From: Candidatus Omnitrophota bacterium
GTDB taxonomy: Bacteria > Omnitrophota > Gorgyraeia > JAGLLT01
Direction: 5' to 3'
Length of the DNA stretch: 64,000 nt
Assembly: GCA_030632085.1 (NCBI GenBank)
Contig: DAOVJY010000002.1
Location: forward strand, 77,325 to 141,324
The notes beneath the pieces were generated by a model that was not told where the DNA came from, did no database searches, and saw only the letters and a program-made list of their open reading frames with translations. Of the stretch, positions 1 to 64,000 are shown piece by piece (position 1 is the first letter of the stretch; every line of letters begins with the position of its first letter). Made by a program: the position numbers and the translations under genes.

Positions 1-1
1 C

Positions 2-958
2 ATGGAGATGCCAGCCTTAACGACAGAAGATATTGAGCAAATCAGTAATCAAATTACCGATGATGATAAACGCGGAAAGATTCGCGAGGTTGGCGGCTGC
101 GATTTTGGTTTTAGTTTTGGTAAGAATCGTTTTAGAGCGTCAATTTTTAGAGAAAAGGGCGCGCTGGGAATTTCCTTGCGTCTTATTCCATCAAAACTTT
201 TTTCTTTGGAAGAGTTGGGTTTATTGGGGAAAATTAAAGAACTTTTACATAGTGAAAGAGGCTTAATTTTGGTTACCGGCCCCACGGGTTCGGGCAAGAG
301 TACTACTTTGGCAACGATGGTTGATTATATAAATGAAAATATGCAAAAGCATGTAATTACTATTGAAGATCCAATTGAGTATTATCACTCCCATAAAAAG
401 AGTATTATTACTCAGCGGGAGGTCGGGGTTGATGTGCCTTCATTTTCTGAAGCGATTGTAAGAGGCTTGAGAAGCGACCCCGATGTTATTTTAGTTGGTG
501 AAATGCGAGACTTAGCAACTATCCAGGCGGCACTTTTAGCGGCCGAAACCGGACATTTAGTGCTCGCGACTTTACATACTATAAACGCGCCTCAGACAGT
601 AGACAGGGTTATCAACTCATTCGCGGTTCATCAGCAGGAACAGGTTAGGACACAGCTTTCAGCGACAATTTTAGCGGTTTTATCACAAAAACTTATTGTT
701 AAAAAATCGGGCCGGGGACGGGTGGCTTGTTTTGAAATTATGGTTAGTACTTCCTCAATTCAGAGCCTGATAAGAGAAAGGAAAACTTTCAGAATTTCTT
801 CCGAGCTTCAGACCGGATCTAAATACGGCATGAAACCTTTTGATTCCTCGCTTATAGAACTATGTGAGCGGGGCATTATTTCAAAGGAAGCGGCGTTGGT
901 AAACGCGTTTGATAGGGAGCAGTTTGAGTCAATGTATCGTGAAAGGATAGGTAAATAA
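2..958 (+). CDS. pilT: Type IV pilus retraction ATPase PilT (5' end outside window)
   Basis: Walker A GPTGSGKSTT, Asp box DPIEY, Walker B ILVGEMRD and His box ETGHLV; the C-terminal region is PilT-like. The ORF is open at the window start. Confidence 0.85.
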   Translation: MEMPALTTEDIEQISNQITDDDKRGKIREVGGCDFGFSFGKNRFRASIFREKGALGISLRLIPSKLFSLEELGLLGKIKELLHSERGLILVTGPTGSGKSTTLATMVDYINENMQKHVITIEDPIEYYHSHKKSIITQREVGVDVPSFSEAIVRGLRSDPDVILVGEMRDLATIQAALLAAETGHLVLATLHTINAPQTVDRVINSFAVHQQEQVRTQLSATILAVLSQKLIVKKSGRGRVACFEIMVSTSSIQSLIRERKTFRISSELQTGSKYGMKPFDSSLIELCERGIISKEAALVNAFDREQFESMYRERIGK

Positions 959-960
959 TT

Positions 961-2688
961 ATGACCGATGATTTTCTGAGAAGAAAACCATTAGGTGAAA
1001 TTCTTTTTGATCAGGGTATAATCAGCCAGGAGCAATTAGATGAAGCGCTTGAAGACCAGAAAAAAAGCGGCCGGTTATTAGGTAGAATCCTGGTTGAATT
1101 TGGCTTTGTAAAAGAGGAAAGAATTCTGGAAGCTCTCGGTATTCAGATTGGTATGAAGGTTACTAATCTGGCCGACATGAATATACCCGAAGAAGTCATT
1201 AAGCAAGTGCCTTCTTCATTAGCTCAGGTTTATAATGTAGTTCCCGTTAAAATTGAAAATAATATTATTACCGTAGCCCTATCAGACCCGCTTAATATAA
1301 ACGTTTTGGATGATTTAAGATTTGTTTTGAATTGTGAAGTTCAGGGAGCAATTGCCATGGAGGAAGATATTAACGAGGCTATAGAAAAATATTACGGGGT
1401 TACTACTCAGGAAGATTCCCTCAATGCTCTGGTTCAGGAAATAGAAAAAAGTACTCCCACGGTTTTATCGGCTGAAATTCAAGAGATGCAGGATATTACC
1501 AGTTTAAAAGAGCTCGCCTCCCAGGCTCCGGTTGTAAAGCTGGTTAACCTGGTTCTTTTGCAGGCCGTAAAAGATACGGCCAGTGATATTCATTTCGAAC
1601 CTTTTGAAGATGAATTTAAAGTCCGTTATCGTGTTGACGGTGTTTTATATGAAATAACCCGTCCTCCTAAGAATCTTAGTTTGGCCATAACTTCCAGAAT
1701 AAAAGTTATGGCCGGCCTGGATGTAGCTGAAAGCCGAATTCCTCAGGATGGTAGGATTATGATGCGTGTAGCCGGTAGAGGTATTGACCTGCGCGTTTCT
1801 ACTTTACCGACCGTTTTTGGAGAAAGTGTGGTTATGCGTGTTTTAGATAGAAGCGTAATCAGTTTAGATTTGGATCAAGTCGGCCTGACAACCGAGCAGC
1901 AGGACATCGTTAAGAAACTTATCAGTAAACCTAACGGTATTATTCTTGCAACCGGCCCCACCGGCTGCGGCAAAACAACTACGCTTTATTCCTGCTTAAG
2001 GGAAGTTAATAAAATTGAATATAAGATTATTACAACTGAAGATCCGGTTGAATATGATATTTCCGGGATTATCCAGGTTAGTATTAAGCCTAAAATTAAC
2101 CTGACTTTTGCCGCGTGCTTAAGGCATATATTAAGACAGGACCCGGATATTATAATGGTTGGTGAAATTCGCGATAAAGAAACGGCCCAAATAAGTATAC
2201 AAGCCTCATTGACCGGCCACCTGGTATTTTCTACTTTACACACTAATGATGCTCCGGGAGCGGTTACCCGATTAATTGACATGGGCATTGAGCCTTTCTT
2301 AATATCTTCAACCCTTGAGTCGGTTGTCGCTCAGAGGTTGATACGTGTTCTATGCCCTAAGTGTAAAGAGGCCTATGTGCCGGATGAATATGAACTATCC
2401 CAGATTAATCTTTCTCAGGATAAGGCCGCGGATAAGACATTTTATCGGGCCAAAGGCTGCCATGAATGTAATGATATTGGTTATAGAGGCAGAACCGGAA
2501 TATTTGAAATACTGATAATGACTGATAAAATCAGAACTCTTATTATGGATAAATCCCATACGGCTCTTTTAAGAAAAGCGGCCATTGAAGGCGGTATGCG
2601 TACTTTAAGAGATGATGGCCTACTTAGAGTATATGACGGTTTAACTACTATAGAAGAAGTTATCAGGGAAACTCAAGGGTATTCTTAA
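961..2688 (+). CDS. pilB: Type IV pilus assembly ATPase PilB/GspE
   Basis: 575 aa with a GSPII_E N-terminal domain, Walker A GPTGCGKTTT and a C-terminal tetracysteine motif CPKC...CHEC. It follows pilT directly. Confidence 0.9.
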   Translation: MTDDFLRRKPLGEILFDQGIISQEQLDEALEDQKKSGRLLGRILVEFGFVKEERILEALGIQIGMKVTNLADMNIPEEVIKQVPSSLAQVYNVVPVKIENNIITVALSDPLNINVLDDLRFVLNCEVQGAIAMEEDINEAIEKYYGVTTQEDSLNALVQEIEKSTPTVLSAEIQEMQDITSLKELASQAPVVKLVNLVLLQAVKDTASDIHFEPFEDEFKVRYRVDGVLYEITRPPKNLSLAITSRIKVMAGLDVAESRIPQDGRIMMRVAGRGIDLRVSTLPTVFGESVVMRVLDRSVISLDLDQVGLTTEQQDIVKKLISKPNGIILATGPTGCGKTTTLYSCLREVNKIEYKIITTEDPVEYDISGIIQVSIKPKINLTFAACLRHILRQDPDIIMVGEIRDKETAQISIQASLTGHLVFSTLHTNDAPGAVTRLIDMGIEPFLISSTLESVVAQRLIRVLCPKCKEAYVPDEYELSQINLSQDKAADKTFYRAKGCHECNDIGYRGRTGIFEILIMTDKIRTLIMDKSHTALLRKAAIEGGMRTLRDDGLLRVYDGLTTIEEVIRETQGYS

Positions 2689-2840
2689 ATGAATAAGATA
2701 GTTAAGGCTGGTAGCTTGTATTTGATAATTGTTGTGCTTAAACTAAAACATCCCGCATACTGCGGGATTTAATTCTGGCAAATTACTTACATTCGCTTAC
2801 GCTCTGTAAGTAATGCCCTCATTAAAGGAGGTAACCGAAA

Positions 2841-4127
2841 TTGCCTAAATTTGAATATAAAGCTATAGATCCTAACGGTAGAGAAATTTCAGGTGTTGTT
2901 GATGTCGGAACTACGCAAGAAGCTGTTTCTAAAATAAAAAATAAAGGGTTTTATCCGACACAGATAAACGAAGTAAAAAAAGAACAAGCTCAGAAATCTC
3001 CCGGAGCGGCTGCTGCTGCCGCGCCTGCCGCGCAAAAAAAAAGCGGACTTAATGCTGAATTATGTATTCCTTTTCTGGGCATAGGTACTGTTAAAAATGT
3101 TGATGCCGCGATTTTCACCAGGCAGTTGGCCACGTTAATTGAAGCCGGCCTTCCTTTGGTAAGAAGTTTAAATGTTTTGTATGATCAGCTAAAATCCGGG
3201 CCCTTAAAAAGTATTATATCTAATCTTTCAAAAGACGTTTCCTCCGGAGGTACTTTAAGTGAATCTCTGGCCAAGTACCCTAGGGTTTTTAACCATCTTT
3301 ATGTCAATATGATCAAGGCCGGTGAGGCCGGCGGCATACTTGAACTTGTTTTAGAAAGATTAGCTGAGTTTCAGGAAAAAAACATGGCCTTGACTCAAAA
3401 GGTAAAATCAGCCCTTACTTATCCGGCTTTGGTTGTTGTTTTCTCAGCCGGCGTTCTTTTGTTTTTAACCACCTATATTATTCCCAAATTTATGGGTATT
3501 TTTGAGAATATGGATGTTGGTGAAATGCCGGGCATTACTAAATTTGTTATGATTATGAGTTCGCTTATAAGGGATAAATGGTATATCGGTGTCGGCCTTA
3601 TGGTTTTGGCTATTGTCGCTCTTAAAGTACTAAATAGCTTTAAGAATAGTAAATTTTTCATAGATAAGTTTAAACTGCGTATTCCCGTAGCGGGAGACTT
3701 AACTAAAAAAATAGAAGTATCCAGATTTTCCAGAACTCTGGGTACTCTTATTTCCAGCGGTGTTCCTATCTTGCAGGCTTTACGAATCACACGGGGAATA
3801 ATGAGTAACGAAGTCATGCGCAGGGCTCTCAAGCGTGTTCATGATAGTATCCGCGAAGGTGAATCTATAGCCGGCCCCTTAAAAGCCAGCGGAGCTTTTC
3901 CGCCCATGGTTGTGAATATGATAGATGTTGGTGAAGAAACCGGTTCTTTGGATACCATGCTCAATAAAGTCGCTGATATTTATGATACTGATGTTGATGC
4001 CACGGTAGACGCCTTGACTTCAATCATTGAACCATTTTTGATTGTCAGTATGGGTGTTATTGTAGGTTTCCTGGTAATTTCTATGTTCCTGCCGCTCTTT
4101 AAACTTATGGCTTCATTATCCGCTTAA
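2841..4127 (+). CDS. pilC: Type IV pilus inner-membrane platform protein PilC/GspF
   Basis: 428 aa with two GspF-type repeats and three TM segments. TTG start follows the SD AAAGGAGG. Confidence 0.85.
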   Translation: MPKFEYKAIDPNGREISGVVDVGTTQEAVSKIKNKGFYPTQINEVKKEQAQKSPGAAAAAAPAAQKKSGLNAELCIPFLGIGTVKNVDAAIFTRQLATLIEAGLPLVRSLNVLYDQLKSGPLKSIISNLSKDVSSGGTLSESLAKYPRVFNHLYVNMIKAGEAGGILELVLERLAEFQEKNMALTQKVKSALTYPALVVVFSAGVLLFLTTYIIPKFMGIFENMDVGEMPGITKFVMIMSSLIRDKWYIGVGLMVLAIVALKVLNSFKNSKFFIDKFKLRIPVAGDLTKKIEVSRFSRTLGTLISSGVPILQALRITRGIMSNEVMRRALKRVHDSIREGESIAGPLKASGAFPPMVVNMIDVGEETGSLDTMLNKVADIYDTDVDATVDALTSIIEPFLIVSMGVIVGFLVISMFLPLFKLMASLSA

Positions 4128-4144
4128 AGAGCCGGTTGTTGGTT

Positions 4145-4173
4145 TTGGACATAGTTTAAGAATGTGGTATAAT
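4145..4173 (+). promoter_or_regulatory. Sigma-70-type promoter TTGGAC-N17-TATAAT upstream of the pilin gene array
   Basis: -35 TTGGAC at 4145-4150, a 17-nt spacer and -10 TATAAT at 4168-4173, about 20 nt upstream of the first pilin ATG. Confidence 0.55.
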
Positions 4174-4192
4174 ACGTTATAGAGGTATATGT

Positions 4193-4618
4193 ATGAAAAA
4201 CAACGCTTTTACTATAGTTGAATTAATGATTGTACTCATTATTATGGGTATTCTGATGGGGCTTACCGTAGGAGGAGCTATGAAGATTCTGCAGGAGGCC
4301 AAAAAAGGGCAGGCGGAGGCTGATATAGGTGCTCTTGAATCGGCTGTATCCAGGTATGAAAGGGATATTGGTAGTTATCCCCCTGATTCAGCTAACGGTT
4401 TATGGTATTATCTTGAGGATGATAGATCAGGAGATCCAACCGGTTGGGAAGGCCCTTATATTGATTTTGATGACGGTAGGACTTCAGATAATAATTATGA
4501 AGACCCCTGGGATAATAATTATCAGTATGATTGCACAAGTGTAACTAGGCACAATCTTGACTTTGTAGACATATGGACGACAGTTCCAAGTACAGGGGAT
4601 ACAATAGGCAATTGGTAA
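4193..4618 (+). CDS. GspG-type pseudopilin / major pilin paralog 1
   Basis: Prepilin N-terminus MKNNA|FTIVELMIVLIIMGIL, and GspG hallmarks DIGSYP, WEGPYI and DPWDNNYQY. The C-terminal tail is rich in aromatic and acidic residues. Confidence 0.8.
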   Translation: MKNNAFTIVELMIVLIIMGILMGLTVGGAMKILQEAKKGQAEADIGALESAVSRYERDIGSYPPDSANGLWYYLEDDRSGDPTGWEGPYIDFDDGRTSDNNYEDPWDNNYQYDCTSVTRHNLDFVDIWTTVPSTGDTIGNW

Positions 4619-4632
4619 AGAGGGTGTTTTAA

Positions 4633-5118
4633 ATGATATATAGTAATAAAAAGGCTTTTACATTAGTTGAAATGATAACTGTGATGGTTATTGTCGGTAT
4701 TTTATTAGGGCTTGTGCTAACGGGTTCTTTTAACGCGATTAAGGAAGCTCGAATTGAAAAAGCTAAAGCGGCAATGAAGGCGACTAAGGCGGCGTTAGAG
4801 ATGTTTGAATCGGATATTGGTGATTATCCCGTATATACAAATACATCCGGTAATGGAAATGATTTTAAGTCTTGGTTGATGAATGGGGATCATGCAACCG
4901 GTAATTATGACAACTGGTATGGGCCTTATATGAGTTTTATAGATGCTGAAATTTTAAGTAACACTCATTATTTGGATCCCTGGGGAAACGGTTATAGATA
5001 TTATCATGTAGCGGATACGGATGGCTATAATCTTTGGTCGTCCGGGCCGGATGGAAATAATGACAGCCTTGATGGTGAAAGCGGTATAATCGGAGATGAT
5101 ATAGGTAGTTGGGACTGA
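4633..5118 (+). CDS. GspG-type pseudopilin / major pilin paralog 2
   Basis: KKA|FTLVEMITV N-terminus; motifs DIGDYP, WYGPYM and DPWGNGYRYY; SD AGAGGG. Confidence 0.8.
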   Translation: MIYSNKKAFTLVEMITVMVIVGILLGLVLTGSFNAIKEARIEKAKAAMKATKAALEMFESDIGDYPVYTNTSGNGNDFKSWLMNGDHATGNYDNWYGPYMSFIDAEILSNTHYLDPWGNGYRYYHVADTDGYNLWSSGPDGNNDSLDGESGIIGDDIGSWD

Positions 5119-5123
5119 TAGAT

Positions 5124-5636
5124 ATGAAAAAAATAAAAGCTTTTACATTGATAGAGTTATTAATGGTAATGGTAATTATCGGTATTTTAGCTTCCCTGAT
5201 TACTACCGGGGCTTTTAGGTCTATAAGGGGTGCTCGGGAAAGCAAAGCACAGTCTGATATAGCGGCCCTGGAAACGGCCATTGAGAGATATAAATTAGAT
5301 GTGGGCGTATATCCTCCGGGAGACGGTTCAGGCAACAGCTTTAAGTACTACCTGCAGGATGACAGGAGTGTCGATACAACCGGCTGGAATGGGCCTTACA
5401 TGATTTTTAAAGCTAAGGATTTAAATGTTAACGCTTTTGTTGATCCCTGGGGAAGTGATTATAGATATTATCATGATCAGCTCACCACAGGGAAAGCGTA
5501 TTTGCATACCTACCCGGATACGCATATCACTCAAAATCCAATTGATATATGGTCTATTGGCGAAAACAAAACAGATGATGTAGAAACGACTAATTATATT
5601 AACACAGATGATGATATATACAGCTGGGGGGATTAG
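5124..5636 (+). CDS. GspG-type pseudopilin / major pilin paralog 3
   Basis: MKKIKA|FTLIELLMV N-terminus; motifs DVGVYP, WNGPYM and DPWGSDYRYY. ATG at 5124 is preferred over the ORF-track start at 5109. Confidence 0.8.
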   Translation: MKKIKAFTLIELLMVMVIIGILASLITTGAFRSIRGARESKAQSDIAALETAIERYKLDVGVYPPGDGSGNSFKYYLQDDRSVDTTGWNGPYMIFKAKDLNVNAFVDPWGSDYRYYHDQLTTGKAYLHTYPDTHITQNPIDIWSIGENKTDDVETTNYINTDDDIYSWGD

Positions 5637-5648
5637 TTGGTGATTAAT

Positions 5649-6179
5649 ATGAAAAAGAAATCTTTCACTCTTTTAGAGATGATGGTTGTCTTGGTTATTA
5701 TTTTTATAATAACAGCGATTGCGATGCCTAATTTCTGGGGAGGCTATAAGAGCAAGGAGGTTAAAGGTTCCGCGAGGAGAGTTGCCTCTATTTTAAGTAC
5801 CGCTAAAAGCTATGCCCAAGCTCAAAATACGCAGTATGATGTTGTTTTTTGGTATGGCGATAGTTTTCTTAGTATGGATATTTATAAAGAGTTTGATCCT
5901 TGGACTGAAGCGAGTTGGGATCGTAAAGTTGGAAAATCTGAAAAATTCAATTTTACGAAAGTTGGAATTAGTACTATAATTGATACACCCATTACTACAC
6001 CCATCAGCAATTATGCCTGGATATCATTCTATTCCGATGGGCGCGCTGATGATCATGATGCTAATCTTCCGGAAGATGAAGAGATTGTTTTTACGCTTGA
6101 TGTCGGTGGAACCCCCAAAACCCTTACAATATATATCAATGAAAACACCGGCTGTATAAGAGTTGGTGATTTAGAATAA
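5649..6179 (+). CDS. GspH-like minor pseudopilin
   Basis: MKKKS|FTLLEMMVVLVII prepilin N-terminus; about 175 aa, the size of GspH/FimT. ATG 5649 is preferred over TTG 5637. Confidence 0.65.
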   Translation: MKKKSFTLLEMMVVLVIIFIITAIAMPNFWGGYKSKEVKGSARRVASILSTAKSYAQAQNTQYDVVFWYGDSFLSMDIYKEFDPWTEASWDRKVGKSEKFNFTKVGISTIIDTPITTPISNYAWISFYSDGRADDHDANLPEDEEIVFTLDVGGTPKTLTIYINENTGCIRVGDLE

Positions 6180-6236
6180 TTGATTGCATATTTTCTTGCC
6201 TTTTTTATTTCCTCATGATATAGTTAGCTCCGCGTT

Positions 6237-6713
6237 ATGAGGAATTCAAGTTTAAAATCATCTTTCACTATAATTGAGCTGGTAGTCTGCCTGGTTATTG
6301 TGGGTACTATTTCAGCGGTAACTTTGCCGTATTGTTGGGGCGCTTACAGGTCTGCTGAAGCTAAGACTTCCGCCCGTGTTGTTGCTTCAATATTAAGAAG
6401 CACAAAAGAGAGTGCCCGGGCTCAAGGTAAGAAATATGAGATTATTTTTGCAGCTTGTGATAATAATCTTAATATTGATGTCTATACCAACTTATCAGAA
6501 GTTAATCCTTTGAAAGTAGGTAAGACCGAGAAACTATCCTTAAGCGGTTCATATGAATTTAGAATAACATTTTATAATGATAAAGCCATCTTTACTTCTT
6601 TTGGGACTTCTAACGGAGGGTCTGTTTATATTACTGATACTTCTACAGGCAAAGGTTATAGGATAAGTGTGTTATCAACCTCCGGCAGGGTTAAAGTGCT
6701 GGCTTTTGATTAA
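6237..6713 (+). CDS. GspH-like minor pseudopilin (second copy)
   Basis: SS|FTIIELVVCLVIVG N-terminus. It shares the core ARVVASIL..A with the previous gene, so it is a paralog. Confidence 0.6.
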   Translation: MRNSSLKSSFTIIELVVCLVIVGTISAVTLPYCWGAYRSAEAKTSARVVASILRSTKESARAQGKKYEIIFAACDNNLNIDVYTNLSEVNPLKVGKTEKLSLSGSYEFRITFYNDKAIFTSFGTSNGGSVYITDTSTGKGYRISVLSTSGRVKVLAFD

Positions 6714-6745
6714 TAGCGGTTAGATTTATTTTTCTTTTCTTATCA

Positions 6746-6774
6746 TTGATAAGTTTTGTAACTTGTGGTATTAT
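6746..6774 (+). promoter_or_regulatory. Candidate sigma-70 promoter TTGATA-N17-TATTAT
   Basis: Read directly from the sequence, upstream of the GspI-like gene. Confidence 0.4.
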
Positions 6775-6835
6775 ATACAGTAGAGATAGTATGCATTAAG
6801 TGAATATAATATTTTTTTTAGGAGGTTTATAAAAA

Positions 6836-7198
6836 ATGAGAAAAAAACAAGGGTTCACTCTTTTAGAAATAGTTATTGCTTTGGCTATATTAGCTATCGG
6901 CCTTGTTGGTATTTTAAGCCTTTTTCCGGTAGGTTTTGAGGCCTCAAGAAGGGCCAGTATGCTTACGGAGGCAACTATCCATGCTCAGCAAAAAATGGAA
7001 GAGTTTAAGCGAATCGGCTATGATGGCCTTTTTGATACAAATTACGCGGCATTTTCTGATAATAGTGGTTTGGAATGGAAGGTTACGGTTGTAGAAATAG
7101 ATCCTCTCGGGAATTTAAAAAGCGTAACTCTCGATATTCAATGGCAGGAGAAAGGGGACAATAAGAGTGAGACATTTGTTACTTATATCGCCAAGTAA
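6836..7198 (+). CDS. GspI/PilV-like minor pseudopilin
   Basis: MRKKQG|FTLLEIVIALAIL N-terminus; 120 aa, the size of GspI. Confidence 0.65.
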   Translation: MRKKQGFTLLEIVIALAILAIGLVGILSLFPVGFEASRRASMLTEATIHAQQKMEEFKRIGYDGLFDTNYAAFSDNSGLEWKVTVVEIDPLGNLKSVTLDIQWQEKGDNKSETFVTYIAK

Positions 7199-7817
7199 AA
7201 GAAAGGCTTTTACCCTTATTGAAATACTGGTAGCCAGTGTTATCCTGGTTATTATAGTTGGGTCTATGGCGGTAATTTTTTCGCAGGCTAATCGGTCGTG
7301 GAGTGAAACGGAAGCCAGATTACAGGTTTATCAAAATACCAGGGAAGTTATAAACGCGATCTCCAGAGATATTGCCTGCGCCTATCAAAGCACCAGCACT
7401 GTTGTTAAATTCGATTATGACAACATTGCTACTGATACTCTCTATTTTACCGCGGCGGTTAATACAAATTACGACACAAATGAATATGATTTAAGTATTA
7501 TCGGCTACAAAATAGACACCGCAACCAATACTGTAAAAAAATATAAAGAAGATTATGACGGAACACAAGCTGCCGGCTGGACACCAACTTCCGGCAATTG
7601 GAGCCCTTTGGCTGAGAATATAACCGGTTTGGCTTTTGAGTTTTATGACGCGGATCAGACAGTTCCCGGATGGCTTGTATCAGGTAGTAAATGGAATTCT
7701 AGTGTAGGTGTAAAAGATTATTTACCCCAGGCGGTTAAGATAACAGTTGATGCCGAGGATAAACAAGCTAGATTCAGTAGAACTTTTAATACCACTATCT
7801 ATATTCAGGCATACTAA
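7167..7817 (+). CDS. GspJ/PilW-like minor pseudopilin
   Basis: KRKA|FTLIEILVASVIL N-terminus; 216 aa. It overlaps the previous gene by 32 nt. Confidence 0.6.
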   Translation: MRHLLLISPSKRKAFTLIEILVASVILVIIVGSMAVIFSQANRSWSETEARLQVYQNTREVINAISRDIACAYQSTSTVVKFDYDNIATDTLYFTAAVNTNYDTNEYDLSIIGYKIDTATNTVKKYKEDYDGTQAAGWTPTSGNWSPLAENITGLAFEFYDADQTVPGWLVSGSKWNSSVGVKDYLPQAVKITVDAEDKQARFSRTFNTTIYIQAY

Positions 7818-7914
7818 TTTTGAGAGCATCTATTCAAATAATCAAGAAGTTACGCGGTAAATATGGCATTAACGGCTATGAAGAGAAGTTTCTAAATAAT
7901 CTAAGGTGGTAGAT

Positions 7915-10344
7915 ATGTTAGTAAATTTAAAAAAGAGAAAAGGTATTGCCCTGCCCCTCATCATAGGTATCATTGCTCTTTTGGTTATTATTGTAATGGG
8001 CTTAATAGTTGCTTTGAAGTATGAAACGATAAGCGTCATAGTATCTTCAGATCTACAAAAGGCCGCTTATCTTGCTGATTGCGGAATTAATAAGGCGATC
8101 GCTGGATTAAAAACAAAGGCAGGAAGTGATTTTATCTGGAGTGTAAATGATACAGGTCTAGATGATACTGATTGGTATGACGGATATAGCTGTAGTACCT
8201 TATTAAGTAATCTGGGTTCATATAATGCTAATATTATAGATTGTTCGAATCAGATATATGTTAATGGTGATAATACCGGTGATAGATTAGAAGATATGTT
8301 AAATATCTTAGGCGGAAATATTGGAGGAGGCTGTAGCGGCGATGAAGGAACCAAGATTATTAACAATCGCCCGACAGCCGGCTACGAGACCAAGAAACAG
8401 CTAAGAATTGCCTTAACCGACGGTGAATATAACGCTATTAAAGATTATGTGACAATCTGTAGCTATGTAAATAGTTCGTTTAACCGGGCCCCTATAAATG
8501 TCAATACGGCAAAGCAAGCTGTTTTAGAGACCGTCTTAGAGGGCATATCGGGTATCTCAGATGGGCAAGCAGCTACAGCCGCTAACGCCATTATGAATGG
8601 AAGCGATAAAAGGCCTTTTTCTGATTGGAGCGGTTTTGATACTTGCATAGACGGCACTCTTTTAACTTTAGGCGAGAAACAGTCTATCAAAGATAACTGT
8701 AATCCTAACTCTACCGCCTGGAACAGCACTACTGGAGCATATGAACACACTTCGGATACAACAGAATTCTGTTTTCACGCTGGAGGGTATTTTGAGATAG
8801 AGTCAGAAGGCACCTTTTATCAATCCGCCGCCCAAAGTATTATTCTTGCCCGGAAAAACATTGCTACTATAGTTCATACTCATAGTGTATTTAATAAAAC
8901 TACTAAAGCCGATTTTACCGCGGGGGATACCAATTTTGACGGAACAGAAGATATCGCGGGAGAAGGTGTACCTATCTATGGAAATGTCAACTGGCTTGAT
9001 TCTTGCCCTGTTGATTCGAGTGATGAAACTGGATTGTATTCTGATGAAGCTGCGGGAATATATGATGTAGATGAGACTGATAAATGCAAACCTTTATATG
9101 ATGTTATTCCCGGCTCAATAAAATTAGGTTTTTGGGATAATTGTGATGAGGAGAATGATAATACCGCTCAAACAGGTTGGAGCTGGGAGCACTGGATAGA
9201 TTCTGAAAGCGGCTCTCTTGCAATAGTTGACCGTGATTCAGATGGTGATTATGAATTGAGCTCGACTTCCAGCAACTCAGATTCTCATCTAGATCTTCTT
9301 GGGGTTCAACCCGACCAGTGGAATTGCGGCCAGAAATTCTCAATTAGATTATACGCTCATTTATATGAAGAAAAACCTCACCCATATATAGTTGCGGATA
9401 GTAGGCGATGGGGCGAGATTTATGAAGACGAGCAGCAGATAGAATTTGTCGGGATAGGCGGAACACCTGATATGCATAAGATGTTTGTAAGTCAGTTTAG
9501 ATGTGTATACTGGGGTGGTCCGGTGGATATAAGCGGCGGCGGATTGAACCCACCCGATGATTTTTTAGATACTATGCTTAGAATGATTTGGGATGGCGGC
9601 GGCGGAGAGCACTATGTTTATATGCATGATTTATATAGTTTACCTATTAATAGTGCTACATTACCCGCAGATGGTAATCGTATCCTTCCCTGGAATGTTG
9701 CTATGAGATTAGTTGTTGATGGAAGTGGTGACGGTAATTATACGGCATACCTCGCGGTTGATGACGGAGGCGCTTATCATGAATGGTATGCAGGAGATGG
9801 GGGCGAGTGGATTCCATGGAGCTGGCGGATTCATATGGTGAAGTATGACGCGGATGACCATGACTTCCATATCATGACAGATGTAGGCGATACTGACAGA
9901 TATGATTGTATGAATCATGACCAATCAGTCAATAAGTTTATAAAGACTGATTGGTTTCTACGCTTAAGAAATGATGTCCCAAGTTACAGCCGCTATCCAA
10001 TATGGGATGATGTCCGTATTATTCCTGATGAGGGATATTATCAATCACCTCAGTATAGTCCGACAGGAGGTTCTAATGTTGAATGGGGAGCTATAAACTG
10101 GACACTGACCATGCCAGATTCTGCAAGTTCTTCTTCAGAGACAGCTGAGGTTGAAGTTGATACAGGCAGTGGTTTTAGTCCAGTGAGCCAGAATGGTAGT
10201 ATAAATGCGGCTGCATCGAGTAATATAAAATATAAAGTTACTTTAAAATCAACCGATACAACTCATAAAGAAACACCTGTATTTGAGGATATAACGGTGA
10301 TTTATTTGCCGCAAACGAAAGTATTGTACCGGAGTGGGCAATAA
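7915..10344 (+). CDS. Giant GspK/PilX-like pseudopilin, putative pilus-tip protein
   Basis: Uncleaved hydrophobic N-terminus KGIALPLIIGIIALLVIIVMGLIVAL and a GspK-type HhH-like motif NVNTAKQAVLETVLEGISGIS. It occupies the GspK slot after the I/J-like genes. The central insertion of several hundred residues, rich in Cys, Asp and Gly, is unusual. ATG 7915 with SD AAGGTGG is preferred over GTG 7906. Confidence 0.55.
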   Translation: MLVNLKKRKGIALPLIIGIIALLVIIVMGLIVALKYETISVIVSSDLQKAAYLADCGINKAIAGLKTKAGSDFIWSVNDTGLDDTDWYDGYSCSTLLSNLGSYNANIIDCSNQIYVNGDNTGDRLEDMLNILGGNIGGGCSGDEGTKIINNRPTAGYETKKQLRIALTDGEYNAIKDYVTICSYVNSSFNRAPINVNTAKQAVLETVLEGISGISDGQAATAANAIMNGSDKRPFSDWSGFDTCIDGTLLTLGEKQSIKDNCNPNSTAWNSTTGAYEHTSDTTEFCFHAGGYFEIESEGTFYQSAAQSIILARKNIATIVHTHSVFNKTTKADFTAGDTNFDGTEDIAGEGVPIYGNVNWLDSCPVDSSDETGLYSDEAAGIYDVDETDKCKPLYDVIPGSIKLGFWDNCDEENDNTAQTGWSWEHWIDSESGSLAIVDRDSDGDYELSSTSSNSDSHLDLLGVQPDQWNCGQKFSIRLYAHLYEEKPHPYIVADSRRWGEIYEDEQQIEFVGIGGTPDMHKMFVSQFRCVYWGGPVDISGGGLNPPDDFLDTMLRMIWDGGGGEHYVYMHDLYSLPINSATLPADGNRILPWNVAMRLVVDGSGDGNYTAYLAVDDGGAYHEWYAGDGGEWIPWSWRIHMVKYDADDHDFHIMTDVGDTDRYDCMNHDQSVNKFIKTDWFLRLRNDVPSYSRYPIWDDVRIIPDEGYYQSPQYSPTGGSNVEWGAINWTLTMPDSASSSSETAEVEVDTGSGFSPVSQNGSINAAASSNIKYKVTLKSTDTTHKETPVFEDITVIYLPQTKVLYRSGQ

Positions 10345-10355
10345 AGGAGCAGGAT

Positions 10356-11453
10356 ATGAAATCTACAATTGTTATTCTGATAACGGTTATTTTTTTATTT
10401 ATGATAAGTCCCTGTTTCGCAAGCTTGCCAATAGATGAAGCCGTTGATGAATTTAGTCAAAGGCTGGGTAAGATTACAAGCGATGGTATAGATAAAGATG
10501 ATGCTGAAGATTATTTTGAGTTGGGTAAATTCTGTATAAAAAACGGCTTACTTGAACGCGCTAAGGTTATTTTAGAAAAAGCGGCCGGCCTCGATCCAAA
10601 ATATCAAGATAGAGTAGAACATCTTTTGGCTGATATAAAGGATAAAGAAGAGCGGGGTAAGGATTTAGGATTAATTTATTCTGCATATGATGATTACAAC
10701 TTAGGATATTACGGTGAGGCAAAGATAAAGCTTGAAGAGTTGATAGAGAAATATGAAGAAAGTGAATATGTCAATAAGGCAGAGAATCTTCTTGATGAAA
10801 TGAAAAATAAAACAGAAGATAAGCCCTTTCTTTTAACTCCTGTTACAGATAATCCGATGGAATTTAGAAAGTTTATCACCGATATTATAAAAGAAAAAGC
10901 AAAAGAGCGGAATTGTGATGTGAAAGAAATTGATGTATCAAAGGTAAAAGAGGAATATCTATCAAACCTCATTAAAAAGGCCGAATATTTTATCTCTGAC
11001 ATGACAGCCAAGAGCAACGGAGAAAGCTTAAACCAGGATTACCTTTTTTTTGCAATGAAGTGTACAGAGGTAGTTTTCAAATTGTCAGAAAATGAAAAAT
11101 TAAAAGAGAAAACAAAAGACATTCAAACCGAAGCCGCGAACAAGTTATTTACCGAGTACCCGTTGCCGGCTGATATAAAAAATCTGGATTTATATTATAA
11201 GAGGCTGCAGTTAGTAGATAATAAAGAAATTATTAAGAATATATGCGAGAAATATCTTAAACTTGGCAATGTTTATCTTGAAAGAGCCAATGAATCAGAG
11301 GGCCGGAAAAAGATTGATTATTTGGTCAAAGCTTATGATGTATTTGCGATGGTTAAAGATTACGCGAAATCCGATGAGATTAAGAATAAGGCCTTTAGAA
11401 AAATAAAATTGATTCAAAAAGAGAAGAGGAAAGAAGTAAGAAAATTAAGATAA
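10356..11453 (+). CDS. Secreted helical TPR-like protein, possible PilF-like pilotin
   Basis: Signal peptide MKSTIVILITVIFLFMISPCFA; helical, repeat-like composition. It lies inside the pilus locus. Confidence 0.35.
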   Translation: MKSTIVILITVIFLFMISPCFASLPIDEAVDEFSQRLGKITSDGIDKDDAEDYFELGKFCIKNGLLERAKVILEKAAGLDPKYQDRVEHLLADIKDKEERGKDLGLIYSAYDDYNLGYYGEAKIKLEELIEKYEESEYVNKAENLLDEMKNKTEDKPFLLTPVTDNPMEFRKFITDIIKEKAKERNCDVKEIDVSKVKEEYLSNLIKKAEYFISDMTAKSNGESLNQDYLFFAMKCTEVVFKLSENEKLKEKTKDIQTEAANKLFTEYPLPADIKNLDLYYKRLQLVDNKEIIKNICEKYLKLGNVYLERANESEGRKKIDYLVKAYDVFAMVKDYAKSDEIKNKAFRKIKLIQKEKRKEVRKLR

Positions 11454-11637
11454 ATAAATATAAGTTTAAACATTTTCTATAATAAAAAAAAGTTACCGGA
11501 ATTTTAAAGGGAATCAATTTTCTGTTGCTAAAATATACCCCCGTTTTCGGTGTTCAAAAAGCAGTGAATTTCTTAAGCGCATGCGTGAATGTGAAACGTT
11601 GATGAAATAGCGCCTCCCATCTAATAACCAATTTAAA

Positions 11638-11666
11638 TGTTGATTAACAAAAGAGTTTATTGTATA
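11638..11666 (+). promoter_or_regulatory. Sigma-70-type promoter TTGATT-N17-TATAAT upstream of pilM
   Basis: -35 at 11638-11643, a 17-nt spacer and -10 TATAAT at 11661-11666; pilM starts at 11717. Confidence 0.5.
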
Positions 11667-11716
11667 ATTACATTGATTTGTTTTAGCGATTAACACTTTG
11701 GAGATGATATAAACAA

Positions 11717-13375
11717 ATGGCAATTAAGAATTTAATCGGGCTAGATATAGGCCATAGCGCGGTCAAGTTAATAAAATTTAAGAAAGTCCGCAATAAAATA
11801 CAGCTTGAGAAGGCCCGAGTGGTTGAACTGCAAGATGGTGTTTCCCCTTCAGCGGCAATAGCCGCGCTTTTTAAAAGTGAACGATTAGGCGCTTGCAAAA
11901 TAGCTATATCCGTTTCAGGCCAGTCTGTTTTTACGCGCTATACAAAGCTTCCTAAAATATCCCAGAAAAAGATTGAACAAGTAGTTAAATATGAAGCCCA
12001 GCAGCAGATTCCTTTTCCGATTGATAAGGTTGTTTGGGATTATCAGCTATTTAAAATATCTAAAGGCTCTCAGTTGGAAGTTTTTCTGGCTGCCGTTAAG
12101 AAAGACATTATAGATAATTTATATCGCCAGGTAAACGCGATTAAAGGAGCTGAAGTTGTTTCTGTGCAGCCCGCGCCGGTAGCTCTTTATAATATACTTA
12201 ATTTTAATAAAGAAATAAACGATAAAACGGTTATTTTAGATATTGGAGCTAATGTTACCAGCGCTATCATTGCTAAAGGCAGGCAGTTGTGGATAAGAAG
12301 TATACCTATGGGCGGGGCCGAGTTAACCAGGGTTATAGGTGAAAGCCTGGCTTTAAAACCTCAGGAAGCGGAGATTTTAAAACGTAAAGAAGGTATCGTG
12401 TTGGCGGGTGTTACCGGTGATGAAGACCTGACTCCAAGGTCAGACGCGATTTCAAAGGCTATTAGTCCCGTGTTAAGTGAACTTTTATCGGAAGTTTCAC
12501 GTTCTATTAGTTATTATAAATCTCAATTTGATAAAGAAGCGGTTTTTGAGAAAGTGCTGCTGACAGGCGGCGGTTCTAAGATACGTTATATCGAAAGATT
12601 TTTTGAAGCTAACCTGAAGATAAAGACAGAAAAAGTCAATCTTTTTAAAAATTTAACCACTAATAAATACGTAAAAGCTAACATTGATGACATTGATGAT
12701 CGCTTGGCGGTTGCTATGGGCTTAGCCCTCCCGGGAGTAGAAACGCCGACTATTAATTTAAATTTGATTTCTGATCAACAAAGGAAGCTCAAAGACTTTT
12801 CAAAGAAGAAAGTATATATTACCAGCTCCGCGTTAATTGCTCTCGGTATTTTTGCCATGCTGAGTTTATGCAATGCGCAGGGAGTGAATTCAGCTGCCGG
12901 CAATCTTAAAGCTATATCTCTTGAAATGAATAAATACCGTGATAATCAAGTAACAATAAATGAGTTGCAAAACAGTATCAAGGCTGTAAAACTAAAGTTA
13001 AACTTTTTAGGAGATATTACTAAAGACAGAACAATCTGGCTGAATATATTATCAAGAATAAACGGTTCTTTGCCGGGGGATACTTGGTTAATCAGGTTTA
13101 GCACCGACGCGAATGAACCTAATATTATTATTTTAGAAGGTAAAACAACCGGCCCTTTTGATACAATTAAAAACTTCGGGGAAAAGCTTCTTAGCCTTGG
13201 GTTTTTTTCCGGCGTTGAAACTTTGCGGGCTGACAGGCCGTCGGCTGAAGAAGAAGAGTTAGGCGAGCCGTACAATATAGTGTTTACTTTAAAGTTGATG
13301 TTGAAAAACCCGGCTTCTAATTTTTTCATAAGAAAAGAACCTGTAGCCGCGGAAAACAAAAGAATTAAAAGATGA
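11717..13375 (+). CDS. pilMN: PilM-PilN fusion protein (actin-like ATPase fused to a TM coiled-coil domain)
   Basis: N-terminus LIGLDIGHSAVKLIK is a PilM/FtsA-like fold. An internal TM helix VYITSSALIALGIFAMLSLC at about aa 365 is followed by a PilN-like periplasmic region. Confidence 0.75.
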   Translation: MAIKNLIGLDIGHSAVKLIKFKKVRNKIQLEKARVVELQDGVSPSAAIAALFKSERLGACKIAISVSGQSVFTRYTKLPKISQKKIEQVVKYEAQQQIPFPIDKVVWDYQLFKISKGSQLEVFLAAVKKDIIDNLYRQVNAIKGAEVVSVQPAPVALYNILNFNKEINDKTVILDIGANVTSAIIAKGRQLWIRSIPMGGAELTRVIGESLALKPQEAEILKRKEGIVLAGVTGDEDLTPRSDAISKAISPVLSELLSEVSRSISYYKSQFDKEAVFEKVLLTGGGSKIRYIERFFEANLKIKTEKVNLFKNLTTNKYVKANIDDIDDRLAVAMGLALPGVETPTINLNLISDQQRKLKDFSKKKVYITSSALIALGIFAMLSLCNAQGVNSAAGNLKAISLEMNKYRDNQVTINELQNSIKAVKLKLNFLGDITKDRTIWLNILSRINGSLPGDTWLIRFSTDANEPNIIILEGKTTGPFDTIKNFGEKLLSLGFFSGVETLRADRPSAEEEELGEPYNIVFTLKLMLKNPASNFFIRKEPVAAENKRIKR

Positions 13376-14160
13376 AATTTTTTAAAGAACTGCTTCAGAG
13401 AAATTTAATATTTTTTATTGTAACAGCCTTACTGTTATTAGTGGTTGTTGCCGCCGGGGTTAATTTTGCTTCCGGCCTTGGAAAGAAATATTCCCTGGAC
13501 GGTAAAATCCAAAAAGAAATGCGGCTTTTAGATAATTTCAAAACGATAAAGGACGCGGCTCCAACTTTAAAATGGATAGATTATCTATCTAAAAAAGAAA
13601 AGCTTTTTGGTAAAATATATGTTGATGCCGGCTTACTGTATGATAAGCCGGCGTCTTTTATGCCAAAAGATATTATTGAACCTTTAAAATTCAAGGAAAA
13701 GATTTTTAAAAAGCAGAAGGAGATGCGTAAAAAGGCGTATTCCAGCCAGCTTGAATTAAAAGAAGAGGCTGTATCTTTTGGTTTTAAGGAATATGAAACC
13801 AAGATACCAACTGAAGCCGAAGTTCCAAATTTGACAAAAAAATTGGATATTATTCAAGAAGTAGTAAATCTTATGTGCCTCAGTCATATTGAGACCTTAT
13901 CTTCAGTTGAGTTTCTAACTCATAGAGATGACAAGTTGGAGACTATTCGGGGTAATATCAATTACAGAGTTTTTTCTTTAAGGCTTAGCGCAACCTCATC
14001 CGTGAAAAAATTGGTTGATTTATTATTCAAAATATCAACGTCGGATTATATATTTATAACCGAAGAATTAAATATCGCACAATCGGAAGATTTTAAGGAA
14101 AAAATAAATTCAAGTTTTGTTATTTCGTGCATAGTACTTATGGAGAGCGATGAAAAGTAA
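13372..14160 (+). CDS. PilO-like inner-membrane pilus assembly protein
   Basis: Single N-terminal TM helix LIFFIVTALLLLVVVAAGV followed by a soluble domain. Its position after pilMN and 4-nt overlaps with both neighbours support the call. Confidence 0.45.
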   Translation: MKFFKELLQRNLIFFIVTALLLLVVVAAGVNFASGLGKKYSLDGKIQKEMRLLDNFKTIKDAAPTLKWIDYLSKKEKLFGKIYVDAGLLYDKPASFMPKDIIEPLKFKEKIFKKQKEMRKKAYSSQLELKEEAVSFGFKEYETKIPTEAEVPNLTKKLDIIQEVVNLMCLSHIETLSSVEFLTHRDDKLETIRGNINYRVFSLRLSATSSVKKLVDLLFKISTSDYIFITEELNIAQSEDFKEKINSSFVISCIVLMESDEK

Positions 14161-14836
14161 TCCCTTATTATCCAATATAGAAAAAATAGTTTTCGGACTC
14201 TTGATTCTCATTTCATTAATTGTTATTGTAATCTATCAAGGGCGTATTTATATTAAAGATGAAACTATCAAAAATAAAATAGCCGGAGTTAAATTTAATT
14301 TACCTCCTGAAAAAATTGAAGGCGTTAAAGAATATAATGACTTAATCGCGCGGCTTAAGCGGTTAGATAGTTTTAGTAAATATGAAATCTATCTCGCGAG
14401 AAACGGTTTTCTGAAATATATTAAGCCGGTGCCCGAGATACCTCCATTTGAATTAAAGGCTGTCCGTAAAAAATATCTGGATGTGGAATATAGGGGTTTT
14501 ATAGAGTCTCTTTCGGGTACCGTTGCCCAGTTAAAGGTGAAAAACAGATCTTACTTCGTTAAAGAAGGCGATGAAATTGATGGCTATACAGTTAAAAAAG
14601 TATGTAATGATTATATGCTCATTAAAGATGGGGCCGGCGTTGAATACATATTGCCTTTAGGAGAAAAGATTTTAAGTAATGATTATGAGGCCGCGCTTTA
14701 CGTAAGTAAAACACATAAGACGGTTAAGGTAAAATTGGGTGATATTGTAAATGGCTTCAAAGTACTTGACATTTCACCTGAGAATGTGGTATTATATAAC
14801 CAAACTTATAATAAAAAACTAATTGTAGAGAAGTAA
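14150..14836 (+). CDS. PilP-like pilus assembly protein (putative)
   Basis: N-terminal TM helix IVFGLLILISLIVIVIY and a beta-rich C-terminal region. Its position between pilO and the secretin genes supports the call. Confidence 0.35.
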   Translation: MKSNPLLSNIEKIVFGLLILISLIVIVIYQGRIYIKDETIKNKIAGVKFNLPPEKIEGVKEYNDLIARLKRLDSFSKYEIYLARNGFLKYIKPVPEIPPFELKAVRKKYLDVEYRGFIESLSGTVAQLKVKNRSYFVKEGDEIDGYTVKKVCNDYMLIKDGAGVEYILPLGEKILSNDYEAALYVSKTHKTVKVKLGDIVNGFKVLDISPENVVLYNQTYNKKLIVEK

Positions 14837-14891
14837 CATAAGTGTGGACACAAGATGTTGCGATTAAGCTACTAAAAAAAGGAGAGTCTCA

Positions 14892-16001
14892 ATGTGCAGG
14901 CTTCTTAAAAAATTTACTGTATTAATTTGCTTAACTATAGTAATAGTCTTTGCTCTCAATAATATAGCCTATTCTCGAAGCAAAACAGACGCTGAAGATT
15001 TAGCCAAAAAGCTTGCTGTGCAGAAGAAGCTGGAGCAGGAAGAAAACGAGATATTGATAGATGGCCGTAATCAACGGGGCATTTATTATTTCAACAAAGG
15101 ATATTATAATGAAGCTATTCAGCAGTTTCATTTAGCCCTAGAGCTTGATCCCGGTAGTGCCGTAGCCAATGAATATCTCAATAAGGCATTGGAAAAACTT
15201 AGCAAGTCGGCTAAGAAGCATTATAAAAAGGGTGTGGCTTACTATAATAAGGGAGAAATGCAGAAATGTATTGATGAAATGTCTATGATACCCGTATGTT
15301 CTTCTTATTATCAAAAAGCGCAAGAGTATATTACATATTCTGATGAAGTATTGACCGAAGGTGCCGTTTATGGAATAAATAGCCCTAAAGCCGGAACACA
15401 GCACATTAAAGATCAAATGAGGCAAATGGACTCAGAGAAAGAGTTAGTTATGCTGCGCAAAAAAGCTCACGAGCAGCAACTCATGCTTGAAGTAGATTCA
15501 GCCTATTTACCCCCGGAATCATATGAAGAAGCAGCGGAGGAAGAAGCTATAAGCGCTGAAGAAATAGAAGAGCAGCAAAGAGAAGAAGCTCAGAAAAGAT
15601 TGCGGGCTAAGATGAATGAAAACATTGTTCCCGCTTTAAGTTTAAGTGATGCCGATATCAGAGATGTTATCAGGGAATTAGTTAAATTAACCGGTGTTAA
15701 TATCATTCTTGATGAAGGAGCTCTAAAGAAGGCATTAGAAGCCGGCATTATGACAGTGTCGTTTACTACCGTTACCCCCATGCCGCTTTTAGACTTATTA
15801 GATATTGCTTTAAAAACTTCCGATTTAACTTATAAAATGGAACCTACATATATATGGATCTCAGATAAAGAAACTATATATAAAGAAAACTTAGTCGTTA
15901 GGACTTATAAGCTTAAATATGGAGTAAGAAGCACTAGAAGTGTGCAGCTTACTCAATTTGGTGATGACGTGGATGATGACTTTGGTGATGATGATTTTTA
16001 A
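14892..16001 (+). CDS. Secreted TPR protein carrying a secretin/TonB N0-like (STN) domain with an acidic C-terminal tail
   Basis: Signal peptide and a TPR region (YFNKGYYNEAIQQFHLALELDP). The segment DADIRDVIRELVKLTGVNIILDEG...TVSFTTVTPMPLLDLLDIALKTSDLTYK matches the N0 domain of PilQ/GspD. The protein ends DDVDDDFGDDDF. Confidence 0.6.
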   Translation: MCRLLKKFTVLICLTIVIVFALNNIAYSRSKTDAEDLAKKLAVQKKLEQEENEILIDGRNQRGIYYFNKGYYNEAIQQFHLALELDPGSAVANEYLNKALEKLSKSAKKHYKKGVAYYNKGEMQKCIDEMSMIPVCSSYYQKAQEYITYSDEVLTEGAVYGINSPKAGTQHIKDQMRQMDSEKELVMLRKKAHEQQLMLEVDSAYLPPESYEEAAEEEAISAEEIEEQQREEAQKRLRAKMNENIVPALSLSDADIRDVIRELVKLTGVNIILDEGALKKALEAGIMTVSFTTVTPMPLLDLLDIALKTSDLTYKMEPTYIWISDKETIYKENLVVRTYKLKYGVRSTRSVQLTQFGDDVDDDFGDDDF

Positions 16002-16014
16002 CCTATAAAAGGCT

Positions 16015-17190
16015 ATGATAAGAAGAAAAATATTTATTATTATTCTGTTAGTATTAGTTTCAAGTAATGTTTGCTACGCGCAGGAAGGCATGAGTGTTAA
16101 GGAGTATTTAGAAGAAGCCCTTCCTTCTCAAGCCGGCAGAAAAATAGTTCTTGATAGAACTAGCGGTATTCTAACTGTAACCGATACTCCCTCTAATCAC
16201 AAACTTATCAGGCGTTTGATTGGGGAATTTGATGTTGGCCCGACTCAGGTTATGATTGAGGCTCGTTTTGTTGAGGTAAAAATTAACAATTTAGAAGAGT
16301 TGGGTACAGAGTTTTACTGGTACCAGCAAGGTGACGCTTCGGATGGTAGGATATTTAGAAGCCTTGAGGTGGGAGATGCTCCCGGTTTATATGATAGAGG
16401 CGCGTCGAGTTTCAGTGAGAGTTTAGAGACAACTGCCGACGGTATTCAATGGGGCTCTTACGATTCATCAGGTAATTACGAAGGTTTTCCGGCTGAAGGA
16501 TATGGAGCTGATTTTTTCTTTGGAAAAACCGGGTATGATGGAAATTTCTTAAGAGCTTATATACATGCTTTGGAAGAAAAAGGCAAGGCTAATACTCTTT
16601 CAGCTCCAAAGATTATGACAATGGCGGGCCAAATGGCTACTATGGAAGTTACCAGAACTTTTCCTTACGTAAGCAAGGTTGAACTTGAAAACCAAGGAAC
16701 TGCTGATGACCCGATTTGGAACTTAAAAACAACTATAGAAGAAAAGACTATTGGTATTTCACTGGAAGTTACTCCTCATGTGGCTTCCGGAAGCAAATTT
16801 ATAACTTTAGATTTACATCCTGAAGTTAATGTTTTATTAGATCAAAGGTCGATAAGACCATCTGTTGAAACAACATATTTTGATTTTGAGGATGGCGAGT
16901 ATATTTATTGGTCGAGGACTGTCCCAGGTATTCCAGATTCTGTAGGTTGGCCGACAGTAGATACCAGGTCTACGCAGACAACCGTAGTTACTCAAAGCGG
17001 CAGGACAATAATACTTGGCGGCATGATACGAGAAGAAGAGTCTGTAACGAACAAAAGCATTCCTATATTAGGAAGTATTCCCATATTAGGAAATTTGTTC
17101 AAATATAAACATGTTGAGAAGGAAAAAACAAATTTACTTATTTTTATTACCGCGACATTAATATCACCTGAAGGTGAAGAGATTAAATAA
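16015..17190 (+). CDS. Short secretin (PilQ/GspD family core), paralog 1
   Basis: Signal peptide; N1/KH-like domain (VMIEARFVEV); secretin C-domain motifs LSAPKIMTMAGQMATMEV and IPILGSIPILGNLFKYKHVEKEKTNLLIFITATLI. Only 391 aa, with no N0 domain. Confidence 0.85.
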   Translation: MIRRKIFIIILLVLVSSNVCYAQEGMSVKEYLEEALPSQAGRKIVLDRTSGILTVTDTPSNHKLIRRLIGEFDVGPTQVMIEARFVEVKINNLEELGTEFYWYQQGDASDGRIFRSLEVGDAPGLYDRGASSFSESLETTADGIQWGSYDSSGNYEGFPAEGYGADFFFGKTGYDGNFLRAYIHALEEKGKANTLSAPKIMTMAGQMATMEVTRTFPYVSKVELENQGTADDPIWNLKTTIEEKTIGISLEVTPHVASGSKFITLDLHPEVNVLLDQRSIRPSVETTYFDFEDGEYIYWSRTVPGIPDSVGWPTVDTRSTQTTVVTQSGRTIILGGMIREEESVTNKSIPILGSIPILGNLFKYKHVEKEKTNLLIFITATLISPEGEEIK

Positions 17191-18350
17191 TGAAAAAAAT
17201 AATAGTAATATTTTTTATTTTAAGTTTAATGTTAATTTCAATAAAAGTTGTCTCGGCTCAGGACGCGGATACCATTAAAGATTTTTTAGAACAAGTTTTG
17301 CCTCCGCAGCCGGGCAGAAAGATTGTTTTAAATTCCGCGACAGGGATGTTGACTGTAACAGACACGCCTTCAAATCACAAACTGGTAAGAGAACTCCTTG
17401 GAAAGTGGGATATTGGCCCGAGGCAGATATCAATAGAAGCTAAATTTGTTGAAATTTCTGAAGGTGTTTTAAATGAGTTGGGAATTGAATGGTATGGTAC
17501 CAGAAGCGATACTCAGCATCAGGTTGGTGTTGAAAGGCGAAAAAAGAAGCATAATTTTTATGTAGGCCAAGGACCAACAAGTGGTACAGGTAACGCGCAA
17601 CTAAGACCACCGGTATACGACCAAAGTACATCTGGCGCCTCAGCGGCGACAGATTATAGATATGATTCGTCATGGCCAACACCTCCCTGGAGCGGCACTG
17701 AATGGGGCGCCCCGGCAGATCCCGCGGGTTTGGGATTGTGGGTAGGAAAATCTTACCTTTCAGGTACTGAATTGTACGCGTATTTAAGGGCCCTTGAATC
17801 TGATAATAAAGTAGCTTTATTATCAGCGCCAAGAGTTACCACCTTATCAGGTCAGATGGCTAATATAGAATTAGCAACTACACAGCCATATGCTTCGGAA
17901 GTAAACCTGACAGATACAGGCGCCAGTTCTTTTGGGCATTATCAAACATATGAAATTGAAGAGAAGAAGACGGGTATATTTCTTGAGGTTACTCCCTCTG
18001 TTGCTGAAGGGGGTAATATTGTAACTCTTGATATACATCCGGAAGTTAGTGAAGTTGTCAGAAAAGTACCTTTATCAGATAGTACTCAATTCCCCAGTTA
18101 CTTAGGATGGCCTATTGTTGATATGCGCACAACTCAGACTACGGTTGCCGTAAGAAGCGGCCAAACTATCGTTATTGGCGGCCTTATGCAGGATAGTGAA
18201 GTCATGATAGAGCGTAAGGTACCTATTTTGGGTAGTATTCCAATATTGGGTAACTTATTCAAATATAAGTATGAGGAAAAAGAAAAAACTAACTTAGTAA
18301 TATTTTTAAAAGCGACTATAATTTCCGCCGACGGCAAGGAAGTTAAATAA
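17190..18350 (+). CDS. Short secretin (PilQ/GspD family core), paralog 2
   Basis: Same architecture as paralog 1 (ISIEAKFVEI, LSAPRVTTLSGQMANIEL, VPILGSIPILGNLFKYKYEEKEKTNLVIFLKATII), with a divergent, Gly/Pro/Trp-rich central insertion. Confidence 0.85.
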   Translation: MKKIIVIFFILSLMLISIKVVSAQDADTIKDFLEQVLPPQPGRKIVLNSATGMLTVTDTPSNHKLVRELLGKWDIGPRQISIEAKFVEISEGVLNELGIEWYGTRSDTQHQVGVERRKKKHNFYVGQGPTSGTGNAQLRPPVYDQSTSGASAATDYRYDSSWPTPPWSGTEWGAPADPAGLGLWVGKSYLSGTELYAYLRALESDNKVALLSAPRVTTLSGQMANIELATTQPYASEVNLTDTGASSFGHYQTYEIEEKKTGIFLEVTPSVAEGGNIVTLDIHPEVSEVVRKVPLSDSTQFPSYLGWPIVDMRTTQTTVAVRSGQTIVIGGLMQDSEVMIERKVPILGSIPILGNLFKYKYEEKEKTNLVIFLKATIISADGKEVK

Positions 18351-18661
18351 TGAAAAAAAAGTGCTTGAAGTTTTTAATTTGCTTGTTAATTGTTCATATA
18401 ATTAGCTTTGCGGGAATAGCTGAAAAGGCCGCGGCCGCTGAGGACAACAGCAAAATTAAACTTACAACGTGTGACTTGCATAAGCCTTATATTATTAGAG
18501 GCCTTGTTCATGTAAGAACGGGGCAACCTGACCTTAATAAAATTGATGAAATGTTGATAAAGGAGGCCAAAAAACTTGATGCCGATTGTATTATCGGTGT
18601 CGGTTATATGGAAGCATACGGATATCTTTTTGGTTATGGTACAGCCGTTAAGGTAAAATGA
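18350..18661 (+). CDS. Small secreted protein with a YbjQ/UPF0145-like C-terminal fold
   Basis: Signal peptide MKKKCLKFLICLLIVHIISFAG; C-terminal ADCIIGVGYMEAYGYLFGYGTAVKV resembles the UPF0145 core. Confidence 0.3.
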   Translation: MKKKCLKFLICLLIVHIISFAGIAEKAAAAEDNSKIKLTTCDLHKPYIIRGLVHVRTGQPDLNKIDEMLIKEAKKLDADCIIGVGYMEAYGYLFGYGTAVKVK

Positions 18662-18807
18662 TTCTGCATCGAAATAACTAACCTTTTTAAATCCCAAAAA
18701 ACTTATAAAAGTAGATATTATTTCAACCTCCCTTTTAGATAAATGTTTATATATATTGATGAACCTGAAAGCAACTGGATTAGTTATATAAAGGAGAATT
18801 ATTAATC

Positions 18808-19623
18808 TTGCGGTTTGCTAAAGTAAAGTTAATCATTTTTATTATTTTCCTTTTATTATTTTCAAATTTCAATCTTTGTTATGCTAATGATCATCAAAAA
18901 ATAAGAAAAAATTTACCGCAAGCGCTTCAAAGGATGCACTTTATCATTTATCACAATGACAAGTCTTGCGCTAATAAAGTCAGCTGGAAAGCCGAGTATA
19001 GCTATAAAAGAATAATTAGGCATTTTGGTATAGATGGTTTTCGGCCATGGGAAAAGAAAAATAAGTGCCATATATATTTATTTGAAAACAGGGATGATTA
19101 CATAAGGTTATCGGGAGCTCCTTCGTGGTCAGGTGGTTGCGCGATGGATAATCCTCCGAGATTGTTTATATATAAAGGCGCGCCAAAGCTTATCGAAAAC
19201 ACACTGCCCCATGAAATTACTCATTTGATATTTCATTTATTGATTCCCGGAAAAAGAATACCTTTATGGTTAGATGAAGGCATGGCTCAATATGAAGAGA
19301 AAGACTGGGATACCGGGTATATTAAGGGATATTTAAAAAAACATATTAATGAGGGGATATATATTCACTTTGATGAACTCTTTTCTTTAAAAAATTACCC
19401 AAACGATCAGGAGAAATTAAGTCTTTTTTACGCGGAATCAGCCAGCATTATTGATTACCTCAGGAAGCAGCAAATCGCTTCTTTATATGGAGATTTTATT
19501 TTAAAAATAAGGAACGGAAAAAGTGTCGACCGGGCACTTAAAGAAACATATCACCCAAAGTTTAAAAATGGTATTGTTGATTTAGAAAAATATTGGCTTA
19601 AATATGTCAAAACCAGATACTAA
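18808..19623 (+). CDS. Secreted zinc metallopeptidase, Peptidase_MA-like
   Basis: Signal peptide; HExxH (LPHEITHLIFH) followed by WLDEGMAQYEE, the EGxAxY third-ligand motif. Confidence 0.5.
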   Translation: MRFAKVKLIIFIIFLLLFSNFNLCYANDHQKIRKNLPQALQRMHFIIYHNDKSCANKVSWKAEYSYKRIIRHFGIDGFRPWEKKNKCHIYLFENRDDYIRLSGAPSWSGGCAMDNPPRLFIYKGAPKLIENTLPHEITHLIFHLLIPGKRIPLWLDEGMAQYEEKDWDTGYIKGYLKKHINEGIYIHFDELFSLKNYPNDQEKLSLFYAESASIIDYLRKQQIASLYGDFILKIRNGKSVDRALKETYHPKFKNGIVDLEKYWLKYVKTRY

Positions 19624-22297
19624 AATACATAAGAAAAAAGCTTTTCTAATAGATGGATCATCTTTTTGTTATAGAGCGTATTACGCTATTAAAGCCCTAA
19701 GCAATTCAAGCGGAAGGCCTACTAACGCGATTTATGGTTTTATAATGATGCTTAATAAGATTATCGAAAAGGAGAAGCCTGATTATCTGGCTGTAGCTTT
19801 TGATGTAAAAGCGCCTACCTTCAGACATAAGCAATATGAAGCTTATAAAGCTCATAGGCCTCCAATGCCGGATGAATTAAGTAGTCAGTTGCCGATTATA
19901 AAAGATGTCATGGATGGTTATGGTATACCTATTTATGAATTGGCCGGTTATGAGGGCGAGGATATTATTGCCACAATTACCGAGAAGCTTAAAATGAGTA
20001 ATATAAATGTATTTATTGCCACCGGTGATAAAGACATTATGCAATTAGTTGATGATGAGGTTAAAGTTTATAATACAAATAAAGACGGCCAGATTTTTGA
20101 TATAGCTAAAGTTAAAGAGAGGTTTGGGGTAGAACCAAAAAGAGTAGTTGATATAATGGCGCTTACAGGTGATAAAGTTGATAACGTGCCGGGAGTGCCG
20201 GGGATAGGCCCTAAGACGGCCCTAAATTTAATTAGCAAATATTCATCGGTCGACAATCTTATTAAAAATGCCGATAAGATTAAAAATAAGCGCATCTCAG
20301 AATTAATCATTAAACATAAAGATGATGCTCTATTATCAAGAGAACTAGTTACGATAAACAAAGAAGCTCCACTAAAGATTAAAGTGGAAGATTTAGAAAT
20401 AAAAAAACCGGATTCAAATAAGCTCTTTGAAATATATAAAGAACTGGAGTTCAGAAACCTTTTAAAAATTTTCGCGCCGGAAGTTAAAATTGAGGCCAAG
20501 TATACGATACTTAAAGGACGAAAAGATTTAGAGAAATTAATTATCCAATTAAAGAAACAAAAAATGCTTTCTTTTGATTTTGAAACCAACAGCCCCAATC
20601 CTCATAAGGCGGTGCCTGTGGGAATAGCTTTTAGTTATAAAGAAAATAACGCCTGTTATCTTCCTTTAGTAAGCGGGGATTATATGCCTCAAGGCGGAGT
20701 TAAGATAGAAGATGCCATGAGTTCATTAAAGAATATTTTAGAAGATGAGAGCCTGAAGAAAATTGGGCAGAATATAAAATATGAATATATCATATTAAAA
20801 CGCTATGGTATTAAGCTGGCGGGTATCTATTTTGATACTATGGTAGCTTCGTATGTACTTAACCCCTCCAAGGCTAACCATAATTTAGATGATATCAGCT
20901 TGGAATATCTAGGCCATAAAATGACTTCATATGCTGAATTAGTGAAAAAAGATAAAAAGAAAGAAAACTCCATAACGGAAGTACCTCTTAAGGAGTTGGC
21001 CGACTATGCTTGCGAAGATGCTGATATTACTTATAGGCTTCATAAGGTACTTGAAGATAAACTTAGGAAAATGAGTCTCTGGAAGTTATGCGAAGAAATC
21101 GAGATGCCTCTGATTGAAGTCTTAGCCTCTATGGAAATGAATGGAGTTTCTGTTGATGAGAAGAAGTTGAAAGAGCTTTCAAAAGATATATCCGCGTCAA
21201 TAGTAGAAATTAAAACTAAAATAATTGAGATTGCCGGAATTGAATTCAATTTAAATTCACCCAAACAATTAAGCGAAATCCTTTTTACTAAACTTAAATT
21301 ACCAGTTATCAAAAAGACAAAAACAGGCTCTTCTACAGACGTTGAAGTTTTAAAAAGATTATCAGACGAACATGAATTACCGGGGATGATATTAAAATAC
21401 AGGGAATTAGCTAAAATTAAATCAACATATACCGATGCTTTATGCAACTTGAAAGATCCAAAGACGGGGAAAATACATACTTCTTTTAATCAGACAGTAA
21501 CCCAAACAGGCCGCCTGAGTTCTTCAAGCCCGAATTTACAGAATATTCCGATTAGGAGTGATTTAGGCAAGAGGATAAGAGAAGCGTTTATTCCGTCAGA
21601 AAAAAAATATTTATTTCTTTCAGCTGATTATTCACAAATTGAATTAAGAGTCTTAGCTTATTTATCGCATGATGATGCCCTAAAGAAAGCATTTAAAGAT
21701 AATTTGGATATCCACTCATATACAGCAAGTTTAGTATATGATGTAGATTTAAAGGACGTAACGCCTAAAATGAGAAGCATAGCTAAAACGGTGAATTTTT
21801 CTGTTATATATGGGGTAAGCGCTTTTGGTTTATCAAGGGATTTGCATATTGATATTAAAGAAGCTAAAGAATTTATAGATAATTATTTTAAGAGATATCC
21901 TCAGGTAAAAGTGTATATTGATAAGATGATTGTGGAAGCCGCGGAGAAAGGTTACGTTAAAACACTTTTTGGCAGAAGGCGTTATATTCCTCAGATAAAG
22001 AGTAGTAATATCCAACAGGTAAATTTTGGAAAGAGGATAGCCATCAATATGCCGGTACAGGGAACAGCCAGCGATTTGATAAAGATAGCTATGATTAATA
22101 TTTATCGTAAGCTTATTGATGAAAAGATAAAATCTAAGATGATTTTGCAAATTCATGATGAATTAATTTTTGAAGTATATGACAGCGAGATAGAGAAACT
22201 GAAGAAAATTGTAAAAGACGAAATGGAAAACGTAGTTGAATTAGGTGTTCCAATTCTGGTAGATATAAAAACAGGTAGAAATTGGGCCGAGTGTTAG
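19604..22297 (+). CDS. polA: DNA polymerase I
   Basis: 897 aa with a 5'-3' exonuclease N-domain, a 3'-5' exonuclease domain (FDFETNS) and the polymerase motifs RRRYIP and LQIHDELIFEV. Confidence 0.95.
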   Translation: MSKPDTKIHKKKAFLIDGSSFCYRAYYAIKALSNSSGRPTNAIYGFIMMLNKIIEKEKPDYLAVAFDVKAPTFRHKQYEAYKAHRPPMPDELSSQLPIIKDVMDGYGIPIYELAGYEGEDIIATITEKLKMSNINVFIATGDKDIMQLVDDEVKVYNTNKDGQIFDIAKVKERFGVEPKRVVDIMALTGDKVDNVPGVPGIGPKTALNLISKYSSVDNLIKNADKIKNKRISELIIKHKDDALLSRELVTINKEAPLKIKVEDLEIKKPDSNKLFEIYKELEFRNLLKIFAPEVKIEAKYTILKGRKDLEKLIIQLKKQKMLSFDFETNSPNPHKAVPVGIAFSYKENNACYLPLVSGDYMPQGGVKIEDAMSSLKNILEDESLKKIGQNIKYEYIILKRYGIKLAGIYFDTMVASYVLNPSKANHNLDDISLEYLGHKMTSYAELVKKDKKKENSITEVPLKELADYACEDADITYRLHKVLEDKLRKMSLWKLCEEIEMPLIEVLASMEMNGVSVDEKKLKELSKDISASIVEIKTKIIEIAGIEFNLNSPKQLSEILFTKLKLPVIKKTKTGSSTDVEVLKRLSDEHELPGMILKYRELAKIKSTYTDALCNLKDPKTGKIHTSFNQTVTQTGRLSSSSPNLQNIPIRSDLGKRIREAFIPSEKKYLFLSADYSQIELRVLAYLSHDDALKKAFKDNLDIHSYTASLVYDVDLKDVTPKMRSIAKTVNFSVIYGVSAFGLSRDLHIDIKEAKEFIDNYFKRYPQVKVYIDKMIVEAAEKGYVKTLFGRRRYIPQIKSSNIQQVNFGKRIAINMPVQGTASDLIKIAMINIYRKLIDEKIKSKMILQIHDELIFEVYDSEIEKLKKIVKDEMENVVELGVPILVDIKTGRNWAEC

Positions 22298-22305
22298 AGG
22301 GTGAT

Positions 22306-22899
22306 ATGAAAATTATAGGTATTACGGGTAGTTTTAAAACCGGCAAGACAACGGTTTTGAATATTTTTAAAGATTTAGGTGTTGAGATTATCGACGCTGA
22401 TAAAGTAGCGCATAAACAATTCACCAGCGAAGAAGTTATCGCGGCAATAAGAAATCATTTTCAAGATTCAGCTGAAGTTGTAGAAGGAAATATTATCAAT
22501 AGAAGCAAGTTAGCGCAGATTGTATTTAATAACCAAAGTGAGCTTAAATGGTTAAATAATTTAATTCATCCCTTGGTAGCTAAGGATATTGAAAATTCAT
22601 TGAAAGAAATAAAAAAAAGAAATCCCGAAACTCTGGTGGCAATTGAAATACCGCTTCTTTATGAAGCCGGTATGACATATTTGGTTGATAAAATTGTTGT
22701 TGTTTCGGTTGACCGGCAGACACAGTTGAGAAGAGCTCTGAAAGAGGGGTTTTCCCGTGAAAACGCGCTAAGGAGAATAGAATCTCAATTTGATATCTTA
22801 AAAAAGGAGGAACGCGGAGATTTTGTTATTGATAATAAGAGTAGTTTAGAAAATACCGGAAATCAGGTAGAAAAAATATGGAAAAAAATAAAGGAGTAA
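22306..22899 (+). CDS. coaE: Dephospho-CoA kinase
   Basis: P-loop IGITGSFKTGKTTV with the CoaE fold; start ATG 22306 follows the SD AGAGGG. Confidence 0.85.
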   Translation: MKIIGITGSFKTGKTTVLNIFKDLGVEIIDADKVAHKQFTSEEVIAAIRNHFQDSAEVVEGNIINRSKLAQIVFNNQSELKWLNNLIHPLVAKDIENSLKEIKKRNPETLVAIEIPLLYEAGMTYLVDKIVVVSVDRQTQLRRALKEGFSRENALRRIESQFDILKKEERGDFVIDNKSSLENTGNQVEKIWKKIKE

Positions 22900-22902
22900 A
22901 AC

Positions 22903-24192
22903 ATGGTGACAAAGCAAGTAGGTAATCAAGAACATGAAGTTGATATTGAAAAATTAAAGAAAATGAAGATGACCGAACTAGCTAAATTAGCGCATGAGTT
23001 AAGTATTAACGGGGCTAGCAATCTTAAAAAGCAGGAGTTGATTTATAATGTATTGCGGGCTACCGCCGAAAAAGCGGGTAATATGTTTGGCGAGGGGGTT
23101 TTAGAGGTTCTGCCTGATGGTTTCGGTTTTTTAAGATCACCGAATTATAATTATCTTCCGTGCCCGGATGATATTTATGTTTCACCTTCACAAATAAAGA
23201 AGTTTTCTTTAAAGACCGGTGATGTTGTCAGTGGTCAAATACGTCCGCCAAAAGAAGGAGAAAAGTACTTTGCTCTTTTGAGAGTGGTAGCGGTTGATTT
23301 TGAGGCACCTGAAAAGTCTAAAGATAAAATTCTTTTTGATAATCTTACCCCTCTCTATCCGGAAGAACGCTTTATTTTAGAGACAGGCCCGGAAGAGATA
23401 TCCATGAGGATTATGGATATGCTTACTCCTGTAGGAAAGGGCCAGAGGGGTTTAATTGTAGCTCCTCCTTATAGCGGGAAAACCGTCTTGATGCAGAAAT
23501 TTGCCAATAGTATATCCCAGAATTATCCTGAAGCGGTTATGATAGTGCTGCTAATTGATGAAAGGCCCGAAGAGGTAACTGATATGCAGAGGTCGGTCAA
23601 GGGTGAAGTTATAAGTTCAACCTTTGATGAACCGCCTGCCAGGCATGTACAGGTGGCTGAAATGGTTTTAGAGAAGGCAAAAAGATTAGTTGAAAGAAGA
23701 AAGGATGTTGTGATATTATTAGACAGTGTAACTCGTCTGGCTAGAGCGTATAACTCGGTTGTACCTCACTCGGGAAGGATTCTTTCCGGGGGAGTTGATG
23801 CCGCTTCCATTGAAAAGCCAAAAAGATTTTTTGGGGCAGCCAGGAACATTGAAGAGGGCGGCAGTTTGACTATAATAGCTACAGCTTTAATTGAAACGGG
23901 CTCTCGCATGGATGATGTTATTTTTGAAGAGTTTAAAGGTACGGGTAATATGGAGTTGACTCTGGATAGGAATTTGTTTCAGAGAAGAGTTTATCCGGCA
24001 ATTGACATTAAGCGTTCTAATACAAGAAAAGAAGAGCTGCTTTATGATCCTGAAGAGATTAAGAGAATATGGATTCTGAGAAAAGCCCTTTCGGAGACCA
24101 CCAGCTTGGAAGCAATGGAGCTTCTGATTAAAAAGATACAGAAAACCAAAAGCAACGCGGAATTTTTGTTAACTTTAGATACACTTAACTAA
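22903..24192 (+). CDS. rho: Transcription termination factor Rho
   Basis: N-terminal RNA-binding domain (GFGFLR) and the ATPase domain [15 protein letters not shown]; 429 aa. Confidence 0.95.
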
Positions 24193-24198
24193 AAATAT

Positions 24199-24454
24199 CC
24201 CTTGCTTAAACAAAGGTAAATTCTTTACAACAATTTACCTTTAAGCTTCGGAGTTAATTCGGGCTTATCAGTTATGTTCACACTGCGTGTTCCATAACAG
24301 ATGCCCTTAATAAAAGGAAGTTAATAGACTCCTCGCTTAAACAAAGGTAAATTCTTTACAACAATTTACCTTTAAGCTTCGGAGTTAATTCGGGCTTATC
24401 AGTTATGTTCACACGGTGTGTTCCATAGCAGATGCCCTCATTAAGGAGAATAGA
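24199..24454 (+). repeat. Tandemly duplicated ~125-nt structured leader immediately upstream of rpmE
   Basis: Two copies about 95% identical (24199-24319 and 24330-24452). Each contains a perfect 11-bp hairpin AAAGGTAAATT-N9-AATTTACCTTT. The second copy ends in the rpmE SD. Confidence 0.8.
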
Positions 24455-24658
24455 ATGAAAGATAAACTGCATCCAGGATACAAAGAAACAACGATTACAT
24501 GCGCCTGCGGCAATGTAATGCATACCCGTTCCACTAAAGAAAATATCAGAGTGGAAATTTGCAGTAAGTGCCATCCGTTTTTTACCGGTACGCAAAAGAT
24601 AATTGACTCTGCCGGACGAGTTGAGCGCTTCAATAAAAAATACAACAAGAAAAAGTAA
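24455..24658 (+). CDS. rpmE: 50S ribosomal protein L31, zinc-ribbon (C+) form
   Basis: CACGN...[10 protein letters not shown] motifs; ATG 24455 follows the SD AAGGAG. Confidence 0.9.
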
Positions 24659-24660
24659 TT

Positions 24661-25734
24661 ATGATAAAAAAACTCCAAGAGCTCACCGGCCGCTTTGATG
24701 AGATTGAAAAGCGGATGCTGGACTCCGAGGTTATATCTGATAGCAAAAAGTATCAAGCTTTAGCTAAAGAAAGAGCTAAACTGGAAGCGGTGGTTGCCAG
24801 ATATAAAGAGTTCAAATGTAATGAAAAGGAAATTGATGAATTAAAAAAAATCCTTTCTAATAAAAAGACTGATAAAGATTTTCGTGAGCTTGCCAGGGCT
24901 GAAGTGGATATGCTTCAGAATAAAAACGGCAGCCTTAAAGGCGAGATAGAGAATCTTCTCTTGGAAAAAGAAGAAGGCTTTGATAAGAATATTATTATGG
25001 AAATCAGAGCCGGTACAGGTGGTAATGAGGCCGCCTTATTTGTTTCTGATCTTTTTAAGATGTATGCTAAGTATGCTCAAGCAAAAGATTATAAGGTTGA
25101 AATTATTGATTCTCACCAGACAGCTGAAGGTGGTTTTAAAGAGATAATTTTTTCTATTGAAGGTTCCGGAGCTTATGGAGTTTTTAGGTTTGAAAGCGGT
25201 ACACATCGAGTTCAGAGAGTTCCCGCTACGGAAACTCAGGGAAGAATTCATACTTCCGCGGCTACAGTTGTAGTTTTGTGTGAGGCCAAAGAAGTGGACT
25301 TAAAGATTGACCCTAAGGATTTAAGGATAGAAACCTATCGGTCATCCGGGGCCGGGGGGCAACACGTCAATGTAACCGATTCCGCTGTACGTATTACCCA
25401 TATGCCTAGTAATACTGTGGTAAGTTGCCAGGATGAACGTTCTCAGATAAAAAACCGGGCTAAGGCCATGAAAGTCTTAAGAGCAAAGATACTTGACAAA
25501 TTACAAAAGGACCAGAAGAAAGAAATCTCTCAAAACAGGAAATTACAAGTTGGTACAGGTGACAGGTCGCAAAAAATCAGAACTTATAATTTTCCCGACA
25601 GGCGGGTAACCGATCATAGAATTAATCTTACTTTGCATAAGTTAGAAAGTATACTTTCCGGTGAGTTGGATGAGCTTATTCACGCATTAAACTTAGAGGA
25701 TAGAAAGTTGTCCCTTAAAAATATTTCATCTTAA
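24661..25734 (+). CDS. prfA: Peptide chain release factor 1
   Basis: GGQ motif SGAGGQHVNVTDSAVRITH and the PxT-region fold; 357 aa. Confidence 0.95.
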   Translation: MIKKLQELTGRFDEIEKRMLDSEVISDSKKYQALAKERAKLEAVVARYKEFKCNEKEIDELKKILSNKKTDKDFRELARAEVDMLQNKNGSLKGEIENLLLEKEEGFDKNIIMEIRAGTGGNEAALFVSDLFKMYAKYAQAKDYKVEIIDSHQTAEGGFKEIIFSIEGSGAYGVFRFESGTHRVQRVPATETQGRIHTSAATVVVLCEAKEVDLKIDPKDLRIETYRSSGAGGQHVNVTDSAVRITHMPSNTVVSCQDERSQIKNRAKAMKVLRAKILDKLQKDQKKEISQNRKLQVGTGDRSQKIRTYNFPDRRVTDHRINLTLHKLESILSGELDELIHALNLEDRKLSLKNISS

Positions 25735-25738
25735 AAAA

Positions 25739-26557
25739 ATGAATAGAAAAATTATTATTTTAATTATAGCGGCTTTTATTATAGTCGCTATTACTAACTA
25801 TAAAGTTTTTGCTAATGATGTAATCAGGCAAAATCGTTTGAGCATATTAAATAAGATGAAAAGCACTACGGAAATTGAGCAAGATAGCCGTATTTACAGA
25901 ACACAACATTTTAATGTATTTACAGATGAGAAGAGCATAGAAGCTTATAATATTAACAACACGAAAAAACTTCAAGCGTCTATGTTGCGCATTTGTTATA
26001 TATTGGAAGAGGTTTATGCCGCGTTTGAACTAATGATTGGCGAGGAAACTTATGGGAAATTTGATGTGGCCATTTTGGCACCGGAAATATATATGAAACA
26101 ATACCAAAAATCAGACGCGTATCATATATATTTTACCGGATCAAGAGTTTGGATATGCGTTCCCCATGAAGCAATGACTGACCCCTTGGGGAATTTTAAT
26201 GAAGATATCGGTAGTCTTTATTGGGTTTACATAAATATGTCTTGTTTCGCAAGATGGGGAAGTAATATGACGATGAATGACGTGGATGGATTTAGTAATT
26301 ATTTCAGAGAAGTCGGGCAGAAAACATCCAAATGGTGCAATACTCTTACCGATGAAGAGAGACAACGGATTATTAATGAGATAGATGTAAGTTATACATT
26401 TCTTTTTAAAAGTTACCCCGATATCTTTAAATCTAAAGAAGTAAATAAAGTATATATGCAATGCAGGTGGTGCCATAAAGAAATTGATGTTACCAAAATA
26501 AGAAAAGGCTCCAGGATTAAATGCCCCTATTGCAAAAAGACAATAACGGTTAAATAG
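25739..26557 (+). CDS. Hypothetical membrane-anchored protein with a C-terminal zinc ribbon
   Basis: N-terminal TM helix IIILIIAAFIIVAIT; C-terminal CRWCHKEI...CPYCKKTI. It is inserted between prfA and prmC. Confidence 0.5.
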   Translation: MNRKIIILIIAAFIIVAITNYKVFANDVIRQNRLSILNKMKSTTEIEQDSRIYRTQHFNVFTDEKSIEAYNINNTKKLQASMLRICYILEEVYAAFELMIGEETYGKFDVAILAPEIYMKQYQKSDAYHIYFTGSRVWICVPHEAMTDPLGNFNEDIGSLYWVYINMSCFARWGSNMTMNDVDGFSNYFREVGQKTSKWCNTLTDEERQRIINEIDVSYTFLFKSYPDIFKSKEVNKVYMQCRWCHKEIDVTKIRKGSRIKCPYCKKTITVK

Positions 26558-26559
26558 AA

Positions 26560-27432
26560 ATGTTGAATTTAAAGGTTAATGCTTTAAGAGATATCAAAAA
26601 TGATGTTGTTGAGGTTTTAGAAAAAGCTGAAGTAGAAGGGTGCTTAGAGGAGGCCGAAATACTAATTTGCGAAGCTTTTAATATTAATAGGCTTGAAATA
26701 TATGCAGGAGATTATAAGCCAAGCGCGAATCAGTTAAAGAAGTTATCAGCTTGGTTGCAGAAAAGATGCCAACATATACCATTAGGATATGTTATTAATA
26801 AAGCTTTTTTCTATGGAAATGAATTTTACGTTGATGAGGGTGTTCTTATTCCCAGATGCGAAACGGAAGTGTTAGTGGACTCTGTGCTTAACCTCTTTAA
26901 AGACAAAGGGTTAAGCGAAAAAATGATCGTAGATATAGGTACAGGATGTGGAAATATAGCTATTTCATTGACAAAACACCTAAGTAGTTGTAAAATAATG
27001 GCTACCGATATTTGTCCTAAAGCCATATCTGTCGCAAAGAAAAACGTAAATAAATTCGGTTTAGAGGCAAATATTGCTCTTTTACAAGGTGATTTATTTG
27101 AATCTCTTGAAAATTACAGAGGTAAAATTGATGCTATCGTATCTAACCCGCCATATATAAGTCAGGTTGAGATGGATGTTCTCTCGAAAGATGTAAAACA
27201 TGAGCCGTATATAAGTCTTTATGGCGGTAGAAACGGCCTGGATTTTTATGAAAGATTTTTTCAGGAGGCGGCCGATTATTTAACTGACGATGGCCTTATT
27301 TTTTTTGAAATAGGATGTAAGCAAGGCAATGCCGCGCGCGCTTTATGTGAAGCGTCAAGCAGCTTCAGTTTTTTAAAAATTATAAAAGATTATAGGCAGC
27401 TTGATAGAGTTATTTGTTGTAGAAAGAATTAA
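26560..27432 (+). CDS. prmC: Release factor glutamine N5-methyltransferase
   Basis: The NPPY motif (VSNPPYI) and SAM-binding motif DIGTGCGNIA. Confidence 0.9.
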   Translation: MLNLKVNALRDIKNDVVEVLEKAEVEGCLEEAEILICEAFNINRLEIYAGDYKPSANQLKKLSAWLQKRCQHIPLGYVINKAFFYGNEFYVDEGVLIPRCETEVLVDSVLNLFKDKGLSEKMIVDIGTGCGNIAISLTKHLSSCKIMATDICPKAISVAKKNVNKFGLEANIALLQGDLFESLENYRGKIDAIVSNPPYISQVEMDVLSKDVKHEPYISLYGGRNGLDFYERFFQEAADYLTDDGLIFFEIGCKQGNAARALCEASSSFSFLKIIKDYRQLDRVICCRKN

Positions 27433-27440
27433 AGATATCT

Positions 27441-28703
27441 ATGGATAAAATACTGATTAATGGCGGCAAACCGCTAAAAGGTGAAGTAACTATAAGCGGC
27501 GCTAAGAATGCTGTGCTGCCTATATTGGCGGCAACGTTACTGACTGAAGAGAAGTGTACTATAAACAATGTGCCGCAAGTGGTTGATGTTCGTACTTTGA
27601 TAAAAATACTGAAATCTCTGGGGCTTAAAATTGTAACTGATAAAGATAAAATAGAAATAACTCCGGGTAATTATAATAATTACACCGCTCCATACGAATT
27701 AGTTAGTACTATGCGGGCTTCAATCTGCGTTTTAGGCCCCCTTTTAGCTAAACTTAAAAGAGCTAAAGTTTCCATTCCCGGAGGTTGCGTTATCGGCTTA
27801 AGGCCGATAGACCTCCATCTGAAGGGACTAAAGAGCCTCGGAGCCGATATTGAATTTAAGCATGGTTATATTGACGCTAAAACCAAGAAATTACAAGGAA
27901 ACAATATTTATTTAGGCGGCTCTTTCGGATCAAGCGTATTAGCTACAGCTAATATTATGATGGCAGCTGTTTTGGCCGAGGGGCAAACAGTTATTGAGAA
28001 TGCCGCCTGCGAACCCGAAATTGTAGACCTGGCAAAGTTCTTAATAAAAATGGGAGCTAATATCACGGGCCACAGTTCACCTATGATAGTAATAGAAGGT
28101 GTAAAAAAACTTCACGGGGCGGAACATACGGTAATCGGTGATAGAATTGAAGCCGGGACATATATGATAGCCGCCGCTATGACTAAAGGTGAAGTTATTT
28201 TAAAAAATAGTTGTTTAGCTCATCTCGGTGTAGTTATTGATAAATTAAGAGAAGCCGGGGTAAATGTTGATAAAGCGGATGGTATTATCAAGGTGAGTAG
28301 AAATGCTGAATTAAGGCCTATTGATGTAACCACTTTGCCTTATCCGGGTTTTCCAACCGACTTACAGGCTCAGATGACAGCTTTTTTGTCTATGGCTAAC
28401 GGTATAAGTGTTATAACCGAGAAAATATATCCCAGCCGCTTTATTCATGTAAGTGAATTAAACCGAATGGGAGCTGATATATTTATTGAAGGGCCCAGCG
28501 CTATTATAAGAGGAGTTAAGTCTTTAAGTGGTGCTCCGGTAATGGCATCGGATTTAAGAGCATCCGCCGCATTGATATTAGCTGGATTGGCTGCTGAAGG
28601 TTCTTCGGAAATATCAAGAGTTTACCATCTAGATAGAGGATATGAAAGAATAGAGAAAAAACTCTCAAAACTGGGAGCGGATATAAAAAGAGTTAAAAGT
28701 TAA
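27441..28703 (+). CDS. murA: UDP-N-acetylglucosamine 1-carboxyvinyltransferase
   Basis: 420 aa with the EPSP-synthase-like fold and the catalytic-loop region LRPIDLHLKGL. Confidence 0.9.
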   Translation: MDKILINGGKPLKGEVTISGAKNAVLPILAATLLTEEKCTINNVPQVVDVRTLIKILKSLGLKIVTDKDKIEITPGNYNNYTAPYELVSTMRASICVLGPLLAKLKRAKVSIPGGCVIGLRPIDLHLKGLKSLGADIEFKHGYIDAKTKKLQGNNIYLGGSFGSSVLATANIMMAAVLAEGQTVIENAACEPEIVDLAKFLIKMGANITGHSSPMIVIEGVKKLHGAEHTVIGDRIEAGTYMIAAAMTKGEVILKNSCLAHLGVVIDKLREAGVNVDKADGIIKVSRNAELRPIDVTTLPYPGFPTDLQAQMTAFLSMANGISVITEKIYPSRFIHVSELNRMGADIFIEGPSAIIRGVKSLSGAPVMASDLRASAALILAGLAAEGSSEISRVYHLDRGYERIEKKLSKLGADIKRVKS

Positions 28704-28748
28704 TTCTCCGCCTAAGGCGGATCATTAAAAAAAGGAGTATGATTTAAA

Positions 28749-28991
28749 ATGGCGGTAAAAATAAGATTAAAAAGAATTGGTTCAAAGAAAAGAGCTTTTT
28801 ATCGAGTTGTAGTTACTGATGAAAGAACAACCAGAGACGGTAGGGTTATTGAAGAGTTGGGAAGTTATGATCCAAACCAGACTTCTCAAAAGGTAGCTAT
28901 TAATATAGAAAGAGCTAAGTATTGGGTTGGAAAAGGCGCTGTTGCCACTAAGACTGTAGGTAATATTTTAAAGTCTCAAAACGTTCTTTAA
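28749..28991 (+). CDS. rpsP: 30S ribosomal protein S16
   Basis: MAVKIRLKRIGSKKRAFYRVVV. Confidence 0.95.
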   Translation: MAVKIRLKRIGSKKRAFYRVVVTDERTTRDGRVIEELGSYDPNQTSQKVAINIERAKYWVGKGAVATKTVGNILKSQNVL

Positions 28992-28996
28992 TATAT

Positions 28997-29704
28997 ATGT
29001 TGCAAATTGATGTAGTAACTATTTTCCCGGAAATATTTAAAGCGGTTGTAAGCGAAAGCATAATTAAGCGCGCGCAGGAAAAGAAAAAAGTCGCGATTAA
29101 TATTCATAATTTGAGAGATTACGCGGATAACCGTCATAAAAAAGTGGACGATAGGCCATTTGGAGGCGGCCCCGGGATGGTAATAAGTCCGGTTCCGGTC
29201 TTTAAGGCTGTAAAAAAAATTAAGGGAAGAAGTAAAGCGGCCAAAGTAATACTTTTGACTCCTCAGGGGAAAAAATTAGACCAGAAGAAAGTTCAGTTGT
29301 TATCAATTGAAAAAAGGTTGATTTTTTTATGTCCGCATTATGAGGGTATAGATGAAAGGGTCAGGCAAGAATTGGTTGATGAGGAAATATCTATTGGAGA
29401 TTATATTCTTACCGGCGGAGAGTTACCGGCGCTAGTTATTATAGATTCAGTTGTGCGTTTATTGCCGGGAGTTTTAGGTGATGAGGATTCCATAAAATCG
29501 GAGTCATTTGCAGATAATTTACTTGAATATCCTCATTACACACGTCCGGCAGACTTAAAAGGTATGAATGTACCGGAAGTATTGCTTTGCGGTAATCACA
29601 AGAAGATAGAACAGTGGAGAAGACAGCAATCAATATCCAAAACCAGAAATAAAAGGATGGATTTATACAATAAATATTTAAAAGAAAATAAGAGTAATAA
29701 ATAA
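28997..29704 (+). CDS. trmD: tRNA (guanine37-N1)-methyltransferase
   Basis: SPOUT knot motifs IGDYILTGGELPALVIIDSVVRLLPGV. Confidence 0.9.
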   Translation: MLQIDVVTIFPEIFKAVVSESIIKRAQEKKKVAINIHNLRDYADNRHKKVDDRPFGGGPGMVISPVPVFKAVKKIKGRSKAAKVILLTPQGKKLDQKKVQLLSIEKRLIFLCPHYEGIDERVRQELVDEEISIGDYILTGGELPALVIIDSVVRLLPGVLGDEDSIKSESFADNLLEYPHYTRPADLKGMNVPEVLLCGNHKKIEQWRRQQSISKTRNKRMDLYNKYLKENKSNK

Positions 29705-29723
29705 TTATCAAGGAGGCCAAAAA

Positions 29724-30071
29724 ATGAACAAAGTACAATTAATTGAAAAAAAACAATTAAGAGATGATATGCCCCAATTTAAGGCGGGAGATTCTCTTAA
29801 GGTGCATGTACGAATTAAAGAAGATGAAAAGGAGCGTTTACAGATATTTGAAGGTATTGTTTTGGGAGTGAAAGGTGTCGGTATAAAGAAGACTTTCACT
29901 ATTCGTAAAATTTCTTATGGGGTGGGAGTTGAGAGGACTTTTCCTCTGCATTCACCGAATTTAAAGAAAATTGAACTAATTAAAAAGAGTAAAATGAAAC
30001 GCGCCAAATTCTACTATCTAAGAGATAGGGCGAGTAAGAAATTTAAAGTAGAAGAAGAAAGAAGCCGATAG
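29724..30071 (+). CDS. rplS: 50S ribosomal protein L19
   Basis: FKAGDSLKVHVRIKE...RLQIFEGIV. Confidence 0.95.
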   Translation: MNKVQLIEKKQLRDDMPQFKAGDSLKVHVRIKEDEKERLQIFEGIVLGVKGVGIKKTFTIRKISYGVGVERTFPLHSPNLKKIELIKKSKMKRAKFYYLRDRASKKFKVEEERSR

Positions 30072-30190
30072 GTTTTAATATTTTTTAAATTTTTTGATTA
30101 ATTATTATTACTTTTTTAATGCAACCCGAGTCTTGATTCTAGTTACAGGTCAGTTTTTTAAGATTAGATTTATAACCTTTTAATCAAAAG

Positions 30191-30793
30191 ATGTATATAA
30201 AAAAAGCTGTACAAACATATTTAAATGATCTTTCATCCAAAAAGCCGACTCCGGGCGGAGGCAGCGCGGCCGCGCTTGTGGGAGCAAACGGCGCGGCTTT
30301 AATATTAATGGTAGCTGAATTTTCTCGAAAAAATCAACAAGTCGCGGCCGTCATGAGGGAAGCTAAAAAGATTAAGACAGATTTAGCGGCCTTTGTAGAC
30401 ATAGATGTTAAAGAATATAAAAAAGTCGCTTTAGCGTACAAAAAACCTACCGGAACCGCTGCTCAGATAATATCCAGAAAACGTATTATTTCACAAGCAT
30501 TAATTTCAGCTTTAAAAGTATCTGAAGACATTTGTAATCTTTGCTTTAAGGGGATAAGATTGAGTAAGAGACTTGTGAAAATAGGCAATACAAATTTAAT
30601 AACAGATACCGCTATTAGCGCGTTCTTTTTTGAGGCCGCTTTTAGAAGTTCTTTTTATAACATTAAAATAAACTTAAAATGCTTAAAAGATAAAAGGCTT
30701 GCTCAGGCAAAAATTGCAAAATATAAAAAGCTGGAAAAACAAATAAGAAAATTAAGAGAAGAAACACTAAAAAACGTGGATAAATATCTATGA
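30191..30793 (+). CDS. Cyclodeaminase/cyclohydrolase-family protein (FTCD C-terminal-like; putative methenyl-THF cyclohydrolase)
   Basis: PTPGGGSAAALVGANGAALILMVAEFS is the folate-binding signature of this family. The gene sits immediately upstream of folD. Confidence 0.7.
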   Translation: MYIKKAVQTYLNDLSSKKPTPGGGSAAALVGANGAALILMVAEFSRKNQQVAAVMREAKKIKTDLAAFVDIDVKEYKKVALAYKKPTGTAAQIISRKRIISQALISALKVSEDICNLCFKGIRLSKRLVKIGNTNLITDTAISAFFFEAAFRSSFYNIKINLKCLKDKRLAQAKIAKYKKLEKQIRKLREETLKNVDKYL

Positions 30794-31692
30794 GCGCGAA
30801 AATATTAGATGGCAAAACTATTGCCGCTGAGATAAAAGGTGAATTAAAAAAAGAAGTAGCCGGCCTGAAAGAGGAATTTAACTCTTCAATAAAGCTTGTT
30901 TCTCTACAGGTTGGCAATAATGGCGGCATAGAAAGTTATCTAAAATCGCAAAAGGACTTAGCAGCCGACCTGGGGATTGATTTTGAGGCTATGTCTTTAG
31001 GCGAGGCAACCGATAGCCAAACATTGCTTAAGCATATTAGAGATCTTAATGAGAACAAGAATGTCAACGCTGTAATCTTGCAGAGGCCGTTACCCGATAA
31101 ACTTGATTCTCAGGAGAAGGAAGAGAAATTAGCTTTTGAGCAGCAAATATCAGCGGATAAAGATGCCGAAGGGTTACATTTAAAAAATTTAGGCAGTCTT
31201 TTCTATGAGACAAAATTGAAGCAATGTCTTTGGGGGAAAATTGCTCCATGTACCGCTCAGGCTGTAATGGAGATTATTAGGTCAACCGCACTGGGAGTCC
31301 GCGGTAAAGAAGCGGTTATAATTGGACACAGTAAGATAATTGGAAAACCTTTATCATTAATGCTTCTTAATGATTTTGCGACCACAACCGTGTGTCATAT
31401 TGCCACTAAAGATATTAAAAGCCATGTGGAAAAAGCCGATATTTTAATAAGCGCCGTAGGTAAACCGGGACTTATAAAGGGCGCTTGGGTAAAGGAAAAT
31501 TCTATTGTTATAGATGTGGGAACGGCCAGGGTTGACGGCCGCCTAAAAGGTGATGTAGAATTTGAAGAAGCAAAAGAAAGAGCCGCTTATATTACTCCCG
31601 TTCCCGGAGGAGTTGGCCCCCTAACTACCGCTATGTTAATGAAAAACGTTGTAAGATTGTTTGCAAATAATTATGATAAGAAAAATATCTGA
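30790..31692 (+). CDS. folD: Bifunctional methylene-THF dehydrogenase / methenyl-THF cyclohydrolase
   Basis: The YLKSQKDLAADLGI/ILQRPLP motif and Rossmann motif GHSKIIGKPL; an internal insertion of about 30 aa is present. Confidence 0.85.
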   Translation: MSAKILDGKTIAAEIKGELKKEVAGLKEEFNSSIKLVSLQVGNNGGIESYLKSQKDLAADLGIDFEAMSLGEATDSQTLLKHIRDLNENKNVNAVILQRPLPDKLDSQEKEEKLAFEQQISADKDAEGLHLKNLGSLFYETKLKQCLWGKIAPCTAQAVMEIIRSTALGVRGKEAVIIGHSKIIGKPLSLMLLNDFATTTVCHIATKDIKSHVEKADILISAVGKPGLIKGAWVKENSIVIDVGTARVDGRLKGDVEFEEAKERAAYITPVPGGVGPLTTAMLMKNVVRLFANNYDKKNI

Positions 31693-32554
31693 TATATTCA
31701 AAGAAAAAGAAAAAACTCTTGGGTTTGAATTTTTTCCTCCCAAGACTCCTAAGGGCTTGTTGAAGCTTTATGAAACCGCGCATTTATTAAAGGATTTACA
31801 ACCTGATTATTGTTCGGTTACATATGGAGCGGGGGGTAACACAAAAGATAAAACTATGGAAGTTGTAGATGAACTGCAAAAGCGTTTTGGTTTGCCGGTG
31901 ATGCATCACTTAACTTGCAATCGTCATAGCATATCTGAAATTAAACAAATATTAAACCGTATGCAGGAAAGAAACATCCGCAATGTTTTAGCTTTATATG
32001 GAGATTTACCGCAAGATGAAAGCATTTGTCTCGAAGATAAGAAAGAGATAAAATATTGTTATGAGTTGTGTAAAATTTTAAAATCACGCGGTGATTATTT
32101 TTGTGTCGCTGTTGCCGGCTTTCCTTATGGACATATAAATTCCCCCGATAGGGATACTGATATTGAATATCTTAAAATAAAACTTGAATCCGGAGGGGAT
32201 TTTGTTATTACTCAGTTGTTTTTTGATAACGCGGTATATTTTGAGTATATTGAAAAATTAAGAAGAGCTAAGATACAAACCAGGGTTATCCCCGGCATTT
32301 TGCCCATAGTAAATTATGAAAAAATGCTTAAATTCTGCGCTGATTGCGAAGTAGTTGTTCCTAAAGAAGTGCATGAAATATTTAAGCCTATCACTCAAGA
32401 TGAAGAAGCTACTCGAAAAGCCGGTGTGGACTTTGCTGTTAAGCAATGCAGGGAGTTGCTTAATAAGGGAGCTCCCGGATTACATTTCTTTACTCTTAAT
32501 AAGGCGGATCCTGTCAGAGAAATTATAATACAGTTAAGAGAGGATAAATCATAA
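31673..32554 (+). CDS. metF: 5,10-methylenetetrahydrofolate reductase
   Basis: GFEFFPPKT and SVTYGAGGNT motifs. ATG 31673 is preferred over TTG 31661; the gene overlaps the folD 3' end. Confidence 0.85.
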   Translation: MIRKISDIFKEKEKTLGFEFFPPKTPKGLLKLYETAHLLKDLQPDYCSVTYGAGGNTKDKTMEVVDELQKRFGLPVMHHLTCNRHSISEIKQILNRMQERNIRNVLALYGDLPQDESICLEDKKEIKYCYELCKILKSRGDYFCVAVAGFPYGHINSPDRDTDIEYLKIKLESGGDFVITQLFFDNAVYFEYIEKLRRAKIQTRVIPGILPIVNYEKMLKFCADCEVVVPKEVHEIFKPITQDEEATRKAGVDFAVKQCRELLNKGAPGLHFFTLNKADPVREIIIQLREDKS

Positions 32555-32563
32555 TATTTTCTT

Positions 32564-33400
32564 ATGCAAAATAGTAAAATTACATTATCAACCTTAAGGC
32601 AAGCAAAAGAAAGCAAGCGAAAAATAACTATGCTTACCGCTTATAACTATCCGCAAGGCCTTTTAGTGGATGGGGTGGGTATAGATATAATTTTAGTTGG
32701 AGATTCTTTGGGCAATACAGTTTTGGGTTATGAGTCAACAGTCGCGGTTACTATGGATGAAATGCTTCATCATTCGAAAGCTGTAAGGAGAGCTGTCAAA
32801 AATTCCTTTTTGATTGGTGATATGCCTTTCATGTCTTATAATAATACTCGCAAAGAAGCCATAAAGAATGCCGGTAGGTTTCTTAAGGAAGCCGGTTGCG
32901 ATGCTGTAAAGCTTGAGGGCGGAACAGAAGTGGTAAACGCGGTAAAATACATTGTTAAGGCGGGCATTCCCGTGTTGGGGCACTTAGGATTAACTCCTCA
33001 GACAGTATCTATGTTGGGAGGCTATAAAGTTCAAGGTAAAAAAGCTAAAAAGGCCCGTGAAATAATAGAAGCGGCCTTTGCTTTGCAGGAAGCCGGTTGT
33101 TTTGGGTTGGTTTTAGAATGTGTACCCTGGCAGTTAGCAAAAAAAATAACTCAAGAATTAAAAATATTTACGATTGGTATAGGGGCGGGTTCGAATTGCG
33201 ACGGCCAGGTATTAGTGCTCTATGATTTGTTAGGGGTTTCTCTTGGTCACAAACCTTCTTTTGTTAAGCGGTATGCTGACGTTACCTCAGTGGTCACCAA
33301 GGCCATAAATAATTATAAAAAAGATGTTACCTCGGGTAAGTTTCCTTCCAAGAAGCAATCTTTTTCCATGAAGAAAGATGAATGGGAGAAAATATCGTGA
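32564..33400 (+). CDS. panB: 3-methyl-2-oxobutanoate hydroxymethyltransferase
   Basis: MLTAYNYP, VGDSLGNTVLGYEST and KLEGG motifs. Confidence 0.9.
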   Translation: MQNSKITLSTLRQAKESKRKITMLTAYNYPQGLLVDGVGIDIILVGDSLGNTVLGYESTVAVTMDEMLHHSKAVRRAVKNSFLIGDMPFMSYNNTRKEAIKNAGRFLKEAGCDAVKLEGGTEVVNAVKYIVKAGIPVLGHLGLTPQTVSMLGGYKVQGKKAKKAREIIEAAFALQEAGCFGLVLECVPWQLAKKITQELKIFTIGIGAGSNCDGQVLVLYDLLGVSLGHKPSFVKRYADVTSVVTKAINNYKKDVTSGKFPSKKQSFSMKKDEWEKIS

Positions 33401-34494
33401 AAGTTAAAAGAGTTTTTGTCGCGGCTACGAAGCAGAATGACGGTAAAACCGCTATAAGTTTAGGGTTAATTTGCGCTTTCGCGCGGGAAAATATCAATGT
33501 AGGGTTTATTAAACCCGTAGGCCAGAGATATTTAATAGAAGATGGCCAGAAGATAGATGAAGACACTCTTTTAATAAGAAATGTTTGCGATTTGCGCGGC
33601 AACTTAAAAGATATGTCCCCGGTTGCAATTGAAAGAGGTTTTACAAAAAAATACATATTGAGTAGTAAAAAAAATAATTTGGAACAATGTGTTAAAAAAG
33701 CCTTTAATAACGTGTCACGAAAAAAAGATTTAGTAGTTATTGAAGGAACGGGGCATGCCGGAGTAGGAAGTATCTTTGATTTATCTAATGCTAAAGTCGC
33801 AAAAGCGTTAAAAAGCAAGGTTGTTCTTGTGGCCGGTGGAGGGGTGGGTAGGCCGGTTGATGAAATAATGTTAAACAAGGCTCTTTTTGATAAACAAAAA
33901 GTAAAAATTGCCGGGGTTATTATTAATAAAGTCTTACCTGAAAAGTATAAAAAGATTAATAAGTTAATTAGAATAGCTTTAAAGAAAAAAGGGCTTAATG
34001 TTCTGGGAGTTATACCATACTATAAGACATTATCTAAACCCACCGTTCAACAGATATTAGATGAAGAGAAGGGCATTAATCTTTTATGCGGCAGGAAGGC
34101 GCTTGAGAATTCGGTTGATAAGATAATTGTTGGCGCGATGGAACCCCATGAAGCTTTAAATTATATAACCGGTAATAGTCTGGTTATAACCCCCGGAGAT
34201 AGAGAAGATATTATTTTAACATGCATAAGCACTCATCTGGCATCTTCAGAGCAAAGTAAGAGTATTTCAGGTATTGTTTTAACCGGCGGCATTAGGCCGC
34301 ATAGGAGTATTATGAATTTAATAAAGAAATCCGGCATACCGGTTTTGCAGGCTAAAGAAGATACGTATACGATAACCTCCAAAATTCATGATTTGATAAT
34401 TAAGGTTAAACCCTGTGATACGGAAAAAATAGAACTTATAAAAAAAATGGTCAAGAATTACGTAGATTTAAAAGCATTATACGCGGCTATGTAG
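33397..34494 (+). CDS. BioD-like P-loop + DRTGG domain protein (phosphotransacetylase N-terminal-like)
   Basis: N-terminal P-loop ATKQNDGKTAISLG and a C-terminal DRTGG-type region VLTGGIRP. GTG 33397 with SD GGGAGA is preferred over ATG 33382. Confidence 0.55.
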   Translation: MKVKRVFVAATKQNDGKTAISLGLICAFARENINVGFIKPVGQRYLIEDGQKIDEDTLLIRNVCDLRGNLKDMSPVAIERGFTKKYILSSKKNNLEQCVKKAFNNVSRKKDLVVIEGTGHAGVGSIFDLSNAKVAKALKSKVVLVAGGGVGRPVDEIMLNKALFDKQKVKIAGVIINKVLPEKYKKINKLIRIALKKKGLNVLGVIPYYKTLSKPTVQQILDEEKGINLLCGRKALENSVDKIIVGAMEPHEALNYITGNSLVITPGDREDIILTCISTHLASSEQSKSISGIVLTGGIRPHRSIMNLIKKSGIPVLQAKEDTYTITSKIHDLIIKVKPCDTEKIELIKKMVKNYVDLKALYAAM

Positions 34495-34657
34495 TGAATG
34501 ATTATTAGCGTTTAGCCATAAAAGTCATACCCTGGTGGGCACAGGCAAGTTATAAGTCAAAAGTCATAAGACACAAGTAAAAAACAAAAAATAAAAGGCT
34601 GAGAGTTGCCCGCTAAAAAATAGGATTGAACCTTAGGTGTAAAGTTAGGGATTAAAT

Positions 34658-34693
34658 GAAAAAAACCCGCTAAATATTTAGCGGGTTTTTTTT
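34658..34693. terminator. Bidirectional Rho-independent terminator
   Basis: A7-CCCGCTAAATATTTAGCGGG-T8: a perfect 10-bp palindromic stem flanked by an A-tract and a T-tract. It serves the + strand DRTGG gene and the minus-strand K-rich gene. Confidence 0.85.
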
Positions 34694-34717
34694 GATTAAT
34701 ATCTATAGAAAGTATTT

Positions 34718-34912
34718 TTACTTCTTTTTCTTCGCTGTTTTTTTCTTTACAACTTTCTTTTTTGCAACCTTTTTCTTTACTACTTTTTTCTTAGCTACCT
34801 TTTTCTTTACAACCTTTTTCTTAGCTACCTTTTTCTTTACAACCTTTTTCTTAGCTACTTTTTTTGCCACTTTCTTCACCTCCCTTTTTTTAACTATCCT
34901 TATTGAATTCAA
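34718..34912 (-). CDS. Lysine-rich histone H1-like/basic repeat protein
   Basis: Only minus-strand gene; composed of 30-nt tandem repeats encoding (KKKVAKKKVV)n. The likely start is GTG near 34870 preceded by SD GGGAGG, rather than the TTG at 34912. It ends at the bidirectional terminator. Confidence 0.55.
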   Translation of the reverse strand: MNSIRIVKKREVKKVAKKVAKKKVVKKKVAKKKVVKKKVAKKKVVKKKVAKKKVVKKKTAKKKK

Positions 34913-34962
34913 AATAAGTATACACTAAAAAATTATGAAAAACAAGACGACGAGATATTTTT

Positions 34963-34991
34963 TTTGACAATGATTTTTAGATGTCGTATAA
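34963..34991 (+). promoter_or_regulatory. Consensus sigma-70 promoter TTGACA-N17-TATAAT upstream of the rnf operon
   Basis: -35 at 34963-34968, a 17-nt spacer and -10 at 34986-34991; rnfC starts at 35046. Confidence 0.6.
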
Positions 34992-35045
34992 TAAGTACGA
35001 TTAATAGAAAAAATAAAATAATAGTTAATACAAAGGCGTATTATA

Positions 35046-36380
35046 TTGTCAAAGACATTTAAAGGTGGTATTTTCCTTCCGGAAAATAAGCATTTATCAG
35101 AAACCCTGCCAATAGAAATTATTTCTTTACCGAATAGAGTAATCATTCCTCTTGCATTTTATGGCGGTAAGAAATGTGAACCAAATATAAAAGAGGGTGA
35201 TCGGGTAAGCACCGGCCAGGTGCTTTGCGAACCGCAAGAGCATATATCTACTTTTATCCATTCGAGCATTTCAGGTGTTGTAAGTAAAATTGGAGAATTT
35301 CCTCATCCCGTTCTTAAGAAAAGCTATGGAGTGCTTATTGAGTCTGATGGAAAAGATTTAAAGGGATTTGAGGAGGGTGAAAGAAACTGGCAGAGTTTAT
35401 CAGGTGAAGAAATTATTAAAATTATAAAAGAGGCGGGTGTTGTTGGCTTAGGTGGTGCCGGTTTTCCAACGCACGCGAAATTACGTATTCAGGATAAAAA
35501 ACAAGTTGACGCATTTTTAATTAACTTAATTGAGTGTGAACCATATTTAACGGTTGATTATCGTTTAGCTTTAGAGAGATTTGATGAAATACTATCCGGT
35601 ATTAATATTCTGCTTAAGGTTTTAAGAGCTGAGAAAGCCTATCTGGCGGTTGCTGCCGATAAAAAAGAACTAATAGAGCATTTAAGCGTTAAAACGCGCG
35701 AAAGCAAAAATGTTGAAATAATTACTTTAAAGCATAAGTACCCGCAAGGAGAAGAAAGCCAGTTGATTAAAGCGGCCCTGGGAAGAATTATCCCTAAGGG
35801 CAAATTACCTTGTGATGTAGGAGTTGTGGTTGATAATGTGCAAACTGTTTATGCTGTTTTTGAGGCTGTCTGCCGCAAAAAACCTTTTTATGAAAGAGTT
35901 ATTACCGTTACCGGCCGGGGCATTAAAGAACCCAAGAATTTATTGGTTCGTATTGGCACCAGATTGCAGGACATTATTAATTATTGCGGCGGGTTTCAAG
36001 CTGATAAATTAAGAATAATTTATGGAGGCCCTATGATGGGTGTAGCTCAGGATAATTTAGATATGCCTATTACTAAGGAGACATCCGGTATTATATGCCT
36101 GCCTTTTAATAAAAAAGAAGAAATAAAAGAATCAGCTTGTCTTAGGTGTGGTAGATGTGTTGATGTTTGTCCCAGAAATTTATTACCCCTTGAAATGAAT
36201 AGGCTCATAAAAAATAAAAAATGGGATGAGCTGGAAGCGTATAATATTTCCGAGTGTATGCTTTGCGGTGCTTGTAACTATATTTGTCCGGCTAACATAC
36301 CCTTAGCCGCTAGAATGGCTTTAGGCAAAAGAGCATTAACCAGCATTAAGAAGGTAAGGTCAAGAAAAAATGGCAGCTGA
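35046..36380 (+). CDS. rnfC: Rnf electron-transport complex subunit C
   Basis: GLGGAGFPTHAKL motif and two 4Fe-4S motifs CLRCGRCVDVCP and CMLCGACNYICP. Confidence 0.9.
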   Translation: MSKTFKGGIFLPENKHLSETLPIEIISLPNRVIIPLAFYGGKKCEPNIKEGDRVSTGQVLCEPQEHISTFIHSSISGVVSKIGEFPHPVLKKSYGVLIESDGKDLKGFEEGERNWQSLSGEEIIKIIKEAGVVGLGGAGFPTHAKLRIQDKKQVDAFLINLIECEPYLTVDYRLALERFDEILSGINILLKVLRAEKAYLAVAADKKELIEHLSVKTRESKNVEIITLKHKYPQGEESQLIKAALGRIIPKGKLPCDVGVVVDNVQTVYAVFEAVCRKKPFYERVITVTGRGIKEPKNLLVRIGTRLQDIINYCGGFQADKLRIIYGGPMMGVAQDNLDMPITKETSGIICLPFNKKEEIKESACLRCGRCVDVCPRNLLPLEMNRLIKNKKWDELEAYNISECMLCGACNYICPANIPLAARMALGKRALTSIKKVRSRKNGS

Positions 36381-37305
36381 TTTTATTATATCAGATTCAC
36401 CATATATTCATTCAGGCAAGTCAACTAAAAAAATAATGTTTTTAGTTATGCTTGCTTTACTGCCGGCAATATTTGCCTCTGTATATTACTTTCGCGCGGG
36501 TGCTATATACTTAATTTCCACTTGTGTTATTAGCTGTGTCGTTTTTGAATACCTTATTCGGAAAATACGGCATAAAGAAACAACAATTTATGATTTAAGC
36601 GCGGTTGTGACCGGTATATTAATGGCTTTAATTTTACCTCCTAATTTTCCTTTGGGGGCGGCGGTTGTTGGTTGTTTGGCGGCCGTTTTTTTAGGCAAAG
36701 AGGTTTTTGGCGGCTTAGGCTCAAATATCTTTAATCCGGCATTAGTCGGCAGAGCTTTTTTGATGGCTACATTTCCCGTTTTAACTACTACCTGGTGTGA
36801 ACCATTTAGCCTGCAGGCGGTGACTACAGCTACACCTTTAGGGCTTATGAAATTTCAAAATGTAACAACCGATTTACAATCTTTGTTTTGGGGTAACGTT
36901 TCAGGTTCTCTGGGTGAGACGTCAGCCATCGCTTTACTTTTAGGTGGCATAATTCTCTTGCTATACAGAGTTATCGATTGGAGGATACCTTTTGGTTATA
37001 TAGTTACGGTAGCACTTATTTCCTTGGGCTTTCATTCAGCTAATCCCGCGAGTTACGCGGGCCCTCTTTTTGAAATATTAGCCGGTGGTTTAATTATTGG
37101 AGCTTTTTTTATGGCGTCTGATCCGGTAACTTCTCCTGTAACAAAAAAAGGCAGGTTAATTTTTGGCGCGGGTTGCGGTTTATTAACTATGATTATTAGG
37201 TATTGGGGTGGTTTGCCCGAAGGTGTTATGTATTCAATACTTTTCATGAATGCTCTTAGGCCGCTAATTGATAAGTTTACCCGGCCGATTTGTTTTGGAG
37301 GTTGA
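36370..37305 (+). CDS. rnfD: Rnf complex subunit D
   Basis: Polytopic membrane protein; FMASDPVTSP is the FMN-attachment region of RnfD/NqrB. Confidence 0.9.
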   Translation: MAADFIISDSPYIHSGKSTKKIMFLVMLALLPAIFASVYYFRAGAIYLISTCVISCVVFEYLIRKIRHKETTIYDLSAVVTGILMALILPPNFPLGAAVVGCLAAVFLGKEVFGGLGSNIFNPALVGRAFLMATFPVLTTTWCEPFSLQAVTTATPLGLMKFQNVTTDLQSLFWGNVSGSLGETSAIALLLGGIILLLYRVIDWRIPFGYIVTVALISLGFHSANPASYAGPLFEILAGGLIIGAFFMASDPVTSPVTKKGRLIFGAGCGLLTMIIRYWGGLPEGVMYSILFMNALRPLIDKFTRPICFGG

Positions 37306-37309
37306 TCAT

Positions 37310-37855
37310 ATGAAGCAGAGTTTTAAAATGATATTTTCTCTTTGTTTGATAGCTGTTGTCTCAGCGGTTGTTTTAGCTAAGGTTTACCAGATTACGCAGC
37401 CGGCGATTACAGCTAATGAGAAGAAGGCTACCGAGGTTGCCGTATATAAAGTTGTGAGCGCGGCCAACAGCTACAAAGAAGCTAAAATTGGTGAAATCGA
37501 TATCTTTAAATGTTATGATGAAAATAACAAACTCTGTGGGTTTGCTTTTACCGTTGAGGGAGTAGGTTATCAGGATTTAATTAAAGTTATGGTTGGAGTC
37601 AGTGCTGATTTTAATAAAATATTAGCAATTGAGGTTTTAGAGAATAGTGAAACACCGGGCTTGGGCAATAAGATAGAAACTCCCTGGTTTGAAAATCAAT
37701 TTCAGAATTTAGATCTTCAAAATAAAATAACTGTAGTAAAAGGAGTTCCTCAAAAAAATTCAGAGATACAAGCAATAACGGGGGCAACTATTTCTTCAGA
37801 GGCGGTAGTTGATATTGTTAATAATAAGATTGAAGAACTAAAAAAGTCTAAGTGA
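37310..37855 (+). CDS. rnfG: Rnf complex subunit G
   Basis: N-terminal TM helix; FMN-binding motif ITGATISS. ATG 37310 follows the SD GGAGG. Confidence 0.85.
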   Translation: MKQSFKMIFSLCLIAVVSAVVLAKVYQITQPAITANEKKATEVAVYKVVSAANSYKEAKIGEIDIFKCYDENNKLCGFAFTVEGVGYQDLIKVMVGVSADFNKILAIEVLENSETPGLGNKIETPWFENQFQNLDLQNKITVVKGVPQKNSEIQAITGATISSEAVVDIVNNKIEELKKSK

Positions 37856-37858
37856 TAA

Positions 37859-38485
37859 ATGCGAAAGATTAATGTATTATTTAGTGATTTTATAAAAGGG
37901 CTCTGGCAGGAGAACCCGATATTCCGCCTGCTTATTGGTATGTGTCCTACCTTGGCGGTTACAAGTCAGGTGAAAAATGGTTTAGCTATGGGTTTAGCTA
38001 CCACTTTTACTTTGCTTGCTTCAAGTACAATAATTTCTATATTTAGAAATTTTATTCCAAAAGAAGTTAGAATTCCTTCATATATAGTAATAATTGCTAC
38101 TTTTGTTACTATCGTTTCGCTTTTTTTAAAAGCAAACTTCCCGGAAATAAGTAAAGAATTGGGGCCTTATGTGCCGCTCATTATTGTAAACTGCCTCATC
38201 TTAGGCAGGCAGGAAGCTTTTGCTTCAAAAAATCCTACACATCGGGCTATAGCAGATGCTTTGGGCATGGGAATAGGTTTTACTCTTTCGCTGATAGCCT
38301 TGTCGTCGGTAAGAGAAGTTTTGGGCATGGGGACTCTATTGGGGCATCAGGTAATTTTTGGTAATTTTAGGCCCTGGATTATAATGTTAACTCCACCGGG
38401 AGCTTTTTTAACCTTAGGGTTACTTTTAGGTTTGGTAAATATAATTAATAAGGCCGTTAAAAACAGGAAAAAGAAGAAACAATAA
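37859..38485 (+). CDS. rnfE: Rnf complex subunit E
   Basis: RnfA/E family membrane protein, 208 aa, in the operon order C-D-G-E-A-B. Confidence 0.85.
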   Translation: MRKINVLFSDFIKGLWQENPIFRLLIGMCPTLAVTSQVKNGLAMGLATTFTLLASSTIISIFRNFIPKEVRIPSYIVIIATFVTIVSLFLKANFPEISKELGPYVPLIIVNCLILGRQEAFASKNPTHRAIADALGMGIGFTLSLIALSSVREVLGMGTLLGHQVIFGNFRPWIIMLTPPGAFLTLGLLLGLVNIINKAVKNRKKKKQ

Positions 38486-39073
38486 ATGGTAAAAGAATTA
38501 ATTTTAGTTTTTATCGCCACAGTATTAATAAATAATTTTGTCCTGAAATATTTTTTAGGTATTTGTCCCTTTTTGGGTGTATCTGATAAACTTTCTTCAG
38601 CGATTAGCATGGGGTTCGCGACCACTTTTGTAATGACCATTACCGCTCCGGTCGCCTGGCTGATAAATAATTATATTTTAATTAAATTCGACCTCCCTTT
38701 TTTGCAGTATGTCTGTTTTATTATAGTTATTGCTTCATTGGTTCAATTTGTTGAAATGGTGATAAAAAAGTTTTTTCCTTTACTGCATCAATCAATGGGA
38801 ATTTATTTACCTTTAATAACAACTAATTGCGCGATTCTTTTCATGACATTGCAGTTGGTTTTAAGAGAGTATTCTTTAATTAAAAGTATGGTCTTTGGAT
38901 TTGGTTCCGGAATAGGTTTTACTCTGGCTATAGCTATTATGGCTTCCATTAGAGAAGAACTGGAATTTCGGGATGTACCTGAATCCTTAAAAGGCCCGGG
39001 CATTACTTTAATAATCGCCGGCATTTTAGCTCTTATCTTTGTGGGCTTGGCCGGCTTGATACAGGTTAGATAA
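38486..39073 (+). CDS. rnfA: Rnf complex subunit A
   Basis: RnfA/E family paralog, 195 aa. Confidence 0.85.
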   Translation: MVKELILVFIATVLINNFVLKYFLGICPFLGVSDKLSSAISMGFATTFVMTITAPVAWLINNYILIKFDLPFLQYVCFIIVIASLVQFVEMVIKKFFPLLHQSMGIYLPLITTNCAILFMTLQLVLREYSLIKSMVFGFGSGIGFTLAIAIMASIREELEFRDVPESLKGPGITLIIAGILALIFVGLAGLIQVR

Positions 39074-39076
39074 AAA

Positions 39077-39355
39077 ATGAATATAGTCTTATTGTCAGCG
39101 ATTGTAATGGCTGTGCTGGCTGGAATCCTGGGAGCTATATTAAGTTTCGCGTATAGCAAGCTTAAAGTAGAAGAGGATCCCCGCAGGGAACAGTTGATGG
39201 ACCTTTTGCCGGGAGCTAACTGCGGCGCTTGCGGTGCCGCGAGTTGTGCCGACTTTGCCGATAAATTAATAAAAGGTGAAGCTGATATTTCTAAATGCCG
39301 AATTAGCCTACGTGATGAAGACAATCTGCTCAAGATTAAAGAATTGCTTAAGTGA
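39077..39355 (+). CDS. rnfB: Truncated RnfB-like subunit (TM anchor + N-terminal Fe-S domain only)
   Basis: TM helix and GANCGACGAASCADFADKLIKGEADISKC, the RnfB N-terminal 4Fe-4S domain. The usual tandem ferredoxin domains are absent; the gene ends at the A/C-rich spacer. Confidence 0.7.
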   Translation: MNIVLLSAIVMAVLAGILGAILSFAYSKLKVEEDPRREQLMDLLPGANCGACGAASCADFADKLIKGEADISKCRISLRDEDNLLKIKELLK

Positions 39356-39545
39356 TAATTAGTATTGTAAGTCACAAGACATAAGAAATAAAAAGTTACA
39401 AGACACAAGTCACAAGAGACAAGCAATAGCAAAGAGACAAAAAGCGAAGAGCAAAAAAACAAGAAATAAGAAACAAGTATAAAGTCACAAGTCACATGAC
39501 ACAAGTAAGAAACAAAAAAATAAAAACAAAAGAACATATCTGAAA
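39356..39545 (+). repeat. A/C-rich T-depleted modular intergenic spacer (CACAAG / GTCACAAG / GCGAAGAGC words)
   Basis: About 190 nt, roughly 55% A, with recurring words GTCACAAG (x4), ACAAG (many) and AAGCGAAGAGCAAAAAAACAAG. It shares its vocabulary with the spacers at 34.5, 50.1, 52.7 and 55.8-56.8 kb. Confidence 0.7.
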
Positions 39546-39593
39546 CGCCGCGTATATTATAATTCGGATGTGTCCCTAATTTTAAAAAAGGCT

Positions 39594-39622
39594 TGACAAC
39601 CATTTTGAACAATGGTAAAATA
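39594..39622 (+). promoter_or_regulatory. Sigma-70 promoter TTGACA-N17-TAAAAT upstream of the pyr operon
   Basis: -35 at 39594-39599 and -10 at 39617-39622. It is followed by a ~150-nt leader containing CCAGGAAAGGC, which resembles a PyrR binding loop, and a T-run. Confidence 0.5.
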
Positions 39623-39773
39623 ACTCAAATAATTAAAACCTTTTAACTTGGCACTGTGAGGCCAGGAAAGGCAAAAGATGGAAAAACCATATATACAAAA
39701 TCATAAACCTACTCAGGCAACTGGGTTGGTTATTTTTTTGTCTATTTTTGGCGGTAAAAAAAGGACATAATTT

Positions 39774-40325
39774 ATGAGTAACGATAAGATTAAAATAATT
39801 ATGGATGAAGAGCAGATTAAAAGAGCTCTTATAAGAATCAGCCATGAAATTCTAGAAAAAAACAAAGGTACAAAAGATTTGGCTATTATAGGCATTAGGA
39901 ATCGGGGAGCTTTTTTGGCTGAAAGAATAGCGGCTTTGATTAAAGAGATAGATTCAAAAGAAGTACCCATTGGTATTCTGGATATAACTCTATATCGTGA
40001 CGATTTAACAACCATTGCCTGGCAGCCCGTAGTCCATAAAACCGAGATAGATTTTGACATCGGTGAAAAGAATATTATTTTGGTTGATGATGTGCTTTTT
40101 ACGGGAAGGACCATTAGGTCGGCTCTTGATGCCCTGATTGATTTTGGCAGGCCGGCTAATATTCAGTTAGCTATTTTAGTTGATAGAGGGCATAGAGAGC
40201 TACCCATTAGGGCTGATTATGTAGGTAAGAATGTACCGACTTCGTTGGGTGAGGCGGTTGATGTCCGTTTAGATGAAGTAGATAAAAAAGAAGAAGTGTG
40301 TGTAAGAAAGGTTGATGAGAAATGA
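39774..40325 (+). CDS. pyrR: Pyrimidine operon regulator / uracil phosphoribosyltransferase PyrR
   Basis: PRTase motif [20 protein letters not shown]; 183 aa; first gene of the pyr operon. Confidence 0.9.
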
Positions 40326-41263
40326 AATGGCGGCGAAGAAATTTATTAAGCCTGGAAGATCTTGATAAAGAAGAAATTATCCATATTTTGAACACAACCA
40401 CTTCTTTTAAAGAGATATCTAAAAGGCCCATTAAAAAAGTTCCGGCCTTGAGAGGCAAAACAATAGCAACTTTATTCTTAGAGCCCTCAACCAGGACCAG
40501 AGCATCTTTTGAATTGGCGGCTAAGCGTCTTTCGGCTGATGTGGTCAGCATTTATTCTTCAAGCAGCTCAATCTTAAAAGGAGAAACTCTAAGAGATACC
40601 GCCCGCAATATTGAAGCTATGAATATAGATGCCATAATCATAAGGCATTCCTCGAGCGGTTCTCCGCTTGTATTATCAAGATATGTTAAAGTACCTGTGA
40701 TTAATGCCGGCGACGGGTCTCATGAGCACCCAACACAGGCTCTACTTGATATTTACACAATTAGAGAAAAGAAGAAAAACCTTAAAGGCTTAAAGGTGAG
40801 TATTATCGGAGATATACTGCATTCAAGAGTAGCCAGAAGTAATATCTGGGGTTTGAGTAAGCTTGGGGCTAAAGTCTGCGTTTGCGGCCCGGCTACTTTA
40901 CTACCGTCTGAGATTGAAAAATTGCCTACAAAAGTAACTTATAAAATAGATGAAGCTTTAAAAGACGCTGATGTTGTAATTACTCTGAGAATCCAGCTTG
41001 AGAGGCAAAAAGATAAGTTCTTTCCTTCCTTACGAGAGTATGCCAGAGAGTATGGCCTCAACAGTCAAAATATAAAGCTAGCTAAAAAGGATGTTCTTGT
41101 AATGCATCCGGGGCCCATTAATCGCGGCATTGAGTTATCACAGGAGGTTGCCGACGGCCCCCATTCGGTAATACTGGAGCAGGTAACTAACGGCGTGGCT
41201 GTGCGCATGGCCGTTTTATACCTTCTTTTGCAAAAGGAGGGAAAAAATGAATCTGCTAATTAA
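40322..41263 (+). CDS. pyrB: Aspartate carbamoyltransferase catalytic subunit
   Basis: [13 protein letters not shown] and HPGP motifs. Confidence 0.9.
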
Positions 41264-42530
41264 AGGAGCCAGACTTATAAGCCCGGTCGACAACCTGGAT
41301 AAAGAGCAGGATGTCCTTATTGAAAAAGGGTTAATAAAAAAGATAGCCAAAGGCATAAAAGATCCTAAAGCGAAAGTTATTGAAGCCAAAGGAAAAATTG
41401 TATCTCCGGGATTAATTGATATGCACACTCACCTAAGAGAGCCCGGCAGGGAAGATAAAGAAACTCTTTATACCGGCGCCAGGGCAGCCGTAAGAGGAGG
41501 TTTTACTTCTATAGCGTGCATGGCTAATACCGATCCTCCTCTGGATAGTGAGCAGGATATGGAGTTTGTATTGAGCGAAGCTAAAAAGATTAGCCTGATT
41601 GATATACTGCCCATAGGAGCCGTAACGCTTAAGATGGAACAAAAGCAGTTAACTGAAATTGCCAAACTCAAAAAAGCCGGAGCGGTCGCTCTTTCTGAAG
41701 ATGGGCATACTATTTTGGATAGTAATTTTTTCAGGCGAGCCTTGGAATACGCGAACATGTATGACTTGATTGTAATTTGTCATTGTGAGGATAGTTATCT
41801 TGCCAATGGCGGACAGATAAATGAAGGGTATATGAGTACGCTTTTAGGCCTAAAAGGAATTCCGAATGAAGCTGAGAGTATTATTGTCTCCAGAGATATA
41901 AGCTTAGCTCGCGTTGCCAATGCCCGGATTCATATAGCTCATGCCAGCACTAAAGAATCAATTGATTTAATAAGGCAGGCTAAGAAAGAAAAAATAAAAA
42001 TAACAGCTGAAACCTGCCCGCATTATTTCTTGCTATCGGATGAAGATTTAAAAAATTACAACACTAATTTAAAAGTCAACCCGCCGCTTAGGGCTAAAAA
42101 AGATATAGAAGCCGTAAAAGAAGCTTTAGCTGACGGCACTATTGATATAATTAGTTCCGATCACGCTCCTCATTTAGAGAGCGAAAAAGATTTGGAGTTT
42201 AATAAAGCTCCCTTTGGAATGATTGGCCTGGAAACCAGCCTGGCGGCTTCATTTAAGTTGGTGGAAGATAAGACGCTGAAAATAGAAGAATTGATAATTA
42301 AGATGGCCTCAAAGGCAGCTGAGATATTCAATTTAAAGGCCGGAACAATTAAAGAGGGAGCCTTTGCTGATTTAACTATCATTAATCCCGCGAGCCCCTG
42401 GCGGGTAAAGAGAGAGGAGTTTGAGTCAAAGAGCTCTAACTCTCCTTTTATAGGTAATGAATTTAACGCCAGAGTAGAGGCGGTTGTTTCTAAGGGTAGA
42501 GTTGTGATGGAGAATTTCAAAATTGTTTAA
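41247..42530 (+). CDS. pyrC: Dihydroorotase
   Basis: [10 protein letters not shown] metal-binding motif and amidohydrolase fold; 427 aa. Confidence 0.85.
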
Positions 42531-42551
42531 CTTTTTACAAGGAGGCGCGTT

Positions 42552-42842
42552 GTGATGAAAAAGTTTTTTTATGTTTTGCTTGTTTTAATATGTATTAGTT
42601 TTATATTAACGGTTCAGGGATGTAATTTTTCCAAAAATTCCACCGGTAATAGGCAGTTAGCCGGTAAGCAAAAAGTTCAGGCTGAAGATTGGCTGCACAG
42701 TGCTGACCTTCTGTATAATGTAAAAGATTATAGCTTCGCGCTTGAATATTATAAGAAGGTTGTAAAATATTATCCGGGAACCAAGTACGCGTCTGAAGCC
42801 CAAAAGAAAATGGATGAAATTCAGAGCACAAAGATCAATTAG
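42552..42842 (+). CDS. Small secreted/lipoprotein with a single TPR-like unit
   Basis: Signal peptide with Cys at position 24; YNVKDYSFALEYYKKVVKYYPGTKYASEAQ; inserted within the pyr operon. Confidence 0.4.
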   Translation: MMKKFFYVLLVLICISFILTVQGCNFSKNSTGNRQLAGKQKVQAEDWLHSADLLYNVKDYSFALEYYKKVVKYYPGTKYASEAQKKMDEIQSTKIN

Positions 42843-42848
42843 CCAAAA

Positions 42849-44081
42849 ATGGAAGTAGTTGTTGATTTTCACATACATTCTAAGTATTCCAGAGCTACAA
42901 GCAAAAATATGGATGTTGAGCATTTGAGTTCGGCCGCGAAGATTAAAGGTATTGATTTAATTGGAACAGGTGATTTTACTCATCCTCAATGGCTCCTTGA
43001 ATTAAAAAGTGGTTTATCTGAAGCCGCGCCCGGTATATACGAAGGCAACGGAACACATTTTGTTCTATCCGCGGAAGTAAACAACATTTATACTAAAACG
43101 CAAAAGTCACGCCGCGTCCATAATCTCCTCATAGCTCCAAATTTTAAAGTGGTTGAAGAGATAAATAAAGCCTTAAGTGAATACGGAGACCTTTTTGCCG
43201 ATGGCAGGCCGATACTTAAACTCGATGCCAAGAAAATGCTTATAATTTTGAGGTCAATAAGCCATGATATATATGTGATTCCGGCTCATTTATGGACACC
43301 CTGGTTCGGGCTTCTGGGTTCGGTAACCGGTTTTAATTCCGTAGAAGAGTGTTTTGAAGAGGAAACAGATAACATTTACGCCGTAGAAACCGGACTAAGC
43401 AGCGACCCGGCTATGAATTGGAGATTAAGTAAATTGGATAAGTTTTGTTTAATATCAAATTCCGACGCCCATTCTCCAAAGAATTTAGGCCGCGAAGTGA
43501 ATATATTTGATTGTGAAATTGATTATTACAAAATAATGGATATTATAAAAAAACGAAACAATAATAAATTTCTTTATACGGTTGAATTTTTCCCTCAAGA
43601 GGGTAAATATCATTATGATGGACACAGGGCTTGTAATCAATGCCTTAGCCCAAAAGAGACTATAAAAAATAATTATAAATGCCCCGTTTGTAAAAAAAAA
43701 GTAACTGTAGGCGTGATGCACAGGGTTGAGGAACTGTCTGATAGGGAGGAAGGTTTTAAAGATAAAAAGTTTATACCTTTTAAGAATATAATCCCTCTGC
43801 GTGAGATTATATCAGAAGCCAAGCAAGTGGGTGTAGACACAAAGGCGGTTCAAACTGAATATAATTATATAATTTCAAGGGCGGGTACGGAATTTGAAGC
43901 TTTACTTAAAAAGTCTAAGGAAGAATTAAAAACTTTTTGCAGCCCTAAAGTAGCAAAAGGGATTATAAGAGTTAGAAACGCCCAGGTGGATATTCATCCC
44001 GGCTATGATGGTGAGTATGGTAAAATAAATATCTTCAACGACGAGGATTCAAATAAAGATAAGCAGCTTACTTTGTTTTAA
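42849..44081 (+). CDS. PHP-domain nuclease with C-terminal zinc ribbon, Endonuclease Q-like
   Basis: N-terminal PHP signature VVDFHIHSKYSRATS...GIDLIGTGDFTHPQW; C-terminal CNQC...CPVCKKK. Size and architecture match EndoQ (TIGR00375-like). Confidence 0.6.
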   Translation: MEVVVDFHIHSKYSRATSKNMDVEHLSSAAKIKGIDLIGTGDFTHPQWLLELKSGLSEAAPGIYEGNGTHFVLSAEVNNIYTKTQKSRRVHNLLIAPNFKVVEEINKALSEYGDLFADGRPILKLDAKKMLIILRSISHDIYVIPAHLWTPWFGLLGSVTGFNSVEECFEEETDNIYAVETGLSSDPAMNWRLSKLDKFCLISNSDAHSPKNLGREVNIFDCEIDYYKIMDIIKKRNNNKFLYTVEFFPQEGKYHYDGHRACNQCLSPKETIKNNYKCPVCKKKVTVGVMHRVEELSDREEGFKDKKFIPFKNIIPLREIISEAKQVGVDTKAVQTEYNYIISRAGTEFEALLKKSKEELKTFCSPKVAKGIIRVRNAQVDIHPGYDGEYGKINIFNDEDSNKDKQLTLF

Positions 44082-44106
44082 AGGGATTAAATTACAAGGA
44101 GAAACA

Positions 44107-45126
44107 ATGAAGAAAGCGTACTTGGTTTTAGAAAACGGCGAGGTTCTGGAAGGTAATTCCTTTGGGGCAAAAAAAGAGGTTGTCGGACACGTGGTTTTTA
44201 ATACGAATATGATGGGTTACCAGGAAGTTATAACCGATCCCGCTTATGCTGACTGCCTGGTAGTTATTACATACCCGCTTATCGGGGCTTGCGGAGTAAA
44301 TGAGAATGATCATAACTCTCATATCGGCGCGGCGAGAGGATTAATTATAAAAGAATATTCGCGAACAGTTTCAAACTGGCAGGCGAGTATGAGCTTGGAA
44401 GATTTCATGAAGAAAAAAGGTATTGTCGGAATTGAGGGAGTTGACACAAGATATTTGACAAGACACGTTGTAAATAGCGGTATTCAAAAAGGGATGATAA
44501 CTAACACAAAAAACAATATTAAATCTCTTTTAAAAAAAATGCGGCAACATAAAGAAGACAGGCTCTATAAAAAAGTTAGCTGTAAGAAAGCTTATAATTG
44601 GGCCGCGAATAAAAAAGCAAAAAAAACCGCCGTAGTTCTTGATTATGGAGTTACTTTCAACCTTTTAAACTGGCTTTCAGAGCAAGATTTTAAGGTGAAG
44701 GTACTGCCGGCAGATACAATTTCTGATAAAATATTAAAGGAAAAAGCGGACTTAATTGTTCTATCAAACGGGCCCGGCAGTCCGCTTGAAGCTAAAAAAG
44801 AAGTTGATAATATCAGTAAACTGCTAGGTGAAAAACCTATTATTGCTTTCGGTTTAGGCAGCTGCTTTCTTGCTATTGCCTTGGGAGCTAAAGTAGAGGC
44901 ATTAAAGTCAGGCCATTACGGTTTCAATAAGGCGATTAAAGATTTAAGGGCCAATAAAGTTTATATAACGCAGCAAGATCACCGTTTTGCCGTTAATAAA
45001 GATTCTTTACCAAAAGAAACCGAATTAATAAGTATTAATTTACACGATGATACACTTGAGGCTTATTCAAATAAGAAGTTTAAGGCGGCGGGTTATTGTT
45101 ATTTACCAACTACAATAAATATTTAA
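44107..45126 (+). CDS. carA: Carbamoyl-phosphate synthase small subunit, with a divergent glutaminase active site
   Basis: The CPSase small-chain N-domain (VVFNTNMMGYQEVITDPAYADCLVVITYPLIG) and a GATase-like C-domain (IVLSNGPGSP). The catalytic motifs GxCLGHQ and HPE are replaced by GLGSCFLA and a C-terminus lacking HPE. Confidence 0.8.
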   Translation: MKKAYLVLENGEVLEGNSFGAKKEVVGHVVFNTNMMGYQEVITDPAYADCLVVITYPLIGACGVNENDHNSHIGAARGLIIKEYSRTVSNWQASMSLEDFMKKKGIVGIEGVDTRYLTRHVVNSGIQKGMITNTKNNIKSLLKKMRQHKEDRLYKKVSCKKAYNWAANKKAKKTAVVLDYGVTFNLLNWLSEQDFKVKVLPADTISDKILKEKADLIVLSNGPGSPLEAKKEVDNISKLLGEKPIIAFGLGSCFLAIALGAKVEALKSGHYGFNKAIKDLRANKVYITQQDHRFAVNKDSLPKETELISINLHDDTLEAYSNKKFKAAGYCYLPTTINI

Positions 45127-45146
45127 ATTAAAGGAGACATACTTTT

Positions 45147-48100
45147 ATGCCAAGAAGAGACGACCTTAAAAAAATATTGATTATCGGTTCCGGCCCTATT
45201 GTAATCGGGCAGGCATGCGAATTTGATTATTCAGGATCTCAGGCCTGCAAAGTTTTAAAAGAGGAAGGATATAAAATAATTTTAATTAACTCAAATCCGG
45301 CTACTATTATGACCGATCCGCAGATGGCTGATAAAACTTATATTGAACCCATTACTCCCGAAGTTATAACTGAAATTATTAAAAAAGAAAGGCCCGACGC
45401 CTTACTTCCTACGCTAGGAGGGCAAACAGGGCTTAATATGGCCTATTTTTTAGATAAGATGGGGGTTTTGAAAAAATATTCAGTAGAAGTCCTCGGCGCT
45501 AATATTGACGCTATCGCCAAGGCGGAGGATAGGGATATTTTTAAAAAGACTATGAAGTCCATAGGTGTTAAAGTTCCCAAAAGCGGTATTGCCCGCTCAA
45601 TTGAGGAAGGTTTTAAGCTGGCTAAAAAAATCGGATTTCCTTTATTATTGAGGCCGGCTTTTTGTTTAGGCGGAGCCGGGGCCGCGTGTGTTTATAACTC
45701 CGAAGAGTTGGAAGCGGCTTTGCAGCTTGCAATTGATACTTCTCCCATAAAAGAGGTTTTAGTGGAAGAGTCTGTGTTAGGGTGGAAAGAAATAGAATTT
45801 GAAGCTATGAGAGACTGTGAAGATAATATTGTTATTGTTTGCTCAATGGAAAATATTGACCCCATGGGGGTGCACACCGGAGATAGCATGGTTGTAGCTC
45901 CGGCTCAAACTATAACAGCTAAAGAATGTGCCAAGTTAGTTGAAGATTCAAAAAAAGTAATTAGAGCTGTTAATATTACCGGAGGAGGTATGAATTTACA
46001 GTACGGTGTAAATCCGGATAATGGAAAGTCGGTAATTATTGAAATAAATCCGAGGGTTTCGCGTTCATCCGCCCTGGCTTCAAAGGCCACAGGCTTTCCT
46101 ATAGCCAGAGTAGCCACAAAATTAGCTGTGGGTTATACCCTGGATGAAGTTGTAAATGATGTTACGGGCAATACTACAGCTTTCTTTGAGCCCTCAATTG
46201 ATTATTGTGTTTTTAAAATGCCCCGTTTTACTTTTGAAAAATTTCAGAAGGCGGACTGGTCGCTAGGTATATCCATGAAAGCTGTGGGTGAATCTATGTC
46301 CATCGGCAGAAACTTTAAAGAAGCTCTTCAAAAGGGTTTAAGGTCATTAGAAACCGGCCGTTACGGCTTGGGAGCTGACGGTAAAGATGTTTTGGATAAA
46401 AACTTATCAAAGAAAGAAAAAATAGAAGAAATAAAAGAAAAACTTAAAATAGCTAACGCGGATAGAATTTTCTACGTAAAAGAAGCCTTTAATCATGGTT
46501 TGGATATTGACGCGATATATGAACTATCTAAAATAACTAAATGGTTTCTAAGTAATATTAAAGAATTAGTTGATTTAGAGAAGAAAATAAAATCCGGTAA
46601 ATGCTCTAAAGAGGTTTTAATAAAAACTAAAGAATTCGGTTATAGCGATGTTCAGTTAGCTCACATGTTAAAAAAGAGCCTAAAGCAAGTCAGATTCTTG
46701 AGGAAAAAGTTGATAAAACCTGTTTATAAACTGGTTGATACCTGCGCGGGTGAATTTAATTCATCCAGGCCTTATTTTTATTCATCTTATGGAGAAAAAG
46801 ATGAAAGTAGAGCCACTAAAGCTAAAAAAGTTATTATTTTAGGCGGTGGGCCAAATAGGATAGGGCAAGGTATTGAATTTGATTACTGTTGTTGTCACGC
46901 GGCCTATGCTTTAAAAGAAATTGGCTATGAGTCGGTAATCATTAATTCAAATCCGGAAACCGTATCAACCGATTATGATACTTCAGATAGGCTTTACTTT
47001 GAACCTCTTACGCTGGAGGATGTTCTTAATGTTATCGATAAAGAGAAGCCTTATGGAGTTATAGTTCAATTAGGAGGGCAGACGCCTCTAAATATTTCTA
47101 AAGAACTGGAAGCGGCGGGCGTAAAAATATTGGGTACATCTGCCGATAAGATTGATATCGCCGAAGATAGAGATCGTTTCAAAAAATTACTTCATAAGTT
47201 AAAATTAAAGCAACCCAATAACGCGACCGCGACAAATTTAAGAGAAGCCCAGAAAATAGCATCAAAAATTGGATATCCGGTAGTCGTTAGGCCTTCATAT
47301 GTTTTAGGCGGCAGGGCGATGGAAATTGTCTATGATGAGGCATCATTAGAACGCTATATGAGAGAGGCGGTAATAGCTTCAAGTGAACATCCGATATTAA
47401 TAGATAAGTTTTTGGAAGATGCTATTGAGGTTGATGTTGATATGATTTCAGACGGTAAGACGCAGGTTGTTGGCGGTATTATGGAACATATAGAAGAGGC
47501 CGGTGTCCATTCGGGAGATAGCGCGATGGTTTTACCGCCATTCAGCCTTAAGAAAGAGTTAGTGGACAAAATAAAAGATTACTCTCATAAACTAGCCAAG
47601 GAACTTAAGGTTATAGGACTTATGAATGTGCAGTATGCCATAAAGAATGATGAGATATATATTCTGGAGGTTAATCCCAGGGCATCCAGAACAATACCCT
47701 TTATATCTAAGTCTATAGGTATACCATTAGCTAAACTGGCCACTAAGGTTATGGTTGGGATGAGTTTAAAGGAGTTAGGTTTTACTAAGGATATAACCCC
47801 CAAACACATAAGCGTAAAAGAGTCTGTTTTTCCTTTTATGAGATTTCCGGGGGTAGACATTATTCTTGGGCCGGAAATGAAGTCTACCGGTGAAGTTATG
47901 GGTATTGATTATGATTTCGGCAAAGCATTTATAAAGTCTCAGATAGCAGCCGGTCAAATCCTGCCTAAAAAAGGTAGAGTCTTTATAAGCGTGAAAGATA
48001 AAGATAAAAATAAAATTATTGACGCCGCAAAAAAACTTCAGAAGCTGGGCTTTAAGCTTATAGCTACGAAAGGAACTGCTGTGAGCCTTAAAGAAGCCGG

Positions 48101-48371
48101 GGTAAAAGTAAAAAAGGTTTATAAACTTCATGAAGGCAGGCCCCATATAGTCGATTTAATTAAAAGCGATGAAATAAATTTAGTAATTAATACTCCTAGC
48201 GGCAAAGGGCCCAAAGAAGATGAGATAAAAATCAGGACTAGCGCTTTGTTGCATAAAATTCCCGTGATTACAACTGTACCGGGAGCAATAGCGTCAGTCA
48301 GCGGTATTGAGGCGCTAAAAAAAGGTAAGTTAAAAATAAAAGCACTACAAGATTATAATAAAGAGATATAA
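45147..48371 (+). CDS. carB: Carbamoyl-phosphate synthase large subunit
   Basis: 1074 aa with duplicated ATP-grasp halves, an oligomerisation domain and a C-terminal MGS-like domain. Confidence 0.95.
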   Translation: MPRRDDLKKILIIGSGPIVIGQACEFDYSGSQACKVLKEEGYKIILINSNPATIMTDPQMADKTYIEPITPEVITEIIKKERPDALLPTLGGQTGLNMAYFLDKMGVLKKYSVEVLGANIDAIAKAEDRDIFKKTMKSIGVKVPKSGIARSIEEGFKLAKKIGFPLLLRPAFCLGGAGAACVYNSEELEAALQLAIDTSPIKEVLVEESVLGWKEIEFEAMRDCEDNIVIVCSMENIDPMGVHTGDSMVVAPAQTITAKECAKLVEDSKKVIRAVNITGGGMNLQYGVNPDNGKSVIIEINPRVSRSSALASKATGFPIARVATKLAVGYTLDEVVNDVTGNTTAFFEPSIDYCVFKMPRFTFEKFQKADWSLGISMKAVGESMSIGRNFKEALQKGLRSLETGRYGLGADGKDVLDKNLSKKEKIEEIKEKLKIANADRIFYVKEAFNHGLDIDAIYELSKITKWFLSNIKELVDLEKKIKSGKCSKEVLIKTKEFGYSDVQLAHMLKKSLKQVRFLRKKLIKPVYKLVDTCAGEFNSSRPYFYSSYGEKDESRATKAKKVIILGGGPNRIGQGIEFDYCCCHAAYALKEIGYESVIINSNPETVSTDYDTSDRLYFEPLTLEDVLNVIDKEKPYGVIVQLGGQTPLNISKELEAAGVKILGTSADKIDIAEDRDRFKKLLHKLKLKQPNNATATNLREAQKIASKIGYPVVVRPSYVLGGRAMEIVYDEASLERYMREAVIASSEHPILIDKFLEDAIEVDVDMISDGKTQVVGGIMEHIEEAGVHSGDSAMVLPPFSLKKELVDKIKDYSHKLAKELKVIGLMNVQYAIKNDEIYILEVNPRASRTIPFISKSIGIPLAKLATKVMVGMSLKELGFTKDITPKHISVKESVFPFMRFPGVDIILGPEMKSTGEVMGIDYDFGKAFIKSQIAAGQILPKKGRVFISVKDKDKNKIIDAAKKLQKLGFKLIATKGTAVSLKEAGVKVKKVYKLHEGRPHIVDLIKSDEINLVINTPSGKGPKEDEIKIRTSALLHKIPVITTVPGAIASVSGIEALKKGKLKIKALQDYNKEI

Positions 48372-48372
48372 T

Positions 48373-49152
48373 ATGTATCAAGAAAAAGCCACGGTTTTAG
48401 AAAATAAAAAAATAACTTCTCAGTGCTACATGTTACAGCTTCGCGCGAAGAATATTGCCAGAGAGGCTCAGCCGGGGCAGTTTCTTCATATTAGAATTTC
48501 TAATAAGAACCAAAAACCTTTTCTAAGAAGGCCTTTCGCGGTACATAACACGGAAAATAAAAATGAATTCAGTCTTCTTTATAAGATGCGGGGAGAGACG
48601 ACTAAATTGATGCGCGAACTTAAAAAAGGTGATAAAATTGATGTTATCGGCCCCTTGGGTTCCGGTTTTAATCCTTCTCATGAGGCACAAAAATATGTTT
48701 TAGTTGCCGGAGGCATTGGTTTGGCACCTTTATTTTTTCTGGCGAAAAAACTTGCAGATGATAAAAAAGAAGTTATCTTTGTCTGTGGAGCCGGAACAAA
48801 AAATGAATTGCTTTGCGCAAAAGAACTATCACAAATAAAAATAAAACCTGTCTTGGCAACCGATGACGGTTCGCGAGGAATAAAAGGGAGTGTTAACGAT
48901 TTGTTAAATAATTATTTGACTAAAAACAGAAAAGATAAAATTGAGGTGTTTGCCGCGGGCCCCGGAATGATGCTAAAGGAAGCGGCTCGAATTTGTAAAA
49001 AAGCCGGAGTGCGCCTGGAAGTCAGTATGGATGAGATTATGGCTTGCGGCGTGGGAGTTTGTTTGGGTTGCGCGGTAAAAACTAAAAACGGTTATAAGCT
49101 GGCCTGTAAAGATGGGCCTGTCTTTAAAGCAGAGGATATCGTATGGGCGTAG
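48373..49152 (+). CDS. pyrK: Dihydroorotate dehydrogenase electron-transfer subunit
   Basis: FAD/NAD-binding fold and C-terminal 2Fe-2S motif CGVGVCLGCAV. Confidence 0.85.
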   Translation: MYQEKATVLENKKITSQCYMLQLRAKNIAREAQPGQFLHIRISNKNQKPFLRRPFAVHNTENKNEFSLLYKMRGETTKLMRELKKGDKIDVIGPLGSGFNPSHEAQKYVLVAGGIGLAPLFFLAKKLADDKKEVIFVCGAGTKNELLCAKELSQIKIKPVLATDDGSRGIKGSVNDLLNNYLTKNRKDKIEVFAAGPGMMLKEAARICKKAGVRLEVSMDEIMACGVGVCLGCAVKTKNGYKLACKDGPVFKAEDIVWA

Positions 49153-50057
49153 ACTTAGCGGTAAAAATCGGTAAATTAACACTTAAAAATCCGGTAATGG
49201 TTTCCTCGGGGACATTTGGTTGCGGTGAGCAATACGAGGAGTTGGTTGACTTAAAAGAACTGGGAGCTATCACAACCAAGACAATTACTTTACGAGAAAG
49301 AGAAGGTAATAAGCCTCCGAGGATAGCTGAGACTTATGCCGGCATGTTAAATGCTATTGGATTGGAGAATAAAGGTTTGAATTATTTCTGTGATACTACC
49401 CTTAAATATTTGAATTCTATTAAGACACCGTACATTGTTAGTGTTGCCGGAGAAGAAGAAAAGGATTACAGTAAATTGATAAAAGCGCTTGATAAGTTAA
49501 ATATTGAAGCTATAGAGCTTAATATATCCTGTCCGAATGTCAAATCAAAGAAAAAACGCATGTTTTCTCAGGATGCTCAAGATACATTTAAACTGGTTTC
49601 CAAGGTAAGAAAATTAACCAAGGCGACATTAATCGTTAAACTTTCACCTAATGTAACCGATATTAAAGAAATAGCTTTAGCTGCCCAGGACGCGGGAGCC
49701 GAAGCGGTTTCTTTAGTTAATACTTTTTTAGGAATGGCCATTGATGTTCATAGCAGAAAACCTAAATTAGGTAATATTACCGGCGGACTAAGCGGCCCGG
49801 CCATAAAACCTCTCGCGCTGCGAATGGTTTATGAAGCGGCAAATTGTTTGAAGATTCCGGTTATTGGCCAGGGTGGTATAATGTCACCTGAAGACGGTTT
49901 AGAATTTATTTTAGCAGGTGCCACGGCAATATCAATTGGTACGGCAAATTTTATTGAGCCGCAAAGCGCTATCTTAATTAAAAAAGGTATTGAAAAATAT
50001 TTAATAAAGAATAAAATAAAAAGTATAAAACAATTACGTGGCACCATTATCAGCTAA
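49143..50057 (+). CDS. pyrD: Dihydroorotate dehydrogenase catalytic subunit (class 1B)
   Basis: NPVMVSSGTFG, ITTKTIT and NISCPN motifs. Confidence 0.9.
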   Translation: MGVDLAVKIGKLTLKNPVMVSSGTFGCGEQYEELVDLKELGAITTKTITLREREGNKPPRIAETYAGMLNAIGLENKGLNYFCDTTLKYLNSIKTPYIVSVAGEEEKDYSKLIKALDKLNIEAIELNISCPNVKSKKKRMFSQDAQDTFKLVSKVRKLTKATLIVKLSPNVTDIKEIALAAQDAGAEAVSLVNTFLGMAIDVHSRKPKLGNITGGLSGPAIKPLALRMVYEAANCLKIPVIGQGGIMSPEDGLEFILAGATAISIGTANFIEPQSAILIKKGIEKYLIKNKIKSIKQLRGTIIS

Positions 50058-50263
50058 CAGCAAAGAGATAAGGGCTAATAGCTGATGGCTGATGGCTGAT
50101 GGCAAAGAGCAAAAAAACAAAACAAAAGAGCAAAAAAACAAACAAGAAACAAAACACAAGTACAAAGTCACAAGTTATACCCTTGCAGGGCACAGGCAAG
50201 ACACAAGCAAAAAACAAAAAAAACAAGATACAAGTACAAAGACATAAGTTGGAAGAGGGAGAA
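50058..50263 (+). repeat. A/C-rich T-depleted modular intergenic spacer
   Basis: TCAGCTAACAG, (GCTGATG)x3, AAAGAGCAAAAAAACAAA x2, CAAGTACAAAG x2 and the motif TTATACCCTTGCAGGGCACAGGCAAG. It lies between pyrD and pyrF. Confidence 0.7.
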
Positions 50264-50989
50264 ATGAAAGAAAAATCAAAAATAATATTGGCTTTAGATG
50301 TAGATACCTTAAAAGAAGCGCAAAGCATTATTAAGGATACAAAAAAGTATATAGATATATACAAGGTCGGCCCGCACTTATTTACGAAATACGGCCCTCA
50401 GATTATTAAACTTATTCGTAAAAGTAAAAAAGAAGTTTTTTTAGATTTAAAGCTGCATGACATTCCCAATACGGTTGCGAGTTCCGTGAAGCAGATAACC
50501 CGTTTAAAGGTTTACATGCTTACTTTGCATACTTCAGGCGGCCTTAAGATGCTTCGTGAAGCTAAAAAGGCGGCCGTAAGTGAAGCAAAGAAATTAAAAT
50601 TAAGAACTCCCATACTTTTAGGAGTAACCGTTTTATCCAGTTTCCAAAAGAAAGATTTAAAACAAATAAATATAAATTTAACAATTAAGGAGCAGGTTTT
50701 ATCGTTATTTAATTTGGCCCAGCGGGCTAATCTCGGTGGAGTTGTTTTATCCGCCAAAGAATTAAGTTATATTAATAAAATTAAAAAAAAGAAGTTGCTC
50801 AGAGTTGTTCCGGGTATCAGGCCAAGAGGGTGCAAAAAAGATGACCAGAAACGTACAATGGCTCCCAATGAAGCAGTCCGACAGGGTGCTGACTTTTTGG
50901 TTATAGGCCGGCCGATAATAAAGGCGCCTTCGGTAAAAAAAGCGGCTATGGCTATTTCGAAGGAGATTAACGGGGATTATGACAAATAA
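50264..50989 (+). CDS. pyrF: Orotidine 5'-phosphate decarboxylase
   Basis: KIILALDV and DLKLHDIPNTV motifs. ATG 50264 with SD GGAAGAGGGAG is preferred; the upstream K/Q-rich extension in the ORF track is a translation of the spacer. Confidence 0.85.
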   Translation: MKEKSKIILALDVDTLKEAQSIIKDTKKYIDIYKVGPHLFTKYGPQIIKLIRKSKKEVFLDLKLHDIPNTVASSVKQITRLKVYMLTLHTSGGLKMLREAKKAAVSEAKKLKLRTPILLGVTVLSSFQKKDLKQININLTIKEQVLSLFNLAQRANLGGVVLSAKELSYINKIKKKKLLRVVPGIRPRGCKKDDQKRTMAPNEAVRQGADFLVIGRPIIKAPSVKKAAMAISKEINGDYDK

Positions 50990-51557
50990 AGAGATTTTAA
51001 ATATATTTAAAAGATGTAATGCTTTAAAAGAAGGCCATTTTTTATTAACTTCGGGTTTACATTCCGGCGTTTACTTTCAAAAAAACCTTGTACTTCAGTA
51101 TCCTGATATAACAAAAAAACTTGCCAAAGAGCTGGCTGTAAAAGTTAAGAAGCGCGAGATAGATGTTGTTTTGTCACCGGCGGTGGGAGCTATAGTTCTG
51201 GGATATCAAGTAGCTTCTATTTTAAAATGTAAATTTTTATTTGCCGAAAGGCAAAAGAATAAGCTTTGCTTAAGAAGAGGTTTTACTTTACCTCAAAAAA
51301 GCAGGGTACTTATTGTTGAAGATATTATTACTACCGGAGGCTCAGTCCGGGAATTGGTCAAGTTGGTTAGTAAAGCCAAGGCCAAGCTTATAGGTGTCGC
51401 TTGTTTAGTGGATAGAAGCCGGGATAAGGCCAGATTCAATAAAATGAAACCCAAGAGCTTGCTTAAGATGAACGTAAAAAATTACCAGCCTTCAAAATGC
51501 CCCTTCTGTAAAAAAGGCCTTGAGCTTTCTAAACCGGGCAGCAGGAATTTTAAATAA
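50979..51557 (+). CDS. pyrE: Orotate phosphoribosyltransferase
   Basis: PRPP-binding motif VLIVEDIITTGGS. Confidence 0.85.
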   Translation: MTNKEILNIFKRCNALKEGHFLLTSGLHSGVYFQKNLVLQYPDITKKLAKELAVKVKKREIDVVLSPAVGAIVLGYQVASILKCKFLFAERQKNKLCLRRGFTLPQKSRVLIVEDIITTGGSVRELVKLVSKAKAKLIGVACLVDRSRDKARFNKMKPKSLLKMNVKNYQPSKCPFCKKGLELSKPGSRNFK

Positions 51558-51593
51558 ATAAACTACCCGATTATTCATAAATCTAATCACTTG

Positions 51594-51621
51594 ACAGACT
51601 TATCTTACCTTGTATAATGAA
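51594..51621 (+). promoter_or_regulatory. Sigma-70 promoter TTGACA-N16-TATAAT upstream of the yicC leader
   Basis: -35 at 51594-51599 and -10 at 51616-51621; it predicts a ~175-nt 5' leader. Confidence 0.55.
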
Positions 51622-51625
51622 ACCA

Positions 51626-51800
51626 AGACAAGAACAGGATTAAGGATTAAGGATTAAGTTAGAAGCAGGATTTGGACACAGAATTAAGTAAAAGCAACTT
51701 AATTCTTAAAGCGAATAAAATGAGCGTCTTAATTCTTAGAGTGAGCGAACGCGAACGTCTTGATATATAAGAAGTATAATACAAGAATAAAGGAAATATA
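51626..51800 (+). repeat. GGA-repeat / inverted-repeat structured leader (modular spacer family)
   Basis: CAGGATTAAGGATTAAGGATTAAG...AGCAGGATTTGGACACAG gives five GGA motifs in about 45 nt. A perfect 10-bp hairpin AGAATTAAGT-N7-ACTTAATTCT follows. Downstream are two inverted partial copies, CTTAATTCTTA(A/G)AG, and a ~40-nt module shared with the thrS leader. Confidence 0.7.
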
Positions 51801-52676
51801 ATGTTAAAAAGTATGACCGGATACGGATTAGGCAAAAGTTCTTTCGCTTTCGGTTTAATGACCATAGAGGCCAAATCTTTAAATTATCGTTATCTTGAAG
51901 TCATTGTCCGCTTACCCGAAGAGATCAGCCACTTTGAAAAAAAGATTAAGGAACTCGTCAAGCAGAAAATAAATAGAGGCAGGGTGAGCATTGTAGTTAA
52001 TATTGAAAATAAGGATGAGTCTAATTATAAGCTTAAAATAAACAAAAAACTCATTAAGTCATATTATAACACGCTAAAAGACATAAAAAGAGAATTTAAA
52101 CTCAAGGATAATCTCACCCTCGCTGAAATATTAAAATGCCCCGACATTATTACTATTGAAAAGAAGAGCCATCCGGATTTTAAAAAATGGAATAAGGCCA
52201 AAAGGGCTTTTGATGAATGTACTAAAGATTTGCTTAAAAGTCGAAAAACTGAGGGCAAATTTATTTTTAAAGATCTCAATACACGCGCTAAGAATATCGC
52301 GAATCTTCTTATAAAGATTAAAAAACGCCTACCTCTGGTTATAAAGGATCAGCGCGACCGTTATCTGAAGAAAGTTGCGGCTGCCGGAACAACAGGCACA
52401 AAGGCAAAGAACAATAATAGTGAATTTTACGCGTTAGCTCAGAGTTATGATATTAGCGAGGAGATTACTCGAATTAACGCGCATGTTAAAACTTTAAAAA
52501 AGTCAATGACCGAGGATAGTGAGGTGGGAAAGAAATTAGACTTCATTGCCCAGGAATTAGTCAGAGAGGCTAATACAGTCGCGGCTAAGACGCAGGATTA
52601 TTGTATTTCAAGCAGTGTTATTGAAATTAAAGCTGAAATTGAAAAGATTAGAGAACAAGTTCAGAATGTAGAATGA
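51801..52676 (+). CDS. yicC: YicC-family protein (stress-induced, RNase-like; YicC_N + DUF1732)
   Basis: N-terminus MLKSMTGYGLGKSS; 291 aa; conserved position upstream of gmk-rpoZ. Confidence 0.8.
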   Translation: MLKSMTGYGLGKSSFAFGLMTIEAKSLNYRYLEVIVRLPEEISHFEKKIKELVKQKINRGRVSIVVNIENKDESNYKLKINKKLIKSYYNTLKDIKREFKLKDNLTLAEILKCPDIITIEKKSHPDFKKWNKAKRAFDECTKDLLKSRKTEGKFIFKDLNTRAKNIANLLIKIKKRLPLVIKDQRDRYLKKVAAAGTTGTKAKNNNSEFYALAQSYDISEEITRINAHVKTLKKSMTEDSEVGKKLDFIAQELVREANTVAAKTQDYCISSSVIEIKAEIEKIREQVQNVE

Positions 52677-52793
52677 GCAAAAAGGATTAAGAATTAAGGA
52701 TTAAGGATTAAGTTAAAAGCAGGAAACAAGAGCTAAGAGCAAAAAAACAAAAACAAAAAGCGAAGAGCTGAGAAATAATGACCAAATATATCT
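52677..52793 (+). repeat. A/C-rich modular spacer with GGA repeats
   Basis: AAAAAGGATTAAGAATTAAGGATTAAGGATTAAG...AGAGCTAAGAGCAAAAAAACAAAAACAAAAAGCGAAGAGC. Confidence 0.7.
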
Positions 52794-53363
52794 ATGATGA
52801 GAGACGGTAAACTTTTTATTATATCGGCTCCTTCGGGAGCGGGTAAGACAACTCTTGAGAAGATGCTTTTGAGTTCCGAGTTAGGCCTGATTAAGTCGGT
52901 TTCGACTACGACACGCGCGCCAAGAGCGGCGGAAGAAAATCATAAAGATTATATTTTTCTTACCAAGGATGAATTTGTAAAGCAAAGAGACGAGGGTAAA
53001 TTTCTTGAATGGGCTGAAGTTTTTGGTAATTTTTACGGGACACCAAAGTCCAAAGTTATCAATGCCATAAAAAAAGGCAAAAATGTAGTTTTAAGTATTG
53101 ATGTGCGGGGGGCCGAGCAGGTAAAAAAGATATTTCCGGAGGCTATTTTAATTTTTATCAACACCTCCAGCCTCAATATTTTAAAAGGGCGGCTTAAGAG
53201 AAGGTTAACGGACTCTGATGAAGAGATTAATAAAAGATTAGAAGTAGCTAATAATGAAATTGCAAAATTAGGTATGTATGATTATACAATTATAAATGAT
53301 GATTTAGCTACCGCGTTTGGTGAACTAAAAAATGTAATTAAAAAACGTTTAGAGAAGGAGTAA
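52794..53363 (+). CDS. gmk: Guanylate kinase
   Basis: P-loop ISAPSGAGKTTL. Confidence 0.9.
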   Translation: MMRDGKLFIISAPSGAGKTTLEKMLLSSELGLIKSVSTTTRAPRAAEENHKDYIFLTKDEFVKQRDEGKFLEWAEVFGNFYGTPKSKVINAIKKGKNVVLSIDVRGAEQVKKIFPEAILIFINTSSLNILKGRLKRRLTDSDEEINKRLEVANNEIAKLGMYDYTIINDDLATAFGELKNVIKKRLEKE

Positions 53364-53365
53364 AG

Positions 53366-53560
53366 ATGGTAGATGTTCCGGTTGAAGAGCTCATAAAAAA
53401 AACCAACAGCCTTTTTAAATTAGTTAATCTTGCCTCGAGGAGAGCCTTGCAGTTAAATGAAGGAGCTCCGCCTTTAATTGAGGATGATAATCATCAGGCA
53501 AAGTACGCTACTATTGCCTTAGAAGAAATTTTAGCCGGTAAAATAATTTATAAGAAATAG
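53366..53560 (+). CDS. rpoZ: RNA polymerase omega subunit
   Basis: LVNLASRRALQLNEGAPP. Confidence 0.85.
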   Translation: MVDVPVEELIKKTNSLFKLVNLASRRALQLNEGAPPLIEDDNHQAKYATIALEEILAGKIIYKK

Positions 53561-53582
53561 TTTTTCCAGAGGTATATTTATT

Positions 53583-54119
53583 GTGAATAAGAAAAATAAT
53601 ATAATTGTCGGTATTTGCGGCGGTATAGCTATTTACAAAACATGTGAATTAGTCCGCCTTTTAAAGAAAAATAATTTTAATGTAATTTGCCTGATGACCC
53701 GGGAAGCAACCATGCTTATTCAGCCGGAGTTATTTAGTTTCCTTTCTCAAAACAGGGTTTACACGGATATTTTTTCAGCTAACGATAATTATGATCCTAA
53801 TCATATCAAATTAGCTAATTGGGCCGATAAAATGGTTATAGTTCCGGCAACGGCTCATATGATAGCTAAATTGCGAGCGGGTTTGTGTGATGATATTGTT
53901 TCCCTAAGCGTTTTATCAACTAAGGCAAAAGTGTTTATTTGTCCCGCTATGCATGAAGATATGTACAAAAAGAAGATTGTCTCTGAAAATATAACCGCGC
54001 TCAAAAAAAGAGGTTATAAATTTTCAGGCCCCATAAGAGGCAAACTTCTGAATCAAAAATTAGCCATGGGGCATCTGCAGGAAGTTAACCAAATTTTTAA
54101 AAGTCTTAAGCAGCTTTAA
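53583..54119 (+). CDS. coaC: Phosphopantothenoylcysteine decarboxylase (stand-alone flavoprotein)
   Basis: IIVGICGGIAIYKTCELVRLL; 178 aa with GTG start. Confidence 0.85.
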   Translation: MNKKNNIIVGICGGIAIYKTCELVRLLKKNNFNVICLMTREATMLIQPELFSFLSQNRVYTDIFSANDNYDPNHIKLANWADKMVIVPATAHMIAKLRAGLCDDIVSLSVLSTKAKVFICPAMHEDMYKKKIVSENITALKKRGYKFSGPIRGKLLNQKLAMGHLQEVNQIFKSLKQL

Positions 54120-54120
54120 T

Positions 54121-54783
54121 ATGACAGCTAAAAAAAGCCTTAAATTTTTGATTTCCGCTGGGCCTACCAGAGAACCTATAGATCCTATAAGGTATATTTC
54201 CAACTATTCTACCGGTTATTTGGGTTATGAAATGGTTCTGGCGGCAAAAAAGAGGGGGCACAGGGTTGTTTTGGTGAGCGGCCCGACAGCCTTTAAGAAA
54301 CCCGCGGGTATTAAGAGTATTGATGTAATTACCGCCAAAGATATGCTCAAGGCTTTAAAAGATAATATAAAATGGGCTGATTGTCTTATAATGACCGCGG
54401 CTGTTTCTGATTTTCGTCCAAAAAAAGCTCAACTAAAGAAAATTAAGAAAGATACTCAAAAAACAACCCTTCAGCTTGTAAAAAATCCGGATATATTAAA
54501 AAGTCTTAAACCATATAAAAAAGGTAAAATTTTCATCGGCTTTGCTTTGGAAACCCATAATCTGTATGAAAATGCCAAAAAGAAACTCAAAAGCAAGGGG
54601 TTGGATATAATAGTAGCTAATAAGAAAGGGAGTAAATCAGCTTGCTTCGGTGAAACAGATAATACATACTATATTATAGATAACTCTTTTAATAGCAACA
54701 TCTTAAAAGATAAATCAAAAAGTTATTTATCACAGTACTTAATTGACAAATCCTTTAAGGTATGGTATAATTTGTACAAGTGA
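54121..54783 (+). CDS. coaB: Phosphopantothenate-cysteine ligase (stand-alone)
   Basis: LISAGPTREPIDPIRYISNYSTG. It is separated from coaC by a TAA stop plus 1 nt. Confidence 0.85.
   Translation: MTAKKSLKFLISAGPTREPIDPIRYISNYSTGYLGYEMVLAAKKRGHRVVLVSGPTAFKKPAGIKSIDVITAKDMLKALKDNIKWADCLIMTAAVSDFRPKKAQLKKIKKDTQKTTLQLVKNPDILKSLKPYKKGKIFIGFALETHNLYENAKKKLKSKGLDIIVANKKGSKSACFGETDNTYYIIDNSFNSNILKDKSKSYLSQYLIDKSFKVWYNLYK
54743..54771 (+). promoter_or_regulatory. Perfect consensus sigma-70 promoter TTGACA-N17-TATAAT inside the coaB 3' end
   Basis: -35 TTGACA at 54743-54748, an exact 17-nt spacer and -10 TATAAT at 54766-54771. It drives the DUF1559 pilin pair. Confidence 0.6.
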
Positions 54784-54820
54784 GAAAAGGCTGATAAAAT
54801 TGGATAAAAGAAGGGTGTTG

Positions 54821-55234
54821 TTGGAGCGCCCGATAGATAAAAGTTATACTTTAGTTGAACTACTAATGTCGCTCTCTGTTATATTTATTCTTTTGGGGCT
54901 TATGTTACCCGGTGTTTTCGGGATTAATAAGCAAGCGATAAAAACGCGATGCGCTAATAATCTCAGGCAAATTTCACAGGTTTTAAATGCCTGGGCGGTG
55001 AGCCATGAATATTTTCCCGAAGATTTTAGGGAGTTGGTTGAAAAGGGGTATATAAGCGATTTAGACGCTTTTAAATGCCCATATAGAGGCTCTATTGATG
55101 ATTATGAGTTTCTAATTAAGGGCAAAAAGGTTAGTAATGTTGGTGCAGGTGCAGCTATAGTTTACTGCCGTCATTGTAATATGTTGGTTTTTATGGATAC
55201 TCACGTTGAAGAACATAAATGGAAAATTCCGTAA
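54821..55234 (+). CDS. DUF1559-type prepilin-like protein (planctomycete-type H-X9-DG pseudopilin domain)
   Basis: KS|YTLVELLMSLSVIFILLG followed by LMLPGVFGINKQAIKTRCANNLRQISQVLNAW. TTG 54821 with SD AGAAGG is preferred, because the ORF-track start at 54743 is the -35 box. Confidence 0.6.
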   Translation: MERPIDKSYTLVELLMSLSVIFILLGLMLPGVFGINKQAIKTRCANNLRQISQVLNAWAVSHEYFPEDFRELVEKGYISDLDAFKCPYRGSIDDYEFLIKGKKVSNVGAGAAIVYCRHCNMLVFMDTHVEEHKWKIP

Positions 55235-55253
55235 AAGGAAGGAGGTGGAGAAG

Positions 55254-55664
55254 ATGAAAAACAAAAAAGGTTTTACACTCGTAGAATTAATGATAGTTAT
55301 GGTTATTATAGGTATCTTGTTAAGCCTGTTACTTCCGGGTGTGTTTACCGCTCGTCAGGAAGCCTTGAAGACTCAAGTGGCCAGTAACCTGCGTCAGGTA
55401 GGCATTGCTTTATATGCCCATGCTAAGAATAGCAATGGGGCTTTACCTGCTAACTTAGCTGCTCTAGATCCTACTTATATTGAGGGTATAGCAGACATTA
55501 ACAAAAATATTGATGGTGACCCTTTCACTTTCAATGAAGCAACCAGTAATCTCTATAGCTTAAGTGCAAGCACTGTATTAGTTACTGATGATAGCATTAT
55601 TAGTGGTACTAATGCAACCGGTTATACACTTAGAGCGGATGGTTCTGTTAATACAAGTATTTAA
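55254..55664 (+). CDS. DUF1559-type prepilin-like protein, second copy
   Basis: MKNKKG|FTLVELMIVMVIIGILLSLLLPGVFTARQEALKTQVASNLRQVGIALYAH; C-terminal RADGSV (a DG motif). ATG 55254 follows the SD AAGGAGGTGGAG. Confidence 0.7.
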   Translation: MKNKKGFTLVELMIVMVIIGILLSLLLPGVFTARQEALKTQVASNLRQVGIALYAHAKNSNGALPANLAALDPTYIEGIADINKNIDGDPFTFNEATSNLYSLSASTVLVTDDSIISGTNATGYTLRADGSVNTSI

Positions 55665-55711
55665 TGTGAATGTAAGTTTTTATAGGCATTAACATTAAAT
55701 AGTTAATTGAA

Positions 55712-55748
55712 AGAGCGCTTAAAGAGTATTTTTAAGTGCTCTTTTCTT
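55712..55748 (+). terminator. Rho-independent terminator after the DUF1559 pair
   Basis: 12-bp stem AGAGCGCTTAAA / TTTAAGTGCTCT with one mismatch, loop GAGTATT, followed by TTTCTT. Confidence 0.6.
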
Positions 55749-55750
55749 GA

Positions 55751-55860
55751 TATCAGCACACAAGACATAAGTCATACCCTTGCAGGGCACAGGCAAGTCA
55801 CAAGAAACAAGTCATAAGGCACAAGCAAAAAAACAAGATGCAAACAATTACCAATGGCCA
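55751..55860 (+). repeat. A/C-rich modular spacer
   Basis: CACAAGACATAAGTCATACCCTTGCAGGGCACAGGCAAGTCACAAGAAACAAGTCATAAGGCACAAGCAAAAAAACAAG. Confidence 0.7.
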
Positions 55861-55993
55861 AATTCAATTCCGCTTCGCCCGCATCAGCCTTTGACGGGCT
55901 TAATCCTGTTTTTTGGCCCTTTTTCACTTGACTTTTGGCTTGTAAGTGATAAATTGATATCAAGTTTATATTTAAAGTCTATATAGTCATGCT

Positions 55994-56070
55994 GGCGGCA
56001 TACCCAAGTGGTTTAAGGGGACGGTCTGCAAAATCGTTATTCATCGGTTCGAATCCGATTGCCGCCTCCA
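55994..56070 (+). tRNA. tRNA-Cys(GCA)
   Basis: Acceptor GGCGGCA/TGCCGCC; anticodon arm ACGGT-CTGCAAA-ATCGT; T-arm ATCGG-TTCGAAT-CCGAT; CCA is encoded. Confidence 0.8.
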
Positions 56071-56235
56071 GTAAAAGCATAGAGCAAATAGCTAAGAGCA
56101 GATAGAAAAGCAAGACACAAGAAATAAGTCACAAGTAAAAGCAAAAGCAAAAGAACAAAAAAATAAAAGCAAAAAGAATTTTACTATACGATAACCAAAA
56201 AGGCGGGTTTATCCGCCATAGCTGGAAGCGAAGGC
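56071..56235 (+). repeat. A/C-rich modular spacer between tRNA-Cys and tRNA-Leu
   Basis: CATAGAGCAAATAGCTAAGAGC...CAAGACACAAGAAATAAGTCACAAGTAAAAGCAAAAGCAAAAG. It ends in the hairpin GGCGGGTTTATCCGCC, which reads as a terminator on the minus strand. Confidence 0.65.
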
Positions 56236-56322
56236 GGGCGAGTGGTGGAATGGCAGACACGTGGGACTTAAAATCCCATGGATGAATAATCCGTGTGGGT
56301 TCGACTCCCACCTCGCCCACCA
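56236..56322 (+). tRNA. tRNA-Leu(TAA)
   Basis: Acceptor GGGCGAG/CTCGCCC; anticodon loop CTTAAAA; long variable arm; T-arm GTGGG-TTCGACT-CCCAC; CCA is encoded. Confidence 0.8.
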
Positions 56323-56587
56323 GATTGGCAAATGGCATAGGGCGAATAGCTAAGAGCTTAGGGCAAAAAACAAATAAGAAACAAGATACAAGTAAGAATT
56401 TAGGGCGTAGAGCTAAAACGCAGGATTAAGGATTAAGACGCTCAATATTGACAAGTTGTTAGTGAGCTCTAAGGATTAAGTTTGGAACAAGAAACGAAAA
56501 GCAAAGCATAGAGCAAAAAATATAGAGCTATCAGCTAACAGATGGCATTGACTATTTGCAATTTGCTATAAGTTATTTGCTAATAAT
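56323..56587 (+). repeat. A/C-rich modular spacer with GGA-repeat module between tRNA-Leu and tRNA-Val
   Basis: It opens with the conserved tRNA trailer GATTGGCAAATGGCA, followed by ATAGCTAAGAGC, GCAGGATTAAGGATTAAG, CTCTAAGGATTAAG, CATAGAGCAAAAAA and TATCAGCTAACAG. Confidence 0.65.
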
Positions 56588-56664
56588 GGGCGGTTAGCTC
56601 AGTTGGTTAGAGTGCCACGTTGACATCGTGGAAGTCACTGGTTCAAGTCCAGTACCGCCCACCA
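56588..56664 (+). tRNA. tRNA-Val(GAC)
   Basis: GGGCGGTTAGCTCAGTTGGTTAGAGT D-arm; anticodon arm GCCAC-GTTGACAT-CGTGG; T-arm ACTGG-TTCAAGT-CCAGT; CCA is encoded. Confidence 0.85.
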
Positions 56665-56858
56665 GATTGGCAAATGGCAAAAAATAAGTCACAAGTAAAA
56701 AGTCACAAGTCACAAGCGAAGAGCTAAGAGCAAAAACAACAGACTATAGATTGAAAACAAAAGAACAAAAAAATAAGAGCGAAAAGAGAGAATAACTTAA
56801 TTCTTAGAGTGAATGAAATGAACGTCTTAATTCTTAATCCTTATCGAGGAAACAGGCC
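56665..56858 (+). repeat. Modular spacer / thrS leader with an inverted GGA-complement module
   Basis: GATTGGCAAATGGCA trailer, then GTCACAAG x2, GCGAAGAGCTAAGAGC and a ~40-nt module ACTTAATTCTTAGAGTGAATGAAATGAACGTCTTAATTCTTAATCCTTA that is shared with the yicC leader. Confidence 0.65.
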
Positions 56859-58565
56859 ATGAACTTAGATACACTTAGGCATAGTGCTTCACATGTTATG
56901 GCTCAGGCTGTAAAAAGTATTTTTAAAAATGCTAAGCTGGGAATTGGCCCATCTATCGAGAATGGTTTTTATTATGATTTTGACCTTGATCAGCCTATAA
57001 AAGAAGACGATTTGCCTCGCATTGAAAAGAAAATGCGGGAGATAGTAAAGCGGAATTATAAGTTTGAAAAAGAGGCAATTTCTAAGGATGAAGCAAAAAA
57101 ACTTTTTAAAGAGCTGAAAGAGCCTTATAAATTAGAGCTAATTGATGAGCTTGAAGACAATAGTATCTCAATATATAAAGATGGTGATTTTATTGATCTT
57201 TGTAAGGGGCCTCATCTTAGTTCTACCGGTGAAATAAAGCATTTTAAACTTTTGAATGTGGCCGGGGCTTATTGGAGAGGCAGTGAAAAGAATCCGCAGC
57301 TCACCAGGGTATACGGCACAGCTTTTGAGACTAAAAAAGATTTAGATGATTATTTACAGAGGCTTGAAGAAGCAAAAAAGAGAGACCATAGAAAGGGATT
57401 TTCTTTAGGTTATTTTAGTATGCACCAGGAAGTTGGCCCGGGTTTAGTGGTTTATCATCCTAAGGGAGCTTTGTTAAGAAGCCTGATTGTAGATTATTTA
57501 AAGAATGAACATCTCAAGCGAGGCTATCAGATGGTTTTGGGGCCTCATATAATGAAGTCGGATATTTGGAAAACTTCCGGGCATGCTGATTTTTATAGAG
57601 AAAATATGTATTTCTTTGATGTGGAAGGGCAAGAGTATGTGGTTAAGCCTATGAATTGTCCGGCGCATATTTTAGTTTACGCGTCAAAAATAAGAAGTTA
57701 TAATGATTTACCTATTAGATTTTTTGAACTGGGAACTGTCTATAGGCATGAGAAGTCAGGGGTTTTACACGGACTACTTAGATTGAGAGGTTTTACGCAG
57801 GATGACGCGCATATATTCTGCACGCGAAGCCAGCTTCAGGAAGAGATAGTGGGGGTAATTAAATTTGTTAAAGTCGTTATGGCTAATTTTGGGTTTACTG
57901 ATTATGAGTATGAGGTTAGTACCCGGCCTGAAAAGTATATCGGTTCAGAAAAAGATTGGGATAGTGCTGAAAAAATATTAATTCAATCTTTAGAGGCCGA
58001 GGGCGAAAAATTTGAGATTAACGAAAAAGACGGGGCTTTTTACGGGCCTAAGATAGATATAAAAATTAAAGACGCCCTGGGGAGGCCCTGGCAGTGCGCG
58101 ACTATTCAATGTGATTTTGCTCTGCCCGAACGGTTTGACTTATCATACATTGATAATCAAGGCAAGAAGCGGCGCCCTGTTATGCTGCATAGAGTAATCT
58201 TAGGCAGCATTGAGCGCTTTATAGGTGTATTGTTGGAGCATTATGATTTTGCCATGCCCTTATGGTTGGCGCCGGTGCAAGTGAAGATACTTCCGGTTAC
58301 CTCAAGATCTCATGAATTTGCTTTAGAAGTTAGTGATAAATTAGTTACCGGTTATAGAGTTGAAGTTGACTTAAATAATGTGACTTTAGGTAATAAAATA
58401 AGAAAAGCCCAACAGGAGAAGATTCCCTATATGGTAATTTTGGGTGATCGCGAAATGCAGAACAACACCCTTTCAGTCAGATCGCTGAAAAAAGGTGATT
58501 TAGGTAACATTGATTTAGTTGAATTTGTAAAAGTATTGACCGAGGATTTACTGAACAGGAGGTGA
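56859..58565 (+). CDS. thrS: Threonine-tRNA ligase lacking the N-terminal TGS domain
   Basis: Editing-domain Zn motifs HSASH and CKGPH, class II catalytic core and anticodon-binding domain. 568 aa, so the ~70-aa TGS domain is absent. Confidence 0.9.
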   Translation: MNLDTLRHSASHVMAQAVKSIFKNAKLGIGPSIENGFYYDFDLDQPIKEDDLPRIEKKMREIVKRNYKFEKEAISKDEAKKLFKELKEPYKLELIDELEDNSISIYKDGDFIDLCKGPHLSSTGEIKHFKLLNVAGAYWRGSEKNPQLTRVYGTAFETKKDLDDYLQRLEEAKKRDHRKGFSLGYFSMHQEVGPGLVVYHPKGALLRSLIVDYLKNEHLKRGYQMVLGPHIMKSDIWKTSGHADFYRENMYFFDVEGQEYVVKPMNCPAHILVYASKIRSYNDLPIRFFELGTVYRHEKSGVLHGLLRLRGFTQDDAHIFCTRSQLQEEIVGVIKFVKVVMANFGFTDYEYEVSTRPEKYIGSEKDWDSAEKILIQSLEAEGEKFEINEKDGAFYGPKIDIKIKDALGRPWQCATIQCDFALPERFDLSYIDNQGKKRRPVMLHRVILGSIERFIGVLLEHYDFAMPLWLAPVQVKILPVTSRSHEFALEVSDKLVTGYRVEVDLNNVTLGNKIRKAQQEKIPYMVILGDREMQNNTLSVRSLKKGDLGNIDLVEFVKVLTEDLLNRR

Positions 58566-58572
58566 GAGGTCT

Positions 58573-59094
58573 ATTTCTAGTGATGCAAGAATAAATCAGT
58601 TCATAAGAGCTAAAAAAGTAAGAGTTGTGGGTAAAGAGGCGGAGCAGATTGGTATCCTTTCTATTGAAGACGCTCTTAAAAAGGCGGAGGATGTAGAACT
58701 TGATTTAGTTGAGGTTGCTCCTTCGGCCGACCCGCCGGTGTGCCGAATAATGGATTATTCTAAGTATAAATATGAACAGTCCAAAAGGGCAAAAGAAGCA
58801 AAGAAAAAACAAAAAATCATTGAAGTAAAAGAAATTAAGTTCAAGCCGAAAATTGAAGAACATGATTATCAAGTTAAACTGGCCAAAGCGATTAATTTTT
58901 TAGAAAAGGACGAAAGAGTCAAAGTAAGTTTACGTTATCGCGGCAGAGAAGTGACTCATCCTGAAATTGGCAAGCAACTTTTAGATAGATTTATTAGTGA
59001 TACCAGTCAATATGGAGAATTGGCTAAAGAACCCAAGCAGATGGGTAAGACTATTATAATGTTTATTGACCCGAAAACAAAGCAGTCTATTTAG
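58573..59094 (+). CDS. infC: Translation initiation factor IF-3, probable AUU start
   Basis: The conserved N-terminus ARINQFIRAKKVRVVG lies upstream of the GTG at 58627. The in-frame ATT at 58573 follows SD AGGTGAGAGG, as in the autoregulated E. coli infC start. Confidence 0.8.
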   Translation: MSSDARINQFIRAKKVRVVGKEAEQIGILSIEDALKKAEDVELDLVEVAPSADPPVCRIMDYSKYKYEQSKRAKEAKKKQKIIEVKEIKFKPKIEEHDYQVKLAKAINFLEKDERVKVSLRYRGREVTHPEIGKQLLDRFISDTSQYGELAKEPKQMGKTIIMFIDPKTKQSI

Positions 59095-59112
59095 TAAAGG
59101 AAGGATAACTAA

Positions 59113-59310
59113 ATGCCAAAACTTAAAACAAATAAAGGGACGGCTAAGCGTTTCAAAGTAACCAAAAGCGGTAAGATTAAACGTAATAAAGCCGGCAGCA
59201 GCCACATATTAAGTAAAAAGACAAGAAAAAGAAAAAGAAGTCTGAGGCAGTCCGGAATGGTCGACAAGGTTGACGAAAAAAGATTAAAGCAATTATTGCC
59301 CTATAGTTAA
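59113..59310 (+). CDS. rpmI: 50S ribosomal protein L35
   Basis: [24 protein letters not shown]. Confidence 0.9.
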
Positions 59311-59337
59311 TAAAAATTCTTAAGGAGGAATTATATT

Positions 59338-59694
59338 ATGCCAAAAGTTAAACACGCGCCCGCGTCAAAGAAAAGAAAAAAGAGGGTGCTTAAAGCGGTA
59401 AAAGGTGCTCGAGGCGGACGTAGCAAACTTATTGCCACCGCTAAAGAAACGCTCAATAGGGCTCTTGCCTACGCCTATCGGGATCGCAAGGTGAAGAAAA
59501 GAGAGTACAGAGCTCTCTGGATAACCAGAATTACGGCAGCATGCAAACTGCATTCCATAGGGTACTCAAAATTTATTAACGGGCTAACTAAAACTAAAAT
59601 TGTCCTAAATAGGAAAATGTTGGCGGAAGTTGCCGCGACTGATGATTATGCTTTTTCAAAACTGGTAAAACTGGTTAAAGAATCAGTTAAATAA
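59338..59694 (+). CDS. rplT: 50S ribosomal protein L20
   Basis: MPKVKHAPASKKRKKRVLK...RALWITRI. Confidence 0.95.
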   Translation: MPKVKHAPASKKRKKRVLKAVKGARGGRSKLIATAKETLNRALAYAYRDRKVKKREYRALWITRITAACKLHSIGYSKFINGLTKTKIVLNRKMLAEVAATDDYAFSKLVKLVKESVK

Positions 59695-59726
59695 AGATAG
59701 TTTTGTTTTTTTAAGGAGGTAAAGTT

Positions 59727-60035
59727 ATGAATAAAGCCATTATAATGGCAAAGATTAAGAGGCAGCAGGCGGAGTTAGGTGAAATCATCGCTGAAATTAG
59801 CAAAGATAGAAGGTTAAATAATATCTTAAGGATATTAAGGGTGAGATATAGAGAAACAGAGCACCTCTTAGAGGCTATGGGCGATAAAAGCTATATTCCT
59901 AAAGGTATTGAGGATTTGGATGCCCTTGATGAGATTGTAAAGACAGAAAAGAAAATCGGTAAGATCAAAACCGGCATCAAGAAAATGAAGCAACTGGATA
60001 AAGAAAAGAAAAAAATAGAAAAGAAACTAAGATAA
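59727..60035 (+). CDS. Hypothetical K/E-rich coiled-coil protein
   Basis: 102 aa, with SD GGAGG; inserted between rplT and pheS. Confidence 0.4.
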   Translation: MNKAIIMAKIKRQQAELGEIIAEISKDRRLNNILRILRVRYRETEHLLEAMGDKSYIPKGIEDLDALDEIVKTEKKIGKIKTGIKKMKQLDKEKKKIEKKLR

Positions 60036-60039
60036 TTTT

Positions 60040-61044
60040 ATGCTTAAAGAGATAAAAGAATTACAGAAAACGGCTTTTTCCGAGCTTAATAAGGCTCAAC
60101 TTCTCGAGGATATAGAAAAAGTTAGGATAAAATATCTGGGTAGAAAAAGTAAACTCAGTCAAATTTTAAAAGGCCTCAAAGATTTAACGGTAGAACAAAA
60201 AGCCGAAGTTGGTAAAGTAGCTAATATTTTTAAGCGGAAGATTAGTCAAGAGATTGAAGTTAAGATAACCGCGCTTAATGAAGCTAATTTATGGCCAAAA
60301 ATTGACATCACGATTCCGGGGATTAAAAATGCACGCGGCCATATACACCCGATTACGAAGACGATTTATGAAATATGTGACATTTTTACTTCTTTGGGTT
60401 TTAATGTGGTTGAAGGGCCCGAAGCGGAAAAAGAGCGTTATAATTTTGAAGCCTTGAATATTCCCCTTGATCATCCGGCAAGAGACGCTTTTGATACATT
60501 TTACCTAAAAGATGATCTTCTTTTACGTTCACATACTTCTCCGGTTCAAGTAAGAGTGATGGAAAAGGAAAAACCTCCTATCGCGATTATTGTGCCCGGA
60601 AAAGTATACAGGCCCGATGCCGTAGATGCCACCCATTCGTTCATGTTTCATCAGGTGGAAGGTTTATTGGTCGATAAGAATATAACTTTTTCTGATTTAA
60701 AAGGCACTCTTTCCGTTTTTCTCAGAAAGATGTTTGGTAAGGAAGTTAAGGTAAGGTTTCGGCCTCATTTCTTTCCTTTTACGGAGCCTAGCGCCGATTT
60801 AGACGTTTCTTGTTTTGTGTGCAATCAGAAAGGTTGCCGTGTTTGTTCTGATACCGGATGGCTTGAAGTAGGCGGTGCCGGCATGGTTGATCCCGAGGTT
60901 TTTAAAGCGGTAAATTATGACTATGATGAATTTAGCGGTTTTGCTTTTGGTGTGGGCGTAGAGAGAATAGCTATGTTGAAGTACGGCATAAATGATATTA
61001 GATTATTTTTTGAAAATGACTATAGATTTTTAAAACAATTTTAA
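60040..61044 (+). CDS. pheS: Phenylalanine-tRNA ligase alpha subunit
   Basis: Class II motifs FRPHFFPFTEPS and GAGMVDPEV. Confidence 0.95.
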   Translation: MLKEIKELQKTAFSELNKAQLLEDIEKVRIKYLGRKSKLSQILKGLKDLTVEQKAEVGKVANIFKRKISQEIEVKITALNEANLWPKIDITIPGIKNARGHIHPITKTIYEICDIFTSLGFNVVEGPEAEKERYNFEALNIPLDHPARDAFDTFYLKDDLLLRSHTSPVQVRVMEKEKPPIAIIVPGKVYRPDAVDATHSFMFHQVEGLLVDKNITFSDLKGTLSVFLRKMFGKEVKVRFRPHFFPFTEPSADLDVSCFVCNQKGCRVCSDTGWLEVGGAGMVDPEVFKAVNYDYDEFSGFAFGVGVERIAMLKYGINDIRLFFENDYRFLKQF

Positions 61045-61135
61045 ATGAAGACGCAATTTATGGAATGTAATAAACGTAAATTGCTTGTCTGAATTTATCC
61101 CGAAGCTTCGGGATGGTTTCATTAAGGAATTCATT

Positions 61136-63205
61136 ATGTTAATAAGTTATAATTGGTTAAAAGATTTTACTAATCTTAAGGATAGCCCCCAGCGGCTGGC
61201 CGAAAAGCTTACTATGGCCGGTATAGAGGTGAGCTCTCTTGAAAAAAGAAAAGACGATTTCATTTATAACGCGGAAATTACGCCTAACAGGCCGGATTTA
61301 TTATGCGCTAAAGGAATTGCCAGGGAAGCGGCTTGTTTAACGCGGAGTAAATTTTATGATCCTTTAAGTTCGACCGTCGATACCCAATCTATCGGTGGTA
61401 ATATTGATATTGAGGTAAAGCAGAAAAAAGCCTGCCCCAGATATAACGCGACTCTTATTAAAAATATTCAGGTCAAGGTGTCCGATGAAAAAATTACCAG
61501 ACGCCTATCGGCTTTAGGTTTAAGGCCGGTTAACAGTGTAGTTGATATAACCAATTACTTTCTTTTAGGGTGGGGACAGCCTATGCATGCCTTTGATTAT
61601 GATAAGATTGAAGGCCGTAAAATTATTGTTCGTTATGCCAATAAAGGCGAGAAGCTTCTGGCTTTAGACGGTAAAGAGTATGAGTTGGATGAAACTATAT
61701 TAGTAATTGCTGACGCGAAGAAACCTATCGCGATTGCGGGAGTAATAGGAGGCGTTGGCGCGGAGATTGGCTTAGAAACTAAAAACGTGCTTTTAGAGTG
61801 CGCTGGTTTTGATACCATACTCATAAGAAAAGCAGCGCGTAAATTGGGAATTTCAACCGATTCATCATACAGGTTTGAAAGAGGGGTTCCCGTTACCTCT
61901 GTAGGTGAAATAGCGCTGGCGGCCGCGTCTTTTATTCAAAAAAAAGCGGGTGGTAAAATCATTGATAATTTAGATGTATCTAATCTTCAGGTAAAAAAGG
62001 TTACATGTACCTTAAGGTTTTCAGAGATCAAAAGAATTTTGGGAATTAATATTTCGCAGGATGATGTTAAGAAAATTCTGGTTTCACTTGGCTTTATCAT
62101 TGAAAATGAAGTTCAAGATTCATTAGAGGTTACCACACCTTTTTTTAGGAGAGATGTTAAGCGCGAAATAGATTTAATAGAAGAAATCGCGCGTATATAC
62201 GGTTATGATAAAATGCCTTCAACGATTACTAAGGTTAGCAGCGGGCAAATTGATAATTATAAGTCGCTTTCAGGTGTAGTTGATGAAACAATAAGGTTCG
62301 CGTTTAAGAGAAAAATTCATCAGTCGCTATGTGCTTGCGGTTTAAATGAAATAATTACTTATAGCATGATTAGCGATAAGGAGTCAGCGGTTTTTGGTTT
62401 TAAATCTGATGAAGTTGTTAAGCTCCAGAAAGCTTTAAGTAGTCAGCAAGAGATAATGAGGCCGACATTATTAAGCGGTTTAATGCAAGCGCTGAGTTGG
62501 AACATTAATAGGCAAATTGATGATATTGGAGTTTTTGAATTAGGCGATATTTTCATAAATCAAAATCATAAATTTACCGAAAAGTTAAATGTAGCCTTTG
62601 GCCTTTGCGGTAGAAAATATATTAATGACTGGAAACATAAGCCTAAAGAGGTTGATTTTTATGATTTAAAAGGTATTCTTGAAGATTTCCTCGATCATTT
62701 AGGCATCAAGGATGTTCAATTTTTAGAATGCGAAGAGCCATATTTTTCTAAGGGAGCTGGGGCTAAGGTTAATTATAAAAATAAAACTATTGCCAGATTT
62801 GGAAAGCTTGCCGCGGAAGTTATCTCTGTCTATGATGTTGATAAAGATATTTACGCGGCTGAAGTATACATAGAGGATATATTAGGCGATATGTGTTTGA
62901 AGAAGAAATTCAAACCCATCGCAAAGTTTCCAGCTGTGACTAGAGATTTAGCTATTATTGTTAAAAGCGATTTATCGACAAGAGAAATTATCGATAAAAT
63001 TAGGGTGACCGGTAAGCATCTCATAAAAGAGGTTACCTTGTTTGATGTTTATGAAGGCAAGCAGATTCCTCCCGGTTATTTGAGTTTAGCTTTTTCTATT
63101 AAGTATCAAGCGGATGATAGAACTCTAATTGATGAGGAAGTTGACGAAATTCAAACCCGGATTCAGAAAGTTTTAGTTGAAAATCTTAAGGCTCAAATTA
63201 GATAG
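61136..63205 (+). CDS. pheT: Phenylalanine-tRNA ligase beta subunit (short form)
   Basis: N-terminus MLISYNWLKDF with B3/4 and B5 domains. ATG 61136 with SD AAGGAAT is preferred over the ORF-track start at 61085. Confidence 0.9.
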   Translation: MLISYNWLKDFTNLKDSPQRLAEKLTMAGIEVSSLEKRKDDFIYNAEITPNRPDLLCAKGIAREAACLTRSKFYDPLSSTVDTQSIGGNIDIEVKQKKACPRYNATLIKNIQVKVSDEKITRRLSALGLRPVNSVVDITNYFLLGWGQPMHAFDYDKIEGRKIIVRYANKGEKLLALDGKEYELDETILVIADAKKPIAIAGVIGGVGAEIGLETKNVLLECAGFDTILIRKAARKLGISTDSSYRFERGVPVTSVGEIALAAASFIQKKAGGKIIDNLDVSNLQVKKVTCTLRFSEIKRILGINISQDDVKKILVSLGFIIENEVQDSLEVTTPFFRRDVKREIDLIEEIARIYGYDKMPSTITKVSSGQIDNYKSLSGVVDETIRFAFKRKIHQSLCACGLNEIITYSMISDKESAVFGFKSDEVVKLQKALSSQQEIMRPTLLSGLMQALSWNINRQIDDIGVFELGDIFINQNHKFTEKLNVAFGLCGRKYINDWKHKPKEVDFYDLKGILEDFLDHLGIKDVQFLECEEPYFSKGAGAKVNYKNKTIARFGKLAAEVISVYDVDKDIYAAEVYIEDILGDMCLKKKFKPIAKFPAVTRDLAIIVKSDLSTREIIDKIRVTGKHLIKEVTLFDVYEGKQIPPGYLSLAFSIKYQADDRTLIDEEVDEIQTRIQKVLVENLKAQIR

Positions 63206-63214
63206 GGGCGCCTG

Positions 63215-63243
63215 TCTTGATTTTGGACAGTCGATGTGATATT
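63215..63243 (+). promoter_or_regulatory. Candidate sigma-70 promoter TTGATT-N17-TATTAT upstream of rarA
   Basis: Read from the sequence; it follows a CTGTC-N9-GACAG hairpin after the pheT stop. Confidence 0.35.
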
Positions 63244-63421
63244 ATTTAAGTAGAGAAAAAAATTCCCTGCTTTGCGCGTGAAGGGCGCATAGGTTTGAGC
63301 TAACACCATTTTAAGGGGAACCTAACTTCATGATGCCTGATGGCAAAATGAGAGGTACCCACTTAGTAGACTGGGTTCAAAACTACCACTCTCACACGGC
63401 TATGGCGGGGAATTTTTATAT

Positions 63422-64000
63422 TATGGACCTTTTTAATCAAAGCACAAAAGATAATAATCAATCCCCCGATGAACACACGCCTCTGGCCAACAGAATGAAG
63501 CCCACCTGTCTGAAAGATTTTGTTAATCAAAAGCATATTTTAGGTGAAGGTAAACCGCTTTTAAGAGCCATAAAGGCGGATAGGCTATCGTCACTTATTT
63601 TTTATGGCCCTCCCGGGGTTGGTAAGACGGCCCTGGCATATATCATTAATTATGAAACCAAAACTCATTTTCACCGTTTAAACGCGGCTATCTCTTCCGT
63701 AAAAGAGTTAAAAGATGTTATTTTGGTTGCCGGAAAAAGGAGGAGACATGATAATCAGCGTACTATTGTATTTATTGATGAAATTCACCGCTTTAATAAA
63801 GCCCAGCAAGATGTTTTATTACCCGATATTGAAGAGGGTAACATAATTCTCATCGGAGCTACTACATATAATCCTTTTTTTAGTATCATACCGGCTGTTT
63901 TATCCAGATCGGAAATATATGAATTAAAACCTTTAGAGGAAAATGATATAGAGTTAATAATAGAAAGAGCCTTAAAAGATAAAGAGAAAGGCCTGGGAAA
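63422..64000 (+). CDS. rarA: Replication-associated recombination protein A (MgsA/RarA AAA+ ATPase), 3' end outside window
   Basis: PLANRMKPTCLKDFVNQKHILGEGKPLLRAI, Walker A GPPGVGKTALA, Walker B IVFIDEIHRFNK. An in-frame upstream ATG at 63329 would add 31 aa. Confidence 0.85.

Follow-up and report, generated by a model that had tools for sequence, protein, structure and literature searches.

In an uncultured, Kappaea-like Omnitrophota bacterium, two neighbouring open reading frames on the plus strand, ORF1 (type 1) and ORF2 (type 2), are best read from their sequences as miniature DUF1559-N-like pilins, not as DUF1559 / H-X9-DG proteins. The explanation that we favour overall, with some confidence, is that these mini-pilins form one conserved transcription unit and are polymerised by the T4P/T2SS-type machine encoded in the same window, that is, the whole 64-kb stretch of DNA analysed here. 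The two genes were taken from the open reading frame list of this window, and their positions are given in Table 1 together with those of the surrounding features. From the point of view of annotation they are a prepilin-type gene pair, already labelled as such by public sources. The first-pass annotation had called the pair a lineage marker, of an architecture expanded in Planctomycetota, Verrucomicrobiota and related groups; the source phylum, Omnitrophota, belongs to the PVC group.

Table 1. Positions of the pilin gene pair, its signals and the associated loci in the 64-kb window.
Feature	Position	Strand	Details
T4P/T2SS-type machinery, presumed assembly partner	2..18350	+	Pfam scans, translations
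coaB, DFP domain	54121..54783	+	PF04127 on identical gene in L086; stop at 54781-54783
Sigma-70-type promoter	54743..54771	+	-35 TTGACA 54743-54748, -10 TATAAT 54766-54771, 17-nt spacer
ORF1, 137 aa	54821..55234	+	TTG start after GAAGGG (54810-54815)
ORF2, 136 aa	55254..55664	+	ATG start after GGAGG (55241-55245)
Weaker A+U-rich hairpin	55655..55704	+	Inverted repeat I1, 18-nt arms, 89 % complementary
Intrinsic terminator	55710..55750	+	Arms 55710-55723 / 55731-55744, 7-nt loop, tail UUUUCUU

The pair lies between coaB and a tRNA cluster, as had been proposed. Upstream, coaC and coaB were recognised by Flavoprotein and DFP matches in L086, which is the same contig. Downstream, the genes for tRNA-Cys, tRNA-Leu and tRNA-Val follow, and an Rfam scan of 54600-56900 returned nothing beyond these three tRNAs. 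The pilus locus is indeed far away, approximately 36-54 kb upstream of the pair. Gene order was taken from nine loci found through exact-protein look-ups, whose type-2 proteins share 46-77 % identity with ORF2; the order coaB, 1-3 pilins, tRNAs, thrS is common to all nine. Promoter, terminator and position are present again in each related Omnitrophota locus examined. No remnant of a third paralogue was found 3' of ORF2 by tblastn. The gene pair is a conserved unit amid housekeeping genes, and probably a strongly expressed one.

The earlier description of both genes as prepilin-type paralogues is borne out. They are about 28-29 % identical end to end, and full-length homologues were found for each. 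The features of type IV pilin-like proteins, namely a short basic leader, a small residue at -1, a hydrophobic segment and Glu at +5, are present in both, with a sub-threshold score for ORF1. In each protein the last strand finishes with D-(G/T)-x-V. The N-terminus of ORF2 is canonical (MKNKKG/FTLVELM, the slash marking the cleavage site) and continues into the helix as LLPGVFTARQEALKTQVASNLRQVGIALYAHAKNSNGALP; the protein passes the cut-offs of both N_methyl PF07963 (41.4 bits, cut-off 21.2) and TIGR02532 (35.3 bits, cut-off 16.3). Ser, Thr and Asn are frequent in its head, which contains no Cys; the single His of the protein sits in the helix, and the C-terminus reads ADGSVNTSI. ORF2 has about 30 full-length orthologues (127-142 aa), those with a named source coming from Omnitrophota, and residues 1-28 are 94 % conserved among them versus 38 % for the head. 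From these sequence features ORF2 would probably be a filament subunit that is abundant and exposed at the surface.

ORF1 carries the leader MERPIDKS, an S/Y cleavage site (MERPIDKS/YTLVELL) with Glu at +5, and the mature N-terminus YTLVELLMSLSVIFILLGLMLPGVF. Its start is supported by the exact protein P0063 and by 7 orthologue clusters (65-78 % identity), all of which begin at MERP; the orthologue in L001 begins with ATG, and that in L004 has a G/F cleavage site. The N_methyl score of ORF1 is 15.8 bits, under the 21.2 cut-off. Across its orthologues 36 columns are invariant, including four Cys (C44, C86, C116 and C119), the head is 61 % conserved, and the C-terminus is D-T-H-V. Such features suggest that ORF1 is probably a conserved four-Cys structural partner present in lower copy. 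The possibility that Ser at -1 marks decay of ORF1 was considered and dropped, because 6 of the 7 pseudopilins of the machinery locus also carry Ser (two) or Ala (four) at this position.

The promoter matches TTGACA-N17-TATAAT at 12 of 12 positions and has an extended -10 element, with TG at 54763-54764. Two such perfect sites occur in the window, compared with 0.00 expected from 100 shuffles. The position at which the unit had been said to start, 54743, is correct for the -35 hexamer but not for a gene, where it reflects a mechanical TTG start of an open reading frame; ORF1 begins at 54821. Transcription would start near 54778. Each of the 8 related lineages compared (8 of 8) has both hexamers in the corresponding position. 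The promoter is embedded in the final codons of coaB, and the CoaB tail encoded across it is itself conserved (I/L-D-K...L-W/C-Y-N/T). Since promoter and coding sequence overlap, the CoaB tail could account for part of the promoter conservation. Moreover, since the promoter lies inside coaB and no terminator was found between coaB and ORF1, transcripts from coaBC may read through into the pilin genes.

These observations, together with the TTG start, the Ser-Tyr cleavage site and the sub-threshold N_methyl score of ORF1, would suit the view that ORF1 is decaying or unprocessed, that the promoter match arises incidentally from the coding sequence of coaB, and that the two genes are simply the tail of a coaBC operon. 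It is, however, very unlikely. The -35 hexamer includes GAC, a rare Asp codon (18 % of the Asp codons in the genes of the window), and this codon is retained in every lineage. In L169 coaB stops short of the -10, yet the -10 is still TATAAT. L087 retains only a decayed form of the old -10, but further downstream a new perfect promoter is present. The conservation of ORF1 among its orthologues, the four Cys included, and the frequency of Ser or Ala at -1 in the other pseudopilins of the window likewise argue against decay.

At the other end of the unit, the intrinsic terminator forms a hairpin of 14-17 bp at 55709-55745, whose inverted repeat I3 is 93 % complementary. The fold of 55660-55765 reaches -28.7 kcal/mol (z = -4.2), and none of 200 shuffles was as good. 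Hairpins that share its core (AGCACTTAA / AGCGCTTAA) lie directly 3' of the type-2 gene in L001, L002, L169, L170 and L172. With a full-match promoter and a strong hairpin, both kept in relatives, the pair can be described as a promoter-to-terminator module, as originally suggested. A weaker A+U-rich hairpin spans the ORF2 stop codon, with a fold z of -2.8.

The window also contains a complete machinery by which such pilins could be assembled. It comprises a PilT-like ATPase, GspE/PilB, GspF/PilC, PilM and two secretins, as well as three T2SSG pseudopilins and H/I/J/K-like minor pseudopilins. A search of the window with the prepilin peptidase motif G-x-GD-x-K gave nothing credible. In another lineage the related mini-pilin P0098 adjoins a GspE ATPase. 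It is plausible that ORF1 and ORF2 share a putative prepilin peptidase and the assembly machine with the pilins of this locus, of which the three T2SSG pseudopilins could themselves be major subunits. According to the proposed mechanism, one conserved promoter, close to consensus and of the extended -10 type, would drive ORF1 and ORF2 together from within the 3' end of coaB, and transcription would end at the hairpin directly 3' of ORF2. The products would enter the inner membrane, where the prepilin peptidase would cut and N-methylate them, and the GspE/GspF/PilM/secretin/PilT machine would polymerise the processed proteins. ORF2, with its consensus Shine-Dalgarno sequence, near-invariant helix and hypervariable Ser/Thr/Asn head, would serve as the abundant exposed filament subunit, and ORF1, in which conservation is even across the head and the four Cys are invariant, as the lower-copy structural partner.

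In Omnitrophota, the genomic signatures that point to possible symbiosis include pilus systems (PMC10066038), and the mini-pilins are a candidate exposed filament subunit of this phylum, where they occupy a fixed and strongly promoted site, in a PVC phylum other than Planctomycetota. A further proposal, possible but tentative, is that the type-2 gene encodes the major Omnitrophota type IV filament subunit, under a promoter built firmly into the housekeeping neighbourhood coaBC-thrS, and that the family represents the minimal DUF1559 core (helix signature, CP loop and terminal DGxV strand). If this were true, a small and tractable model for the role of DUF1559 would be available, and the surface antigen by which ultra-small, possibly host-dependent Omnitrophota cells touch their partners would be identified. 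A relative of approximately 135 aa, reduced to the helix signature and the terminal strand, would serve conveniently as a minimal DUF1559 model. Since the pair has only the N-terminal helix signature in common with the large DUF1559 family, it is an ordinary but tidy case.

The first-pass annotation had assigned both proteins to the DUF1559 / H-X9-DG architecture, and this assignment holds only in part. PF07596 (gathering cut-off 23.3 bits) matched neither ORF1 nor ORF2 at E <= 10, and of the two domains N_methyl alone was detected, which is the outcome that the first-pass annotation itself had named as refuting the assignment. The DUF1559 architecture is absent, most of its ~268 positions having no counterpart in the two proteins. 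TIGR04294 (H-X9-DG; 19 bits needed) found no match in ORF1, ORF2 or five relatives, and the controls P0041 and P0039 scored 22.8 and 19.5 bits. Weak PF07596 matches occur in 13 of 26 family members (best 21.0 bits, E 3.8e-4, under the cut-off), and 8 of 10 more distant mini-relatives reach the cut-off; every match in the mini-proteins is confined to profile positions ~2-41 of 268. The underlying observation of LLPGVF...NLRQ followed by a terminal DG holds in part. It stands as a DUF1559-type helix continuation in hhalign and for the C-terminus of ORF2, but ORF1 has MLPGVF and lacks the DG ending. The family profile aligns to the DUF1559 profile with 99.9 % probability over 71 columns, and without the N_methyl/TM segment the value is 98.9 % (E 1.2e-17) versus 0.6 % for the GspG paralogues of the window. 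This signal stems from the helix continuation; the globular head alone gives 19 % probability (E 1e-3). When the alignment is run in greedy mode, the KCP motif and the DGxV strand at the C-terminus follow each other as they do in DUF1559. In a search of 1.8 billion proteins, PF07596 was present in 8 of 10 long proteins sampled from the best family-profile matches. In a contig scan with the family alignment and a metagenome scan with ORF2, generic pilin N-terminal peptides dominate among the matches listed, with no useful Omnitrophota loci among them.

It can be seen that the likeness to DUF1559 (PF07596, SBP_bac_10) of Planctomycetota and the PVC group comprises the prepilin N-terminus, the signature LLP-x-V...A...C/x-x-NL[KR]Q-x-G-x-A...Y/A...G-x-[LF]P, a CP motif, which ORF1 retains, and DGxV at the end of the last strand. 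On the strength of the helix alignment, the weak or passing PF07596 matches of relatives and the shared motif order, ORF1 and ORF2 might be true DUF1559 / H-X9-DG members missed by the HMMs and functionally equal to the expanded Planctomycetota paralogues. We regard this as unlikely, given the blank profile scans beside scoring controls, the restriction of the mini-protein matches to the start of the profile and the low value for the head alone. Size and copy number also differ. The proteins of the window have ~135 aa, of which only ~105 residues follow the membrane segment and ~65-70 form the head beyond the helix, compared with 316-390 aa in the sampled full DUF1559 matches and 330-384 aa in examples from Rhodopirellula baltica (PMC2754498). 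One to three genes occur at one conserved site (2 here), not tens; DUF1559 is the largest planctomycete paralogue group, with 68 copies, two of them essential, in Planctopirus limnophila (PMC10632474) and 74 in R. baltica (PMC2754498). Neither of these papers assigned a tested function to DUF1559, and literature searches for DUF1559 and H-X9-DG brought up genome surveys that mention them but no study of their function. With H-X9-DG (TIGR04294) the pair shares a D-G-x-V strand at the extreme C-terminus, and distant orthologues end in H-x6-DGHVE; ORF2, however, has no His belonging to the motif, and ORF1 reads H-x7-D-T.

A comparison with other small pilins bears on a second alternative, in which ORF1 and ORF2 would be minor pseudopilins of a generic kind or competence pilins like ComGC, used in DNA uptake or secretion and not as a major filament, and the likeness to DUF1559 would be incidental. 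GspG and ComGC are the best NCBIfam matches, some relatives align to ComGC positions 2-78 of 84, one source labels an ORF1 orthologue ComGC, and the proteins are small. Nevertheless, this alternative appears improbable. Scores lie at 29-45 bits against cut-offs of 75-89, and, except for the sub-cut-off ComGC matches, the alignments end within the N-terminal helix. For ComGC (NF040999, cut-off 75 bits), ORF1 reaches 29.2 and ORF2 35.1 bits, and the range with relatives is 29-41; for TIGR01710 (cut-off 88.85 bits) the two proteins reach 41.7 and 23.1 bits, over positions 1-62 of 134, helix only. The profile without the membrane segment fits DUF1559 and not the GspG of the window, and the strong conserved promoter and variable head speak against a low-copy minor subunit.

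Mini DUF1559-N-like pilins remain the preferred reading, and the structure models are pilin-like. The AF2 models of ORF1 (pLDDT 82.2) and ORF2 (pLDDT 80.5) both predict a long N-terminal helix of ~50 residues against a small beta head of 2-4 strands. For both models the best Foldseek match in the PDB was Thermus thermophilus PilA4 (6xxd; TM 0.43-0.58, with weak E values of 0.03-0.1 and mostly over the helix), and no solved DUF1559-like head was matched. In a profile search of PDB sequences the matches were to assorted pilins, Geobacter pilin domain 1 among them, and were confined to the N-terminal helix. GspG/PulG (PF08334, TIGR01710) resembles the pair in size, in the class III signal peptide, in the long N-terminal helix and presumably in reliance on GspE/GspF-type machinery; it differs in that PF08334 matches neither ORF1 nor ORF2, whereas three paralogues at 4193-5636 do match. 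With the small pilins PilA4 and ComGC, the pair shares a stand-alone, strongly promoted and terminated unit, and a conserved core with a variable head.

Between coaB and the tRNA-Cys/Leu/Val cluster, two small prepilin-type paralogues, ORF1 and ORF2, are encoded, sharing 28-29 % identity across their full length. The gene pair is real and neatly organised, and is best filed as a miniature variant of known prepilin-type proteins. Public records label such proteins 'type II secretion system protein' or 'prepilin-type N-terminal cleavage/methylation domain-containing protein', and a survey of Omnitrophota reported pilus systems but not this pair (PMC10066038). The first-pass annotation had described a pseudopilin pair with its own promoter and terminator in this interval, which is borne out by both signals (see the table).

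Coordinates of the gene pair, its signals and the dispersed repeat (window positions unless stated)
Feature	Position	Strand	Details
Promoter TTGACA-N17-TATAAT	54743-54771	+	12/12 match; TG before -10
ORF1	54821-55234	+	137 aa; TTG start; GAAGGG ahead at 54810-54815
ORF2	55254-55664	+	136 aa; ATG start; GGAGG (55241-55245) 8 nt upstream
Terminator hairpin	arms 55710-55723 and 55731-55744, then UUUUCUU	+	fold z = -4.2
Dispersed repeat copies	34522-34584, 39369-39505, 50165-50213, 55762-55847, 56117-56135, 56691-56716	+	
Dispersed repeat copies in L001	395-469, 5514-5546		

Gene order in related Omnitrophota was obtained from nine exact-protein look-ups, and the same site was found in all nine: after coaB, where the contig extends there, and upstream of thrS. 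Longer loci read yicC-remA-gmk-rpoZ-coaC-coaB, one to three small pilins, tRNAs, thrS-infC-rpmI-rplT, with the tRNA genes confirmed in four loci (L001, L002, L004 and L087). Source names and taxonomy assign the family to Candidatus Omnitrophota, a member phylum of the PVC group. Three genes at the site are usual in the Kappaea-like clade: type 1 (ORF1-like, four Cys), type 2 (ORF2-like, 46-77 % identical to ORF2 in the nine loci) and, past the hairpin, type 3. Type 3 has been lost from the window, where tblastn detected no remnant of it. In L087 (4235-4915) and L169 (2520-3140), an ORF with faint or weak LAGLIDADG_3 matches occupies the tRNA region between the pilin genes and thrS and may be a homing-endonuclease-like insertion.

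Two perfect TTGACA-N17-TATAAT sites occur in the window, against 0.00 expected from shuffles; the other (34964-34992, + strand) lies upstream of an ORF at 35046-36380. The promoter of the pair sits in the final codons of coaB (stop codon 54781-54783), and conservation there could therefore be protein-driven. Constraint on the DNA itself is favoured by three observations. The Asp codon in the -35 element is GAC in 8/8 lineages, although just 18 % of the Asp codons across the window's genes are GAC; in L169, coaB stops ahead of the -10, which remains TATAAT; and L087 has a decayed ancestral -10, now TACACT, and a newly arisen perfect TTGACA-N18-TATAAT downstream. Since no terminator was found between coaB and ORF1, read-through from coaB may add to expression of the pair.

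At the other end, a hairpin with the same core directly follows the type-2 gene in L001, L002, L169, L170 and L172. A stretch of about 186 nt (55745-55930) separates the terminator from the tRNA-Cys promoter in the window. It is missing at the orthologous site of L001, L002, L004 and L087; in these, the -35 CTTGACT of the tRNA promoter comes immediately after the terminator. The stretch looks like an insertion. This promoter-like site of the tRNA-Cys/Leu/Val cluster (55928-55955, CTTGACT...TAAATT/TAGATT), the one directly after the pilin terminator, is conserved in these four lineages and the window, that is, in every lineage compared. Additionally, a short repeat of ACAAG(T/A)CA-type units is dispersed on the + strand (8 matches of a 19-mer versus 0.02 expected), mostly between listed ORFs with one copy inside; possible identities are a REP/MITE-like element and a protein-binding motif.

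ORF2 begins with a textbook prepilin N-terminus, MKNKKG/FTLVELM, exceeding the cut-offs of PF07963 (N_methyl, 41.4 bits) and TIGR02532 (35.3 bits). ORF1 begins MERPIDKS/YTLVELL, retaining Glu +5 with Ser-Tyr in place of Gly-Phe, and scores 15.8 bits against N_methyl, below the cut-off of 21.2. A mechanical ORF listing starts it at TTG 54743; this was ruled out, because all ORF1 orthologues start at MERP, with ATG there in L001, which makes TTG 54821 the real start. Decay of ORF1 was likewise rejected, because its orthologues are well conserved (65-78 % identity, 36 invariant columns) and the seven pseudopilins of the pilus locus (4193-7817) carry Ala (4/7) or Ser (2/7) at -1. The use of Ala or Ser in place of Gly by six of the seven suggests that this lineage's prepilin peptidase is relaxed in its specificity at -1.

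A complete T4P/T2SS-type machine is encoded in the window: a PilT-like ATPase, GspE with an MshEN domain, GspF, three T2SSG (GspG) pseudopilins, H/I/J/K-like minor pseudopilins, PilM and two secretins. The secretins are tandem (16015-18350; 391 and 386 aa), both short for secretins. A motif search of the window found no credible prepilin peptidase. In another lineage, a related mini-pilin directly adjoins a GspE gene. Both proteins carry class III signal peptides, and the genes are co-oriented, with Shine-Dalgarno sites and a conserved promoter and terminator; a prepilin peptidase would cleave and methylate the products, and the window's machine would polymerise them. The strong promoter and ribosome-binding site, immediate terminator, conserved core and variable head suggest that ORF2 is an abundant exposed subunit. 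The three T2SSG paralogues are alternative candidates for the major subunit. ORF1 would be a conserved partner. Identity among ORF2 orthologues falls from 94 % (residues 1-28) through 79 % (29-66) to 38 % in the head, with insertions and deletions; the head of ORF1 retains 61 %. AF2 models (pLDDT 80.5 and 82.2) display a ~50-residue helix, a pair of short helices and a sheet of 2-4 strands. For both, a small Thermus pilin, PilA4 (6xxd), is the top PDB match, at weak E-values (0.1 and 0.03).

The first-pass annotation had also placed the pair in the DUF1559 (PF07596)/H-X9-DG architecture, an interpretation only partly supported. By the HMM test set beforehand, the pair does not belong there: PF07596 was unmatched at E <= 10 in either protein and N_methyl alone matched; the H-X9-DG model TIGR04294 was silent on the window proteins and relatives, while the control proteins P0041 and P0039 scored 22.8 and 19.5 bits. 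The motif His is absent from ORF2, ORF1 has H-x7-D-T, and more distant orthologues end H-x6-DGHVE. What stands is a helix motif specific to DUF1559. Sub-threshold PF07596 matches occur in 13/26 family members, every one within positions ~2-41 of the 268-position profile. When 1.8 billion representatives were searched exhaustively by profile, 304,241 matched at E <= 1e-3, only 11 of them at E <= 1e-30. Among sampled long matches (294-390 aa), 8/10 contain PF07596, four (316-390 aa) the whole domain; 8/10 sampled full-length mini matches (131-153 aa), one from a Lentisphaeria bacterium, pass its cut-off via the first ~40 positions only.

In profile-profile comparison, the family matched a DUF1559 alignment at 99.9 % probability across 71 columns. 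With N_methyl and the membrane segment removed, the match was 98.9 % (E 1.2e-17), versus 0.6 % when that query was compared with the three GspG paralogues of the window. The head alone reached only 19 % (E 1e-3), with the KCP motif and terminal DGxV strand aligned in DUF1559 order. These profile matches point to ORF1 and ORF2 as miniature DUF1559 relatives that share its helix continuation and probably also its last strand. For DUF1559 function, the searchable literature yielded nothing beyond copy-number and expression surveys. Cys is absent from ORF2; in ORF1, C44 (helix), C86 (in KCP), C116-x-x-C119 and His128 are invariant, and C44 and C86 are counterparts of the C and the CP that are conserved in DUF1559. 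Compared to DUF1559, both proteins are without most of its ~268-position domain.
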